A stretch of DNA of 59,582 bases, the filler included. It is 8 parts of 8 records of this genome, joined end to end, with 100 filler letters (N's around TTAATTAATTAA, not from the genome) between each part and the next. Parts side by side here need not be neighbours in the genome. Positions count along the whole stretch, not along the records: positions 34,097 to 39,720 come from SRR31147125_73210; 7 more parts are not named here. The stretch is one strand, 5' to 3'. Numbering within the stretch: position 1 is the first letter of the stretch; every line of letters starts with the position of its first letter. The notes beneath the pieces were generated by a model. That model did not search any database, was not told where the DNA came from, and worked only from the letters and a program-made list of their open reading frames with translations. The translations under genes were made by a program, and so were the position numbers. This document shows, piece by piece, positions 1-59,582 of the stretch.

Positions 1-69
1 TTTATGTTGGCAATGTGTTTGTTCAAGATGCTTTGGTTATCAGTTGTCTGTTTTTAAGATATCAGTTGT

Positions 70-1200
70 TTAAAGTTCATTATATCCTTCTCCCCATCTC
101 CCTTTAACAACCGAAAAAAACTCTTTAAAATATACCGTTGCAACACCAATTATCCCTCTAAAAATGTCAGATAATAAGGATAAGTGGGCGATTGGGTTTT
201 GATTTTCTAATTGGCACTTGAGCAGGCTGTATAATGGAAAAAACAGGGGTTTCTTCTTTTACCTGTATCTTAGATTGTTCTAGTTGTTTTGCCAGTTCGG
301 AGTAAACGGAATAAGCAAGGTTGTATTCGCTTTGCAAACGTTCTTCTTCGGTACGTGCCAAAGCAGAAGAAACGTTCTTGTTTTTGTCGCGAAACCTCGC
401 CAGGCTTTCCTGTGCTTGTTCAAACTCCATTTTCTTTTCGGTATATCTTTTTTCAATAAAGTTTAATTGTGCAGTTGCTTTTTCAAGCTTAAAGTTGGTG
501 ATATATTCTTGTAGCAAGTTTTGAGCTTTTTGCGCAAGTTGAGCTGCTAATTGGGCATCTTTTGAATTTGCTGTTAATGTGAGATAACCTTCTTTATCGT
601 TAATGTTTAGGGTCAGATTTTCTGAAAGTTGTTCACGAATAAGTTCTTGTTCTTCAGTAAGGGAGAGTAGTTGTTGGTTATCGGTTATCGGTTTTCGGTT
701 TTTGGTTCTCCCTTTTATACTTTTTACAATTAATCCGGGAAGGCCGATGGTGTATTTCCTAATAATATTAAAAAAACCAGGCTTTTCAATTTCGGTGTAA
801 TAGGTAAACAGACTAACGGGTTTTTCAATACCGGATATGCTATATTCAGCATGTATCAAATCGAGTTGAAAAGGCGTGGATGTTACAATTTGAGGATATA
901 CCATTGGTGATATGGTTTCTGCTCCATCCATATTGTTAACATTAAAACCTGCCATTGCAGCTAATGAAGATAAACCTCCTAATTTCCCGGCATTTGAATT
1001 TCCTGTTTGCGGAACCATGGTTGTGCTTGAGCTATATTCTTTAGGGAGAGTATCGCAATCACCAATCCCAAAAATAGTCCTATAGTTGTATATTTTATTA
1101 CCGTTTTCCTTCCATCCCAAAGGGTCTTAGCCAATTCGATTAGATCGATTTCGTCATTGCTGGCTTTTGACGAGGACTGGCTTGTATTTTTGTTTTGCAT
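70..1200 (-). CDS. wzz: Wzz-family polysaccharide chain-length determinant (frameshifted in assembly)
   Basis: The N-terminus DEIDLIELAKTLW plus a TM segment (ORF 979-1209) joins ...PKEY...GGLSSLAAMAG...VKEETPVFSIIQPAQVP..KSKPNR (ORF 167-1120). Restoring single bases near 1045 and near 158-170 gives the C-terminal TM IWTFLGGIIGVATVYF, ending at TAA 70-72. Confidence 0.85.
670..707. repeat. Degenerate heptamer tandem array inside wzz CDS
   Basis: gttgttg-gttatcg-gttatcg-gttttcg-gtttttg-gtt, which encodes TKNRKPITDNQQ on the minus strand. Related arrays lie at 36-71 and 1210-1244. Confidence 0.75.
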
Positions 1201-1209
1201 GTTGCTCAA

Positions 1210-1244
1210 GTTATCGGTTATCAGTTTTCGTTTGTCAGTTTGTC
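1210..1244. repeat. Degenerate heptamer tandem array upstream of wzz
   Basis: gttatcg-gttatca-gttttcg-tttgtca-gtttgtc. Confidence 0.7.
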
Positions 1245-1301
1245 TCCTATAGCTTTTCGACTAGGCGACTTCACGAACTCGTGCCTTCGTAGAGTCATTA
1301 T

Positions 1302-3713
1302 TTATTTTAAAACAGCAGTTATAGCAATAGCAAGAGATGAAAATGCACTGGCAATTCCTAACCATCTAGATACATTATCTCCTTCAGGCTTTGGTGGTTT
1401 TGCAGGAATGACTACCTGGCAACCCGGCATTGGTTTTGGATAATGTCGTTTAAAAAATGATTTGGTTACTTTGGTTGTTCCATCGCTGTATATAATATAT
1501 GTTTTTCCTTTTTTTGCATTGTTTGAGAAACCACCGGATCGATTGATGTAATACTTAAGGCTTCTCCCTTGCTTCCACGATTGACCAATGGGATTCAGTA
1601 CTTCCCCGGTTATCCATATTTCATCGGTTTTTTTAGGGATATAAATTTTATCACCTTCACGTAGTGTATAATCGTATTGAGAACCTGGCAGTTTCATAAT
1701 CTCACTCAATTTTAATTCGAGCCGGCTTACATCAACTTTATCTTCTATGAATCCTAAGCTGTCAGCTTGTTGCATGGTTTTAATTAGCTTCATGTTTTGC
1801 TCCATTTCAGATTGGGTATTCCGGTCTAATCGAGCACCTTCTGTATAGGCATCGGGAGTAAGCCCCCCGGCACGTTTAATAATATCAGATATCCGTTCTA
1901 TTTTATTGGAGATACTATATTCGCCCGGGTACTTTACTTCACCTTGAATACTTATGGTTTGCTGAGTAAAGTAAGAAGGAGCTTTTCGCACGTAAATGTG
2001 ATCAAATGGTTCTAAGGTGAATTTTTGGTCTTCGCTGTTTAGGTTCAGGTTTCGATCGATATTGAACTGAAACAGGCTCACCATTTTATGGTTAAGGATT
2101 GCGGCTTCCTCCGGATTGTTTCTACGAGCCACTTCAATAAACGACTGGCTGGCTGATTCTTTAAATCCACCTGCAATGAAGATTAAATCTTTTAGGCTCA
2201 TATTTTTGGAGTAATTAAACTGCCCCGGAAACATAACCTCACCAGAAATATTGAGGAAAGGTTGCTCTCCCATGCTAAATATATCCTGAATAATCACCTG
2301 ATCTTCACGCTGAAGCGGAATGTCTTTTTTGCCGCTAATAATTTCATTTACATCGAAAGCAATTGTTGTTGGAAACAATTGATCATTGAGCCGCATAATT
2401 AGTCCGCGATTGGCATAATGATCTTCGCGAATACCTTCTGCTTTGGTTATTAGCTGGCTTAAGGTTAAGCCTTCAGTTAAGCCATATTCTCCCGGTCGAA
2501 ATACAGCTCCTTCAATACTTACACGATTTTCAAACCTATTAATTATCTCTCCTGCAGAAATACTGTCGCCATTTCGAAGTTCAAAATTTGAGAATTGCTT
2601 CTGATCAACATCAAGTAATTGATATTGGTTGTTGTTATAACGGGTTAAAGACAATTTTTTCTGATAAGCAGCTTCTTTAAAACCACCTGCAAAATTGATG
2701 AGTTGCTCCAGTGTTTCATTCTGCTTTATTTCAAAAATACCAGTTCTTTTAAACTCACCAGAGAGTTCAATCCGTTTTTCATAAGGTGGAATTAGCAGAA
2801 TATCCTGATCCCTTAGTTGAACATTCTCTTTGCTATTCCCATTAATTAAATAGTCATACACATCAATTATATCATGAGTGCTACTGTTTCGGATGAGTTT
2901 AATATTTCGGAACGAGCCATTTTCATTAGGTCCACCCGATAGATAAAGTGCATTGAATGATGATGCAGTTGCAGGAATGGTATATGTGCCGGGAGCAATT
3001 ACTTCACCTATTACATTTACATTAATAGAGCGAATGTTGTTGAGGCTAACATCGGCAAATGTGCTTGGATCATCTCCGCTCATATCGCTATATATGCTTG
3101 AAAGTCGCTTGATGATTTTTTGTTGTGCTTTTTTAAACTCTTTACCGGAAACCTCTATTGATCCTAAATCGGGGATCAGAATTGTTCCATTACTATCTAC
3201 AGTTAGCATGTACGTTTGTTGGTTTGAACCCCAAACATTGATTTGAATTTGATCTCCAATTCCGATAATGTAGTTTTCAGGGGTGGGCATGTTTACCGAA
3301 GGTTCAAAGCTAAGATTTTCGGCATTAAAAAAATGGTATCCGAAAATTTGTTTGTTGAGCTTTGAAACATCCATAATCTTCTTTTCTGAGCCAGCTTCAA
3401 AGCTTGTTGAATCAATTTGAAAAGCTATATTGTTATTGACTGATTCTGAATTGTTTTGAGCTGAATTGACTTGCTTTAATCGATTTACCATTTGATCAAT
3501 CTGTAGTTGTGAAGCGCCTCTTGCTTTTGCCAGGTTTGCAGCCTGATCGATGGAAAGACCTCTGTTCTTAATTTCTTTCATAACCTGTTGAATCTGGTTA
3601 TTATTTAAGTTATCAATTTGAACAGATTGCATATTCTGGCAAATTCCGGATAATGAGAGAAGAATAAGACTAATAATTAGAATGGAAAATTTTGACTTCA
3701 TATTTTTGAACAT
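1302..3713 (-). CDS. SLBB-domain polysaccharide export protein (Wza/KpsD-like)
   Basis: Signal peptide, Poly_export motif (PENYIIGIGDQIQINVWG) and repeated SLBB units (VIGEVIAPGTY, ISGEVMFPGQF, IQGEVKYPGEY, AGG motifs). Lies directly upstream of wzz. Confidence 0.9.
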   Translation of the reverse strand: MFKNMKSKFSILIISLILLSLSGICQNMQSVQIDNLNNNQIQQVMKEIKNRGLSIDQAANLAKARGASQLQIDQMVNRLKQVNSAQNNSESVNNNIAFQIDSTSFEAGSEKKIMDVSKLNKQIFGYHFFNAENLSFEPSVNMPTPENYIIGIGDQIQINVWGSNQQTYMLTVDSNGTILIPDLGSIEVSGKEFKKAQQKIIKRLSSIYSDMSGDDPSTFADVSLNNIRSINVNVIGEVIAPGTYTIPATASSFNALYLSGGPNENGSFRNIKLIRNSSTHDIIDVYDYLINGNSKENVQLRDQDILLIPPYEKRIELSGEFKRTGIFEIKQNETLEQLINFAGGFKEAAYQKKLSLTRYNNNQYQLLDVDQKQFSNFELRNGDSISAGEIINRFENRVSIEGAVFRPGEYGLTEGLTLSQLITKAEGIREDHYANRGLIMRLNDQLFPTTIAFDVNEIISGKKDIPLQREDQVIIQDIFSMGEQPFLNISGEVMFPGQFNYSKNMSLKDLIFIAGGFKESASQSFIEVARRNNPEEAAILNHKMVSLFQFNIDRNLNLNSEDQKFTLEPFDHIYVRKAPSYFTQQTISIQGEVKYPGEYSISNKIERISDIIKRAGGLTPDAYTEGARLDRNTQSEMEQNMKLIKTMQQADSLGFIEDKVDVSRLELKLSEIMKLPGSQYDYTLREGDKIYIPKKTDEIWITGEVLNPIGQSWKQGRSLKYYINRSGGFSNNAKKGKTYIIYSDGTTKVTKSFFKRHYPKPMPGCQVVIPAKPPKPEGDNVSRWLGIASAFSSLAIAITAVLK

Positions 3714-3831
3714 TCAGGTGTCGGTTGATAAACGAAATTTAAACATTAATAGTGTACTCTAATAAGTAGTTTTGTTACTTAAAAGGGTTGCTTTTTGCTT
3801 GAAATATTTATTGTAAGTTTTATTTTCACAA

Positions 3832-3925
3832 TAGCTTCGCTCGCTAGGTCACTATAAGAGAAAGCAAGTTATTATAGTATATCCCTAAAAGCAAGCATAC
3901 CCTATATAAATAAGAATCAAAATTA
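3832..3925 (-). promoter_or_regulatory. Putative promoter and structured leader of the export operon
   Basis: Bacteroidota -7 element TAATTTTG (minus strand, 3918-3925), then the hairpin ACTATAA...TTATAGT (3851-3878), then GACCTAGCGAGCGAAGCTA. Confidence 0.5.
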
Positions 3926-4288
3926 GCGATATAAGTAGGGCTATTTCGGATTATCTGATAAAATTATTTGAACTGTGCATTTTTTCTATTGAAAGTACAG
4001 TTTTATAATATGAACGGAGAATTAAAGCATTATTATGTAATGTACGTGTCATGTTGAATTTAGTAACGGTTTTCTGGCTATTTACCCTTACACGAAACAG
4101 GTTGTGTGAAAATGGAAGTTTGCCTAAGCCTGGCATCTATGGTAGAGAGTAGGTTTGAATAGTTTTATACAAATTGTAAGATCGTTCAAAATTCAGCAAA
4201 AATTGTATTCAATTAATAATTTTTACATTTACACGTTAAATAATTGGCTAATTCAAAATAAGTTTAGCTTTTTATTTTTTTTAATGCT

Positions 4289-5700
4289 ATGAAAACAAAA
4301 CACCTCATATTTACAATTGGTCTAATTTTAACTGTTCATTTGTTATGGGCTCAAGCTGAAGTTTCTGAAACAGAAATCTCTGTTTCAACAAGCAATTTTA
4401 TTTCCAACAACAATGGGCAACCATTTTGGCTTCATGCAAATCGATTAGGAATAGTAGATGAAAATGAATCGATTCAAGGAATGCTTAATTTTTCAGCTAA
4501 GAGAAAGCATGTGCTGGATTATTCAACTAAGAAATATTGGGAAGGCGGAATGAGCCTACTGGGTCGGTATTATGGAAATGAATCAATTCGGTTTGTGGAG
4601 TATTGGGGGCGATTTAATTATAAGGGGTTCTATGTTCATGCTGGGGCAAAAGGGGAGTCAGATTTTAACAACGGTATTTCTTTAACGAATGGCAATCTTT
4701 ATTTATCGAATAATGCCAGACCAATGCCTCGTGTAGAGATAGGAGCAACAGCTTTTCATCCATTTACAAATGGGGTTTGGAAGAAAATTTCATTTGAAGG
4801 CTTGTACTCCGAATATTTTTTACTTGATGATCGGTATATTAAAAATGCACATCTTCACCATAAACGATTAGGAGTTAATTATAAGCTTTCTCCATCATGG
4901 GGCTTTTCTTTTGCAATAGACCATTGGGCTTTCTGGGGGGAGAATTTCCAGATGGAAGTAAAATTCCGGGGATAGAGGATTACCTGAGACATATTTTTGC
5001 TTTCTCAGGAAGCGAAGAGTCAATAATAACTGAGCAGCAGAATGCTTCTGGAAATCATACAGGACAATATCAGTTTTTAATCAATCATAAAAATAAGAAA
5101 GGAGCTCTTGATTTTTACTGGCAACATTTGTGGGAGGATGGTACGGGATTAAAGTTTAAGAATATTTCAGATGGTTTGTGGGGGATTTCTTATACAAATT
5201 TGAATAAGCAGGCTTTTTTAAATGGGCTGGTTTTCGAGTATGTTCACACAAAACACCAAAGCGGAAGATATCATGATTATAATGATGAATTTATAGGAGG
5301 CAGGGATAATTATTTTAATCATGGAATTTATCGTTCAGGTTTTACTAGCTATGGGCGAATGATTGGTATGCCATTACTTATTCCTGAAGTTGATTCTAAT
5401 GGGATTTCCAAAGGCTTTGAAAGCAACCGGCTTTGGTCACTGCATTCTGGCTTATCTGGGAGTTTTAGCAAAGAACTATTTTGGAGGTTTTTGCTAACTT
5501 ATTCAGAACATTTTGGCACACATGCAACTCCATTTTCTGAAGACAAGGATTTATTTTCATTAGGGTTTGATATTAACTGGAGTCGAATTAAAAGTCCATT
5601 TTCGTATCGGTTAAAAATAGCTGTTGACAGGGGAGATTATTTACCAAAAACGGAAGGAATTGAGTTCTCAGCAAGCTATCATTTCAATAAAAGTAGGTAG
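4289..5700 (+). CDS. Capsule assembly Wzi-family outer-membrane protein (frameshift near 4935)
   Basis: PFWLHANRLG, SNNARPMPR and GRDNYFNHGIY motifs. The two overlapping ORFs join if one G is restored in the G-run at about 4935-4940. Confidence 0.8.
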
Positions 5701-6892
5701 ATTCTAAGTTTTGTTTAGGCTCGTTTTTTGAAAAAAGTATTCGCCCTTTATTTATTATTTTAATTAGTTTTTCTTCATCAGAACTAATTCCGATGCTCAG
5801 AATTTTTCGTGTTAAGTTAAGTTGTGTTTGTTTTCGTTTTATTTTTAGCTTATTGATCTGATTTAGAGTGCCTATGAGGGTGAAGCTTAGTGTTAAGATA
5901 AGAATGAAACTTCCAGTAACAGAGATATAGTTTTGAATAATAACAGATAAGATTAGAAATAAAGAAGTATAGCAAACCAGAAAACATGAAGCTTGAACAT
6001 GTTTCATCCCTAGTTTGATTAATAAATGATGAATGTGGTTCATATCAGCAGAGAAAGGTGATCTTTTCTGATATATTCGAATAGTGAAAACTCTCAGTAC
6101 ATCACAAACAGGAACAATAAGCAATGACAAAGCGATTGTTGGAAAATGCTTTAGTAAGCCAGGATGTGCTGCCCCTGCGCCACTGTTGAAAAATTTAATG
6201 GTGATCACAGCCAATACTGCTCCAATTATTAAGGATCCGGTATCGCCCATAAAGATTTTGTTTTCCTTGCTCAAGAGGTTAAAGCGAAGGAATGCCATTA
6301 GACTTCCTGCTAGTGAAAAAGAAAGGATTGCATAGGAGTGAGCCCCTTCAGTAAAAAACCATGTGCCTAAAAATAGAGAAACAAATAGCGTGATTCCTGC
6401 TGCCAGTCCATCAATACCATCAATTAAGTTTATTGCATTTATTAAGAATATAATAATTGAAAATGAAATTAGATAAGAAAACCATCCTGGTATATTTTGA
6501 AGACCAAATAAGTCATTCAAATTTTCAATTTTTACATCTCCCATAAAAACGATTAATGCAACAGCTGCAAGTTGAACCATGAACTTCTTTTTTGCAGAGA
6601 TTACAAGGATGTCATCTTTAAGTCCAATAAAAAGCATAATAATTGCTCCGAAAAGATATCGTATCTCTGAAGGAAAATGATGTTGTTGCAAAACAATAAA
6701 GCTAAGTGTTATCCCAATAAATATGCCAACACCTCCTAATGTAGGAACAACAACTTTATTTAATTTACGATGATTGGGTTCATCAAAAAGGTTTTTAGCT
6801 TTTGAAATTCGAATAATTGGAGGGATGCTAATATATGTTAAGATAAAACTTAACGCAATTGCTGATATTTCTAGTAATACAATATTGTCCAT
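5684..6892 (-). CDS. MraY/WecA-family (GT4) undecaprenyl-phosphate sugar-phosphate transferase
   Basis: PTLGGVGI, GLKDD, NAINLIDGIDGLA, IFMGDTGS and HIHHLL motifs; multiple TM segments. Confidence 0.92.
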   Translation of the reverse strand: MDNIVLLEISAIALSFILTYISIPPIIRISKAKNLFDEPNHRKLNKVVVPTLGGVGIFIGITLSFIVLQQHHFPSEIRYLFGAIIMLFIGLKDDILVISAKKKFMVQLAAVALIVFMGDVKIENLNDLFGLQNIPGWFSYLISFSIIIFLINAINLIDGIDGLAAGITLFVSLFLGTWFFTEGAHSYAILSFSLAGSLMAFLRFNLLSKENKIFMGDTGSLIIGAVLAVITIKFFNSGAGAAHPGLLKHFPTIALSLLIVPVCDVLRVFTIRIYQKRSPFSADMNHIHHLLIKLGMKHVQASCFLVCYTSLFLILSVIIQNYISVTGSFILILTLSFTLIGTLNQINKLKIKRKQTQLNLTRKILSIGISSDEEKLIKIINKGRILFSKNEPKQNLESTYFY

Positions 6893-7283
6893 GTCTGCTA
6901 GGGGTTTAATTTGCTAGCTAATTTAACTTAAAATTGAAATAATGCGAAGTTTCATAGCCTGCCATAATTAAATTTACAATAAACTTAAAATATACTTAAC
7001 ATTGCATTTATCGTGAAAGCCGATAAATGATGATGTCTTATAGTTAATGATGAAGAACTCTTATAAAGGTTGCGTATCTACTTTACGCTTAGGAGCTGAT
7101 ATACCCTACCTTTTGTGTTAGGAAAGTTTTATTTAATGGCTTTTGAGAACTATAACGGATTTGGAATAGATTTGTTGCTTGTAATTTGTTAATTCCACAA
7201 TTAGTATGCATTGGGCATGTTTTGTGTACATAATTATTACGAACCTAGGTGCTCTTTGGCTTGTGTGAAGTTAGAGATGGAGC

Positions 7284-7310
7284 AAAAAAAGGCTCTAAAA
7301 AAGAGCCTTT
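7284..7310 (-). terminator. Intrinsic terminator after serS
   Basis: aaaggctct/agagccttt stem followed by a T7 tract on the minus strand, about 25 nt after the serS stop. Confidence 0.75.
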
Positions 7311-7334
7311 GAATATATATTTTTGAAAGAAATC

Positions 7335-8608
7335 TTAATCAATCAGATCAAATCCACAGTATGGAATTAGCACTTCTGGAATTTTAATTCCTTCAGGTGT
7401 TTGATTATTTTCCAGTAGGGCGGCTACAATTCTTGGTAATGCTAGTGCGCTGCCATTTAGGGTGTGTGCAATTTGCGGTTTTTTATTGTTTTCATCCCTG
7501 AAACGAAGCTTCAATCGGTTTGCCTGGAATGATTCAAAATTTGAAACTGAACTTACCTCAAGCCATTTTCCTGGGCTGCAGAGAAAACTTCAAAGTCGTA
7601 AGTTAATGCAGCTGTAAAACTCATGTCGCCACCACACAGTCGAAGAATACGATATGGGAGTTCAAGTTTTTGAACTAAACTTTCAACATGAGCTACCATT
7701 CCATCAAGAATCTCATAGCTATTTTTTGGATTAGCAACCTGCACAATCTCTACTTTATCAAATTGGTGCAGGCGGTTCAATCCACGAACATCTTTTCCGT
7801 AAGAGCCAGCTTCTCTACGAAAACAGGCACTGTACGCTGTATTTTTAATTGGAAGATCTTTGCCTTCAACAATAACGTCGCGGTATAAGTTTGTGACCGG
7901 AACTTCAGCAGTAGGAATCAAATAGAGGTTGTCTTCTGTGGCATGGTACATTTGTCCTTCTTTATCAGGAAGCTGCCCAGTGCCGAATCCGCTAGCTTCA
8001 TTTACCATTAAGGGGGGCTGAACCTCAAGGTAGCCAGCGTTTAGTGCTTCATCCAGAAAGAAGTTGATCAATGCACGTTGAAGTCGTGCACCTTTCCCTT
8101 TGTAAACTGGAAATCCTGCTCCAGTTAGTTTTACGCCCAATTCAAAATCAATCAGATTGTATTTCGAAGCCAATTCCCAGTGTGGTAGTTTGTCTTTATG
8201 AAGATTTGGATTCTCTCCAGCTGTTTTTACAACTTTGTTGTCTTCGGGGGTTTTCCCTGCAGGAACAATATCAGCGGGAATATTTGGCAACTGCACTTGA
8301 AGTTCGTAAACCTGCTCATCTATTTTTGCAAAGTTTTCATCCAGTTGCTTAATTTGGTCTTTTAGTTCGGCCGTTTTTTCTTTAGCCGAATTGGCTTCAT
8401 CTGCTTTCCCTTCGCGAAACAACATCCCAATCTCTTTTGAGAGTTTGTTCATTTCAGCTTTTACCTGATCGGCAGAAGATTGAATTTTATTCTTCTTTTT
8501 ATAAAGATCAATGATTTGTCCAACGATGCCTTTAGCATCAAAATTTTTCTTTTTAAGCTTCTCAATAACCTCTTCCGGGTTATTCTGGATGAATCGTAAA
8601 TTAAGCAT
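7335..8608 (-). CDS. serS: Seryl-tRNA synthetase (one-base frameshift near 7567)
   Basis: LIPTAEVP and [25 protein letters not shown]. After restoring one A the frame continues [10 protein letters not shown]...[12 protein letters not shown]...FDLID* to 7335. Confidence 0.97.
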
Positions 8609-8652
8609 GTTGCAGTGTTTTAATAAAATGCTCGGCAAATTTATAAATAAAA

Positions 8653-8682
8653 AAACTCCTGCCTCAATAAAGACAGGAGTTT
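8653..8682 (-). terminator. Intrinsic terminator after rpmA
   Basis: aaactcctg...caggagttt stem with flanking A/T tracts. A TAAATTTG -7 element for serS follows at 8636-8643. Confidence 0.65.
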
Positions 8683-8707
8683 CTTTTTAAGAATATCTTA
8701 ATTCTTA

Positions 8708-8761
8708 CTAGTTTGCTGAAACGATAGGTTCAACAGAAACGTAAGATTTGTTGTTTCTTTT
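8708..8761 (-). CDS. rpmA: 50S ribosomal protein L27, C-terminal fragment
   Basis: Translates as KRNNKSYVSVEPIVSAN*. This matches the L27 C-terminus, and rpmA-serS is a familiar Bacteroidota gene order. Confidence 0.75.
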   Translation of the reverse strand, partial: KRNNKSYVSVEPIVSAN

Positions 8762-8861
8762 NNNNNNNNNNNNNNNNNNNNNNNNNNNNNNNNNNNNNNN
8801 NNNNNTTAATTAATTAANNNNNNNNNNNNNNNNNNNNNNNNNNNNNNNNNNNNNNNNNNNN
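8762..8861. other. Artificial contig spacer (also 13937-14036, 19534-19633, 33997-34096, 39721-39820, 46162-46261, 53398-53497)
   Basis: N44-TTAATTAATTAA-N44, with stops in all six frames. GC content and gene style change abruptly across each spacer. Confidence 0.98.
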
Positions 8862-10198
8862 TTTAGTTTATTTTTGTTTGAAATAAGTATCTGCATTTCA
8901 TTTTTAGCCTCTAGTTCAGCTTCTTTTGAAAAGCGAATTAGGAAAGCAAAAAGCGATATTACAACGACAACTATACCAATTACAAATAGTGCTTGCTGGT
9001 AGGAAACTCCTTCCATTTTGAAAAGGAATCCTGCAGCTACAGCTCCAGCATTTCCTCCGGCTCCAACTATCCCGGAAACGGTACCTACTGATTTTTTATT
9101 AATAAATGGAACAACTGAGAAAGTTGCTCCTTCAGACATTTGTACAAACAAACTAAAGATGATCATAGAGCCTATGGCAAGTGGGAGAACTGTCATCTTG
9201 CTAAAAAACATGATTGCCAATCCCTCTAAGAATAAGGCGATAAATAGGAAATAGACTCTTCCTTTTAAACCCCATCTCATGCCTGATTTGTCGCCAATAA
9301 AACCGCCAAGCGAACGTGCAAATAGGTTCATTAATCCAAACAATCCTGCAATTAATCCAGCTGTCCGAACATCCAGATCGAAATAATCTTTATAATACAG
9401 AGAGGCAATATTGTTAATTGTTAGTTCAACACCAAAGCAAGCTCCGTAGATTAAAAATAAACCCCATACTCTGTAATCTTTTAGGGTGGCTAAAAAGCTT
9501 CCTTTTTCAGCTTTCTTTTTAATTGCAAATTCAGGATTAAGCTTTTTTAAATCTTTAATATTTCCTTCGGGTGTATCGGTTGTAAATTTGTAATAGACTA
9601 CCCCCATGGTAATCATTAGAACTCCAGGGACTACCATTGCATATCTCCACGCCTGGCTGTTAATAAATCCTAATCCAACAAATCCTGCAAAAATGAGTGG
9701 CATAACCATTTGGGTAACTCCTCCTCCAAGGTTTCCCCATCCTGCGGTTGTTGCATTCGCAGTTCCTACCACATTGGGTGCAAACATTAATGATGTATGA
9801 AATTGGGTAAGTACGAAAGATGCACCAATAACCCCAATCATTAGCCTAAAAACAAGAATTGAAGTATAATCATTACTCAACCCAATTAGCATAACTGGAA
9901 TTGCTCCAAGTATAAGTATCCATGTATAGGTTATTCGTGGACCAATTTTATCAGCCAGCCATCCGATGAAAAGTCGGGCGAAAATTGTAATCATCACTGA
10001 TGAGATAATGATATTCCCAATTTGGGATTTTGTCAAAAGAAGCTCTTCGCGTATTATTGCCATTAGGGGAGCAACTCCAAACCATCCAAAAAAGCAAAGG
10101 AAAAAAGAGAACCACGTGATATGAAATGTTCTCATTTGGATTGTTTTCAAGCTAAATAAATTGATTCTGGTTGCTTTTTTTGAATTTGACTCTATCAT
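8862..10198 (-). CDS. NarK/NRT2-family nitrate/nitrite MFS transporter (3' end truncated)
   Basis: FHITWFSFFLCFFGWF, VGTANATTAGWGNLGGG, YGACFGVELT and GIVGAGGNAGAV signatures. Confidence 0.93.
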
Positions 10199-10588
10199 AC
10201 CTTGAAATATTAGATTAATAAAAGATCTTATTGTCTTAAATACTGTATCAAAGAAATGAAAATATCCACACCATTTGTCTGCTAATTGTGTTAATTAAAC
10301 ATTAAAAAGACAAAAAATACATAATAAAACACGCAAAATGGCACAATAAAACATGCATTTTCTATCAAAATGACAATATTTAGTGGCGGGTTTGTATTGT
10401 TTGAAATCGCGAAATGTATTGAAGATTAGACACTACGAGCTGTTGTAGGCTTAAAGTCTGTAATTGCTGTTGAATAAATGATATTTGGGAAGGTGATGGA
10501 TTGATATTGATGTTAATTGAATATTAATAAAAGGATCTATTTCTCTTTTGTTGGGGGGGAGCAGATCTTAAGATTAAAAAGAAATTGT

Positions 10589-11160
10589 CTAAAAAACCTT
10601 ATCCTTTTCCAGAAGTCTTGATTTTACCCTTGAGAGGGTAGTGTAATGTACGCCAAGGAAACTTGCTATCATCCGATCTGAGATTTGGTTGTAGACATGC
10701 TTGTATTCTTTAAGGAAAGTCTCATATCGTTTCTCCAGGTCGGCTTCTTTAAGTAGTTTTAGTTGCCTGTAGGTTGAACTGATGTCATCGGTTAGCACTC
10801 CATAATAGAGACTTGACACTTGTTCATTTTTAATGGAGCACGTGCAAAAGAAATCTCTTTAACTGAAGTGATTTCAGAATCTGTAAGAGCTTGAGCATAA
10901 AATTTACCAGCTTTCTTCTTTGATATTTCAATTGCAGGTCGCAAAACTTCACCACCACTTTTAAAATCGATAATTGTTTTTGTATTGTCTTCGTCTTTCC
11001 AAAACAAAACAATTACCCCACGATTAACAATTGAAATATTCTCCGAACCAATTATTTCTTCACCAAGAAGTTCGTCTTTTTTAAATTGGTTAATTGTAGA
11101 GTTTGATTCTAAATTCTCTCCTAAAAAATATTCTGTTGGAAATTCAAAGTTATCCATCAT
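10589..11160 (-). CDS. Crp/Fnr-family cNMP-binding-fold transcriptional regulator (frameshift near 10858)
   Basis: N-terminal cNMP-like region (QALTDSEI) and C-terminal EKRYETFL...IASFLGVHYTTLSRVK HTH. The two parts join by restoring one A. Confidence 0.8.
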
Positions 11161-11297
11161 CTTATAAATTGTGATTCCTGATTCATTTCTCTTTTATGAG
11201 TTTAAAAATAGCTAAAAAATACACTTGTTTTACATAGATATTGTAGCAGATAGATCGCATAAATTATGCAGATTCTCTAAAATGCCTTACTGTTGAA

Positions 11298-11351
11298 TGT
11301 TAGCGTTCGCTAACAAAGATTGAGCTTTTTGTTTGTTAGCGTTTGCTAACA
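11298..11351. promoter_or_regulatory. Twin palindromic operators
   Basis: TGTTAGCGTTCGCTAACA (11298-11315) and TGTTAGCGTTTGCTAACA (11334-11351), 36 bp apart, between divergent genes. Confidence 0.75.
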
Positions 11352-11499
11352 AAGTTTCCTATTTACAACTTCTAATTTAACATCAGTTTTATTAATGCCT
11401 GTGCGGAAAAGGTGAATGTTGGTTCTCAGGCATGTAGGTAATTCTATGATTTAAAATCAAACGAGTTCTTTAAAATTATTAACCTATTAGAAAATTGTA

Positions 11500-13936
11500 A
11501 TGAAAAAATTTAGCTTGTTATTTCTACTTGTAATAATTCAAATTGGGATTTATGCTCAAGGTATGTTTAACTACCAGGCTATTATTAGGGATAGTGAAGG
11601 TAATACTGTAAAGAACACAAACTTGGAGGTCACGCTATCGATTTTAGATAGTTTTGACCAAACAATTTATGAAGAAGAACATTTTGTATCCACAGATGGA
11701 TTTGGAATAATTAACCTTAAAGTTGGTACTGGCTCCCAAGTTATTGGGGAGTTTTCTCAGGTTGAGTGGAATGATGATTTATTAATAAAAACCAGCATCC
11801 AGTCTCAGGGTAGCGAAGGAATTAACATTGAAGGTGAGAGTAGTGTTGGGGCAGTTCCAAAAGCAAACTATTCATTTGTTGCAGAACGCCTGGTTGATGA
11901 ACTGCGCTTTCAATCTGACTGGAATGTAGATGACCCACAAGAAATTGGCTACATTAAAAACAGACCCTCAATACCTTCATCTTTTACTGGTGATTATAAT
12001 GATTTGAGTAATGTTCCTGATTTGGCGGAAGTAGCAACATCCGGAGAATATGATGATCTGAAAAATAAGCCAATCATACCTGAGCTACAAAACCTTGAAC
12101 TTAACGGCAAAAAGCTATCAATATCCGAAGGAAATACGGTAAACCTTACAGTACTTAATTCAGATGATCAAAAATTGAGTAAAACAGGTTCAACAATTTC
12201 TTTGGAAGATGGTGGTGATATTACTTTGAACGATGATGATCCAGCCAACGAAATTCAGGATTTGAGTTTGGTAGGTAATATTCTAAAAATAACGAACAAT
12301 ACTTCAGCAACGGTTATTAGTCTATCTTCTTTTAATGATAATACTGATGATCAGGTGATTAGTAAATCTGCTGCAATCATTTCGTTAGAAGACGGAGGTA
12401 GTGTTACTCTTGAGGATGATGATCCATCCAATGAGTTACAGGATTTAAATGGAGCAGTGTTAAATGGCTCAAATGTACTTTCAATCAATATTGAAAACGG
12501 GACTGGTACAACAGCAGACCTTTCTGCTTTGGCAGATAATACAGATGACCAAACTTTGAGCATATCTGGAACAACATTGGCTATTGAAGATGGTAATAGC
12601 ATTAACCTTTCAGCTATAAGTAGCGATGATCAAAATCTTAGTGAAGTTCTTGCAGAAGGTAGTAGTGCCGGAGATGAACAGATTAAGGATCTTGCTGACC
12701 CAACGGATGATCAGGATGCAGTGACTAAATATTATGCTGTTGGTCAGTTAAACAGTAAAGTTGATAAGGAGACAGGGAAAAGGCTTTCTGCAAATGACTA
12801 TACGGATGCTGAAAAAGCGATTGTAACTGATGCTGAAATACAAACCAATAAGAATGCTGCAAATGGCTATGCAGGTTTAGATTCAAACAAAAAAGTAGAC
12901 GAATCTCAGCTTCCAAAAATTACTGTTGGAAATATTTATGCAGTTAATTCTGAAGCGGAACAATTGGCGTTGACTGCAGGTCGTGGAGATGTAACTGTTA
13001 GAAGCGATATAAATAAAACCTACATGCACAATGGAGGATCAGCCGGTGATATGACCGACTGGATAGAAGTGAAGACTCCAACGGGGGAAGTATTTAGTGT
13101 AAATGGAAAGAAGGGAGATGTTAGCATTACAATTAATGATATCCCAGGGCTTCAAACTACCATTAATAATATGGCTGACTTGAGCAATGTTTACACCAAG
13201 TCAGAGACTAATAATGTGCTCGATAAAAAAATCGATGAGCCAACAGGTCAAAATAGTAAAATGCTTACGACCGACAGTAGCGGGAATCTTGTATGGGCTG
13301 ATAAAACGACATTTATTGATACTGATGACCAGACACTCGGGTTAAGCGGAAATACACTTGCAATATCAGATGGGAACAGTGTTGATTTGACACCATTACT
13401 ATCAGATGAACAGGATTTGGGAAATGTTCTTTCGAATGGGAATGATGCAAAAAACAAACAGATTAAAAACCTCGCAAGCCCATTAAGCGACAAAGATGCA
13501 GTGAATAAAATCTACCTTGTAGGTGAACTGTTCAGCAAGGTAGATAAGGAAACTGGTAAAGGACTATCTTCAAACGACTATACCGACGCTGATAAAGCAA
13601 TAGTGGTAGATGCGGAAGTAAAAAGCAGCAAAAATGTTCCTAATGGTTATCCGGGGCTGGACTCTAACAAAAAAATTGATGAGGCCCAATTGCCAAAGAT
13701 CACAGTCGGTAATGTTTTTGCGATTGATTCAGAGTTCGAACAATTGGCATTAACCGCAAGCCGTGGTGATGTTGCAGTTCGCAGTGATGAAAACAAAACT
13801 TATATGCACAATGGGGGCAGTGCTGGTGATATCACCGATTGGACTGAAATGAAAACACCATCAGGAGAAGTTTTTAGTGTGAATGGTAAAAAAGGGGATG
13901 TAACTATTAATATTTCAGACATACCTGGATTACAGG
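11500..13936 (+). CDS. Large secreted repeat protein with fibre-like motifs (3' truncated)
   Basis: Signal peptide, NYQAIIRD-type N-terminal domain, DDQ/NEIQDL beta repeats, and an internal duplication with a 780-nt period. Confidence 0.8.
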
Positions 13937-14036
13937 NNNNNNNNNNNNNNNNNNNNNNNNNNNNNNNNNNNNNNNNNNNNTTAATTAATTAANNNNNNNN
14001 NNNNNNNNNNNNNNNNNNNNNNNNNNNNNNNNNNNN

Positions 14037-15411
14037 CTTCTGGGAGATCTTTTCTTTTTCTTCTTGCTCATCTTCTCTATCGGAGCCGTCGACCGACTCC
14101 TCCCTCGAATAGAGATTGAACTTCATCCCGGCGAAGCGCGCAACCATGAGCCACAAGAGCACGAGCATCACCACTATGACCGACAACCACCTGGTGGTTG
14201 TGAACTCAGAAAAAGATGATTGTGAGGATCAGACCGATTCCAACCCCGAGGGCCTTGGCAAAGCGCTGAACGAAAATATCGATGAACGCCTTGGCACCGT
14301 ATTTCTCCACCCGGCCCAGGGGCACATAGAGGGCCTCCTTGGCCGACTGGTTCATGGAGTAGTTGAGCCCGTTGTCTGCGATGCTCAAGAAACTTCCCAT
14401 CCACAAAACCGGCACGGCCAAATATCCTGCCGAGAAGAGCAAGATGGCCGCCGGGAGAATCATGAGGGCCCGCCCAACCCCAAACCTGGACATCACGAAG
14501 CTGGTGGCCAAGAGCTGAACCCCCATGGAGAGCGCGTTGGTGATCATGTAGACCGTGGACAGGTGCTCCCGAATGGCGTGACCATCCAGGTAGTGGGCCA
14601 CCGTCTCGGTGAACTGGAAGTCGGCCATTGAGGAAACGACTTCGTACAAACCCACGATGGCAGCCACCGCCAGGAGATACCGAGATTTGAATACGAGCCT
14701 GGCGCCGGCCAAGGAGGACTCTCTTTTTGCAGTCGCGTGTTCCTCTCTGCGCCAGGCACCAAGCCTCACAGGGCGCCGGTCAACAATTATTCCCGACACC
14801 ACGGCCAAGACACCGACAACTATCCCTGCGCCGAAAACGATCCAGATCCAAGACGAGGGGGACAAGTTGCCAATCCAGGTGCGCACGACAGTCGAACCGA
14901 AAACGCCTCCTACCACTCCACCGAGTACAACCACTCCGTACATGCGCTTGGCCTGATCCGGCGTCACGCTGTCGTTCAAAAACGCAAAGAAAGAAGCCAG
15001 CATGATCATGTTGTACAGATCGCCGAATAAATAGAAGGTCCAGACCGTGCCGGTTCCGGGTTCCTGCAAAAGGAAAGCGAAAAGCGCGAATCCCAACTGA
15101 AGAACGATAAGAAATGCGACTGTCAGCTCCTGACGTCGCAAGCGCTGGGACATCCATCCGAAAACCGCCATGGCGAAAAACGCCACAATCATGTTCGCCA
15201 CTTTGGCCAGAAGCTCGGCCTGGGATGCGCGCAGGGTGAGCCCCAAAAGGTCCAAACCCGCGACGTCGTAGTGCTCGATGAAAAGACCCTTCTTCAGAGG
15301 TTTCAAGACCCAGAAGCTGGCGATGATCAAAAAGAAGTGGGCGAACATGGTCGCGGCGAAGGGGATCTCCGCCCGTCGTATATTTACGAGTAGCTTGAAA
15401 GGATTCTTCAT
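14037..15411 (-). CDS. NTT/TLC (Npt1/Npt2-like) nucleotide transporter family MFS protein (frameshift near 14210, 3' truncated)
   Basis: VLKPLKKGLF, QAKRMYG, NYSMNQSAKEALYVP and KYGAKAFIDIFVQR. The last TM continues in ORF 13989-14186 after removing one T. Confidence 0.82.
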
Positions 15412-15649
15412 GGGACTATTCCAACCACCGTCCTATCCTCAATCATCGCAACTGCGTGTCAGGTACGAACTTAGCCCGCCTGTCCCGCATCTCAAAGTTT
15501 CCGAACCTTCCCAAATCAATTTCACTTATGAAATCAACGTTTTACAATTATTGTAATCTTCTGGGCGACGCACATTGGACACAGCCACAACCCGCTGCTA
15601 TAATTAGGCAATTCTTAAATTTATATCGTCATCACAGAAAGGGGGACCT

Positions 15650-16927
15650 GTGAAAGACGATCGGGAAAACGGGAGCCAACATCCCAAAAGGCCATTGACG
15701 AAGGGCTGTATGCCCTACCCCACAGATCTGGAATGCGCACACCCCGACGAGTCAGAAAAGGTCACCGCTTCGACATCCCGAACGGAGCGGATGGAGACAC
15801 TGGGCCTCATCGCCGGCGGCGTAGCCCACGACCTGAACAATCTCCTCGCACCGATAATCAGCTACACTCAGCTTGCCCTGGATGACCTCTGTCCCGACGA
15901 CATTGTGTACCAAGACATAGTAGAAATCGGCGACGCGGCTCGAAAGGCCAATGCTCTGACGAAGCAGCTCCTGTCCTTCAGCAGGCGCCAGGAACCCGCC
16001 CAGATTGTGGTGAATCTGAACGACTCCATAGAGAGCATGAAGAAAATGCTCCGCCGAATCTTGAGAGAGAACATCAGCATCGAATACCACCTGGAGGCCG
16101 ATCTGGACGGCATCAAGGCCGACCTCTCTCAAGTGGATCAGATCGTTTTGAACCTGGCCATGAACAGCCAGGATGCCATGCCGAGAGGCGGACGCCTTGT
16201 CATAGAAACCGCCAATGTAGATCTTGAAGACACCTTCTGTACGAGGCATGAAAGCGCGTCTCCCGGGCCCTATGTCCTGCTGGTGGTGAAGGATAACGGC
16301 GACGGCATGGACGATCGCACCAGAGAACGGATCTTCGAGCGCTTCTTCACCACGAAAGGAGAACTCCACGGCACGGGTCTGGGACTCGCAACTGTCAAAT
16401 CCATAGTGGAACGCAACGGCGGTTTCATCCAGGTGATCAGCGATCTGGGGCGAGGAACATCGTTCAAGATATTTTGGCCCAGAATGGTGGGGTCTCTCTT
16501 CGGAAAAAGCTTCGCAGAGAAACGCCGTCCTCCCAGGGGCAAGGGAGAGCGAATCCTGGTAACCGAGGACGACGACGGCATCCGCAGGCTGGCTGCGCGT
16601 ATCCTGGAGAAGCACGGTTACGATGTTGTGGAGGCCAGCGACGCGGATGAAACCCTGGCCGCTGTAACCGGTTTGCGCCGCCCGGTGGATCTCTTTCTCA
16701 TGGATCTGATTTTGCCGGGAATGGACGGAATGTCGTTATTCAAGCGCCTCGAGGAAATCAAGCCCGGCAGCAAGGTTGTTTTCATGTCAGGCTACGATCT
16801 GCACACCTTGAAGGGTCAAGGCATGGATGTTCCTATTTCCGACTTCCTGGCCAAACCCTTTTCTGTGCTGAGCCTAACGAACAAGGTTCACGAGCTTCTC
16901 GCCAACGGATCAATGGCCACCGTCTAG
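15650..16927 (+). CDS. Hybrid histidine kinase (HisKA-HATPase-REC) without a sensor domain
   Basis: AGGVAHDLNN H-box, NLAMNSQDAM, DNGDGM, FFTTK, GTGLGL, and a C-terminal receiver (EDD..D..KPF). Confidence 0.92.
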   Translation: MKDDRENGSQHPKRPLTKGCMPYPTDLECAHPDESEKVTASTSRTERMETLGLIAGGVAHDLNNLLAPIISYTQLALDDLCPDDIVYQDIVEIGDAARKANALTKQLLSFSRRQEPAQIVVNLNDSIESMKKMLRRILRENISIEYHLEADLDGIKADLSQVDQIVLNLAMNSQDAMPRGGRLVIETANVDLEDTFCTRHESASPGPYVLLVVKDNGDGMDDRTRERIFERFFTTKGELHGTGLGLATVKSIVERNGGFIQVISDLGRGTSFKIFWPRMVGSLFGKSFAEKRRPPRGKGERILVTEDDDGIRRLAARILEKHGYDVVEASDADETLAAVTGLRRPVDLFLMDLILPGMDGMSLFKRLEEIKPGSKVVFMSGYDLHTLKGQGMDVPISDFLAKPFSVLSLTNKVHELLANGSMATV

Positions 16928-16936
16928 CACCTTGGA

Positions 16937-17784
16937 CTATCCCTGGGATCGAAGAGCGAAATCGATCTCGTCGATCATCCTCTCCTTGCTCTTGGTGAAG
17001 GTCCCGGACAATGCCAGGTAGTTGGACACATGATCCGATCGGAAAATTATTCCGTTCTCGGTTATCCCCGACACCAGCCGACGCAATTCCAAGAGCACCT
17101 CTCGAGGTTCGAGTCGGCGCCAGGAGGGGTCAGGGAATCTTTGCGGTAGTTGTCGTCCCCGAAGGGGAGCATCAACGTCAGTGCCGAAGCGAACCGGGGC
17201 TTGATGGCGTTGATCACCGCTGCGGAATCATCTGCATGAGCATCTGAAAGTCGCGGACCACCCAAGCCCAAGATGATCATCACCGAAAGCTTCAACCCAG
17301 CCTCGGACAGTCTGCGACAATGGTGCACGGAGTCAGCGGCACCAATCCCCTTTCCTATTCCGGCGAGGACTTGATCATTCCCCGACTCCAGTCCCACGTA
17401 AACTTGAGTCAGCCCCGCGTCCGCCAAAGCACGCAAGCCCTGATCATCATGCAAAGAAGCATTCTGGGCGGAACCGTACAACGATACCCGCCGCAGCCGA
17501 GGCAAACCCTCGTAGAGCCTGTCCAGAACTCGCCTCAAATGCTCCCCGTCGAGGCGCAGCGGATCACCGTCACAAAGAAAGACCTTGCGCGTGGTCGGGA
17601 GATTTCGAGCAGCCCAATCTATCTCCTCGAACACCTTCTCCAACGGCTTGACTCGGTAGGGTTTGTCCTTGTACGTGACGCAAAAAGCGCAACGATTATG
17701 AGAGCAACCGTCAGTAATCTGAAGCAAAAGAGAGCCTGCCTCGGCGGGGGGTCTTATGATTGGCTCGGTATAGCGAATTGCCAC
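16937..17784 (-). CDS. Radical SAM protein (frameshift near 17140)
   Basis: RPPAEAGSLLLQITDGCSHNRCAFC (CxxxCxxC). After restoring one A the frame continues IFRSDHVSNYLAL...SQG* to 16937. Confidence 0.88.
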
Positions 17785-17868
17785 GGGTCCTCCTGGGAAG
17801 ATGCTCCATAGCGTATTTTTGTTTCATCCTGAAGCTGGAATGATACACCTTGTGCACAAGAGAAGGAG

Positions 17869-19533
17869 GTGTATGTGAAATCTGGAATCAAGTCAGGCGC
17901 CAAAGGCCTGGGAGGAGCCTTCAACAAACTCTTGGCGAAAAATGTGGAGCGCTTCTTGGCCATACCCGGAGGGAAGCTCTACAAAAAATATATCAAAGCG
18001 ACCCAGGATACCGCCGGGACTCAGGAGCGCCTCCTCCTGGACATAATCGACCACGCCAAGGACACAGTTTTCGGGAAGGAACACGGCTTCGCTGAGATCA
18101 AGTCTTACGAGGACTACAAAAAGCGCCTTCCCATAAGAGACTACGAGGCTCACCGGCCATACGTGAACAGACACGCTGCCGGGGAACGGGATGTGCTTTT
18201 CCCCGGAAAACCCGTGATGTACACCCGCACGAGCGGCACCACCGCGGAACCCAAGCTGATTCCCGTCTCGGAATTCAATTTCGAGCGCACCATCAAGAAC
18301 CGAGGGAAGCTGTGGCTCCACGGCCTATCGCGCAACTTCCCCGGAATATACAAGGGAAAAGACTTTACGATAGTCTCCCCGGCGGAAGAAGGACGAACCG
18401 ATGACGGCACCGTGATGGGATCGATCTCGGGATTCATCTATCGAAGCATTCCCGAGTTCGTCAAGCTGGTGCACACCATTCCATACGATGTGATCACAGC
18501 CGAGGATTACGAGGCAAAGGCATACACCCTGCTGCGCTTCGGGGTTCCCAGCAATGTCACGTCCATATTCACAGGCAACCCCAGCACCATCGTCAACCTC
18601 ATGCAAAAGGCGGATCTCTGGAAGGAAGACCTTATCAGGGATGTTCGCGACGGCACCATCCGAGGGGACCTGGCCCTGGAACCGGAGATCCGCACTCAGG
18701 TGGAGTCGATGCTGGAGCCTGCCCCCGAACGCGCCGCCCTGCTGGAGAGCATGGCCGCGGACACCCTGCGCCCGGCGGACTACTGGCCCAACCTCAAGCT
18801 GGTCCACACCTGGACCAACGGCAACTGCAGGCTGGTGATCCCCAAGCTGGAGCCTTGGTTCGAACCGGGAACACCCATACTGGATTTCGGCTACATCGCC
18901 AGCGAGATCACCGCCTCGGACCTCATGGACCCTGCAACAAACGGATCATACCTGGCCATCAACAGCGGTTTCTTCGAGTTCAGTCCTGAGGTCGAGGGGG
19001 AGAGCCCTTCCACCTTCCTCATGGCCCACCAACTGGAACCCGGCGAGAAATACTATATCTACGTCACAACTCTGAGCGGCCTCTATCGTTACGACATGAA
19101 CGACGTGATTCAAGTGGTGGATCGCTTCAACCAGACCCCTATCTTCAAGTTCTTGTACAAAGGCAAGGGGGTCACCTCAATCCAAGGTGAGAAGCTCTCT
19201 GAAGAGCAGCTCATCGAGGCCATGCGGCGCACATCGACTGCAACGGGCATCCCCCACGACTTCTTCGTTGCCTACGCCAACACCGACCGGGACAGATACG
19301 AGCTCTACGTGGAGATCACTGACGACTCGGGCCCGGAAAAAGAGAGAGTCTTCGCCCAGTCCCTCGATGAAGAGTTGCGCAAGGTGAACGTGGAGTACGA
19401 CGCCAAACGCCACACTGAGCGATTGGGGCCAATCGATCTAATCCCCCTCGAAAAAGACGCCTTCGCCCGATACCGCAAACTGCGAATGGAAGAAGGCGCC
19501 TTGGAGGGCCAATTCAAGTGGCTCCACCTCTCG
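17869..19533 (+). CDS. GH3-family acyl-adenylate/amido synthetase-like protein (3' truncated)
   Basis: TSGTTAEPKLIP, YIASE, GLYRYDMND and GEKLSEEQ motifs. Confidence 0.88.
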
Positions 19534-19634
19534 NNNNNNNNNNNNNNNNNNNNNNNNNNNNNNNNNNNNNNNNNNNNTTAATTAATTAANNNNNNNNNNN
19601 NNNNNNNNNNNNNNNNNNNNNNNNNNNNNNNNNC

Positions 19635-20588
19635 CCCGGCACGGCTCGCTCATCTGATCAGAGCCTGAATCGGCGGGACCTGCATGCGTCCCTGACCGCG
19701 AAGCTCGCTCCGGCGACGCCGGTTGAAAAGGCCAATCTCTCTGTGGTCACCGTGATTACCGCAGCAGGTTCCGGTTCCGGCTTCTTCATCAGCGATGACG
19801 GCTTGATCGTCACCAACCGCCATGTGATTCGGGGGAGTGAAACAAACGATACCCAGGTAAAGAAGCAGATGGCCGAAGCGGGCAATCGGCTTGCGCAGAT
19901 TAAGGAATCCCTCGACCGTGAAAAGGTCCGGATAGAGGCGTATCGGCGTGATTTGCGGGACCGTGGGGAGCAGCTCAGGGAAGCGCTTGCCAACCCCGCG
20001 ATACGGGTCGATGCGGCCGAGCGCAGCGCCTATGAAAAGACACTGGCCGAGCGCTCGCGTCAGCTGCAGGAGTGGCAGTCCGACTGGGAGAAGCGCAGTA
20101 AGTCCTACCGGAGCGCCCGGGCGGAATTCAACGGCCGCACACAGGAGTTTCAGCAGAGCAGTCGGCGGCTGTCCGCCCAGACCCGGTTCGAGATCGTCCT
20201 GGCCGACGGGAGCACCCACTCTGCGATTTTCTACCGGGTAAGCGAGGCCTACGATCTTGCGTTGCTGAAACTCGACGGCTATAAAACACCGTATCTGAGG
20301 TCCGCCCGTGCCGACTCCATGGCGCTGGGCGAAGACGTCTACGCGATCGGCTCACCGCTGCGGCTCAACAACAGCGTCACCTCGGGCGTCGTGTCGAGCA
20401 GCCGCGGTATTTATATCCAGACCAACGCGGAGATCTACCCGGGCAACTCGGGCGGCCCGCTGGTGACGGCGGACGGTCTGGTCGTGGGTGTCAACACGAT
20501 GAAGCGCCTCACCCGCAACTTCGAGGGGCTCGGATTCGCGCTCAAGTTCGCGCTGGTGAAGCGGGAATTCGGAGACTATCTGAATTAG
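19635..20588 (+). CDS. Trypsin-like S1C serine protease with coiled-coil insertion (5' truncated)
   Basis: GSGFFI..TNRHV, DLALL and GNSGGP triad. The frame is open back to the contig start. Confidence 0.88.
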   Translation, partial: PGTARSSDQSLNRRDLHASLTAKLAPATPVEKANLSVVTVITAAGSGSGFFISDDGLIVTNRHVIRGSETNDTQVKKQMAEAGNRLAQIKESLDREKVRIEAYRRDLRDRGEQLREALANPAIRVDAAERSAYEKTLAERSRQLQEWQSDWEKRSKSYRSARAEFNGRTQEFQQSSRRLSAQTRFEIVLADGSTHSAIFYRVSEAYDLALLKLDGYKTPYLRSARADSMALGEDVYAIGSPLRLNNSVTSGVVSSSRGIYIQTNAEIYPGNSGGPLVTADGLVVGVNTMKRLTRNFEGLGFALKFALVKREFGDYLN

Positions 20589-20620
20589 CCTGGCATTTAT
20601 GAGGAACCGGGGAGTCTGTC

Positions 20621-21400
20621 TCAGAGATTTGTAAGAAAGACCATCTCCGACTCGCTTGACAGCTCGTTAACGTAACGATAGCCGCTTCGGTCAAACGCTC
20701 GAATTTCCTCCAGTCGCTCGATTCGATTGGCTACAAACCAGTCCACAAACATCCCGCGGGCCCGTTTCGAGTAGACAGCAATGTTCTTGATCGTCCCGTC
20801 CTTGCGTTGTTTGAAGGTTACGGTGACCATGGATCCTGCCAGTATCGCTGGCAGTACGGTTTGTGAGTACTCCCTGGATGCCAGGTTCAGTACAACAGAG
20901 GTGCTGACTTCCTGTAAATCCTCATTGAGCTGGTGTGTTACCCGCTCGGCCCAGTGCTTGTCGAGTGAGGAGGCTGTACCGGGCGACATCTTGTACCCCA
21001 TCTCGAGTCGGTAGGGCATCATCAGGTCGAGCGGCCGCAACATGCCGTAGAGTCCGGAGAGGATGCGGAGGTGACGGTCGGCGAAGAGGAAATCGTCGGT
21101 GCTGAAGTTTTCCTGGTGGATCTGGGCAAATATTTCTCCGGCAAAGGTGGCCAGCGCGGGGCTTGCCGTCTCCCGGACATGCGGCAGCGCAAATTCCTCA
21201 AACCTCTGTATTGTGGTGTCGACCAGCTTGTCGCTGATTTTCATCACGTTCTTGAGGTCTTCCCTTTTGAATGATCTGCAGTGTTCCGCGAGGGTTTCCG
21301 CCTGATCGAGAAAGACCGGCTGGCTGGTCGGCAGGTTGCTCGGCAATTCAGTCGCTGGCATGTAGTGCTGGGTTTTGGCCGAATTGATAATGATAAGCAT
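20621..21400 (-). CDS. yaaA: YaaA (DUF328) peroxide-stress protein
   Basis: MLIIINSAKTQ start, ILSGLYGMLRPLD..PYRLEMG, LNLASREY, KRARG. Confidence 0.9.
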   Translation of the reverse strand: MLIIINSAKTQHYMPATELPSNLPTSQPVFLDQAETLAEHCRSFKREDLKNVMKISDKLVDTTIQRFEEFALPHVRETASPALATFAGEIFAQIHQENFSTDDFLFADRHLRILSGLYGMLRPLDLMMPYRLEMGYKMSPGTASSLDKHWAERVTHQLNEDLQEVSTSVVLNLASREYSQTVLPAILAGSMVTVTFKQRKDGTIKNIAVYSKRARGMFVDWFVANRIERLEEIRAFDRSGYRYVNELSSESEMVFLTNL

Positions 21401-21464
21401 GACGATGTCCCATGTTGATGGTGTGCGGATGAAACGGTGGCTGGAGCCCTCCCCGGCGCTTTCG

Positions 21465-24400
21465 TTAACCGATCCAGTCGTCTTCCGCTTCGATGGGTGC
21501 GAATCCCCTGCGCATCGTGTTCTCCGATACCAGTTTCGGATCCATGAACTGAAGCAGGTAGTCCGGTCCCCCTGCCTTGGAGCCGATTCCGGACATCTTG
21601 AACCCGCCGAACGGCTGCCGCTCAACCAGCGCGCCGGTCGATCCGCGGTTCAGGTAGAGATTGCCGACATTGAATGATTTTCTCGCTTGTTCCAGATGCG
21701 CCGGGCTTCTGGAGAAAACGGACCCGGTCAGGCCAAAGCGGGAAGCGTTGGCCCACTCGATCGCCTGGTCGAAATCCTTGACCTTCATCACCGCGAGCAC
21801 CGGTCCGAAGACTTCCTCTCGGGCTATCCGGTTGTCGGGACTAATGTTTCCGACGATAGTGAGCGGGGCGTAGTACCCGGTATCCGGGACATCGCGGCTG
21901 ATCAGCAGCTCGCCCTCCCGCTTGGCGATGTCGATGTATCTGACGACATTCTTGTAGGCCTGCGCATCGACGACGGGGCCCATGAAGTAGGCAGGATTAT
22001 CGGCCGGGCCGATCGCGATCGACCGGGCCGCCTCGACCAGACGGCTGACGAAGCGTTCGTATATCGGTTCCACCACGATGACGCGGGAGCAGGCCGAGCA
22101 TTTCTGCCCCTGGAAGGCGAAGGCGGAATAAATCACCTGCCCGACCGCCTCATCGAGGTCTGCGTCGTCGTCGATGATGATCCCGTTCTTCCCGCCAAGT
22201 TCGGGGATAACCTGCTTGATCTGGGCTTGACCGTCCTGCACCACCGAGGCTTTTTCAATGATGCGGTGGCCTACTTCCATCGACCCGGTAAACGCGATGA
22301 GCGAAATGTCTTTATGTTCCACCAGGTAATCGCCGATGACCGAGCCGCGTCCCGGCAGGTAGTTGAAAACGCCGTCAGGCAGTCCCGCTTCCTGAAAGAT
22401 CTCCAGGAGTGTGTGGCCGACGACCGATGCCGGCCCGGCGGGTTTGAACAGGACGGGGTTCCCGGCGACGATGGCAGCCGCTGACATCCCGCAGCTGATT
22501 GCCAGCGGGAAGTTCCACGGCGAGATGACCGCCGCGATGCCCTTGGCCTGATACGACAGCCGGTTGTCCTCACCCGGAGCCCGCCCCATGCGCCGGGGCG
22601 ACTCCAGCCGGATCATTTCGCGGCCGTAATATTCGAGGAAATCGATCGCCTCGGCCACATCGGCATAGGCCTGGTCCCACTGTTTTCCGACCTCGACGAT
22701 CTGCCAGGCGGACAGTTCGTAGATGCGTCGCCGCGCGATATCGGCAGCCTTGAACAGGTAGGCCGCACGCTCTGAACCGGTAAGCGCCCACCAGGAACCG
22801 GCCGCAGTCCTGGCCGCATCGAGGGCACGGTCCACCTCGACGGTTCCTGCCTGGCAGATGGTCCCTATTACCTGCATCGGCTCGGCCGGGTTTACCGATT
22901 CAAGGGTATCCTCCGTGATCACTTCGGTGCCTCCAATGGTCAGCGGGTAGGTTCTTCCCAATTGCTGTTTCACCGTTGCCAGTGCTGCTTCAAAATTCGA
23001 GCGTACGTCTGCTTTGGTGAAATCGGCCATCGCCTCGTTGACAAAGGGCAGTGGAGACGATGCCGCGCCACTGTCGGGGTGTTCTTTCTCTGTCTTCTCC
23101 CGTCCTTTCTCAATGGTTGCAAGTGGGTTTTCCACCAGTGCCTCGATATCCACTTCCTCGACAAATGTCTGGCGGAGAAACGACTCGTTGGCGGTGTTTT
23201 CGAGCAGGCGCCTGACCAGGTAGGCCATGCCGGGCAGAAGGTCGCCGTAGGGCGCGTACAACCGGACCCTCCTGGCGACGTTGAGCAGCCCCTTGCGCAC
23301 CGGTTCGGCCATACCGTAGAGTACCTGGAATTCGTAGCGTTCATCCGGTACATCGAGCTCCCGTGCGATTTCCAGCGCCGCCGCGACCGATCTGATATTG
23401 TGCGACCCGCAGGCGTATGAGCAGATATCATGGTTTTCCAGGATCTGCCTGGTGTGCCGCTCGAAGGCCGCGTCGCTTTCGGACTTGATCGTGTACACGG
23501 GAATGTCCCAGCCGTTCTGGCGGGCGATCACCGTTTCGTAGTCCCAGTACGCACCTTTTACCAGCCTGATGGAGATCGGCAGCCCCTGTGACCGCGACCA
23601 GTCAAGGAGCTCCTGCAGGTCCCGGTCGGTATCGAGGAGGTAGGACTGCAGGGCCAGGCGCAGGCCGGGATAGTCCCTGAATTCGTCATGGGAGCGCAGC
23701 CTGCGGTAGAGCTCAAGGGTGATATCCTTGTAGTGGTATGCCTCCATGTCGATGCACATGAACCCGTCGATCTCCCTTACCCGCCGGTACATCGGGATGA
23801 GGCGGGAGAGGATGCCTTTTACAGAACCCTCGAAATCCTTCGGGTCGGTCTGGGAAAAAGGGCCGACGGTTTCACCGATACGTTGACAAGCGGTGCATAC
23901 CCCCAGTCTCCGCCGTCCTTCCCGCCCAGTGACTCCCAGCTCGAACGGGCCTGCTCGAGGCTGTCGAAGAGCGCCATGTACTGGTTCATGTAGGATTCTG
24001 CTTCGACCTCGTTCACCGTCGCTTCTCCGAGGATGTCGACGGTGTAGGCAAAGCCGTCACGGCGCAGTTTCTGGATCGATTTAACAGCCTCTTTGCTGGT
24101 CTCGCCGATGATGAAGGAGCGGGCCATCTTTTCGATGTTGGAGCGGATAGTCCTGCCGAGGATGGCCCCGGTCAGACCGCCGCCGATACCGGCTCCCTTC
24201 GCACCCCATTTTAGAATCGACGGGATGTCCTCGGTGCCGCCCCCGAAATATTCTCGGATATGGCGGGTCAACGACGTTGACGTGTTCAGGTAGGGAAGCA
24301 CATCGACGAAGCGGAACATCTGCACTTTGAACTGTTCGTTCTGCATGCACCAGTCCATTACTTTTCCGGTCCAGAAATTCTTGTTGAACACAGAAGGTGC

Positions 24401-24472
24401 TTCGCCGCTGATGCTCTGCAGAAATTCTCTGCTCGTCTCGGCGATCCGGGTGTCAAGGCTGTTGGATTCCAT
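21465..24472 (-). CDS. putA: Bifunctional proline dehydrogenase / P5C dehydrogenase (frameshift near 23855)
   Basis: MFRFVDVLP, IDME, IRLVKGAYWDYE, YLVRRLLEN, ELGGKN, FQGQKCSACSR and EEVFGP. The two ORFs join by one base in a T-run. Confidence 0.95.
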
Positions 24473-24499
24473 GTACCACCTCTCTTATGTGTGAATCGG

Positions 24500-24988
24500 T
24501 TAGGTATGGATCGTGTCGGGGGGCAGATTTCCCGCCAGTTGCCCGGTGGGGATGGTTTGACGCTCCTTCACGGTTTCGAGCACCAGGGTGGTCCTGGTGT
24601 CGCTCAGTCCCTCTATTTCGCCGAATTTCTTCAACAGCTTCCTGAGGTCCGAGGCGTCTTTGAGTTTTGTTTTTATCAGGTAGTTGTAATCACCCGCGAT
24701 CCAGTGAACTTCCTGGATTTCCGGAAATTCGGCAAGTTGTTCGCCGACCGATGTGCTTCCGACTGTGTCCGAGCTCAGGATATGGATAAAGGCGGTGATG
24801 GTGAGTCCCAGCCTGGCCGCGTTGAGCCGGACTTCGTGTCCCTCGATGATACCGCGTTTTTCAAGCTTGCGGACGCGTTCGAGGATTCCGGACGGGGCCA
24901 TGTTCAATTGCCGGGCAAGTTCAGCATTGGAAATCTTCCCATCTTTTTGAAGAATATTCAAAATAGTGAGATTGATTTTGTCTATCAT
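24500..24988 (-). CDS. Lrp/AsnC-family regulator (PutR-like by context)
   Basis: ILNILQKDGKISNAELARQL..ERVRKLEKRGII and GDYNYL motifs; directly upstream of putA. Confidence 0.9.
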   Translation of the reverse strand: MIDKINLTILNILQKDGKISNAELARQLNMAPSGILERVRKLEKRGIIEGHEVRLNAARLGLTITAFIHILSSDTVGSTSVGEQLAEFPEIQEVHWIAGDYNYLIKTKLKDASDLRKLLKKFGEIEGLSDTRTTLVLETVKERQTIPTGQLAGNLPPDTIHT

Positions 24989-25075
24989 GTGGAAAAACCT
25001 CCCTTATGTCTGAATTATATTCGAAACATGTGGGGAGGTCAACCGGCAAGGATGGACATGTAGATGGACGAGGGC

Positions 25076-26782
25076 TCAGCCCTCAGGCAGTTCTCCGGTT
25101 GTCGGCACGAAGCGAAACAGAACAAAGCCGGTGTTGCGACCGATCTCGACCGGTTCCAGCCCCCGGTTCTGCATCCCTTCGAAATAGAAACTGGTAGTCA
25201 GTCCTGTGGTGATTTCCGGCCGCTCAAACAGGGCCGGCAGATCCTGTAGTTCCCGCTCATCATGTTCAATGGTTGTGAGACCTGAGACAAAGTTGACGCT
25301 CGGTCGGTCATCGATTTCATACATCACGATGATTCCGTTTGGTGGCGACAACGCTACCGCCTCCTCTGCGAGACTGGTCAGCGGGGCATCAATCAGTCGG
25401 TCGTAGAGCGGGATGACCAGGAAGAAGAGGGTGCAGCCGTTGATCAGCGAGCAGATCACCAGGGTTTCAAACAACCGTGCGGCGGATGCCCGTGCCGTAT
25501 GGACCAGCAGACCGGCGGAGAGCAGAAAGAGTGTTCCGGCAAGATACGGACTCCATCCGAGCTCTACCGGTTCGAACAATGCCGGAACCTTGTACGCGTC
25601 TTCTCCGATTAATTCGGCTAGAAAGGGGAAAACAAAGGGCAGTGTAAACAAAATGATACCCAGGAGGCCGGCAGGAACGGCGCCGGTCCAGCCGGCGAGT
25701 CTCCACCCGGCGGTGGTTCTCGTTCCGGTGGTTTCAGACGTTCCACGGTTTTCAAACAGATAGCCGATGAGCAGTGCGAAACCGGGGAGCGCCGGCAGGA
25801 TATAGTTCGGGAGTTTGGTGGCGGCGATCGAGAAGAAAAGGAACACGATGATTGAGAACAGGGAGAACAGCCGAAGATAGCGGTGGCCGGGCTGGCCGGT
25901 GTTTTTCAACGGGATGGTCAGGAGAGCGGCGGGAAGGTAGCCGAACCACGGCATGAAGCCGACGAAGAGGATGATCAGGTAGTAGAAAACCGATCCCGAG
26001 TGTCCCTCCATCGGGTTGGAGAATCGTCCCACATGATGGGTGACGAAGAGTTCTTTCATGAACTCGAAACCGTCAGGGTGCATGAATCCGAGCAGCAGGT
26101 ACCAGGAGAATCCGGTCAGGAGGATGAGTGCCGATCCCGGAAGAAACCAGCGGCGGTTGAAAATCACACCGGGTTTACCAATCGAGAGCAGATAGCAGAG
26201 GGCGGTCAGCAGCGGAAAGAATGCCCCGATCGCCCCCTTGGTAAGCATCGCGAGGGCCGCGCAGAGGCAACCGAGCCAGAACAGCGGCGCCCCGGATTTA
26301 TCGACGAGATAGCGTTCGACGCCGTACCACGAGCTGACCAGACAGCTGACGAAAAACAGGGTCAGCAGCATGTCGGTCATCGCGACCCGGGCGAGATAGA
26401 TGAATATGACCGAGGTGCCGAGCACCAGTGAACTGTTGAAGGCGACCCGGGATCCCAGCGGCCGCAGCGCGCCGAGATAGAACACCGTGATGGTCGCCAG
26501 GGCGGCCAGCGCGTTGAAGAACCGGGCACCCAGCGAGTTGACGCCGAATATCTGGTAGCCGAGCATCTGGGACCAGTAGAGCATCGGCGGCTTTTCGAAG
26601 AACCCCTCGCCGTTCAGCGTCGGCAGAACAGCCTCGCCAGCGACAAACATCGATCGTGAAACTTCGGCGTACACGCCTTCATCGTAGTCGATCACAACCG
26701 CGTTCGGCAGCGAGGTGAAAAAGAGCCCGGAGAACAGGATGAACAGGACCAGGGGAGAGACGACTGTGCTGAGCTTATGCAT
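25076..26782 (-). CDS. ArnT/PMT-family (GT-C) glycosyltransferase
   Basis: DEGVYAEVSRSM, FFEKPPMLYW, LTKG and TKLPNYILP. The likely start is MHKLS at 26782. Confidence 0.9.
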   Translation of the reverse strand: MHKLSTVVSPLVLFILFSGLFFTSLPNAVVIDYDEGVYAEVSRSMFVAGEAVLPTLNGEGFFEKPPMLYWSQMLGYQIFGVNSLGARFFNALAALATITVFYLGALRPLGSRVAFNSSLVLGTSVIFIYLARVAMTDMLLTLFFVSCLVSSWYGVERYLVDKSGAPLFWLGCLCAALAMLTKGAIGAFFPLLTALCYLLSIGKPGVIFNRRWFLPGSALILLTGFSWYLLLGFMHPDGFEFMKELFVTHHVGRFSNPMEGHSGSVFYYLIILFVGFMPWFGYLPAALLTIPLKNTGQPGHRYLRLFSLFSIIVFLFFSIAATKLPNYILPALPGFALLIGYLFENRGTSETTGTRTTAGWRLAGWTGAVPAGLLGIILFTLPFVFPFLAELIGEDAYKVPALFEPVELGWSPYLAGTLFLLSAGLLVHTARASAARLFETLVICSLINGCTLFFLVIPLYDRLIDAPLTSLAEEAVALSPPNGIIVMYEIDDRPSVNFVSGLTTIEHDERELQDLPALFERPEITTGLTTSFYFEGMQNRGLEPVEIGRNTGFVLFRFVPTTGELPEG

Positions 26783-26790
26783 GTATAGAC

Positions 26791-27558
26791 TCACTGATAG
26801 ATTGATTTTCGATAGTGCAGGTAGATACGCCCCAGCTCGATGGGGATTTTGGGGAGATAAGAGAGGGGGATCTTGGATTCCCCGACGTCTTCCCAGCGCT
26901 GCAGGGGCAACTCGTAAATGAGGCGGGCTGCTTCTTCGCGACCATACAGCTCTATAACCCGGGCGAACAGCTCGACGTCGAACAGCCAGGAAGACACGAA
27001 TGGTTCCGCAAACAGGTGGCCGGCCAGTTCCGCGTCTATCAGCTTTGCTCCACACTGGGTGTCGTGGATCGGCAGTTTGAGGATCATCGTGATCCCCAGT
27101 GCGACGATGCGCCCCGGGTAGTGGCGGTACCAGTAGCGCTTGATATTCGCTCCGAGACGCTGGATTCTCGACCCGAAGACCATTTTGTTGTGCGGGTCGG
27201 CGCTGTAATCGATGAACCGGTGAATCTCGGACAGGGGCGTGGCCAGGTCTCCGTCCCAATAACCGACGTGGGTCGGACTCTCACCGAGCGCCTCCTGCAC
27301 GCCCCGTCGGACCGCCTCCGCTTTGCCCCGGTTCCTGTCAAGGCTGAGGAGTGCTGCCCGCGGACCACTAAGGAAACATATCTCGTCCAGCATTTCTGTG
27401 GTACGGTCGGTAGAACCGTCATCGACGAAGAGAAAGGCGACCTCGGGTGTTCCCGCAAGAAACGACACGAATTGATCGGCCGCAAGTCTATGCGCTTCAT
27501 TATAACAGGGAATGACGATGGTGATCACAGGGGTCCTCTTGCTTTCCGGGGTGAACAC
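26791..27558 (-). CDS. GT2 polyprenol-phosphate glycosyltransferase (DPG-synthase-like)
   Basis: IVIPCYNE, VDDGSTD, NRGKAEAVRRG, DGDLATP, DTQCGAK, WLFDVE. Confidence 0.92.
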   Translation of the reverse strand: MFTPESKRTPVITIVIPCYNEAHRLAADQFVSFLAGTPEVAFLFVDDGSTDRTTEMLDEICFLSGPRAALLSLDRNRGKAEAVRRGVQEALGESPTHVGYWDGDLATPLSEIHRFIDYSADPHNKMVFGSRIQRLGANIKRYWYRHYPGRIVALGITMILKLPIHDTQCGAKLIDAELAGHLFAEPFVSSWLFDVELFARVIELYGREEAARLIYELPLQRWEDVGESKIPLSYLPKIPIELGRIYLHYRKSIYQ

Positions 27559-27767
27559 TCCAGTTACCCGAATATTGACAGGATCGTATTAGAATCTGCA
27601 GGGAAGCGCAAGATTTTAACCGGTAACCCGGGGCCTCTCACTCCATATTCTCATTAATCGTATGGCGCTTGAATCCTCACCCGGAACGAGCGCCGCCCGG
27701 TCTAGCTTTTTTGCGTTGCGCTCGGGTCGATTTTACGGTAGTGACAGATGCTTGATTTCCCTACGTC

Positions 27768-28811
27768 TTGTCTAACCCCGTTCAGCACAGGAGCAGCGGA
27801 GACCGATTCTTTATGGTTTATTTTATATTGCTTGCAGTAATAACAGGTGCCGGCTTGGCGGCGATGCTGCTGGTTGCCCCGCACGACATCGGGTTGAGCC
27901 TCTGGTTTTACGAGCGGAAGATGCTGTGGCTCGTCAACCTGATGTCTGATTCGATGTTTGAACTGGAGATGTTCGGCGGCGGTGACCTGGTCGTCTGGTT
28001 TGCAGTCATCACGCTGTTGCTCTACCTCGCCTCTTCGCTGATCGATGTGGACTGCAGTACGACGCGCCCGCTGTTCGGACTGCAGACATGGATCAACGGC
28101 TCCCCGCAGTGGGCCGACTGGCTGCGCCGGAATCGCTTTCGGCTGGAATTCCTGATCGTCTCCACCTTCTGCTGTTCGACGTTGATGGTCAAATTGCTGA
28201 AGTGGACCATGGCGCGGCCGAGACCCAAGAAATTTTTCTGGGGGACGCGGCCTTTTTTCGAGTGGTGGGAAGTCGGACCATATTTCCTCGATGAGGGCAA
28301 ATATCGAGCCAGCTTCCCCAGCGGGCATACCGCTGCCGCCATCACGCTGATGGGGTTGGCGTACGTGCTGTTATACAGTTGCAGAGATCGCCGTATTCGC
28401 CGGACGGGCAGGCTCGTACTCGCCTTCACGCTGCTCTTTGCGGCGGTGATGGCGGTCGCCCGGGTGATGACCAGGGCCCACTGGCCGACCGATGTGATTT
28501 TTTCAATATTCGCCGGCTGGGCGCTGATCCATATCCTGTTTTTTTACGGGCTGCGGGTTGCCCCCGCAGGGCGTTCTCTCGATACGGTGCTCGGCACGAC
28601 TGATCCCCCTCCTCCGTTTCGGGCCGTACGCCTCTGCTGGTACCTCAGTCTCTTCTGCCTGGCGCTGACTGGGGTGGTGATCGGGTTCCGGCACTTTCTC
28701 AACGATCGCTGGCCCTGGCTGATCGTGGTCGCGGTCGCTGCACTGCCTTTACTCGTCTATTCCGCATTGAAAGTCAGGGGTGAGGGGTTGTTCACTGACC
28801 GGTATCCCTGA
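27768..28811 (+). CDS. PAP2-family membrane phosphatase
   Basis: KWTMARPRP, SFPSGH and ARVMTRAHWPTDV motifs; TM segments. Confidence 0.88.
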   Translation: MSNPVQHRSSGDRFFMVYFILLAVITGAGLAAMLLVAPHDIGLSLWFYERKMLWLVNLMSDSMFELEMFGGGDLVVWFAVITLLLYLASSLIDVDCSTTRPLFGLQTWINGSPQWADWLRRNRFRLEFLIVSTFCCSTLMVKLLKWTMARPRPKKFFWGTRPFFEWWEVGPYFLDEGKYRASFPSGHTAAAITLMGLAYVLLYSCRDRRIRRTGRLVLAFTLLFAAVMAVARVMTRAHWPTDVIFSIFAGWALIHILFFYGLRVAPAGRSLDTVLGTTDPPPPFRAVRLCWYLSLFCLALTGVVIGFRHFLNDRWPWLIVVAVAALPLLVYSALKVRGEGLFTDRYP

Positions 28812-28821
28812 GCGGTTCCGG

Positions 28822-29331
28822 TCAATCAAGCGGGAATCTGAGGTTTGCGTCGATGCCGGCCTTCTCGCAATAGCGACTGTTGAGTTCACCCAGCCTGGCG
28901 TTGAACGGGTCGAGCAGGAGCAGGTCTTCGAAGGTGAAGGGATGGTCGTCGGGGAAATTGAGCGGACACGCGGATACCTCGATCTGCTCGTTCATCTCGT
29001 CGATATAGCCGATCGGCAGCCCCTGGGTGCGGCATATCAGTGGTCGATCCTGATACACGGTGCAGAGATCACGGGCAAGAAATCGACAGTTCCCCGGGCC
29101 CGGGGAGGCGCAGGCTGTCTCCGGTTCTGATTTGAGATGTTCGGCGATCAGTGCCGCCTCGAGTGGAGAGAGCGAGAACGGGCGGCAGCACGATGCGCAT
29201 CCCGGAGCACAGCGTAGATGTTCATGCAGCCGCTCGGCTAAGGGGGCGGCGAGGTGTTCCACTTCCTCGATGAGTAAACGGTAGTCCGTTTTCACTGAAG
29301 CTGGAGCAGGGGGCAGATCGGTCAGTTTCAT
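28822..29331 (-). CDS. YkgJ-family cysteine-cluster protein
   Basis: CAPGCASCC, CRFL, CTVYQDRPLICR. Confidence 0.85.
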   Translation of the reverse strand: MKLTDLPPAPASVKTDYRLLIEEVEHLAAPLAERLHEHLRCAPGCASCCRPFSLSPLEAALIAEHLKSEPETACASPGPGNCRFLARDLCTVYQDRPLICRTQGLPIGYIDEMNEQIEVSACPLNFPDDHPFTFEDLLLLDPFNARLGELNSRYCEKAGIDANLRFPLD

Positions 29332-29495
29332 AGGGAGTTGTGTGCGGTAGTTGTCTTTTCCGGGAAAGTAATACACGACCATGCGGGTTTATGAAAGTGT
29401 TCAGAGACGAATTCCGTTCGGATGGGGCATAAAACGGGTCGTGTGCGTGCCTGTAATGGTGTGTACGGAGGGCGAAATCAAAGCGGTGGGTTGGA

Positions 29496-30416
29496 GTGGT
29501 TGAGCGATTTACAACAGGAGTGACTGATCAGGGAAGGCGCCTGGACCAGTTCGTCGGCGAGAACGGGGACGGCTTGTCCCGCACGAAAGCGCGCAGGATT
29601 ATCGATCTTGGCGGCGTCCACGTGGACGGGAGACGGGCCCGCAAGGCCGGCCTGGTAATGGAAGCGGGCCAGCGGGTTGAGGTGCACCGCGATAACGGGC
29701 CGCTCGACCCGTTCCGGCTTGGCGAGGATCATGTCGTCTTCCGGGACGAGTGGATCATCGTTATTAACAAACCGTCCGGAGTCGAGACCCAGCCCACTCC
29801 GGCTCGATACCGGGGAACTCTCTACGAAGCGCTGCAGGTGTATCTGAAACGCGACCGCAGATTCGGGCGGAGGCTGGGAATCGGGATGGCGCAGCGGCTG
29901 GATCGTGATACGAGCGGACTCATCGTGTTCTCCATCCACCCCCGTGCCCACAAGGGGCTCACCGAGCAGATGCAGTCACGTTCGGCCGCGAAGCTCTATC
30001 ATGCGCTGGTGCCCGGCCGACCGCAGCCGCAATCGGGTGTCTACCACTCACAGTTGCGCCGGGATCGGCGAAGCGGTCTGATGAGATCGGTCGCTGATGG
30101 GGGGAAAGAAGCGATCACCACCTATCGGGTCGAGGAATCAATTACCGAGCCCATCGAGATCAGCCGGGTCGAGCTGGTACTGGTAACCGGCCGAACCCAT
30201 CAGATTCGCGCCCACCTGGCCGAGGCCGGGCATCCGCTGCTCGGCGATGTCCGTTACGGGGGTATGGCCGGGGTGGGCGGGTATCGGTTTGAACGTCACT
30301 GCCTGCATTCGTCCCATCTGGAGCTGGTGCACCCGCGGACCCGGGAGCGCGTGCGCTTTTCCACGCCGTTGCCGGATGACATGGCCATGAGCCGCTTCAG
30401 GGCAGGCCAACTCTAG
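29496..30416 (+). CDS. RluA-family pseudouridine synthase with S4 domain
   Basis: RLDQF S4 region, INKPSG, QRLDRDTSG, TGRTHQIRAH, GHPLLGD. Confidence 0.93.
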   Translation: MVERFTTGVTDQGRRLDQFVGENGDGLSRTKARRIIDLGGVHVDGRRARKAGLVMEAGQRVEVHRDNGPLDPFRLGEDHVVFRDEWIIVINKPSGVETQPTPARYRGTLYEALQVYLKRDRRFGRRLGIGMAQRLDRDTSGLIVFSIHPRAHKGLTEQMQSRSAAKLYHALVPGRPQPQSGVYHSQLRRDRRSGLMRSVADGGKEAITTYRVEESITEPIEISRVELVLVTGRTHQIRAHLAEAGHPLLGDVRYGGMAGVGGYRFERHCLHSSHLELVHPRTRERVRFSTPLPDDMAMSRFRAGQL

Positions 30417-30559
30417 GGAACCTTGAATAATTATCTTTTAGCCAATACTCTGCGTTGCGCGCGAAAATTTTATCCTCGACATATCAAACATATGCCTGCG
30501 GTAAAATTACCACACGCGCCTTGATTGTTAACCAAAATCTGAATTATTCAAGGTTCCCT
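30415..30559. mobile_element. MITE-like element, 145 bp, with 18-bp perfect terminal inverted repeats
   Basis: AGGGAACCTTGAATAATT (30415-30432) and AATTATTCAAGGTTCCCT (30542-30559). AT-richer than the flanks, with no ORF. Confidence 0.8.
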
Positions 30560-31933
30560 CTAGTTCTTGAAGCTGTGCACCGGTGCCGGGATTCTGCCGC
30601 CCCATTTGATGAAGCGCGAGGATTTGCCGACGTTGCGCACCGGCATGATCGGGCTGGCCCCGAAGAGCCCGCCGAAGCTGACCGAGTCGCCGACCTCCTT
30701 GCCGGGGACGGGAATGATCCTGACCGCCGTCGTCTTGTTGTTGATCATCCCGAGCGCCATCTCATCGGCGATGATCGCCGCGATCGTGTCGCCGTCCACG
30801 GAACCCGGTATCGCGACCATGTCTATTCCGACCGAGCAGACGCAAGTCATCGCTTCGAGCTTCTCCAGGCACAGGTGATCTTTGCCGACCGCGTCGGCGA
30901 GCACCGCATCCTCCATCACCGGGATGAAGGCGCCGCTGAGGCCGCCGACGGTCTTGGAAGCGAAGATCCCGCCTTTTTTCACCGCATCGTTGAGCAGCGC
31001 GACGATGGCGGTCGAGCCGGGGGCCCCGATCGCATCCACACCGAGGATATGCAGGATCTCGCCCACGCTGTCCCCTACCGTGGGAGTCGGGGCAAGCGAG
31101 AGGTCGACGACGCCGAAGCTGACGCCGAGAATCTCGGAAACCTGGCGACCGACCAACTCGCCGCACCGGGTGACGCGAAACGTCGTCTGTTTGATCTCCT
31201 CTGCGATCTCGTCGAGTTTCAGATCGTTTCTGGTGGCGATGAGCTTTTTCAGGGAACGGGCGATGACACCGGGACCCGATACACCGACGTTGAGTACCGT
31301 GTCGGCTTCCTCCACCCCGTGGATTGCTCCGGCCATGAACGGGTTGTCGCCCGGCTGATTGCAGAACACGACGAATTTGGCGGCCCCGAACCCGGCCTGG
31401 TCGCGGGTTTTCTCGGCGATATTCTTGACGGTGGTCCCGAGCAGCGCGAGCGCGTCCATGTTGATCCCCTTCTGGGAGGACGCGATATTGATCGAGGCAC
31501 AGACTTTCTCGGATGCGCTGAGCGCGTCCGGTAGACTGTGAATGTACTCCCGGTCCGTTTCCGTCATGCCTTTCTCCACCTGGGCGGAGAAGCCGCCGAG
31601 AATGTCGACGCCCGCCGAGTCCGCGGCCCGGTCCAGACATTGGGCCAGCTCGACGAAGCCATCGCGGTTGAAACCCGCTCCGACAAAGGAAATCGGGGTG
31701 ATGGATATGCGTTTGTTCACCACCGGGATGCCGAGTTTTCGCGACACCAGGCTACATGTTTCGACGAACCTGCCGGCCCGCTCCTCAATCCGTGCCTCTA
31801 TGTTTCTGCAGGTTTCCTGCACCGACGGCGCCCGGCAATCGAGCAGGTTGATGCCCATCGTGACGGTGCGGACGTCGAGATTTTCCTTCTGAATCATCTC
31901 GACGGTTGCCAGTATCTGGTCTGATCGCAGCAT
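30560..31933 (-). CDS. DUF711 / UPF0210 (PFL-like fold) protein
   Basis: LDVRTVTMGINL, IPVVNKRISITP, NPFMAGA, KLEAMTCVCSVGIDM, RIPAPVHSFKN. Confidence 0.92.
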   Translation of the reverse strand: MLRSDQILATVEMIQKENLDVRTVTMGINLLDCRAPSVQETCRNIEARIEERAGRFVETCSLVSRKLGIPVVNKRISITPISFVGAGFNRDGFVELAQCLDRAADSAGVDILGGFSAQVEKGMTETDREYIHSLPDALSASEKVCASINIASSQKGINMDALALLGTTVKNIAEKTRDQAGFGAAKFVVFCNQPGDNPFMAGAIHGVEEADTVLNVGVSGPGVIARSLKKLIATRNDLKLDEIAEEIKQTTFRVTRCGELVGRQVSEILGVSFGVVDLSLAPTPTVGDSVGEILHILGVDAIGAPGSTAIVALLNDAVKKGGIFASKTVGGLSGAFIPVMEDAVLADAVGKDHLCLEKLEAMTCVCSVGIDMVAIPGSVDGDTIAAIIADEMALGMINNKTTAVRIIPVPGKEVGDSVSFGGLFGASPIMPVRNVGKSSRFIKWGGRIPAPVHSFKN

Positions 31934-31960
31934 GATCTCTTCCTTGATTACTCGAATTTT

Positions 31961-32515
31961 CTAAAATGGAATTTCGTTGGTGACCTTGAACAGGTCGTGG
32001 TGCTGCAGCACCACTTGGAGACCGTTGTCCTCGGCGTAGCGATCGAGCTTTACGCGTACGTCGACGACCGATGGCACCGCGCTGAGGTCGAGCTGGAGCA
32101 CCATCGTGTAGGTGTTTCCGCTGGTGGTCGTGGCCAAATCCATGATGTTGATATCGTTCTCAAAGCAGAATGAGCTGATCCCGTACACGATGCCCTTGCG
32201 GTTGATCCCCTGGGTCGTCATGATATAGGTCCGCTGCGGCAGCTCCGGCGACTCGTCTACGACCGGGGCGACCACCTTCCTGACAACGACGTCGAGCTCC
32301 GTTGGACTGTCGATTGTGGCGATCTTCTCACGCAGCATCTCCGGGGAGACATCGTTGTCAAAGGCGGCGAAGATGATCATCGTCAAATACCCCCCGAGCG
32401 TCGATTGGTTGAGATCCGCCAGATCGCCGCCGAGCTCGTATATAGCTCCGGTAATGTCGGCGACGATACCGGTTCGGTCCCTGGACATGACCGAAATAAT
32501 CATCTGCTTGTTCAT
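31961..32515 (-). CDS. Tandem ACT-domain protein (GcvR-like)
   Basis: SVMSRDRTGIVA and GINRKGIVY ACT starts; the usual partner upstream of DUF711. Confidence 0.85.
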   Translation of the reverse strand: MNKQMIISVMSRDRTGIVADITGAIYELGGDLADLNQSTLGGYLTMIIFAAFDNDVSPEMLREKIATIDSPTELDVVVRKVVAPVVDESPELPQRTYIMTTQGINRKGIVYGISSFCFENDINIMDLATTTSGNTYTMVLQLDLSAVPSVVDVRVKLDRYAEDNGLQVVLQHHDLFKVTNEIPF

Positions 32516-32540
32516 TGTATCTCCGAGTTCTGGTAGTTTT

Positions 32541-33847
32541 TCACTGTTGTGCCCCGGCACCGATCGCCATGCCCCTGACCCGCTCGACGACTTCCTCCTC
32601 GTCGAAGGTGAGGATGATTCGCCGGTGCATGACCAGCCTGCCGTTGACGATCACGGTGTCAACGTCGTTTCCGGCGGCACCGTACACGAAAATGTCGTGG
32701 TTGTACAGCGGCGTGAGGTGGGGACCGGAAAGATCGACGACAATCAGGTCTGCCCGGGCACCGGGTTTGATTGTCCCGAGGCGATCGAGGCCGATGGCCG
32801 CCGCGCCCCCGCCGTCGCGCAGCGCAGGACTTCAGCTCCGCTCAGCACCGTCGGATTCGCTGCGGACAGCTTCTGCAGTTTTGCCAGCATATCCATTTCC
32901 CTGAACAGATCGAGGCTGTTGTTGGAAGCGCATCCGTCGGTGCCGATACCGACAGTAATGCCCCGCTCCAGCATGCTCGATACCGGCGCGATACCCGATG
33001 CGAGTTTTGCGTTACTCTGCGGGCACGTGACAACTGCGCCGCCCGCTCTCGCGAGCAGGTCGAGATCGTTATCGTCCGCCCAGACGCTGTGTATGCAGGT
33101 GCAGTGGGCGTCGATCAGCCCCAGTTCGTAGAGGTGAGCTATCGGCGTATCGGCCTGCGGGTCGATGATCTGAGTGAGCTCCGATCGGGATTCGGCGATG
33201 TGGGTGAGCAGTCTGACTTCCTTCGAGTCGGCGAGCCGTTTCGCCTTGGTCAGCGTCTCCGGTGAGCAGGTATAGGGCGCGTGCGGAAAGACCGCCGGGC
33301 TGATCAGCGGACTCACACCCTGCCATTCGTCGATGAAGTGCGCGACCACGTCGATATTTCTTGCGGGATCGGGCACACTCGGTACGGGAAAGTCGACGAT
33401 CCCGTGTCCGACAACCGCGCGTATGCCGGCCTCCATGAACGCCCGTGCAGCCTCCCCGCAGTGGAAGTAGGCATCGGCCACGCAGGTGGTACCGGAGCGG
33501 ATCATTTCCGCAGCCGCAAGTTTCGCGCACCAGTAGACCATCTCCTTGGAGATGTGGGTCGCCTCGGCCGGGAATATGTGGTCGTGCAGCCACTCCTGCA
33601 GTGCCAGGTCGTCGGCATAGCCACGGAAGAGCGTCATCGCGGCGTGGTTGTGCCCGTTGACCAGGCCGGGCATCACTGCCATGGAGCGCGCATCGATCTC
33701 CACCGCATCATCGGGTGCACGATAGTCGTTCATTGGCCCGACAGTGCTGATCGTATCTCTGTCGATCAGCACGAATTGATCCTGGAGAAACGGTGTACCG
33801 GGTTCGCTCAGCAGGGTTGCATTGATGAGGGCGATCTGGTCTGTCAT
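32541..33847 (-). CDS. Amidohydrolase, MTA/SAH deaminase (MtaD)-like (frameshift near 32808)
   Basis: PGLVNGHNH, PHAPYTC, HIAES, CPQSNAKLASG and GTDGCASNN. The frame continues GAAAIG..ADLIVVD..VIVNG to TGA at 32541 after restoring one G. Confidence 0.88.
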
Positions 33848-34124
33848 TGGTGGGAGATTGATTGTTTATCTCAAGTTAGTGGACAATCACGGTCGCCTCA
33901 CACAAAAGAATTTTTCTCTCATGGAGATCAATTTCCAACAAATCGCCTTCCATGCGTGGAGGAATCAGTTTCCATCCGAAAACGCAGCATTTTGTTNNNN
34001 NNNNNNNNNNNNNNNNNNNNNNNNNNNNNNNNNNNNNNNNTTAATTAATTAANNNNNNNNNNNNNNNNNNNNNNNNNNNNNNNNNNNNNNNNNNNNCCCC
34101 CTCACGTTCCCATGGTATATGCAG

Positions 34125-37100
34125 TGTTGGAACACTGGCAAACACATACGTCTTCCACTACGATGGGGATATGGCGCAACTTGCAGCAAACGAAGCTGCT
34201 CTGCAGAGTGATGCTTGTGTGGTACGTTGGGATCAGATTCGGCAAGGATCCTGTGGCCCATACACATTGCTAGATTGATGTGCGAAAGCAATTGGGACGT
34301 CTTCGCAACATTCGGTCCTTCCTTGACGCAGCAGTCCCACGAGAGGTTGTCCCACGGATTAAGATCCAGGATCCCGTCTTTTCCGATCAATGGCATCTAC
34401 GGAATATCGGACAGGTGAAGCCGGGATTCATAGGCAACGATATCAATGTGGTCCCTGCATGGGTAAGCACGCATTCTTCCTGGTAGAGGCGTGTGATCAA
34501 TATATACACAGGATAACGGGATAACGGGAGCTGGTGTCACAATTGGAGTCGTGGACACAAGGATTCCGAGTCATCCGGATCTAGATCCCACGTTTGTACT
34601 GCGTGTTCCTTGTAAGCGGTGAAACTGAGTGGTTGGGCTCTCCAGACACGATACCTCTCTCGACCTGAACCTACCCGTAGACGTCACCCTTCCCCCCATT
34701 GGGTCGGATGATATTGCTTCCCATGGAACGTCTGTTGGTGAGGAACACTAGCCCCCTTGGAGCGGGTGTATGCTCACTCTCACACAATCAATTGTCAGCG
34801 GGTGTGGCCGTTGCAGCTGGCAACACCATATGCGGACGAGGAGTCGCATTTGGATCCCAGTTTGCCGGTATGGTGGAGTGGCCTTGGGTTTCTCGTGGTG
34901 CTCATATTCTTGCAGCCATTGGACTCTTGTCAACCGATTTCCAGACGGACGTGGACGAAGCTATGGCACTAGGGCATAGCCTTGATGACATTCACGTCTT
35001 TGTGAACGGGTGGGTGACGGATGGATGGATGGATGGATCGCTTGTTTCATACCCCTTCCAGATGGGGTCCGACAGCTGCCGTTCTCGAGGGTCCCGATCT
35101 CCTGGCTCACAAACAGATCATGGAATCCGCTACCACGGGACGAGGTGGAAAAGGTTCCGTTTTTGTGTGGGCAGGCGGCAATGAATGGGCGAATCGAGAA
35201 GGTAGGCGTGTGCCGTGTGTGTGTGTGTGTATGTGGAAGGCTCCTTCGGCCCATTGTCAATTTCCAGACAACGTGAATCATGATGGATATGCCAATCGCC
35301 CCGAGGTCATTGCTGTCGCAGCTTCAGACTTTGCGGGAGTCCGTACGCCCTACAGCGAACCAGGGGCATGCATCCTGGTTACAGCACCAGGAGGAGGCGA
35401 GCAACCATACGAAAAGATTACAACCACGGGTCTAGGCACACCAGGAGGTAGGAGAGGGGACGAGGCCGTATCGTCGTCTTCCAGAACCCAATACCCCCTC
35501 GTAGTTTGTAGGTCCGACTTCATAGGAACGTCTGCTGCTGCAGCGAATGTAGCAGGTGTTGTGGCCCTCATGCTAGAAGCTAATGGCAACCTGGGATGGC
35601 GCGACGTCCAAAATGCTCTTATTCAAACGGCGCGCAAGATCGACGATGCACCTGCCGATGCGTTCAATCCAGAAGAATGGGTACAAAACGGCATTGGTGC
35701 GTGTACACCGTGCCCCGGTGAGGGACAATACGCTCATGACATGTGTGCAGGTCTTCCTATCCACCATTTCTATGGATTCGGACTCGTGGATGCTGAGAGT
35801 GCCGTCTCTCTGGTTTCGAATGCGTATGTTTTGCGGGCGGGTGGAGGAAGTGGCTCATTTCCTTGCAGCTACGAGAACCTCCCACCACGGCAAAGCTGGT
35901 GCATCACGGGGGCAGTCGCGACAGCTCCGGGTGTGGGACCGAATGGAGAACCCTCATGGTGTCCCGATCTGGATAGCTCAGGAGGTATTGCGCTTCCTGA
36001 CGCAACAGGCTCGGGCACCGGCCCCTTCACTCCCGGTGAACAAACGGTAACTGTGGCTCATACCGATTGGACACTGTACTGACTGTGTGTGGTGGTGGAT
36101 AGTTCACGGTGACCTCGAATATGATAGACTTTGTGATGGAACACGTGGAAGTACGCGTCAATATCGGACATGAACTTCGAGGCGATCTTCGCATTACACT
36201 CAAGAGTCCCAACGGAACAGAATCCATTCTCACCGATTTGCAGGTGTGTGTGGTATGATTTGTTGCTCGCCGTATCGTACTCATTGTACCCACCCAGGTG
36301 GAGGATGTGACCGATGAGGGATACAACAACTGGCAATTCATGACCGTTCGGAATTGGGGCGAATCACCGCTGGGTACATGGACGCTCAAGGTGCGAAATG
36401 CGGGGCAGGGTTGCCGTGTGCCATTTCCCCATTGCCTCGTAGGTCGAAGATCTTCTGCCCGGGTTCACAGGGACATTCTTTTCCTGGCAACTTCTGGTTC
36501 ACGGGCACGATGCCCCGGCGAAGACGTCCCTGGGTTCTGTAACAGGCTTGACGGTTCGTGAGACGTTTACAAGCGTAAGACCTGACGCGTACTCCCTTAG
36601 GCGGCTCCAAGGACCTCCAATCTTATTGAACTAACGTGGGACAACCAGGACATTAATCAGGAGGAGTGTGTCCACATCAAGGTGGCATGCCAAGCATGCG
36701 TCACCAAAGCGTGCACCAGCTTTTTGGGGGGCGGTGAAGAACTCGAAGTGCGTACAAAGCTTTGGAGTGTCGCGCGGTTTCTGATTCGTTCTATGTTAGT
36801 GTTCTTGTGACCGTGAAGAAATGGCTATGACAGACCTGTCTGAGGGGACAACGTACAAGTTTGTTGTGGTTGCCGACTATAAGGAGGGTATTGAATCCGA
36901 GCCAGCCGTTGCGGAAGCAACCACACGTATGGATCGTGTTTCACATACCTCTCTCTCTCTCTCTCTCTCTGACCTGTACGCTCATTAGCGGTGTGTTCCA
37001 ATGGATGCAATGGCGCTGGAATCTGTGTCGACAATGAGCTGTGTGCCTGCACAGTTGCAGGCTGGAGCGGAAATCTTTGTGATGAAGGTAACTTGTACAC

Positions 37101-38889
37101 CCCGTTTCTGTATCTCACTCATGTCATGGTGACGTTCTCCAGTGGACTGTGTTGTTATGGATGACCTGGACGCTTCGAGCGTCGTCATTTATCCGGGTGT
37201 TGATACGCTTCCCTTCTCTTTGAACGACAACTGGCTGCGCCTGAACGATAAGGGGCCGTGCGTGCTTTTCCCTCCCCCTTCTTCCTTCTTCCTTTTTTGT
37301 TTTGTTCATTCTCGTTTGACGAATGGTTTGTACCACCAGAGATGTGCAAGGAACGACAAGCCTCCATGATAAGGGCATGAAGACGTTGGAGAAGACTGTG
37401 ACGTTCTTGGCCCCTGCAAACGCCAACTGGGATTACCAAGTGTCTCTTCGATGGACGGGCAACCGCGGTCGTCCCGATAATGTCCCCGTACGGGTGAAAG
37501 ATTCCCAAGGCGCCATTCTCTTGGATGGTGAGTACTTGGACCGTGTACACACATACACCTTATCCCGCGAGGCAGAACGTGTCAATCAACAAGTTGCTGT
37601 GGAGGATGGATGGCACGTTCTGGGAGATCAGCTCTACTACTTCTCGGGTGGTGGATCCATTGTCGTATCCAATCTCAATACTCGTGGCCTTGTTGCAGCG
37701 GACGCAGCTAGGATCTGTCCCTTCAATCCCGGTGGTACGCTCGTTTGTATTTGTATTGTTGTATTGAGGGCCACTCACACACGACCAGGCCAAGCGTTTC
37801 CGTTTGGACTGGTGGTACCGGGCGAGTCCTGTCTCAACGTCTATTATCAACATCAGGGCGACAGTAACCCCGGTGCAATTATCTTGAACGGGGCACCCTT
37901 CAGCAATGGGCAAGTGGAATTCACAACGGAGGTGCGTTGCATGTCACTTGTTGCTGGGGGGTGGGGCCTGATCCCTTGCACACAGTTCAACTGGCTGTAC
38001 AAGGACTCCTTCCCATCTCCGGATCATCAAAGCATGATCATCTTTGGGACAGGCGACAAACGCAGCACCAAGACCTATGAGTGCGTAGGGAGGCGCGTGT
38101 GTCCAACATGGGTCGTTTGTAACTTCCCCCACGCAGTCCGGCCAGTGGATGGAGAATTTCCATTGAGAACACCTCCAAGGGATGGCGTCCCGTCGTGCGC
38201 TACCATACGAGGCAATGTGGTTGGGTGCGTAGTCTCCCCAGGAACCCCAGAAGAGAAATGACGTTGCATGGTAGACGTATTTCCTGGGGCGTTCCCGCTG
38301 GGTGTGTAAGGGACTGCCGAGGATTTTCGTTCACGAAGTGGGGGACTCGCTTCAGCCGAACACCTGGTGAGTGTTGACTTGTATTCGATGTGAAGTGGTG
38401 GTGGTGACCGGGGATGGTGGAAAGGTATCACATGGCAGCTACATATATACGCGATGCGATTCCCAGTGCTTCCCCGGGTACCTTCTGTCTCTGGGTTAAC
38501 GGCCAAAAGGCGTGCCGCGATGACCCACTCACCTATCTCTACGTCGACTCCCGTTCGGCGTTTGGATTCTTTGGGTGTAGGAACTGCCTTCTCACTGATC
38601 TGCGGTGGGTTTCGTGAGTGCTGGACTTCCTATTCGTGTGTGTGATTTGTCTTTTCCCTCTGGCAGAATCTGGAAGAGTGTTCGAACGGATGCTGAGATT
38701 GCCGATGCCATGAATCGGCGACTTGTCGAGAGTCACAAGTTCCCGACACTTCTGGCTTATCTGAAACTCAACCAAGCGCCTGTGGAGGGAAGACGCGGAT
38801 ACACAATCCAAGACGAGAAAAATCGAAACACGGGTACTATTTTCGGAAATGTGCCGGATGTCATCTTCCCCCAGACGCTTTGTGGATAG
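34125..38889 (+). CDS. Eukaryotic multi-exon kexin/furin-like (S8B) protease: prodomain-S8-P-FN3-EGF-golvesin-like-LamG (5' truncated)
   Basis: 25 GT-AG introns: 34222-34273, 34463-34511, 34592-34645, 34738-34798, 34868-34915, 35010-35061, 35202-35267, 35448-35504, 35697-35750, 35824-35868, 36047-36102, 36244-36297, 36391-36442, 36554-36600, 36748-36799, 36927-36988, 37088-37142, 37258-37339, 37528-37575, 37735-37788, 37932-37985, 38081-38136, 38225-38274, 38367-38424, 38605-38666. Removing them leaves one open frame of about 1127 aa with QWHL, VVD, HGTSVAG, VFVWAGGN, GTSAAA, LGWRDVQ, YGFGLVDA, EHVEV..H..RGDL...SPNGT and WGESPLGTWTL. Confidence 0.88.
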
Positions 38890-38948
38890 GGATGTGTGGG
38901 TATTGAGTGGGTGGATGGGTGGGTGATGGAAATGAAAAGACATTTCTT

Positions 38949-39710
38949 CTATGCTTTGCGTTCAGCATCGGCAAGATGGGCCTCCATGGCCTTGAACCTG
39001 GCTTCAAGTTCCACTAAACGGTCTTCTTGGAGATGACAGCGTTCCTTTCCAGAATTGAAGAAGAGTCAGCTCAGCTGGCTTGGTGGTGATGCCTCCCAGA
39101 TCGACACACCTTCCACACATTCCTATCTGCGGTCGTTGCATTGAGTTGCTCCAGGAAACGTGAACACATGTGGGACACGAATTGTTTCTCCAGTTTCGCC
39201 TTCTCTTCCTGAAGCATCCGTTGCCTCTCTCCATCGGTTTCAAAGAGAGCTGCCCATTCAGTCAATTCTCGCACAAGAGCTGCATTCTCCTCATCATATC
39301 CTGCTATGCCACACAGATGAGTGAGGGACGGGCCTTGCAGAGCCACGGCACACCTGAAAGGACGCCTACGTGACAAAGTCCTAGATCGACGTTGGTCACA
39401 AACTTCCCCGTAAGGGCCTCCGTGTGTGTCGGTAGCAATGTACCCTGGGAGAGGTTCGGTCTCAGATGAGCCTGAGAAAAACGAACCTGAAGGAGGTCCC
39501 ACTCGTCGATGCTGTTGAGAGAGGATCTCAAGGCACATGCCGCCGTGCCCCATATGTATCTGCATATCGTCCCTGTGAATTCGAGGATCCGAAGAACAGA
39601 AACGCACAGATTGCCCGTCTTGGTTACGGCTGCCGAGCCATCTCCGTGCGCAACTACCTTTGTGACCTTGATTCCCACGTGAGTGGTGGTACAAGGAATC
39701 CAACCAACAA
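38949..39710 (-). CDS. Eukaryotic multi-exon RCC1-repeat protein with C-terminal coiled coil (3' part only)
   Basis: Spliced reading gives KVTKVVAHGDGSAAVTKTGNL/YIWG and PTHTEALTGKFVTNVDLGLCHVGVLS, then a helical tail ...ELEARFKAMEAHLADAERKA*. At least 4 short GT-AG introns; exact boundaries are less certain. Confidence 0.65.
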
Positions 39711-39820
39711 CTGGTGGTGGNNNNNNNNNNNNNNNNNNNNNNNNNNNNNNNNNNNNNNNNNNNNTTAATTAATTAANNNNNNNNNNNNNNNNNNNNNNNN
39801 NNNNNNNNNNNNNNNNNNNN

Positions 39821-42491
39821 CCTGGTTACTTGGCTGAGACAGGTTGATATATTCATCACCACCCAAATCTAATACTTTATTGCGGTTAGCAGATACAGTA
39901 AGCGTTGTTTCCCAACTAAAATCGGGTTTCGAAATATTTACAGAGGTTAAAGCTAACTCCATACCTTTATTTTCGATAGAGCCAACATTTTGCAATTGCG
40001 TACCACCTGCAGTTCCCGGTAAATCGCGGGCCAACAACAGGTCTTCGGTAGTTTTCTTATATACATCGGCTTCAAAACTAAAACGGTTGTTTAAGAAACC
40101 AACTTCAAGGCCCAGGTCCCATTGTTTTGTTGTTTCCCAGGTAAGGTCGCTACTTGGCAGCCCACCAATTAAAACACCCGACACCAAGGTTTCGTTAAAA
40201 TACGTTTGCGTATTGCTAAATTTTGCCAACGAATTATAAGGGCTCACACCTTGCTCTCCAACAATACCATAACTACCACGTAGTTTTAATAATGATATCG
40301 CATCAACATTTTCCATAAAGCTTTCTTTATCGGCGTTCCATGCCAAACCAACCGATGGGAAAAATGCGTATTTATTACCTTCTTCGAAAACAGACGAACC
40401 ATCGCGGCGACCAACCAGAGTTAACAAGTATTTACCTTGGTAGCTGTAATTAATACGACCTAAGAATGAAGCAAAAGTACGTTGAGAATAACCCGATCCA
40501 ACCTGATTCAATAACGGATCGGAACCGAAAGACAAGTTATTAAATTCTAATACATCGTTCGGAAAACCTTCGGCCTGTGAATATGCCGATTCGTTTGAAA
40601 TATGCTGCCAGGTAAAACCACCCAATACTTTTAACGAATGATCGCCAAATTCTTTCGAATAATTTAAAGTGTTCTCATTCAAAATACTTTGTGAATTATT
40701 GGTACTTACTTTAGCCCAACCACCTACACCTTGTGCATTTCTCTCGGGAAGAACACCTGGTAAATATTGGTTGTTTTTCCAGTTATTCAACTCTACCCCC
40801 ATTGTTGAGCGGAATACCAAATCCTTTATTGGAGTAAATTCAACATAGGCATTTGTTACCATATTGGTAACCAAATCATGATTGGTACGCAACTGTATAT
40901 CGGCTTCGGGGTTACGTTGTAACGAACCACTAACCGGGTTGGTTGACGTAAAGTTGCCATCTTCGTCGTACACTTCGCGAATTGGAACAACGGAAGTAAC
41001 CATTTGGCTGTAATTAACTTTATTGTTTTCTTTCTTAAATTTCGAAACATTCAGGCGTAAACCTGCTTTAAACATTTTCGAAAGGTTAAAATCGATATTA
41101 TTACGCAATGTAAAACGTTCAATACCCGAAGCTCTTACAATACCTTGGTCGAAATGGTTAAATGAAATATAATAATTGGCCTTATCACTATTTCCAGAAA
41201 CCGAAACATCGGTATTATTAATCATCGCATCTTGCGAAACTAAATCAATCCAGTCGGTGTAAGGCGCCGAAGCAGGATCTTCGAATATTACTGGTAAACT
41301 TTCGTCGGTATAACCAAAACCGTCTGGTCCCGGAACAAACTGAGCTTCTTCGTTACGGTATTCGGCATATAATTCAGAGTCGGCCAATTTAATTCGGTTA
41401 GCCGTTTTTTGTAAACTAAAATACTGGTTCACACTCACCTGCATTTTTCCTTTTGCCAAACCTTTACCGCTTTTCGAGGTAATAAGAACAACACCGGCAG
41501 CTCCACGAGTACCATAAATAGCCAATGCAGTTGCATCTTTTAAAACTTCAATGGACTCAATATCGTTAACGTTCAGGTTGTTCAGGTTGAAATCGGTTCC
41601 GGCAATAAAACCATCTACAACGTATAGCGGATTGTTATTACCATTAATTGAACTCGTACCCCTAATTCGAACAACCGAACCACTACCCGGTGCACCACTG
41701 GTTGAAGTAACTTCAACACCGGCAGCACGACCTTGCAAAGCCTGATCTACACGTACGGTTGGTTGGTTTTCTAAAACTTCGGCTTTAACCTGCGATACAG
41801 AAGAAACCAAATCTTCTTTTTTCGACACACCGTAACCAATGGCAACCACCTCTTCAATACCAATGTAATCCTGTTTCATTGTAACATTAATCACAGCTTG
41901 GCCTGCAATGTCAATTTCCTGCTGGAGCATTCCAACAAACGAAAAAACTAGAGTTGTTACTCCTTCTTCAATATCTAAAGTATAGTTACCATCTATATCG
42001 GAAATGGTTCCTTGTGTTGTACCCTTAAAAATAATGGTTACACCCGGCAAAGGCTCTCCATTATTATCGGTAATTTTTCCACTTACTCTTTTTTGCTGAC
42101 TACCAACCGATGTAGAATTAGATTCACCTGCAGAAAGTACAATCTGCCTTTCTACAATAGTATACTCAACATCCGTTCCTTCAAACAGTACATCCAGAAC
42201 TTCGTCAATCTTCTTGTCTTTAATCTTTACATCTACTTTCCGTTCAACATCAACAATTTTACTGTTGTAAAGAAAGTAGAACTCCGAGTCGTCTTCAATT
42301 TGTGAAAGTACCTCACGTACAGAAGAATTTTTAAATTCAAGATTTAATTTTGTTGACTGCGAATAGCTATCAACAGCAAAACCCTGAATTACAGCTACTA
42401 GCAACACATACAATGTTAGCCTCATACATAAAAAAGTTTTAGAAGCCCAAAGCCTTTTAAGCCCAGGCCCATTCATACCAAAATTTTTCAT
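39821..42491 (-). CDS. SusC/RagA TonB-dependent receptor with N-terminal STN domain (3' truncated)
   Basis: STN region, GEPLPGVTI, EEVVAIGYG, PLYVVDG, DIESIEVLKDATALAIYGTRGAAGVVLITSK, LTWETT. Confidence 0.95.
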
Positions 42492-42531
42492 AAGTTTACT
42501 TCGCTTTTTAATTAATAATTTTTATTAGTTG

Positions 42532-42597
42532 TTCCTTTTTCTTTGGCCAAAAAGAAGAAGGAAAAAGTACCAAGGGGAGCAGGCCAATGCTTCCCTT
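42532..42597. promoter_or_regulatory. Twin hairpins with identical GGCCAA loops between fecR and susC
   Basis: 13-bp stem (42532-42563) and 10-bp stem (42572-42597), each closing GGCCAA on the + strand. Confidence 0.6.
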
Positions 42598-42606
42598 AGT
42601 TTTACA

Positions 42607-43665
42607 TTATTTTTGAATAATTTCTATTTGCATTTTACTAAAAGTCAAGTCATCCTTTTGTTTACGTTTTACAATCTTGTACTCAATTGGTGCCGATATT
42701 TTTAATAAATCGAGTACCTGAATCAACGACTCATCTTCGAAGGTGGCTGTATAAACATAATCGCCTAAATCATGTCCTGTCAGCTTAATATCAACATTGT
42801 ACCAGCGGTTTAAGCGGAGAACCACTTCTTCCATCGTATCGTCGCGAAACATGAGCTTTCCATCCTTCCAGGCAATGTATTTATCCACATCAACCCGCTC
42901 GAAATACAGTTTCTTTTCAGCATCAATATATGTTGCTTTTTCGCCGGGCACCAATGCTTTAAATATTTTACGCTCGCCATTAAAATTACCCTGGAAAAGC
43001 CGAACTGTTCCTTCAACCAAAACCACCTCGGTCATGTGTTCATTTTCATAATTCGACACCTTGAACTCAGTCCCGGTAACTTCAACATTTACATCGCCGG
43101 TATTTACAATAAATGGTTGCTTTTTGTTTTTTGCCACTTCGAAATAAGCCTCGCCATTAATTTCAACCTCGCGGGTAATTCCATTAAATGCCAAAGGATA
43201 TCTAAGAGTAGTATTCGAATTTAAGTACACATTTGTACCGTCGGGCAATTCAAATTCAGAGCGCATACCTGCTCCTGTTTTTAGAGTGTACCAACCTTCT
43301 TCGGTATAATTTGGAGCTGTATTTCGTAACGAAAAATAAAGAGTTGCTATGATTAATGGCAAAACAAGAATTGCTGCTATTTGCCGGAAAATATTCAGGT
43401 AACGCACGTATCCTTGTTTTTCAATTTTATTGTGTACAGAATTAAGTGCTTCCTGCGCATCATATTTTTGCATTCTTCGCAAAAGTTCTGTTTTCTCCCA
43501 AACTTGTTTTGTTTCAGAAAAAATCTGTTGATTCTCTATACATGCATCTTTCCATTGCTCAATTTCGTATTGAGTTTCTTCGTTTAGAGCGCCTTCAAAA
43601 TAATCAGGCAATAAGTGTTCTATGTCTCTTTCTTTTCCCATTCTGATTTTAAGACGAGTTAACAA
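42607..43665 (-). CDS. FecR-family anti-sigma factor
   Basis: TM, LPDGTNVYLNSNTTLRYP, GEAYFEVAK, VTGTEF, WKDGKLMF. Confidence 0.93.
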   Translation of the reverse strand: MLTRLKIRMGKERDIEHLLPDYFEGALNEETQYEIEQWKDACIENQQIFSETKQVWEKTELLRRMQKYDAQEALNSVHNKIEKQGYVRYLNIFRQIAAILVLPLIIATLYFSLRNTAPNYTEEGWYTLKTGAGMRSEFELPDGTNVYLNSNTTLRYPLAFNGITREVEINGEAYFEVAKNKKQPFIVNTGDVNVEVTGTEFKVSNYENEHMTEVVLVEGTVRLFQGNFNGERKIFKALVPGEKATYIDAEKKLYFERVDVDKYIAWKDGKLMFRDDTMEEVVLRLNRWYNVDIKLTGHDLGDYVYTATFEDESLIQVLDLLKISAPIEYKIVKRKQKDDLTFSKMQIEIIQK

Positions 43666-43704
43666 TTAAACACACATATATTTATTTGAAAAAAATATGT
43701 TTCG

Positions 43705-44268
43705 CTATAAAAATGCTAATAAAACGATTGGAAGGTATGGCTTTAATTCCTTTCGCAGGGCCTTTAAAGCATTGGAAATCTGAAGTTCCACGGTTCGTTT
43801 CGACAAGCCCAATTCATCAGCAATTTCCTGGTTTTTTAATCCATCGAAACGACTCATCCTGAAAATTTCCTGGCAACGGGGTGGTAATTTTTCAAGACTT
43901 ATTTCGATTATATCGCGTAATTCCGATTGAACCAGCCAACTCTCAGGATTTTCAACATTTTCCTGACCTGAAGATTTAAGAATTTGAACTGACTTTGTTT
44001 TTACGTTCTGATGCTTGAGGTAATCGAAACAGCGATTTCGCACCGAACTGAACAGATAGTTTTTTAAAGAAGCTTTAATAGAAATTTGGTTGTTTTTCAC
44101 CCAAAGTGTAACGAATAAATCCTGAACAATATCTTCAACGGCTTCTTCGTCATGAAGAATCGATTCGGCGAAAGCACACAGACCAGTATAATAATATTGA
44201 AAAACGAAGTCGAAAACAACTTTGTTTCTCTCTTTTAGTCCATTTTTTAGAAATTGTTCTTCCACCAC
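43705..44268 (-). CDS. ECF sigma-70 factor (Bacteroidota type)
   Basis: EDIVQDLFVTLW and LPPRCQEIFRMSRFDGLKNQEIADELGLSKRTVE. A TACATTTG -7 element lies at 44289-44296. Confidence 0.95.
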   Translation of the reverse strand: MVEEQFLKNGLKERNKVVFDFVFQYYYTGLCAFAESILHDEEAVEDIVQDLFVTLWVKNNQISIKASLKNYLFSSVRNRCFDYLKHQNVKTKSVQILKSSGQENVENPESWLVQSELRDIIEISLEKLPPRCQEIFRMSRFDGLKNQEIADELGLSKRTVELQISNALKALRKELKPYLPIVLLAFL

Positions 44269-44469
44269 CAGTTCGTTAGTTCTGACGGCAAATGTAAAAA
44301 TTAGAATAAGAATTGAAATAACAAATGTGCTTTAAAATTCTAAGTACAATTAATAAATAACTAATAAATTCAATCTAAATCAATTATTCTGCTTATAACA
44401 TTTCCGATATAACGCTCTGAAAGTCACGCAAACTAAGTAGTAAACAATTAGAGAAACAAAAGAAATTTC

Positions 44470-44727
44470 TTATTCCCAGACAAGAAAATCAGTATTGGAA
44501 ATACCTGTTATTTCTAAATTATCGCCAGCATGGTAACAAAAAGCTAAATCTTTAGAACTGACATCAACAGTACTGTCAAGTGTTATCAAATCCTGATCTG
44601 TCGATTTGCCATATTTTTCATCCGTTTGGTCTCCCTGCGTAGTGCTTTTATCTTGAGGACTCCAAAACAGAAATATGTAGATTAAAATAAATAGAAAAAA
44701 ACAAGCAAAATTGGTAATACGTTTCAT
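44470..44727 (-). CDS. Hypothetical small protein with N-terminal hydrophobic segment
   Basis: 85-aa ORF with an MKR plus TM-like N-terminus, co-oriented with its neighbours; no family recognised. Confidence 0.4.
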   Translation of the reverse strand: MKRITNFACFFLFILIYIFLFWSPQDKSTTQGDQTDEKYGKSTDQDLITLDSTVDVSSKDLAFCYHAGDNLEITGISNTDFLVWE

Positions 44728-44843
44728 ATCCAGGGTTTTTAGTAGAACGACAAAGTAAACTATTTATTATAATCCGCATAAAATTAAGTTTACCCTACTT
44801 CGTTTTCATAAAAAAGTTAACTATGCCTTAATAAAATTACCGC

Positions 44844-44883
44844 AAAAAAACCGTCGGTGTCGCTTGGAGCGACGCCGACGGTT
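44844..44883 (-). terminator. GC-rich hairpin/terminator after DUF1593 gene
   Basis: ccgtcggtgtcgct-tgg-agcgacgccgacgg, a 14-bp stem followed by T7 on the minus strand. Confidence 0.75.
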
Positions 44884-44909
44884 CTGAAAGGACAAATTAC
44901 GATATACTC

Positions 44910-46161
44910 CTACTCTACCTTTATTACAATCCGCCGATAGTCGTACATTGATGCAATTTTATTTTTGTCCTTTATTTCAAGAATTATATGGATTTCTTTT
45001 CCCGATGCATCTTCAGGAACTTTAAATTTCAATACGTCGCTTTCAGAATTCGTTAATTCTATTTTTTCGGGATAAGTTCCCGATTCGAAATAATTCCACC
45101 AAAGAAATTCCAGTTCATCGCCATCGGGATCGGAAGATGAAGATGCATCCAAAATTATTTCTTTGCCACTTTCTGCTGACATAAAAACAACCCTATTAAA
45201 TTTATCGTCGTTAATAGCTGCAACCGGGTTATGGTTTGCTTTTTCGAAAGGCTGAATGCACCAATCCATGCGGCACTGAAAATCGTTAAAAAAGGCTCTT
45301 CGGAATCGCCATACCGGAGTAAACCAATCTTTAAAAACATCACCGGTTTCAGGATTTCCCCATTCATCAACAGCCTCAATAAACATGTAAAAATCACCGT
45401 ACTCTTTTTCATCAACATTTACACTGGTGTGCTTCGACCAAAAATTTTTCACTTTTTCTTTCGTAAACCGGCCACTCCAGCCTCCCCAATGCGGATGTTC
45501 AATATCGTACAAACCTTTGTTTACCAATCCCAGCCAGGGAATTGTGCCGCCTCCTTCAAGGAAAGTAATTCCTCCGTTATGGAACTGTCGAAGCGGAAAG
45601 TATTTTCCGAAAGGACCATGATTAGCAATAATATGTTTTAAGCTCCACTGGTGTTGCCCAATTGAACTGTATTCATAATCTCCCCAGGTATGCGGACCTA
45701 AACGACTTCTGTCTCCCTTATTATCTGCAATTCCATCGTTGCCGGGGCCGCCGTAACAATAGGTTTGATAGTTACTCCTAATCCAGTGTATATTCGGATA
45801 GTTCGCACAAATCCATGCGCCTGCATTATCCTGTGCTCCATTTTCGTACACCCGTAGTTTTGAGATTAGTTTATCCTGCTCTGCTTTGGAATGTGAATTT
45901 TCGAAATCTTTTATTGCCTGAGCCAGAGTATTTGAACCTGCATTTACAACTACATAAACCGGTCGGTCGTCATCTTTCTCAAGAACATTCAACAACAATT
46001 TCGAGCCTTCTGAAGACAATCCTTCCCCTGTACTTTCTATACCGTACCCCGTTTGTCCACACACTACAATTCTTCTCAAATATTCTGGTTCAGGATAACC
46101 CTTTGCATGTTTTTGCAAATTCTTATACACCTTTTCATAGCCTTCAATCAAGTTCAAAAAA
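44910..46161 (-). CDS. DUF1593 (nucleoside-hydrolase-like) protein with C-terminal Ig-like domain (5' truncated)
   Basis: YPEPEYL, SEGSKLL, GSNTLAQA, GGWSGRF, FQCRMDW..ANHNPV, SSDPDGD, YRRIVI. Confidence 0.85.
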
Positions 46162-46506
46162 NNNNNNNNNNNNNNNNNNNNNNNNNNNNNNNNNNNNNNN
46201 NNNNNTTAATTAATTAANNNNNNNNNNNNNNNNNNNNNNNNNNNNNNNNNNNNNNNNNNNNACATGTCTACCTTGATTTGGTAGATGGGCCCGTAAAAAT
46301 TTGTTATAGGGTAATGAAATTGAAGAAGTCTGGGTTAGCGCATCACCAGGCTGAAAGCCCGTTTCATCAACATATAACAGGCGGTAATGCATTCGATCTG
46401 TTTCCGTTTATGATCGCAGGAAGATCATGCAACGGTTGACAAGTGCCCTATTTTGAGGAATTAGGTTACAAATCTGAATCCGTCGATCCTCAAACACCGG
46501 GAATGA

Positions 46507-47601
46507 ATGCCATTGCTCCATATCATATTCAGCGCCGCGACCGTTCTTCTGGTGATCTTCACTCTACTGCCGCTATGGCGCTACGAAAGATGGTGGGTCC
46601 GTTCACTCGACTTCCCGCGGCTGCAGCTTTTAGTACTATCGGTATGCTTGTTTGCCATGGAGGTGGTGCTGCTCGACTTGGATCAGCCGTTGGTGTGGTG
46701 CCTGCTGCTCTTCACCCTTTTCTGTTTCGCATATCATTCATGGTGGATTCTGCCCTATACGCGCCTCCATCCTCCGGAGGTCGCATCCGCATCATCTGTG
46801 GATCGTCGACGGACCATCCGGGTAATGACGGCCAATGTACTGACACCGAATCGAAATGCGAAGGGGTTGATCGATCTGGTCAACGAAAATGAGCCGCACA
46901 TCCTGGTCACCCTGGAATCCGACGCGTGGTGGCAGGAGAGGTTGGACCTGTTGGAGCAGGCCTATCCTAACACGATCAAATGCCCGCTTGATAATCTTTA
47001 CGGAATGCATGTCTACTCCAGGCTTTCGCTGGAGGAGAGCCAAATCGAGTATCTCGTGGAGCCCGATATTCCATCGATACACACGCTTGTCGTGCTGCCG
47101 TCAGGGGATAGAATTCGTCTACATTTTTTACACCCGGCGCCGCCAAGTCCTACGGAGAACGTAGAGAGTTCGGAGCGGGATGCGGAATTGGTGGTCGTCG
47201 CCAAAAGTGTTGCCCGGACAATCGATCCGGTCATTGTCGCCGGGGATTTGAACGACGTGGCCTGGTCGGAGACGACCCGGCTGTTCAGGAAAATCAGTGG
47301 GATGCTGGACCCCCGCATGGGGCGTGGTATGTTTAACACCTATCATGCCGGCCATTGGTTCTTGCGTTGGCCTCTCGACCATCTGTTTCACAGTCATCAT
47401 TTCACCCTGTCGGGCATACGTCGGCTCAGGGGATTTGGCTCTGATCACTTCGCCCTTTTTACCGAATTGGTATACGAACCCGGACGCAATGACAAGAAAA
47501 GCGGATTAGAAGCCGACTCGAATGACAGGGACTGGGCAGAGGCCAAAGCCGAAGATCAAGGCGTCACCGAAAACGACGTGCCGCAGCCCGGAACACACTG
47601 A
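46507..47601 (+). CDS. Endonuclease/exonuclease/phosphatase (EEP, YafD-like) protein with N-terminal TMs
   Basis: RVMTANVL, LESD, HPAPP, AGDLND, PLDH and GSDH catalytic motifs. Confidence 0.9.
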   Translation: MPLLHIIFSAATVLLVIFTLLPLWRYERWWVRSLDFPRLQLLVLSVCLFAMEVVLLDLDQPLVWCLLLFTLFCFAYHSWWILPYTRLHPPEVASASSVDRRRTIRVMTANVLTPNRNAKGLIDLVNENEPHILVTLESDAWWQERLDLLEQAYPNTIKCPLDNLYGMHVYSRLSLEESQIEYLVEPDIPSIHTLVVLPSGDRIRLHFLHPAPPSPTENVESSERDAELVVVAKSVARTIDPVIVAGDLNDVAWSETTRLFRKISGMLDPRMGRGMFNTYHAGHWFLRWPLDHLFHSHHFTLSGIRRLRGFGSDHFALFTELVYEPGRNDKKSGLEADSNDRDWAEAKAEDQGVTENDVPQPGTH

Positions 47602-47673
47602 AAGACTGCAGCGCCCCTTTCTATCCGCAATTAACGTTATAGGTCTTCCGTTCTATTTTGATTGCTCGAAAAT

Positions 47674-48153
47674 CTACTGTTGAAAATCATTTTCATTGGT
47701 ACGGTAGGTGGATAGCTCAAGGATGCACCCCAATTTAGGTCGCTTGCGGGTTGCGCCGACGATTTTGGCCACGCGGGCTGCAGTGGCGATACGCTCCTGC
47801 GTCAGCTTGCTGATCACATCTGCAGCAGCCTTGTCGTTAAGGCGGCCGAAACAGTTCTTCATGTCGAATGCCTGGGTGTTTCGCCCTCTAACCAGGTAGA
47901 TGGCCCTTTTGTTGCCATCCTTGCCTGCATCCCATAGCAGTCGGACCCGCTCCCCCTCCTTAAGCTGTTCCAGGGCCGCTTGCCGTTCGCTGCCATCGAT
48001 GTTTTTGTATTCGCACCCCACCGCCGGTGTCCGGAATGTTTCGATAAGATTCTTCTTCTTCGGCTTGCACATCACCTCCTTCAGGTTGATGCGTTCGCTT
48101 TTCGATCGTTTGGAGGGAATCAACAAATGTTCAAGCTTGTCGAGCAGGCCCAT
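47674..48153 (-). CDS. HIRAN-like domain protein
   Basis: AVGCEYKN.DG.ERQ..LEQLKEGERVRL...AIYL...GRL pattern resembles a HIRAN domain. Confidence 0.55.
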   Translation of the reverse strand: MGLLDKLEHLLIPSKRSKSERINLKEVMCKPKKKNLIETFRTPAVGCEYKNIDGSERQAALEQLKEGERVRLLWDAGKDGNKRAIYLVRGRNTQAFDMKNCFGRLNDKAAADVISKLTQERIATAARVAKIVGATRKRPKLGCILELSTYRTNENDFQQ

Positions 48154-48516
48154 CGGCGAGCTCCTTCTCTTCGATGTTTAAGAAAAATGAATTGAAATTA
48201 AGCGTTGCCCATTTTTTAACGGCTTTTCGGTGTCCGGATCAGGTTCCAATAAGGTTTCGGACCTATAGCTTCTTTTACACTCCCTTTGGTTAACTGTCTA
48301 CCCCCGGCAATGCTATCCGCACTGAATTTGGCACAATCACCCGGCTTCTCTACGCCTCGATTGATCATGATAGAGAGAACCTTTCCTTGATTGTTTCTCA
48401 GGAGTAGGTTTAAACTCCTTCTCAGCCGACATCTCGTCAGCGATTCAACACCAAACGTTCAATTCGCTGCAGCGGCGAGCCATCATGTCCACTCCTCCAA
48501 CAGAAAGGTGAAGTTA

Positions 48517-50217
48517 ATGACTTTTCAGAACCAACGCTATTGTGACCGCCTAAAGGGCGGCATCGGCCGCCGGGCGCTTTTCAAATGCATGGGGGCCACG
48601 GATGACGATCTGGACAACCGGCCCATGATCGGCATCGCCAACGCCTGGAACGAGCTGGTCCCCGGCCATGTCAACCTGCGCCAGATCGCCGAACATGTAC
48701 GCAAGGGGATATTTCAGGCCGGGGGCACAGTGGCCGAGTTCGGTGTCATCGGCGCTTGCGACGGCCTCTCCAACGGGCACGCGGGCATGTACTATTCCCT
48801 GCCATCGCGCGATATGATTGCCGGCAGCATCGAAATCATGGTCTCATCGCACCGTCTCGACGGTTTGGTCATGATCGGTTCGTGCGACAAGATCGTACCG
48901 GGGATGATGATGGCCGCGGCCCGACTCGATATTCCGGCCGTTATCGCCGTGGGTGGTCCGATGTTGGGCGGGGTGGTCTTTGATAATCGCAAATCTGATC
49001 TCACATCCCTGTCGGAGGGTTTTGCCATGTACCGCAGCGGCAAAATCAGCCAGGAGGAGCTCTACCGGCTGGAGGATCTTGTCACCCCCACCTGCGGTTC
49101 CTGTTCCTTCTACGGCACCGCCAACACGATGTGTTGCCTCTCAGAGGCGATCGGACTGTCGCTGCCCGGTTCGGCGACCATACCGGCCGTCTATGCCGAA
49201 CGCCTGCGGGCCTCGGTTGCGGCCGGCAAGGCGATCGTCGAGTTGACGCTGCAGGGCACCTCTGCGCGCGATATCATCACTCTGGCGTCGTTGCGGAACG
49301 CAGCACGGGTGCTGATGGCCACCGGCGGTTCGACCAACGGTGTGTTGCATCTGATCGCCGTCGCCGTCGAGCTGGGCATCGAGGCGGAGACGATGATGGG
49401 GATTCTCGAAGAAGCGAGCGAAAAGACGCCGCACGTTGCCAAGATCAACCCGGCTTCGGAATATGACATGGAGGATCTCTATCGTTCCGGCGGCATCCCC
49501 CAGGTGATGAAAGAGATCAGTTCACTTCTGGATATGAACTGTCGAACGGTCACTGGCAAAACGGTGGCTGAGAACCTCGAAGCCCACGCCTCTCCCTTTA
49601 AACCCGACCGCAAGGTGGTCAAAACGATGGCCGATCCATTCGACAGCTCCAAAGGGCTGGCCGTGCTGCGAGGCAACCTGGCGCCCAATACGGCCATCAC
49701 CAAACCGGCCGCCATCGATCCCACCATCATGACCTTCACCGGCACCGCCAAAACCTTCGACTGCGAGGAAGATGCCGGCCGGGCCGTACTGGACGGCAAG
49801 ATCGTCGCCGGCGATGTGGTGGTGATACGCTACGAGGGGCCTAAAGGCGGGCCGGGCATGCGCGAAATGGCCAAAGTGATGAAATTTATGTACGGTGTCG
49901 GCTTGGCCAAAACGGCGGCTCTGGTCACCGACGGCCGCTTTTCCGGAACGAACAACGGTTGCTTTGTGGGCCATGTTTCACCCGAGGCGTCCGCGGGCGG
50001 CCCTATCGCCATTGTACGGGACGGAGACAAGATCACCATCGATATCCCCAACAGCACGCTGACGCTGCATCTGACCGAAGAAGAGATTGCAGAGCGACTC
50101 GAAGCCTGGCAGGCACCGTCGCCGAAACACACTACCGGCTTTTTAAGCATTTACGAACACCTTGCCGAATCGGCCGACAAGGGGGCGGTGATGCGGATCG
50201 GTAAAAGGCGCAAATAG
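48517..50217 (+). CDS. ilvD: Dihydroxy-acid dehydratase (IlvD/Edd family)
   Basis: IGIANAWNELVPGH, CDG, CDKIVPG, GTANTM, GGSTN, YEGPKGGPGMRE, TDGRFSG, GHVSPEA. Confidence 0.9.
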   Translation: MTFQNQRYCDRLKGGIGRRALFKCMGATDDDLDNRPMIGIANAWNELVPGHVNLRQIAEHVRKGIFQAGGTVAEFGVIGACDGLSNGHAGMYYSLPSRDMIAGSIEIMVSSHRLDGLVMIGSCDKIVPGMMMAAARLDIPAVIAVGGPMLGGVVFDNRKSDLTSLSEGFAMYRSGKISQEELYRLEDLVTPTCGSCSFYGTANTMCCLSEAIGLSLPGSATIPAVYAERLRASVAAGKAIVELTLQGTSARDIITLASLRNAARVLMATGGSTNGVLHLIAVAVELGIEAETMMGILEEASEKTPHVAKINPASEYDMEDLYRSGGIPQVMKEISSLLDMNCRTVTGKTVAENLEAHASPFKPDRKVVKTMADPFDSSKGLAVLRGNLAPNTAITKPAAIDPTIMTFTGTAKTFDCEEDAGRAVLDGKIVAGDVVVIRYEGPKGGPGMREMAKVMKFMYGVGLAKTAALVTDGRFSGTNNGCFVGHVSPEASAGGPIAIVRDGDKITIDIPNSTLTLHLTEEEIAERLEAWQAPSPKHTTGFLSIYEHLAESADKGAVMRIGKRRK

Positions 50218-50610
50218 AAACAGCTTTATTGTTGCTTGAGATACTTCAAAATCTCTTCGTCCTTAAACATTTCGATGGCTCTGTTCAATGTCGCCGCACT
50301 CAGTGAAAAATGGCGTTCATAAAGATGGAAAAAGTAAAAGATATAAGAGAGACGTTCATATGATGGTCGCCGATACACCGGTGAATCTGCGTTTGACCAC
50401 TGTGAACATTTTCGCTATCTTATGCTGTATTACCCCCTTCGTGGGCGTGCGGTCCCAATACTTGACTAACCAAATATTCACGCCATAACCAGCAATGCCA
50501 TTGTGGATACTGGGGGAAAGAGGGACGATGGCTCACGATAAACCTGTGGCGGCATGCTGGAAACGTGCAATTCTTAATATACACAAGCGTTTAACTCAGT
50601 GGGAGGCCAA

Positions 50611-52752
50611 ATGGCCACATTCACCATAGCAAACGAACCCCGTTTCACCTTTCAAATCGCCGACACTGAATTGATGGTGGCCGATCTGAACATTCGCGAG
50701 CAGATATCGAGCCCGTTCGAGGCACTATTGAACCTTGCGTCCGAAGATGAGATCCAATTCGACGAAGCAGTCGGAAAAACGGCCCTGTTGACACTGGAAA
50801 GCGGCAATGCGGACCGTTATGTCCACGGGGTAGTCGACCGGTTTATCCAAAACGGGATGGATGGCCGATTCTATCTGTATCAGGCCAGGATGGTGCCACA
50901 GATCGAGCTGCTCTCGCTTGAACAGGATTGCCGTATTTTTCAGGACAAAGCGATACCGGACATTGTCAAGGAGGTCTTGTCCGAGAGCGGTGTGACCTCC
51001 GACATGCTGGACCAGCGGCTCCAGGGCACCTATGCGTCGCGCGAATATTGCGTTCAGTACCGTGAAACTGATTTGGATTTTATCTCCCGCCTGTTGGAAG
51101 AGGAAGGGATTTTCTACTTTTTCGAGCACAGCCGGGAAAAGCATGTCATGGTGCTTGGAGACGGTACAGTCAACTATCAGCCCATCAGCGGCTCGGCGCA
51201 AGTCATTTTCAATGCCGGTGGCGCCATGGTGTCTGAAGAAGAATCCGTGGTGGCCTTCCACCTGTCGAAACAGATTCGCCCCGGAAAATACACGGTGCAG
51301 GATTTCAATTTCAAAAGCCCGTCCCTGGAGTTGACCGCCGACAACACGGACAGTGAAAACAAAAAGCTGGAAATTTACGACTACGCCGCCGGGCATCAGA
51401 CCCCGGAGGCCGGGAAGACCATTGCCAAGGTGCGTCTGCAACAGGCGATGATGAACAAGGAGCGGGCAGAGGGGCGCAGTGTCGTACCCCGGTTCATTCC
51501 CGGTTTTACTTTTACGTTGAGCGACCATCCGATGGACGCTTTCAATCAGGAGTATTTATTGGTCGGCATGGTCCATAACGGCGCACAACCCCAAGTGCTG
51601 GCGGAAAAGGCGACGTCGGACAGGGGCACCAGCTATGACAACACGTTTATGGCCGTCCCTTCGGCCGTGACCGTCAGACCCGAAAGAACGGTCAACAAAC
51701 CGTTGGTCGAGGGCGTCCAAACCGCCATTGTCACCGGGCCGTCCGGCGAGGAGATCTATACGGACGAACACGGCCGCGTCAAAGTCCGGTTTCACTGGGA
51801 TCGCTTGGGTGGGAAAGACGAAAAGAGCTCCTGCTGGATCCGGGTCAGCCAGTCCTGGGCCGGGGCCGGCTGGGGGGCCATGCACATCCCCCGTATCGGC
51901 CAGGAGGTGATCGTCGATTTCATCGAAGGCGACCCCGACCGGCCGATCATTACCGGCCGCGTCTATCACGGCACCAACACACCACCCTATGCGTTGCCGG
52001 AAGAAAAGACCAAAAGCACCATCAAGTCCGACTCCAGCAAGGGCGGTGGCGGTTCCAATGAATTCAGGTTCGAGGATAAAAAGGGCAGCGAAGAGATATT
52101 CATCCACGGCCGGAAAGACTGGACCATTGCCATCGAGAATGACAAAAACCAGTCCGTCGGAAATAATGAAACCCTTCAGGTGGCCAGCAATCGCACCAAG
52201 AGTGTCGGCGCGGACCAGAGCGAAACCATCGGCAGCAACAAGACCATCCAGGTCGGGGCCAACCATACCGAGAGCATCGGCAGCAATATGACCGTAACCG
52301 TTGCCGCCAACAAAAGTGAAACCGTCGGGGTCAACTCCGCCGAGACCATCGGTGCGGCCAAAGCGTTGACGATCGGCGCTGCGTATCAAGTCACCGTCGG
52401 GGCTGCGATGAATGAAACCGTAGGTGCCGCAAAAGCGGAGGAGATCGGTGCCCATAAATCGGTGGCCGTGGGCGGTAATGCGTCCGAAGCCATTGCGGGC
52501 AGCCGCTCTCTTTCCATGGGAAAAGATTCGGATATCAATATCGGCGGCAAGCAGATCGAGAAAGTGGGCAAGGAACACTCTTTAGATGCCAAGAAGATTC
52601 AGTTTACGGCCAGGGATCAGATTACGCTCAAGACCGGAAAGGCTGAAATCATCATGAAGAAAAATGGTGACATCACCATAAAAGGTAAAAAAATCAGTGT
52701 TAAAGGAAGTGGCGATGTGATCATTAAAGGTAGCAAAATCAAGGAGAACTGA
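50611..52752 (+). CDS. vgrG: Type VI secretion spike protein VgrG with Gp5-like C-terminal beta-helix repeats
   Basis: REYCVQYRETDLDFISRLLEEEGI, QTAIVTGP..EEIYTDEHGRVKV.FHWDR, PRIGQEVIVDF.EGDPDRP; RBS GGAGG before ATG 50611. Confidence 0.95.
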   Translation: MATFTIANEPRFTFQIADTELMVADLNIREQISSPFEALLNLASEDEIQFDEAVGKTALLTLESGNADRYVHGVVDRFIQNGMDGRFYLYQARMVPQIELLSLEQDCRIFQDKAIPDIVKEVLSESGVTSDMLDQRLQGTYASREYCVQYRETDLDFISRLLEEEGIFYFFEHSREKHVMVLGDGTVNYQPISGSAQVIFNAGGAMVSEEESVVAFHLSKQIRPGKYTVQDFNFKSPSLELTADNTDSENKKLEIYDYAAGHQTPEAGKTIAKVRLQQAMMNKERAEGRSVVPRFIPGFTFTLSDHPMDAFNQEYLLVGMVHNGAQPQVLAEKATSDRGTSYDNTFMAVPSAVTVRPERTVNKPLVEGVQTAIVTGPSGEEIYTDEHGRVKVRFHWDRLGGKDEKSSCWIRVSQSWAGAGWGAMHIPRIGQEVIVDFIEGDPDRPIITGRVYHGTNTPPYALPEEKTKSTIKSDSSKGGGGSNEFRFEDKKGSEEIFIHGRKDWTIAIENDKNQSVGNNETLQVASNRTKSVGADQSETIGSNKTIQVGANHTESIGSNMTVTVAANKSETVGVNSAETIGAAKALTIGAAYQVTVGAAMNETVGAAKAEEIGAHKSVAVGGNASEAIAGSRSLSMGKDSDINIGGKQIEKVGKEHSLDAKKIQFTARDQITLKTGKAEIIMKKNGDITIKGKKISVKGSGDVIIKGSKIKEN

Positions 52753-52753
52753 G

Positions 52754-53251
52754 ATGAATGAAAAGAGGGCCAATGTTGTCGACTTGAATCCGCAGCGAGA
52801 TGCGGATCGTTCGAACGTCTCGGTCGGATGCATCGTGGCCGTCACGGAAGAAGGCCACGTCTTCGTAGAGAGCCCTTCCGACGGTATCGGCAGAAGGCAA
52901 GCGCGCTTCATCGGCGGAATGTTTTCAGCATCCGGTGCCGAGGTCGCCCCAGGTGCGCCGGTGCTGTTGTTCTTCGAAAATAACGATCCGGCCTTGCCGA
53001 TTATCGTAGGGCTGGTGCGCGAGGTCGTCGCGCCGACCGAAAAGCAAACCCTCGACGTGAAGCGTCCCCAGGATGCATTGATCGATGGCAAGCGAATCGT
53101 TTTCGACGCCCGGGAAGAGATCGTGCTGCGATGCGGGAAAAGTGCTGTCACCTTGCGCAAAGACGGCAAGGTGGTTGTGAAGGGCACCCAAATCACCAGC
53201 CGTTCGACCGGCCGGCACAAAATCAAGGGCGCTTCGGTCAGCATCAATTAA
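52754..53251 (+). CDS. DUF6484-like VgrG-associated protein
   Basis: VLLFFENNDPALPIIVG and IVLRCGKSAVTLRKDGKVVVKG...IKGASVSIN; starts 1 nt after the vgrG stop. Confidence 0.75.
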   Translation: MNEKRANVVDLNPQRDADRSNVSVGCIVAVTEEGHVFVESPSDGIGRRQARFIGGMFSASGAEVAPGAPVLLFFENNDPALPIIVGLVREVVAPTEKQTLDVKRPQDALIDGKRIVFDAREEIVLRCGKSAVTLRKDGKVVVKGTQITSRSTGRHKIKGASVSIN

Positions 53252-53303
53252 AAGCCGTTGCAAGATTACGATTCCATCGATCTGAGATGTGGAGGTAAAT
53301 AAT

Positions 53304-53397
53304 ATGGGTGTCACCGTTGGTGTGAACAACTTATCGGTGGTCCACAAAAGCAGCAGCGGTGTGACCATTGCATTCCCTGATGTTTGTAAAACGCCGA
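53304..53397 (+). CDS. DUF4150 PAAR-like protein, N-terminal fragment
   Basis: MGVTVGVNNLSVVHKSSSGVTIAFPDVCKTP after a GGAGG RBS. FPDVCKTP is the DUF4150 hallmark. Confidence 0.85.
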
Positions 53398-53498
53398 NNN
53401 NNNNNNNNNNNNNNNNNNNNNNNNNNNNNNNNNNNNNNNNNTTAATTAATTAANNNNNNNNNNNNNNNNNNNNNNNNNNNNNNNNNNNNNNNNNNNNA

Positions 53499-53526
53499 TG
53501 GATCCCGGATCAAGTCCGGGATGACA
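53499..53526. repeat. REP-like palindromic element
   Basis: TGGATCCCGGATCAAGTCCGGGATGACA at the contig start; its reverse complement resembles the copy at 59553-59582. Confidence 0.75.
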
Positions 53527-53630
53527 AACACCTGCCAAGCCCCACAATAAGACGCTAAGGTGCCAGAGCTAGGTATTAAACACTTTTAAACATTATATCA
53601 AGCAGTCTTTTTTGATTAAAAAATGATAAT

Positions 53631-54335
53631 TTATGACTTAAAGCGCAGAGCAGGAACGAGAAAAAAGGCTTCCTTAATCTCTTTGAAAGATAGATTAGAA
53701 GTCCCTCTTCTGCGATTTACAAACGTAATTGGGATTTCAGCAAACTTGCAGCCATTTTTATACAGATTATATGCAAGTTCACTTAAGGTAATATATCCGC
53801 TCGATTTAAAACTATCAAAATCGAGTTTCTTTAGTTCTTCAACTTTATAACACCTATAACCATTAGTGTAGTCGTGAATAGGAACTCTCAAGAAAAACCG
53901 TGCATAAATGTTAGCAAACTTACTAAAAAGGCTTCTTTTCAGACCCCAACCAACAATTTTACTGCCTTTTATATATCTAGAACCAATAACAACTTCATAA
54001 TTTTTAGCTTTCTCTAAAATCTCGGAAATCGCAATAGGGTCATGTGAAAAATCAGCATCCATCTCCAAAACATAACTATAAATACCTTCAGAAATTGCAT
54101 ATTTAAAACCGTCAATGCAAGCACTCCCCCGGCCATTCTTACCTGTCCGATCGATAAGAAAGACTCTAGAACCAAATTTATCATGACTTTTAACTATAGA
54201 TGAAGTCCCATCGGGAGAAGCATCATCGACAACTAGAGCATTAATATTTTCACCTATCCCAACTATTGAATCTATCAATCTTTCAATATTCTCTTTTTCA
54301 TTAAATGTTGGAATTACAACCAAAATCTTATCCAT
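53631..54335 (-). CDS. GT2 polyprenol-monophosphomannose-synthase (DPM1)-like glycosyltransferase
   Basis: VIPTFNEKENI, VDDASPDGT, EMDADFSHDP, GSRY, DYTNGYRCY. Confidence 0.92.
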   Translation of the reverse strand: MDKILVVIPTFNEKENIERLIDSIVGIGENINALVVDDASPDGTSSIVKSHDKFGSRVFLIDRTGKNGRGSACIDGFKYAISEGIYSYVLEMDADFSHDPIAISEILEKAKNYEVVIGSRYIKGSKIVGWGLKRSLFSKFANIYARFFLRVPIHDYTNGYRCYKVEELKKLDFDSFKSSGYITLSELAYNLYKNGCKFAEIPITFVNRRRGTSNLSFKEIKEAFFLVPALRFKS

Positions 54336-55518
54336 CTAAAACCTCTTTAAAAACCTTACCTACATATTCCAATTCTTCTTTTTCAAGATACTGATGACAA
54401 CCTATATAAAACCCTCTACTTCCCACCTTATCTGCATTTGATAGCTTCCCAACATATTGATCCTTTAAATATGAATATGCTGGCTGCTGAGTCGGTATAC
54501 AACCAAACAGAGGTCTTGTCTCTACCCCCAACTTCTCCAACTTTCTCATCAGCTCCTGTCGTGAAATATTTTCATCTTTAATAATTATTGGATAAGCAAG
54601 GTAACTTACATCTTCCGAAAAATATGGCAACTCCAACCTATCAGAATATTTTTCAAGAAGAGTATTTAGATATCTCACATTTTCCAAACGTTTTGACAAA
54701 ATTTGATCTGCCCTGTCCATTTGTCCTAGGGCAAGCGAAGCCTGGAATTCAGTCGTTTTAAAATTGTAACCTATTACATCATGAGTAAACCTGGGATCAA
54801 AATCTTCATCTTGATAAGGGCAATAGCCCTTGTGCCTTGTACACTCTTTACAATCACAGAGCCTGCCATTTGTTTTCATCTTCTTCGCAAGCTTCCATAA
54901 TTTTTCATCGTCCGTAACTAATGCTCCCATCTCTCCAGCCTGAATATTATGGGCTATATAAAATGAAAAATCAGCAAACACTGAAAAGTTACCCGTTTTC
55001 TTCCCTTTATAGACTGAACCATGAGCTTGGGCACTATCTTCAAAAACGACAGCACCATATTTATCTGCTATTTCATTCAAACGATCCATATCATTTGGAT
55101 AACCCATCAAATGAACAGGAAGAATAATTGCGATATCGTTATTGTCCTCAAAGGCTTTTTCTACTTGATCCGGCAATAATGTAAATGTCCGTGGGTCAAT
55201 ATCTACAAAGATAGGTTCTAACCCTGCCAAGACTAAAGAATTAACCGAAGAAATATAGGTAACTGGACTAACAAGAACTTTAGCTCCACGTTTTATCTTT
55301 GGATATCTTTCATCGATAACAAGACTGGAAAAACCACACATCATGGCTGCTGTACCAGAGCTCACGGCAATACAATATTTAGTTCCGATATAGTTTGCGA
55401 AAGCCTCTTCAAATCTTCTAACAAAAAGACCTTCAGAGACACGACCAGAAGCCATAACCTCAGCTATGGCTCTATGTTCTTCTTCGTCTAATCTAAAATC
55501 ACCTACTGAAACTCTCAT
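54328..55518 (-). CDS. DegT/DnrJ-family PLP/PMP enzyme, His-type (ColD/E1-like 3-dehydrase)
   Basis: SSGTAA, PVHLMG and EDSAQAHG motifs. SFYIAHN has His at the usual Schiff-base Lys position, followed by GRLCDCKEC...C. Confidence 0.82.
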   Translation of the reverse strand: MRVSVGDFRLDEEEHRAIAEVMASGRVSEGLFVRRFEEAFANYIGTKYCIAVSSGTAAMMCGFSSLVIDERYPKIKRGAKVLVSPVTYISSVNSLVLAGLEPIFVDIDPRTFTLLPDQVEKAFEDNNDIAIILPVHLMGYPNDMDRLNEIADKYGAVVFEDSAQAHGSVYKGKKTGNFSVFADFSFYIAHNIQAGEMGALVTDDEKLWKLAKKMKTNGRLCDCKECTRHKGYCPYQDEDFDPRFTHDVIGYNFKTTEFQASLALGQMDRADQILSKRLENVRYLNTLLEKYSDRLELPYFSEDVSYLAYPIIIKDENISRQELMRKLEKLGVETRPLFGCIPTQQPAYSYLKDQYVGKLSNADKVGSRGFYIGCHQYLEKEELEYVGKVFKEVLDG

Positions 55519-56335
55519 AAGTCTTCCTCAACCCTTCTTTTATATCGGTTTTTGGACTCCACCCCAAACTCTTCGCAAAATCATTACTCAGCACAAATAT
55601 TTTTTTCTTCTCAGGGACTTCTTCAACCTCTCCATCTAAACCAAATTCCCTAAAATATTCTTCAATTTTTGTTAAAGGAAAACCCACTCCTGAACTAATA
55701 TTAACTTCTTTTCCATCCCAATTACGACTTTTTGAAGCCAAAATATAGGCATCGCAGACATCTTCAACAAAAACAAAATCCAACTCTGAAGATTTAGACA
55801 AAAATAATTTCCGATTATACACATCAAAAATTGGATTCTTTTTCATCCCGGGTCCATAAACCCAAGTCATCCTTAGTATGGTAAATTCGACATCATTTTT
55901 CTTACACCATTCTTTTAGAACATGCTCGGCTTCAAGCTTGTTTCTTCCATAGTTGTTCGAGGGAGTTAATTTTGAAGATTCATCACTAACACCATCACCA
56001 TAAATCTGGCATGTTGAAGCTAGAACGACCTTCTTTAAACGCTTTTTATCAAGTACTTCCAACGCGGAAGTCAAACTTGTAACATTAATCTCTTTATCTA
56101 ATTCGGGATTCTTTTCAGAAAACCAAACCCCTGGAGACCCAACCAGATGGACAAAAATATCTGTTTCTAGGCCAGAAATCCCCTCATTAAGATCTGCTTC
56201 AATGAATTCAAAATTTGAGTGATCAACATCAAAAGGGACTCTGTCACATGCAACCACAGACTCCCCTTCTTGCAACAACATTTTAACGAGATGACGTCCC
56301 AAAAAGCCTGAAGCCCCTGTAATAAAATACTTCAT
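55499..56335 (-). CDS. NAD-dependent epimerase/reductase (extended SDR)
   Basis: ITGASGFLG, YGRNK (YxxxK), VYGPG, DFVFVED. Confidence 0.88.
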   Translation of the reverse strand: MKYFITGASGFLGRHLVKMLLQEGESVVACDRVPFDVDHSNFEFIEADLNEGISGLETDIFVHLVGSPGVWFSEKNPELDKEINVTSLTSALEVLDKKRLKKVVLASTCQIYGDGVSDESSKLTPSNNYGRNKLEAEHVLKEWCKKNDVEFTILRMTWVYGPGMKKNPIFDVYNRKLFLSKSSELDFVFVEDVCDAYILASKSRNWDGKEVNISSGVGFPLTKIEEYFREFGLDGEVEEVPEKKKIFVLSNDFAKSLGWSPKTDIKEGLRKTYESFSR

Positions 56336-56340
56336 ACATA

Positions 56341-57387
56341 TTACCCTTTTAGCAAAGCTTCTTTTTCAGCTTGTTTAAGATCAGACTCAACCATAATATT
56401 GACAAGTCCTTCTAGATCAAATTTTGGTTCCCAACCCAATTTTGCTTTGGCTTTAGATGGATCCCCAAGCAACAAATCAACCTCGGCTGGTCTGAAATAT
56501 TTAGGAGAAATCTCTACAAGAACCTTACCACTCTTCTTATCTATGCCTTTTTCATCAACGCCTTCACCCTGCCACTCAATATCCCAATCGAGCTTTTTAG
56601 CAGTCATTTCAACAAAGGTACGAACCGTATTTGTTTGGCCAGTTGCAACAACATAATCATCGGGTTGATCTTGTTGAAGCATTAACCACATTGCCTCAAC
56701 ATAATCTTTAGCATAACCCCAATCTCTCTTAGCATCCATATTTCCAAGTTTCAGAGTATCTTGCAAACCATGCTTCATTCTTGCCATTGAAAGAGTAATT
56801 TTTCTCGAAACAAAATTTTCGCCTCTCCTTGGAGATTCATGGTTGAACAAAATACCATTACAGGCAAACATATTGTAGGATTCTCTATAGTTTTTAACAA
56901 TCCAGTAGCCATAGGCTTTTGCACAAGCATAAGGACTACGGGGGTGAAATGGGGTCTCTTCATTCTGAGGAGTTTCAACGACCTTACCATACAATTCACT
57001 GGAAGAAGCTTGATAAAATTTAGACTTCAAACCGACTTCTCTCATGGCATCTAGAATTCTAACAACACCTAGAGCTGTAATCTCAGCTGTATATTCTGGG
57101 ATCTCAAAACTAATTCCAACGTGAGATTGGGCCGCCAAGTTATATATCTCATCCGGTCCAACTTTTTCCATAATTCTGTTCAAAGAACTAGCATCATTCA
57201 AATCACCATAAACAAGATGAAAATTCTCTCTAGACTGAGCACCATTTACGTGGAGGTGATCAATTCTCTCTCTATTAAAACTACTGGATCTTCTAACAAC
57301 TCCGTAGACCTCATAGCCCTTATCCAGTAAAAATTCTGCCAAATAAGAACCATCTTGACCTGTAACACCTGTAATTAAAGCTTTCAT
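56341..57387 (-). CDS. gmd: GDP-mannose 4,6-dehydratase
   Basis: [66 protein letters not shown]. Confidence 0.97.
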
Positions 57388-57467
57388 TCAACAACCTCCT
57401 TAAGTAAGGCTCGAATCAATATATCAGAATATTAAAGACGTCTAGGTAAAAATTCTTTAGATTTTCC

Positions 57468-58928
57468 TCATTTATAAATAGCAATATAGCGTTTAGAATC
57501 AAAATCAGCTCTTCTCACCAATGTTAACTCTCTATCTATGCCCTTATCTATCAGAAAGACGCTGCTGGGTTCAAAGCCTAGAAAAAAATAATCGACTTCT
57601 TTTAAATCATTAAGCCATTTATCCTTATCAACTTTAACACCGGTTGCGATATATCCAAGCACTGTAAACTTATCGATATTATCGAAACAAAAATAGGCTT
57701 CAGGAACTCCACCAAAATAGAGTTTGGAACCTTCTGGAATTGTATCGACTTCCAACTCTTCACAAAATTTTGAATAATCTTTTTCCGTTAATGAATGGTC
57801 GCCAAAGAAGTTATACATATTCTTACTTATACAACCAATAAAGAGCAATATCATCAATGCAGACAACGCATAACGTAATGGTTCATTCTTTAGTTTCAGG
57901 AATCGGTCGAGCAGTAGTGCACCGACAATCCACATAAAACTGAGAGGAAAAATTATATACCACATCTCTCTAGAAAGAGAAAACATGGCCAATGAAAAGA
58001 AAAGTGTTAAAAAGATAAAAACTACATCTAGATATCTTTTCTCATCTCTTTTAGTAACAAGATAAGAAACGAGCAATGACAAACCCAGAGCCGGAAGCGT
58101 AAAATAGTATGCCGGGATTCCTGAAAAGACTGTCAGAAGCATCTCATCTTTTCTAGTCATCTGGGCTTCCATCTGAGCCGAAAACAGATCAAGGTTAGTA
58201 AAGACGTAGACCAACCATAATAGAAAGAACACAACAGGAATGATGGTATACAAAGTCGAAAGCTTGAAAAACTCTCTAAATTTAAATCCGAAGAAAATCG
58301 TCACTACGGATGAGGCATAGATAAAAGCGGCTACAGGATGTGTTACCCCAAGCATTCCTGTAAAAAGTGAGGCCAGGATCAAACAACCAATCTCTGTTTT
58401 GCCATCCATATATCTCTGGATAAATCTCAAAAAATAGTAGGCAGATATTACTATTAACATCAAGACAAAGGTGTCCATCCTACCAACTCGGGCTCCGCGA
58501 ATATATAGGGTGTTAAAACCAAGAGCAATTAGTGTCACATACCTTATAGATTTATAGGAAATTAGATGTCTTAGAATCCGAGCAATAAAGACAAGAGCCA
58601 CTACCGAACATGAAATCGAAAAAAATCTTAAAACTTCAAGCTTTGCACCAAAAAAGGCGACCAGCGGAACCATAGTCAAAAAATATAGGGGCGGATAAAA
58701 GAACATAGCTTTATCCATTCCGGGGATTGCAGACCCATAGATTGTTGTCCCTAAAACACCGTTTTTCACAAAGCTATCTATTATAGTGATATAAAATGGC
58801 TCATCAGGCCACGGCGGAGGATATTGCGTATAAAAAACAGATGCAAAAACTCCAAAAGATAGAACTATAAGTATTTCAACACCGTACTCTATAATAAAAT
58901 TCTTAACCTTCATACTCCCCCTAAACAT
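57468..58928 (-). CDS. GT-C (PMT/ArnT-like, GT39-type) membrane glycosyltransferase
   Basis: WPDEPFY, YPPLYF, LRFFS and RVGRMD motifs; many TM segments. Confidence 0.8.
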   Translation of the reverse strand: MFRGSMKVKNFIIEYGVEILIVLSFGVFASVFYTQYPPPWPDEPFYITIIDSFVKNGVLGTTIYGSAIPGMDKAMFFYPPLYFLTMVPLVAFFGAKLEVLRFFSISCSVVALVFIARILRHLISYKSIRYVTLIALGFNTLYIRGARVGRMDTFVLMLIVISAYYFLRFIQRYMDGKTEIGCLILASLFTGMLGVTHPVAAFIYASSVVTIFFGFKFREFFKLSTLYTIIPVVFFLLWLVYVFTNLDLFSAQMEAQMTRKDEMLLTVFSGIPAYYFTLPALGLSLLVSYLVTKRDEKRYLDVVFIFLTLFFSLAMFSLSREMWYIIFPLSFMWIVGALLLDRFLKLKNEPLRYALSALMILLFIGCISKNMYNFFGDHSLTEKDYSKFCEELEVDTIPEGSKLYFGGVPEAYFCFDNIDKFTVLGYIATGVKVDKDKWLNDLKEVDYFFLGFEPSSVFLIDKGIDRELTLVRRADFDSKRYIAIYK

Positions 58929-59005
58929 CTTTTATAACTTGTAAGAGCGGTCCAAATTTGATACTTAGCAAAAAATTTCAAAACCTCTAACACATTGAAG
59001 ATATT

Positions 59006-59582
59006 ATGAAAATAAAAAAACATCATTTAATTTTAGTCGGAATCATCGTCTTTGCTGCAGTTCTTTGGACGATAAAACTCGGGGCCTTACCACTCTGGTC
59101 GGATGAAGCTCATACCGCCTTCCTGGGAAAGAGTATTGGGGAACACGCTCTTCCTAAGGCATGGGATGGTCAAAACCTCATGACAGGCGTACAAACTGAA
59201 GATTCAAATCAAGACTTGATAATCACCTGGGATCAACCCCTTCAGTTCTACCTTGTTTATGCTTCTTTCGCACTCTTTGGAGAGAGTAACTTTACAGCCA
59301 GACTGCCTTTTTTATTAGCTGGGCTTTTATGCATTCCGTTGCTCTATCTTTTCGTCTTAAAATTTACGGGCAATCGAAATCTTGCTCTTTTATCGGCAGG
59401 GATTTTAGCAGTATCGGTAATCTTCATAACTCATGCTAGACAGTGCAGATACTATTCAGTAGTTGCTTTCTTTGCCCTGACGCTATTCATTTCGTATTTA
59501 GATATTATTAGAGAAAAAAGGAAAAACATATCATCCTCTACACCAAACGACGTGTCATCCTCGGGCTTGACCCGAGGATCTA
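59006..59582 (+). CDS. Second GT-C (PMT/ArnT-like) glycosyltransferase, 3' truncated; absent from ORF track
   Basis: MKIKKHHLILVG..LWSDEAHTA..QPLQFYL..FGESNFTARLPF..ARQCRYYS; the frame is open to the window end. Confidence 0.85.
   Translation, partial: MKIKKHHLILVGIIVFAAVLWTIKLGALPLWSDEAHTAFLGKSIGEHALPKAWDGQNLMTGVQTEDSNQDLIITWDQPLQFYLVYASFALFGESNFTARLPFLLAGLLCIPLLYLFVLKFTGNRNLALLSAGILAVSVIFITHARQCRYYSVVAFFALTLFISYLDIIREKRKNISSSTPNDVSSSGLTRGS
59553..59582. repeat. REP-like palindromic element inside the GT-C reading frame
   Basis: TGTCATCCTCGGGCTTGACCCGAGGATCTA, read in frame as SSSGLTRGS. Confidence 0.75.

Follow-up and report, generated by a model that had tools for sequence, protein, structure and literature searches.

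Kexin-like proteases are usually regarded as enzymes of dibasic processing in the secretory pathway of eukaryotes. The locus described here raises the question of whether a gene bearing the kexin scaffold encodes such an enzyme, or whether the scaffold has been put to a different use. In this gene the scaffold is joined to two lectin-type modules that are otherwise found beside bacterial glycosidases and metalloproteases, acids on which furin specificity depends have been lost, and the catalytic core is nearer to bacterial relatives than to furin. The window, the whole stretch of DNA that was analysed (59,582 nucleotides), consists of 8 contigs with N44-TTAATTAATTAA-N44 linkers between them. 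The protease gene lies on a contig of 5624 nt (34097-39720, SRR31147125_73210), a small eukaryotic contig that sits among bacterial contigs. Its structure, and that of its surroundings, is as follows.

34097..34124, + strand: 3' end of an additional intron upstream, with the acceptor AG at 34123-34124
34125..38889, + strand: coding region within the window, split into 26 exons by 25 GT-AG introns, stop codon TAG at 38887-38889
34222-34273, 34463-34511, 34592-34645, 34738-34798, 34868-34915, 35010-35061, 35202-35267, 35448-35504, 35697-35750, + strand: introns 1-9
35824-35868, 36047-36102, 36244-36297, 36391-36442, 36554-36600, 36748-36799, 36927-36988, 37088-37142, 37258-37339, + strand: introns 10-18
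37528-37575, 37735-37788, 37932-37985, 38081-38136, 38225-38274, 38367-38424, 38605-38666, + strand: introns 19-25
38949..39720, - strand: 3' part of a convergent neighbour gene, from frame translations, with a candidate stop at 38949-38951

The gene model combined dynamic programming with homology and curation by hand, and was then corrected against the joints of a contig from a public run, X1. Removal of 1380 nt of intron leaves 3385 nt of exon, or 1127 codons and a stop in a single frame; the intron and exon totals are identical to those of the initial annotation, whose quoted protein motifs are also all present in the spliced translation. Every one of the 25 introns is bounded by GT and AG and measures 45-82 nt, giving a density of ~7 per kb of coding sequence. 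The X1 contig, 3807 nt in length, is a spliced form of the gene with 23 GT..AG joints. Simple-repeat places were skipped in the comparison, which covered at least 15 of the 23 joints; all 15 joints listed are introns of the model, 34592-34645 among them. The X1 record coordinates of the 8 pieces listed agree exactly with the running totals of exon length in the model, which fixes the summed intron lengths between the pieces; an optional intron at 38302-38355 was excluded by these coordinates. The same coordinates place ~410 spliced nt beyond the window, so that the gene is truncated at its 5' end and position 34125 opens an exon behind the acceptor AG (34123-34124) and does not mark where the gene begins. 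Matching to X1 ends at 34123, and the letters upstream are unlike, a loose end. At the other end, the candidate stop of the convergent neighbour lies 59 nt from the protease stop; this neighbour, which has only a faint CCD97-like_C match (Pfam, E 0.098), is separate from the protease gene and shows that the latter ends at 38889.

The introns could in principle be only apparent, produced by a frameshifted bacterial gene or a chimeric assembly. The position of the contig among bacterial contigs, the bacterial nearest relatives of three of the domains and the single eukaryotic protein with this type of carbohydrate-binding module (CBM) in one supplementary list (PMC9166713) would fit such an artefact, but the segments themselves do not behave as one. 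All 25 run from GT to AG within the 45-82 nt range, and a branch-site motif is over-represented in them: CTNAY occurs 12-26 nt before the acceptor in 13 of 25 introns and in 276 of 2536 exon windows, a count run with an earlier donor of intron 3 and an unchanged acceptor. Exactly these segments are missing from the independent X1 contig and are kept in DNA contigs of the same sample, run X2 containing unspliced pieces such as 36011-36450, which spans three introns. Alignments to homologues gap exactly where an in-frame intron is read through, and AF2 assigns a pLDDT below 50 to the read-through residues. The structure also goes beyond chance: for a stop-free path, at least 15 introns are required in the real sequence and 22 in its reverse complement, whereas 32 of 40 dinucleotide shuffles have no stop-free path at all and the remaining 8 need 24-31 introns. 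No record identifies X1 as RNA (the guess is DNA), and its contig without introns could therefore in principle represent a processed copy at the DNA level, a point that weighs against our preferred reading below. The artefact reading is close to refuted. This is a real spliced eukaryotic gene, and the intron-rich structure first proposed for it is borne out by the spliced contig, the unspliced DNA and the shuffle control. Eukaryotic contigs binned with bacteria can thus conceal complete multi-exon genes.

The N-terminal half of the product comprises the features of a kexin-type subtilase.

34126..34363, + strand: prodomain (C-terminal part), with the linker that leads to the mature enzyme, from blastp of the spliced model
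34527..35869, + strand: Peptidase S8 catalytic domain, from Pfam, PDB matches, blastp and motif columns
34554-34556 (Asp), 34722-34724 (His), 35180-35182 (oxyanion Asn) and 35531-35533 (Ser), + strand: catalytic residues
34557-34559 (Thr) and 35075-35077 (Ala), + strand: positions of furin Asp154 and Asp258, respectively
36103..36505, + strand: P (proprotein-convertase) domain, three exons, directly after S8

Residue 1 of the spliced model aligns with residues 75-80 of bacterial homologues for which the S8 prodomain family is listed (blastp; precomputed Pfam lists), and the last 62 residues of prodomain and linker together are present in the window; Peptidase_S8_N itself scores only 14.4 bits here (Pfam, E 0.054). 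A candidate autoprocessing site, R-L-R-N-I-R (R-x-R-x-x-R), was assigned by eye against the point at which the prodomain is cut in the homologues. No Lys/Arg-Arg pair stands close to where cleavage would be expected, the sole dibasic pair of the first 110 residues lying further upstream. The catalytic domain matches Peptidase_S8 with 67.2 bits on the read-through ORF 35018-36079 (Pfam), and its best solved matches are furin (70.5 bits) and kexin (57.2 bits). The Asp, His, Asn and Ser tetrad is complete, in columns that are invariant across 114 homologues. P_proprotein matches two separate exons with 41.2 bits (profile 2-34) and 35.6 bits (33-73), both above the cut-off of 21 (Pfam), and the third exon extends the alignment to homologues. 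An S8 domain with Asp, His, Ser and oxyanion Asn and a P domain directly behind it, both expected of subfamily S8B, are accordingly present.

The residues that determine specificity tell a different story. A DDG motif at the catalytic Asp is the signature of S8B. Here the motif is DTR, at columns where the second Asp is found in 103 of 114 homologues and the Gly in 110 of 114, and the best PDB matches of the catalytic-Asp exon are subtilisins of the DTG type. Table 1 of PMC2820236 includes Ser253, Glu257 and Asp258 among the P1 contacts of furin and Asp154 among its P2 contacts. The Asp two residues past WGP (furin Asp258; 110 of 114 homologues) is Ala in this protein, the Ser preceding WGP (furin Ser253; 114 of 114) is Gly, and the furin Glu257 position is Thr; this stretch aligns with furin in the match to the solved structure. 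The column two residues ahead of the catalytic His, Asp in 101 of 114 homologues, is likewise Ala. The acidic S1 and S2 pockets (furin Asp258, Asp306, Asp154 and Asp191) are thus incomplete, with Ala at Asp258 and Thr at Asp154; an Asp matching furin Asp306 and an acid matching Asp264 are retained. The residues at furin Asp258, Glu257, Ser253 and Asp154 are conserved in furin and in the bacterial relatives.

The name "proprotein convertase", given to this gene initially, is doubtful because Thr and Ala take the place of two acids of the furin pocket, Asp154 and Asp258, replacements at columns where Asp is kept in 103 and 110 of the 114 homologues. Together with DTR in place of DDG, these replacements lead us to expect a relaxed or shifted specificity in which at least the requirement for a basic P2 residue would be lost, and which would not be that of classical dibasic prohormone processing. 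Since the Asp306 and Asp264 acids are kept and the putative prodomain site is R-x-R-x-x-R, Arg may still be preferred at P1 and P4.

We regard it as unlikely that the protein is nevertheless a classical convertase that works in the Golgi or secretory vesicles and cuts precursors after basic motifs, its lectin-type tail serving luminal retention or sorting in place of a membrane anchor. An S8 domain followed by a P domain is used as a working definition of kexin-like convertases (10.1101/802215), the best matches among solved structures are furin and kexin, the two pocket acids named above are retained, a candidate R-x-R-x-x-R lies at the expected prodomain cut, and golvesin, the namesake of one tail module, has been described in Dictyostelium as a marker for the Golgi and for post-Golgi vesicles. 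Against this stand DTR for DDG, the replacement of Asp258, Glu257, Ser253 and Asp154 by Ala, Thr, Gly and Thr, and the absence of a Lys/Arg-Arg pair close to where the prodomain should be cleaved. In addition, the catalytic part is closest to bacterial multidomain secreted proteins and not to eukaryotic convertases: with the same query, bacterial S8-P proteins score 126 bits and furin 70.5 bits, so that Kex2 and furin, the initial points of reference, are not its nearest kin. The spliced model is 39-40% identical to such bacterial proteins over ~580 residues (blastp, E 3e-97; across the closest of them about 1e-97 to 1e-92).

The opposite view, that the subtilase domain is a mere scaffold within a non-catalytic adhesion or lectin protein, appears very improbable. 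Several columns that hardly vary among the homologues are changed, the Gly after the oxyanion Asn being Glu (Gly in 112 of 114 homologues), the Pro after GTSxxx being Ala (Pro in 111 of 114) and the Gly before GTS being Ile (Gly in 102 of 114), and the catalytic part is followed by four binding modules; yet all four catalytic residues stand in their motifs, and prodomain and P domain are retained.

The binding modules make up the C-terminal tail.

36607..36925, + strand: FN3-like unit, Cys-rich in its middle, on two exons, from Pfam and hhalign
36994..37086, + strand: EGF-like unit with six Cys, a single exon, from Pfam and Cys spacing
37148..37724, + strand: Golvesin_C module of the xanthan-lyase C-terminal type, a CBM-like beta sandwich, three exons
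37890..38703, + strand: LamG_3-like (concanavalin A-like) jelly roll, six exons, with a preceding strand that starts near 37734
38725..38886, + strand: C-terminal 54 residues, with no Pfam match and no hydrophobic span

The FN3-like unit has moderate support. Its second exon alone matches fn3 (17.9 bits, E 0.0035, cut-off 25; Pfam), and the spliced region, compared with 25 PF00041 domains by hhalign, covers the whole template with a probability of 42.6%, E 2.6e-4 and a score of 26.3, a value that none of 191 shuffles reached (maximum 16.4). The EGF-like unit, with the spacing C-x3-C-x5-C-x6-C-x-C-x8-C, matches EGF_2 (21.5 bits, E 3e-4, cut-off 22.1) and EGF (16.4 bits) in Pfam. That FN3 and EGF both fall under the Pfam cut-offs counts against our preferred reading.

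The third module matches Golvesin_C (PF25275) with 26.9 bits (E 5.7e-6, below the cut-off of 31.6; Pfam), the query having lacked the module's first exon and included a 16-residue intron read-through. Golvesin_C is carried by 40 of its 41 nearest relatives, and the fold is shared. In these relatives its neighbours are GH16, a pectate-lyase-like domain, GHL10 with an amidase, GDSL lipase, and M6, M8, M10 and M12 peptidases. From their common founding proteins, Pfam Golvesin_C probably corresponds to InterPro IPR033803, the family that also holds golvesin, a xanthan lyase and the CBM domains of Cbeg4 and Cbeg5; in the account given in PMC9166713, the isolated CBM domains of these two proteins bind glycans with the motif Gal-beta1-3GlcNAc-beta1-2Man-alpha1-3Man.

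The LamG unit gave no match at E up to 1 when its six exons, which lie in three frames, were searched singly with Pfam, and HMMER with the same kind of profile as that used below recovered only the core motif (11-13 bits). When the last 276 residues were compared by hhalign with 33 PF13385 alignment domains, each above the Pfam cut-off, profile similarity extended over the whole domain (136 columns, template 11-158 of 158; probability 95.2%, E 2.7e-8, score 52.8). None of 127 shuffles reached 52.8 (maximum 26.6), the reversed sequence scored 12.9 and other parts of the protein at most 15.3; with a previous alignment the score was 45.3, and the best of 185 shuffles reached 18.6. Atlas leads for the region were Laminin_G_3 and pentaxin clusters (0.85-0.88). 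Of the Atlas hits to the C-terminal 54 residues, 28 of 30 were clusters without a family, and these residues did not match the stretch upstream of LamG_3 domains. By their families, the Golvesin_C and LamG units are predicted glycan binders. The two modules are typical of bacterial secreted enzymes, and modules of these sugar-binding types are otherwise almost confined to bacteria.

The order first proposed, S8 and P followed by FN3-like, EGF-like, Golvesin_C and LamG-like units, is that found by domain matching on the spliced model, and the same domain combination was found nowhere else in the material examined. As had been claimed, there is no C-terminal membrane span, nor is a transmembrane segment seen elsewhere in the part encoded in the window: the highest 19-residue hydropathy, 1.81, belongs to the buried helix that follows the catalytic Ser. 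A membrane anchor is also missing from several convertases of animals (PC1/3, PC2, PACE4 and PC5A), so that this feature by itself is not unusual.

The explanation that we favour, with some confidence, is that this kexin-type subtilase of a microbial eukaryote is a glycan-tethered protease of the secretory pathway, with a tail of binding modules and a relaxed or shifted specificity. The enzyme would enter the secretory pathway; the 5' part of the gene and the signal-peptide region lie beyond the window, which counts against this reading and makes the initial description of the protein as soluble and extracellular a putative one. Folding would be aided by the prodomain, which would then be removed, and the soluble protease would be held by its two lectin-type modules on material rich in glycans, for example a cell wall, a matrix, a prey surface or luminal glycoconjugates. 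The FN3-like unit would act as a spacer before the EGF, Golvesin_C and LamG_3 units. The tethering is modelled on bacterial secreted proteins, in which the same modules lie beside glycosidases and metalloproteases.

How the gene arose can be suggested only tentatively. A bacterial S8-P core, perhaps with Golvesin_C and LamG_3 as well, may have been transferred horizontally into a eukaryote, where it would have gained at least 26 spliceosomal introns, been fused with an EGF unit of eukaryotic type and undergone a re-tooling of its pocket (S1 Ala, S2 Thr), yielding a glycan-anchored extracellular protease of non-convertase specificity. Were this origin correct, the protein would be only the second known kind of eukaryotic protein with the golvesin/xanthan-lyase CBM, as judged by the supplementary list of 2022. 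The gene extends this barely studied CBM, whose family identifiers turned up in a single open paper in the searches made, to a second eukaryotic setting. If these proposals hold, a protist has turned the kexin scaffold to a new use, as a protease tethered to glycans, and the gene offers a case, open to dating, in which a gene of bacterial type filled densely with introns.

Comparison with known systems places the protein between several of them. With furin and Kex2 (MEROPS S8B) it has in common the prodomain-S8-P order, the catalytic tetrad and the Asp306 and Asp264 acids; it differs in having DTR for DDG and replacements of Ser253, Glu257, Asp258 and Asp154, in lacking a Cys-rich or Ser/Thr-rich region and a membrane anchor, and in carrying FN3, EGF, Golvesin_C and LamG_3 in its tail. 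For animal PACE4 and PC5/6 the idea is, as proposed here, that C-terminal repeats tether a soluble convertase to extracellular glycoconjugates, but their tails are Cys-rich repeats and not CBM or LamG modules, and their acidic pockets are kept. The closest relatives of the prodomain-S8-P core are bacterial proteins named "subtilisin-like proprotein convertase family" (such as P0053, P0010, P0004 and P0002); those named come from Chloroflexi and Verrucomicrobiota. They too carry long C-terminal strings of beta-sandwich modules, with FN3 in 6 of 120, but they are intron-free and keep both DDG and the Asp after WGP. Local HMMs found a Golvesin_C-like or LamG_3-like module in 0 of 120, and no EGF family is listed among their precomputed Pfam accessions, whose numbers we take to denote other families. 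In the supplementary list for IPR033803, Peptidase S8 accompanies the module in one bacterial protein only (E1VIQ4), a P domain in none, and the sole eukaryotic entry is golvesin (PMC9166713). From golvesin of Dictyostelium, the C-terminal domain of the Paenibacillus nanensis xanthan lyase PXL (PDB 6F2P) and the lectins Cbeg4 and Cbeg5 of Bacteroides, the present protein is set apart in that its module follows a kexin-type protease.

Read without splicing, the protease gene is hidden: along its strand, stop-to-stop translation gives brief open stretches, bearing subtilase motifs, that jump from one frame to the next. We assembled a splice model from dynamic programming and manual curation, checked the variants against homologues, and corrected the result by a contig from a public run, X1. 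The corrected model extends from 34125 to 38889 (+) with 25 introns (1380 nt) and 3385 nt of exon, and this independently built structure reproduces the figures of the initial annotation. The stretch is present in two runs of one study, X1 and X2, neither of which is listed as RNA and both of which are of a kind guessed to be DNA. X1 holds one 3807-nt contig (depth 122) that aligns to the protease contig with 23 GT..AG joints, 15 of which are listed, with three simple-repeat places passed over:

35006-35050, 35205-35242, 36939-36979: simple repeats (GGAT-, GT- and CT-type), inside introns 6, 7 and 16, skipped in the X1/X2 comparison

All 15 listed joints are introns of the model, among them 34592-34645, which set intron 3. 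For all eight listed X1 pieces, the record coordinates agree exactly with the running total of exon lengths in the corrected model, which fixes the summed intron lengths between pieces. Unspliced pieces occur in X2, from the same sample; one of them, at 36011-36450, spans three introns. The simplest reading is that the X1 contig derives from cDNA, X1 being of guessed kind and not recorded as RNA; were the contig instead a processed DNA copy, it would still demonstrate that the segments are spliced out.

The shuffle, CTNAY and homologue-gap controls support a real spliced gene. An open path needs at least 15 introns in the real sequence; 32 of 40 shuffles gave no path, and the remaining 8 need 24-31. 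The motif CTNAY lies 12-26 nt before the acceptor in 13 of the 25 introns, versus 11% of exon windows. Read-through of an in-frame intron coincides with a gap in 10/10 aligned homologues, and AlphaFold gives the read-through residues a pLDDT below 50. Intron 3 as GT-AG 34612-34680 is ruled out by the X1 joint 34592-34645; the GC-AG form 34601-34645, favoured by homology in 48 of 60 comparisons, is likewise ruled out by X1, and an optional in-frame intron from dynamic programming, 38302-38355, is excluded by the X1 record coordinates. The donor of intron 3 is the weak GTTTGT, and the canonical-looking GTAAGC 20 nt downstream was wrong, which calls for care with splice models that rest only on sequence.

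At 34125 an exon begins just after an acceptor, and the X1 contig runs about 410 nt further upstream in letters absent from the window. Hence one or more further introns and as many as about 136 codons, any signal peptide included, lie outside it; a 40-mer from the 5' end of the protease contig gave no match in an exact search of metagenome contigs. The 3' end of the gene is sound, with a TAG stop at 38887-38889 and the end of the X1 contig 10 nt beyond. The 59-nt gap to the candidate stop of a convergent neighbouring gene points to a compact genome. The end of the neighbour's protein looks coiled-coil-like, with only a faint match to CCD97-like_C (E 0.098).

The window joins eight unrelated contigs (G+C 0.36 to 0.59), each linker consisting of 44 N, TTAATTAATTAA and a further 44 N, and neighbourhood across any linker therefore carries no meaning. 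On five of the seven other contigs large ORFs encode ordinary bacterial proteins, which marks the protease contig (34097-39720; 5624 nt, 53% G+C) as a eukaryotic stray among bacterial contigs. Two ORFs without a Pfam family at E 1e-5, 11491-13936 (+; 815 residues) and 57471-58931 (-; 487 residues), are on the remaining two, and an Rfam search of the window found no family.

Features around the protease gene
8762-8861, 13937-14036, 19534-19633, 33997-34096, 39721-39820, 46162-46261, 53398-53497: linkers
38949-39720, -, convergent neighbouring gene
Large ORFs of bacterial type
1305-3713, -, polysaccharide export (SLBB/Poly_export)
15608-16924, +, hybrid histidine kinase
17833-19533, +, GH3-family enzyme
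21468-24056, -, PutA-like Pro_dh + Aldedh
25079-27280, -, PMT-family glycosyltransferase
39824-42521, -, TonB-dependent receptor
48391-50214, +, dihydroxy-acid dehydratase
50578-52749, +, VgrG-like Phage_GPD/Gp5 spike

The catalytic core matches Pfam Peptidase_S8 at 67.2 bits and, on two exons, P_proprotein at 41.2 and 35.6 bits. Among solved structures furin (70.5 bits) matches best, followed by kexin (57.2 bits). Searched with that query, the database gave 481 hits, led by bacterial-type multidomain proteins with both S8 and P domains (S8-P), at up to 126 bits; the named relatives originate in Chloroflexi, Verrucomicrobiota, Planctomycetota-like and cyanobacterial MAGs. From residue 1 onward, the spliced model aligns with bacterial-type S8-P proteins over a length of about 580 residues, with 39-40% identity (E 3e-97). 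A genome scan with the S8 ORF gave 42 pattern matches, several of the patterns coming from intron read-through, and none was confirmed; a PDB search with ORF 34629-34748 had no match at E up to 10. We aligned the core with 114 of the 120 listed homologues, omitting six whose match does not span it. All four residues of the catalytic site (Asp, His, the oxyanion Asn and Ser) fall in invariant columns, and several near-invariant neighbouring positions are changed.

Changed positions near the catalytic residues
DDG second Asp: Asp in 103/114 homologues, Thr in the protease
DDG Gly: Gly in 110/114 homologues, Arg in the protease
Ser before WGP: Ser in 114/114 homologues, Gly in the protease
Asp two residues after WGP: Asp in 110/114 homologues, Ala in the protease
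Asp two residues before the catalytic His: Asp in 101/114 homologues, Ala in the protease

The match to solved structures makes the WGP stretch alignable with furin, whose P1 contacts, according to Table 1 of PMC2820236, include Ser253, Glu257 and Asp258 and whose P2 contacts include Asp154 and Asp191. The protease has Ala at the Asp258 position and Thr at that of Asp154, and retains Asp306 as well as an acidic residue where furin has Asp264. With its catalytic residues intact and their neighbours changed, the enzyme looks active by residue content but appears to have pockets that differ from those of a dibasic-specific convertase. The initial annotation had called it a proprotein convertase, a name that suits its S8 and P domains and not its pocket residues. 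The rival reading, a classical convertase whose lectin modules perhaps retain it in the lumen of the Golgi, fits these two domains, but with such pockets we judge it unlikely. An active protease of altered specificity is the reading we prefer; the stretch that by eye matches the homologues' prodomain cleavage site reads R-x-R-x-x-R with Ile at P2, which would fit loss of the P2 requirement, Arg perhaps still being accepted at P1 and P4.

For the tail, exons were tested singly against families and the joined protein against locally built profiles. The read-through ORF 37320-38258 scores 26.9 bits with Golvesin_C, a xanthan-lyase C-terminal-type module (cut-off 31.6), single-domain Golvesin_C alignments extend over all three exons, and a local HMM from 82 Golvesin_C segments scores 77.2 bits on the joined protein. 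An exhaustive search of 1.84 billion representatives returned 41 relatives, every one matching this part of the protein; Golvesin_C is present in 40 of them (127-580 bits) and Peptidase_S8 in none. In these relatives Golvesin_C is partnered with GH16, pectate-lyase-like, GHL10 and amidase, lipase, and M6/M8/M10/M12 peptidase domains of bacterial secreted proteins. Two Bacteroides lectins, Cbeg4 and Cbeg5, belong to the InterPro family of golvesin and a xanthan lyase, and their CBM domains in isolation are described as binding a defined N-glycan motif (PMC9166713). A word-index search among longer proteins with ORF 37320-38258 confirmed 0 of 3615 candidates, and a metagenome scan with the C-terminal ORF 0 of 62 pattern matches. 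We also considered CBM84, a xanthan-binding module from a GH9 xanthanase, and dropped it, as no literature statement was found equating it with the C-terminal domain of 6F2P.

LamG_3 units are concanavalin-A-like lectin folds. Single LamG exons matched nothing in Pfam; for exon 38426-38602, a word-index search gave no candidate, a PDB search no match at E up to 10, and tblastn against plasmids 10 records at E 1-9, whose annotations are unrelated and which we regard as noise. The exhaustive search of the 1.84 billion representatives found no relatives of the LamG part, and phmmer with the LamG and FN3/EGF regions against 161 collected proteins found nothing below E 0.03. A profile of 33 Laminin_G_3 domains, all above the Pfam cut-off and taken from five Verrucomicrobia genomes and one actinomycete record, aligned in hhalign with the last 276 residues (probability 95.2%, E 2.7e-8, score 52.8, template 11-158 of 158). 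None of 127 shuffles reached this score (maximum 26.6), the reversed sequence gave 12.9, and other parts of the protein gave at most 15.3. Atlas leads for LamG agree with the assignment; with the last exon, 28 of 30 Atlas hits are clusters that have no family, Laminin_G_3 coming up no higher than rank 29 (score 0.83). The last 54 residues match no assigned family; as a permuted LamG_3 strand, standing in for the one that normally comes before such domains, the last 55 reached a probability of 0.7% in hhalign against 29 upstream-extended domains, and circular permutation was therefore rejected.

A candidate FN3 unit has moderate support from Pfam fn3 (17.9 bits, one exon) and from hhalign against 25 FN3 domains (probability 42.6%, score 26.3, whole template; maximum 16.4 in 191 shuffles). 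Its middle part (36670-36810) carries six Cys across an exon junction, unusual for FN3, and this stretch may be a disulfide-rich insert. The EGF-like unit has six Cys in EGF spacing and scores 21.5 bits with EGF_2 (cut-off 22.1). The highest hydropathy window is a buried helix of the S8 core and thus no membrane span, which bears out the earlier statement that there is no C-terminal TM. The Golvesin_C partners, the glycan binding of Cbeg4 and Cbeg5 and the LamG_3 lectin fold lead us to read the tail as a glycan tether for a soluble protease that would act in the secretory pathway or outside the cell.

The domain order had been described as unrecognised, and it stayed so here. Local HMMs found Golvesin_C-like or LamG_3-like modules in none of the 120 nearest S8-P relatives, and the S8-P core occurs in 0/41 Golvesin_C relatives. 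By a term search of the IPR033803 list in the PMC9166713 supplement, Peptidase S8 appears in one bacterial protein only, P-domain and EGF entries appear in none, and 'Eukaryota' is given for golvesin only. Among open full texts the IPR033803 family identifiers occur in PMC9166713 alone, and nowhere in the full-text literature searched is the CBM name paired with subtilisin. That a bacterial-type protease gene was acquired by a eukaryote, densely intronised and re-specified is conceivable, if on balance doubtful. Within the limited samples compared, we could not find this domain combination elsewhere; kexin-like protist genes and bacterial S8-P tails are already known. Long module tails are common among the bacterial S8-P proteins of our database hits, and 10.1101/802215 gives a single kexin-like gene for Capsaspora, two for Monosiga and three for Acanthamoeba.
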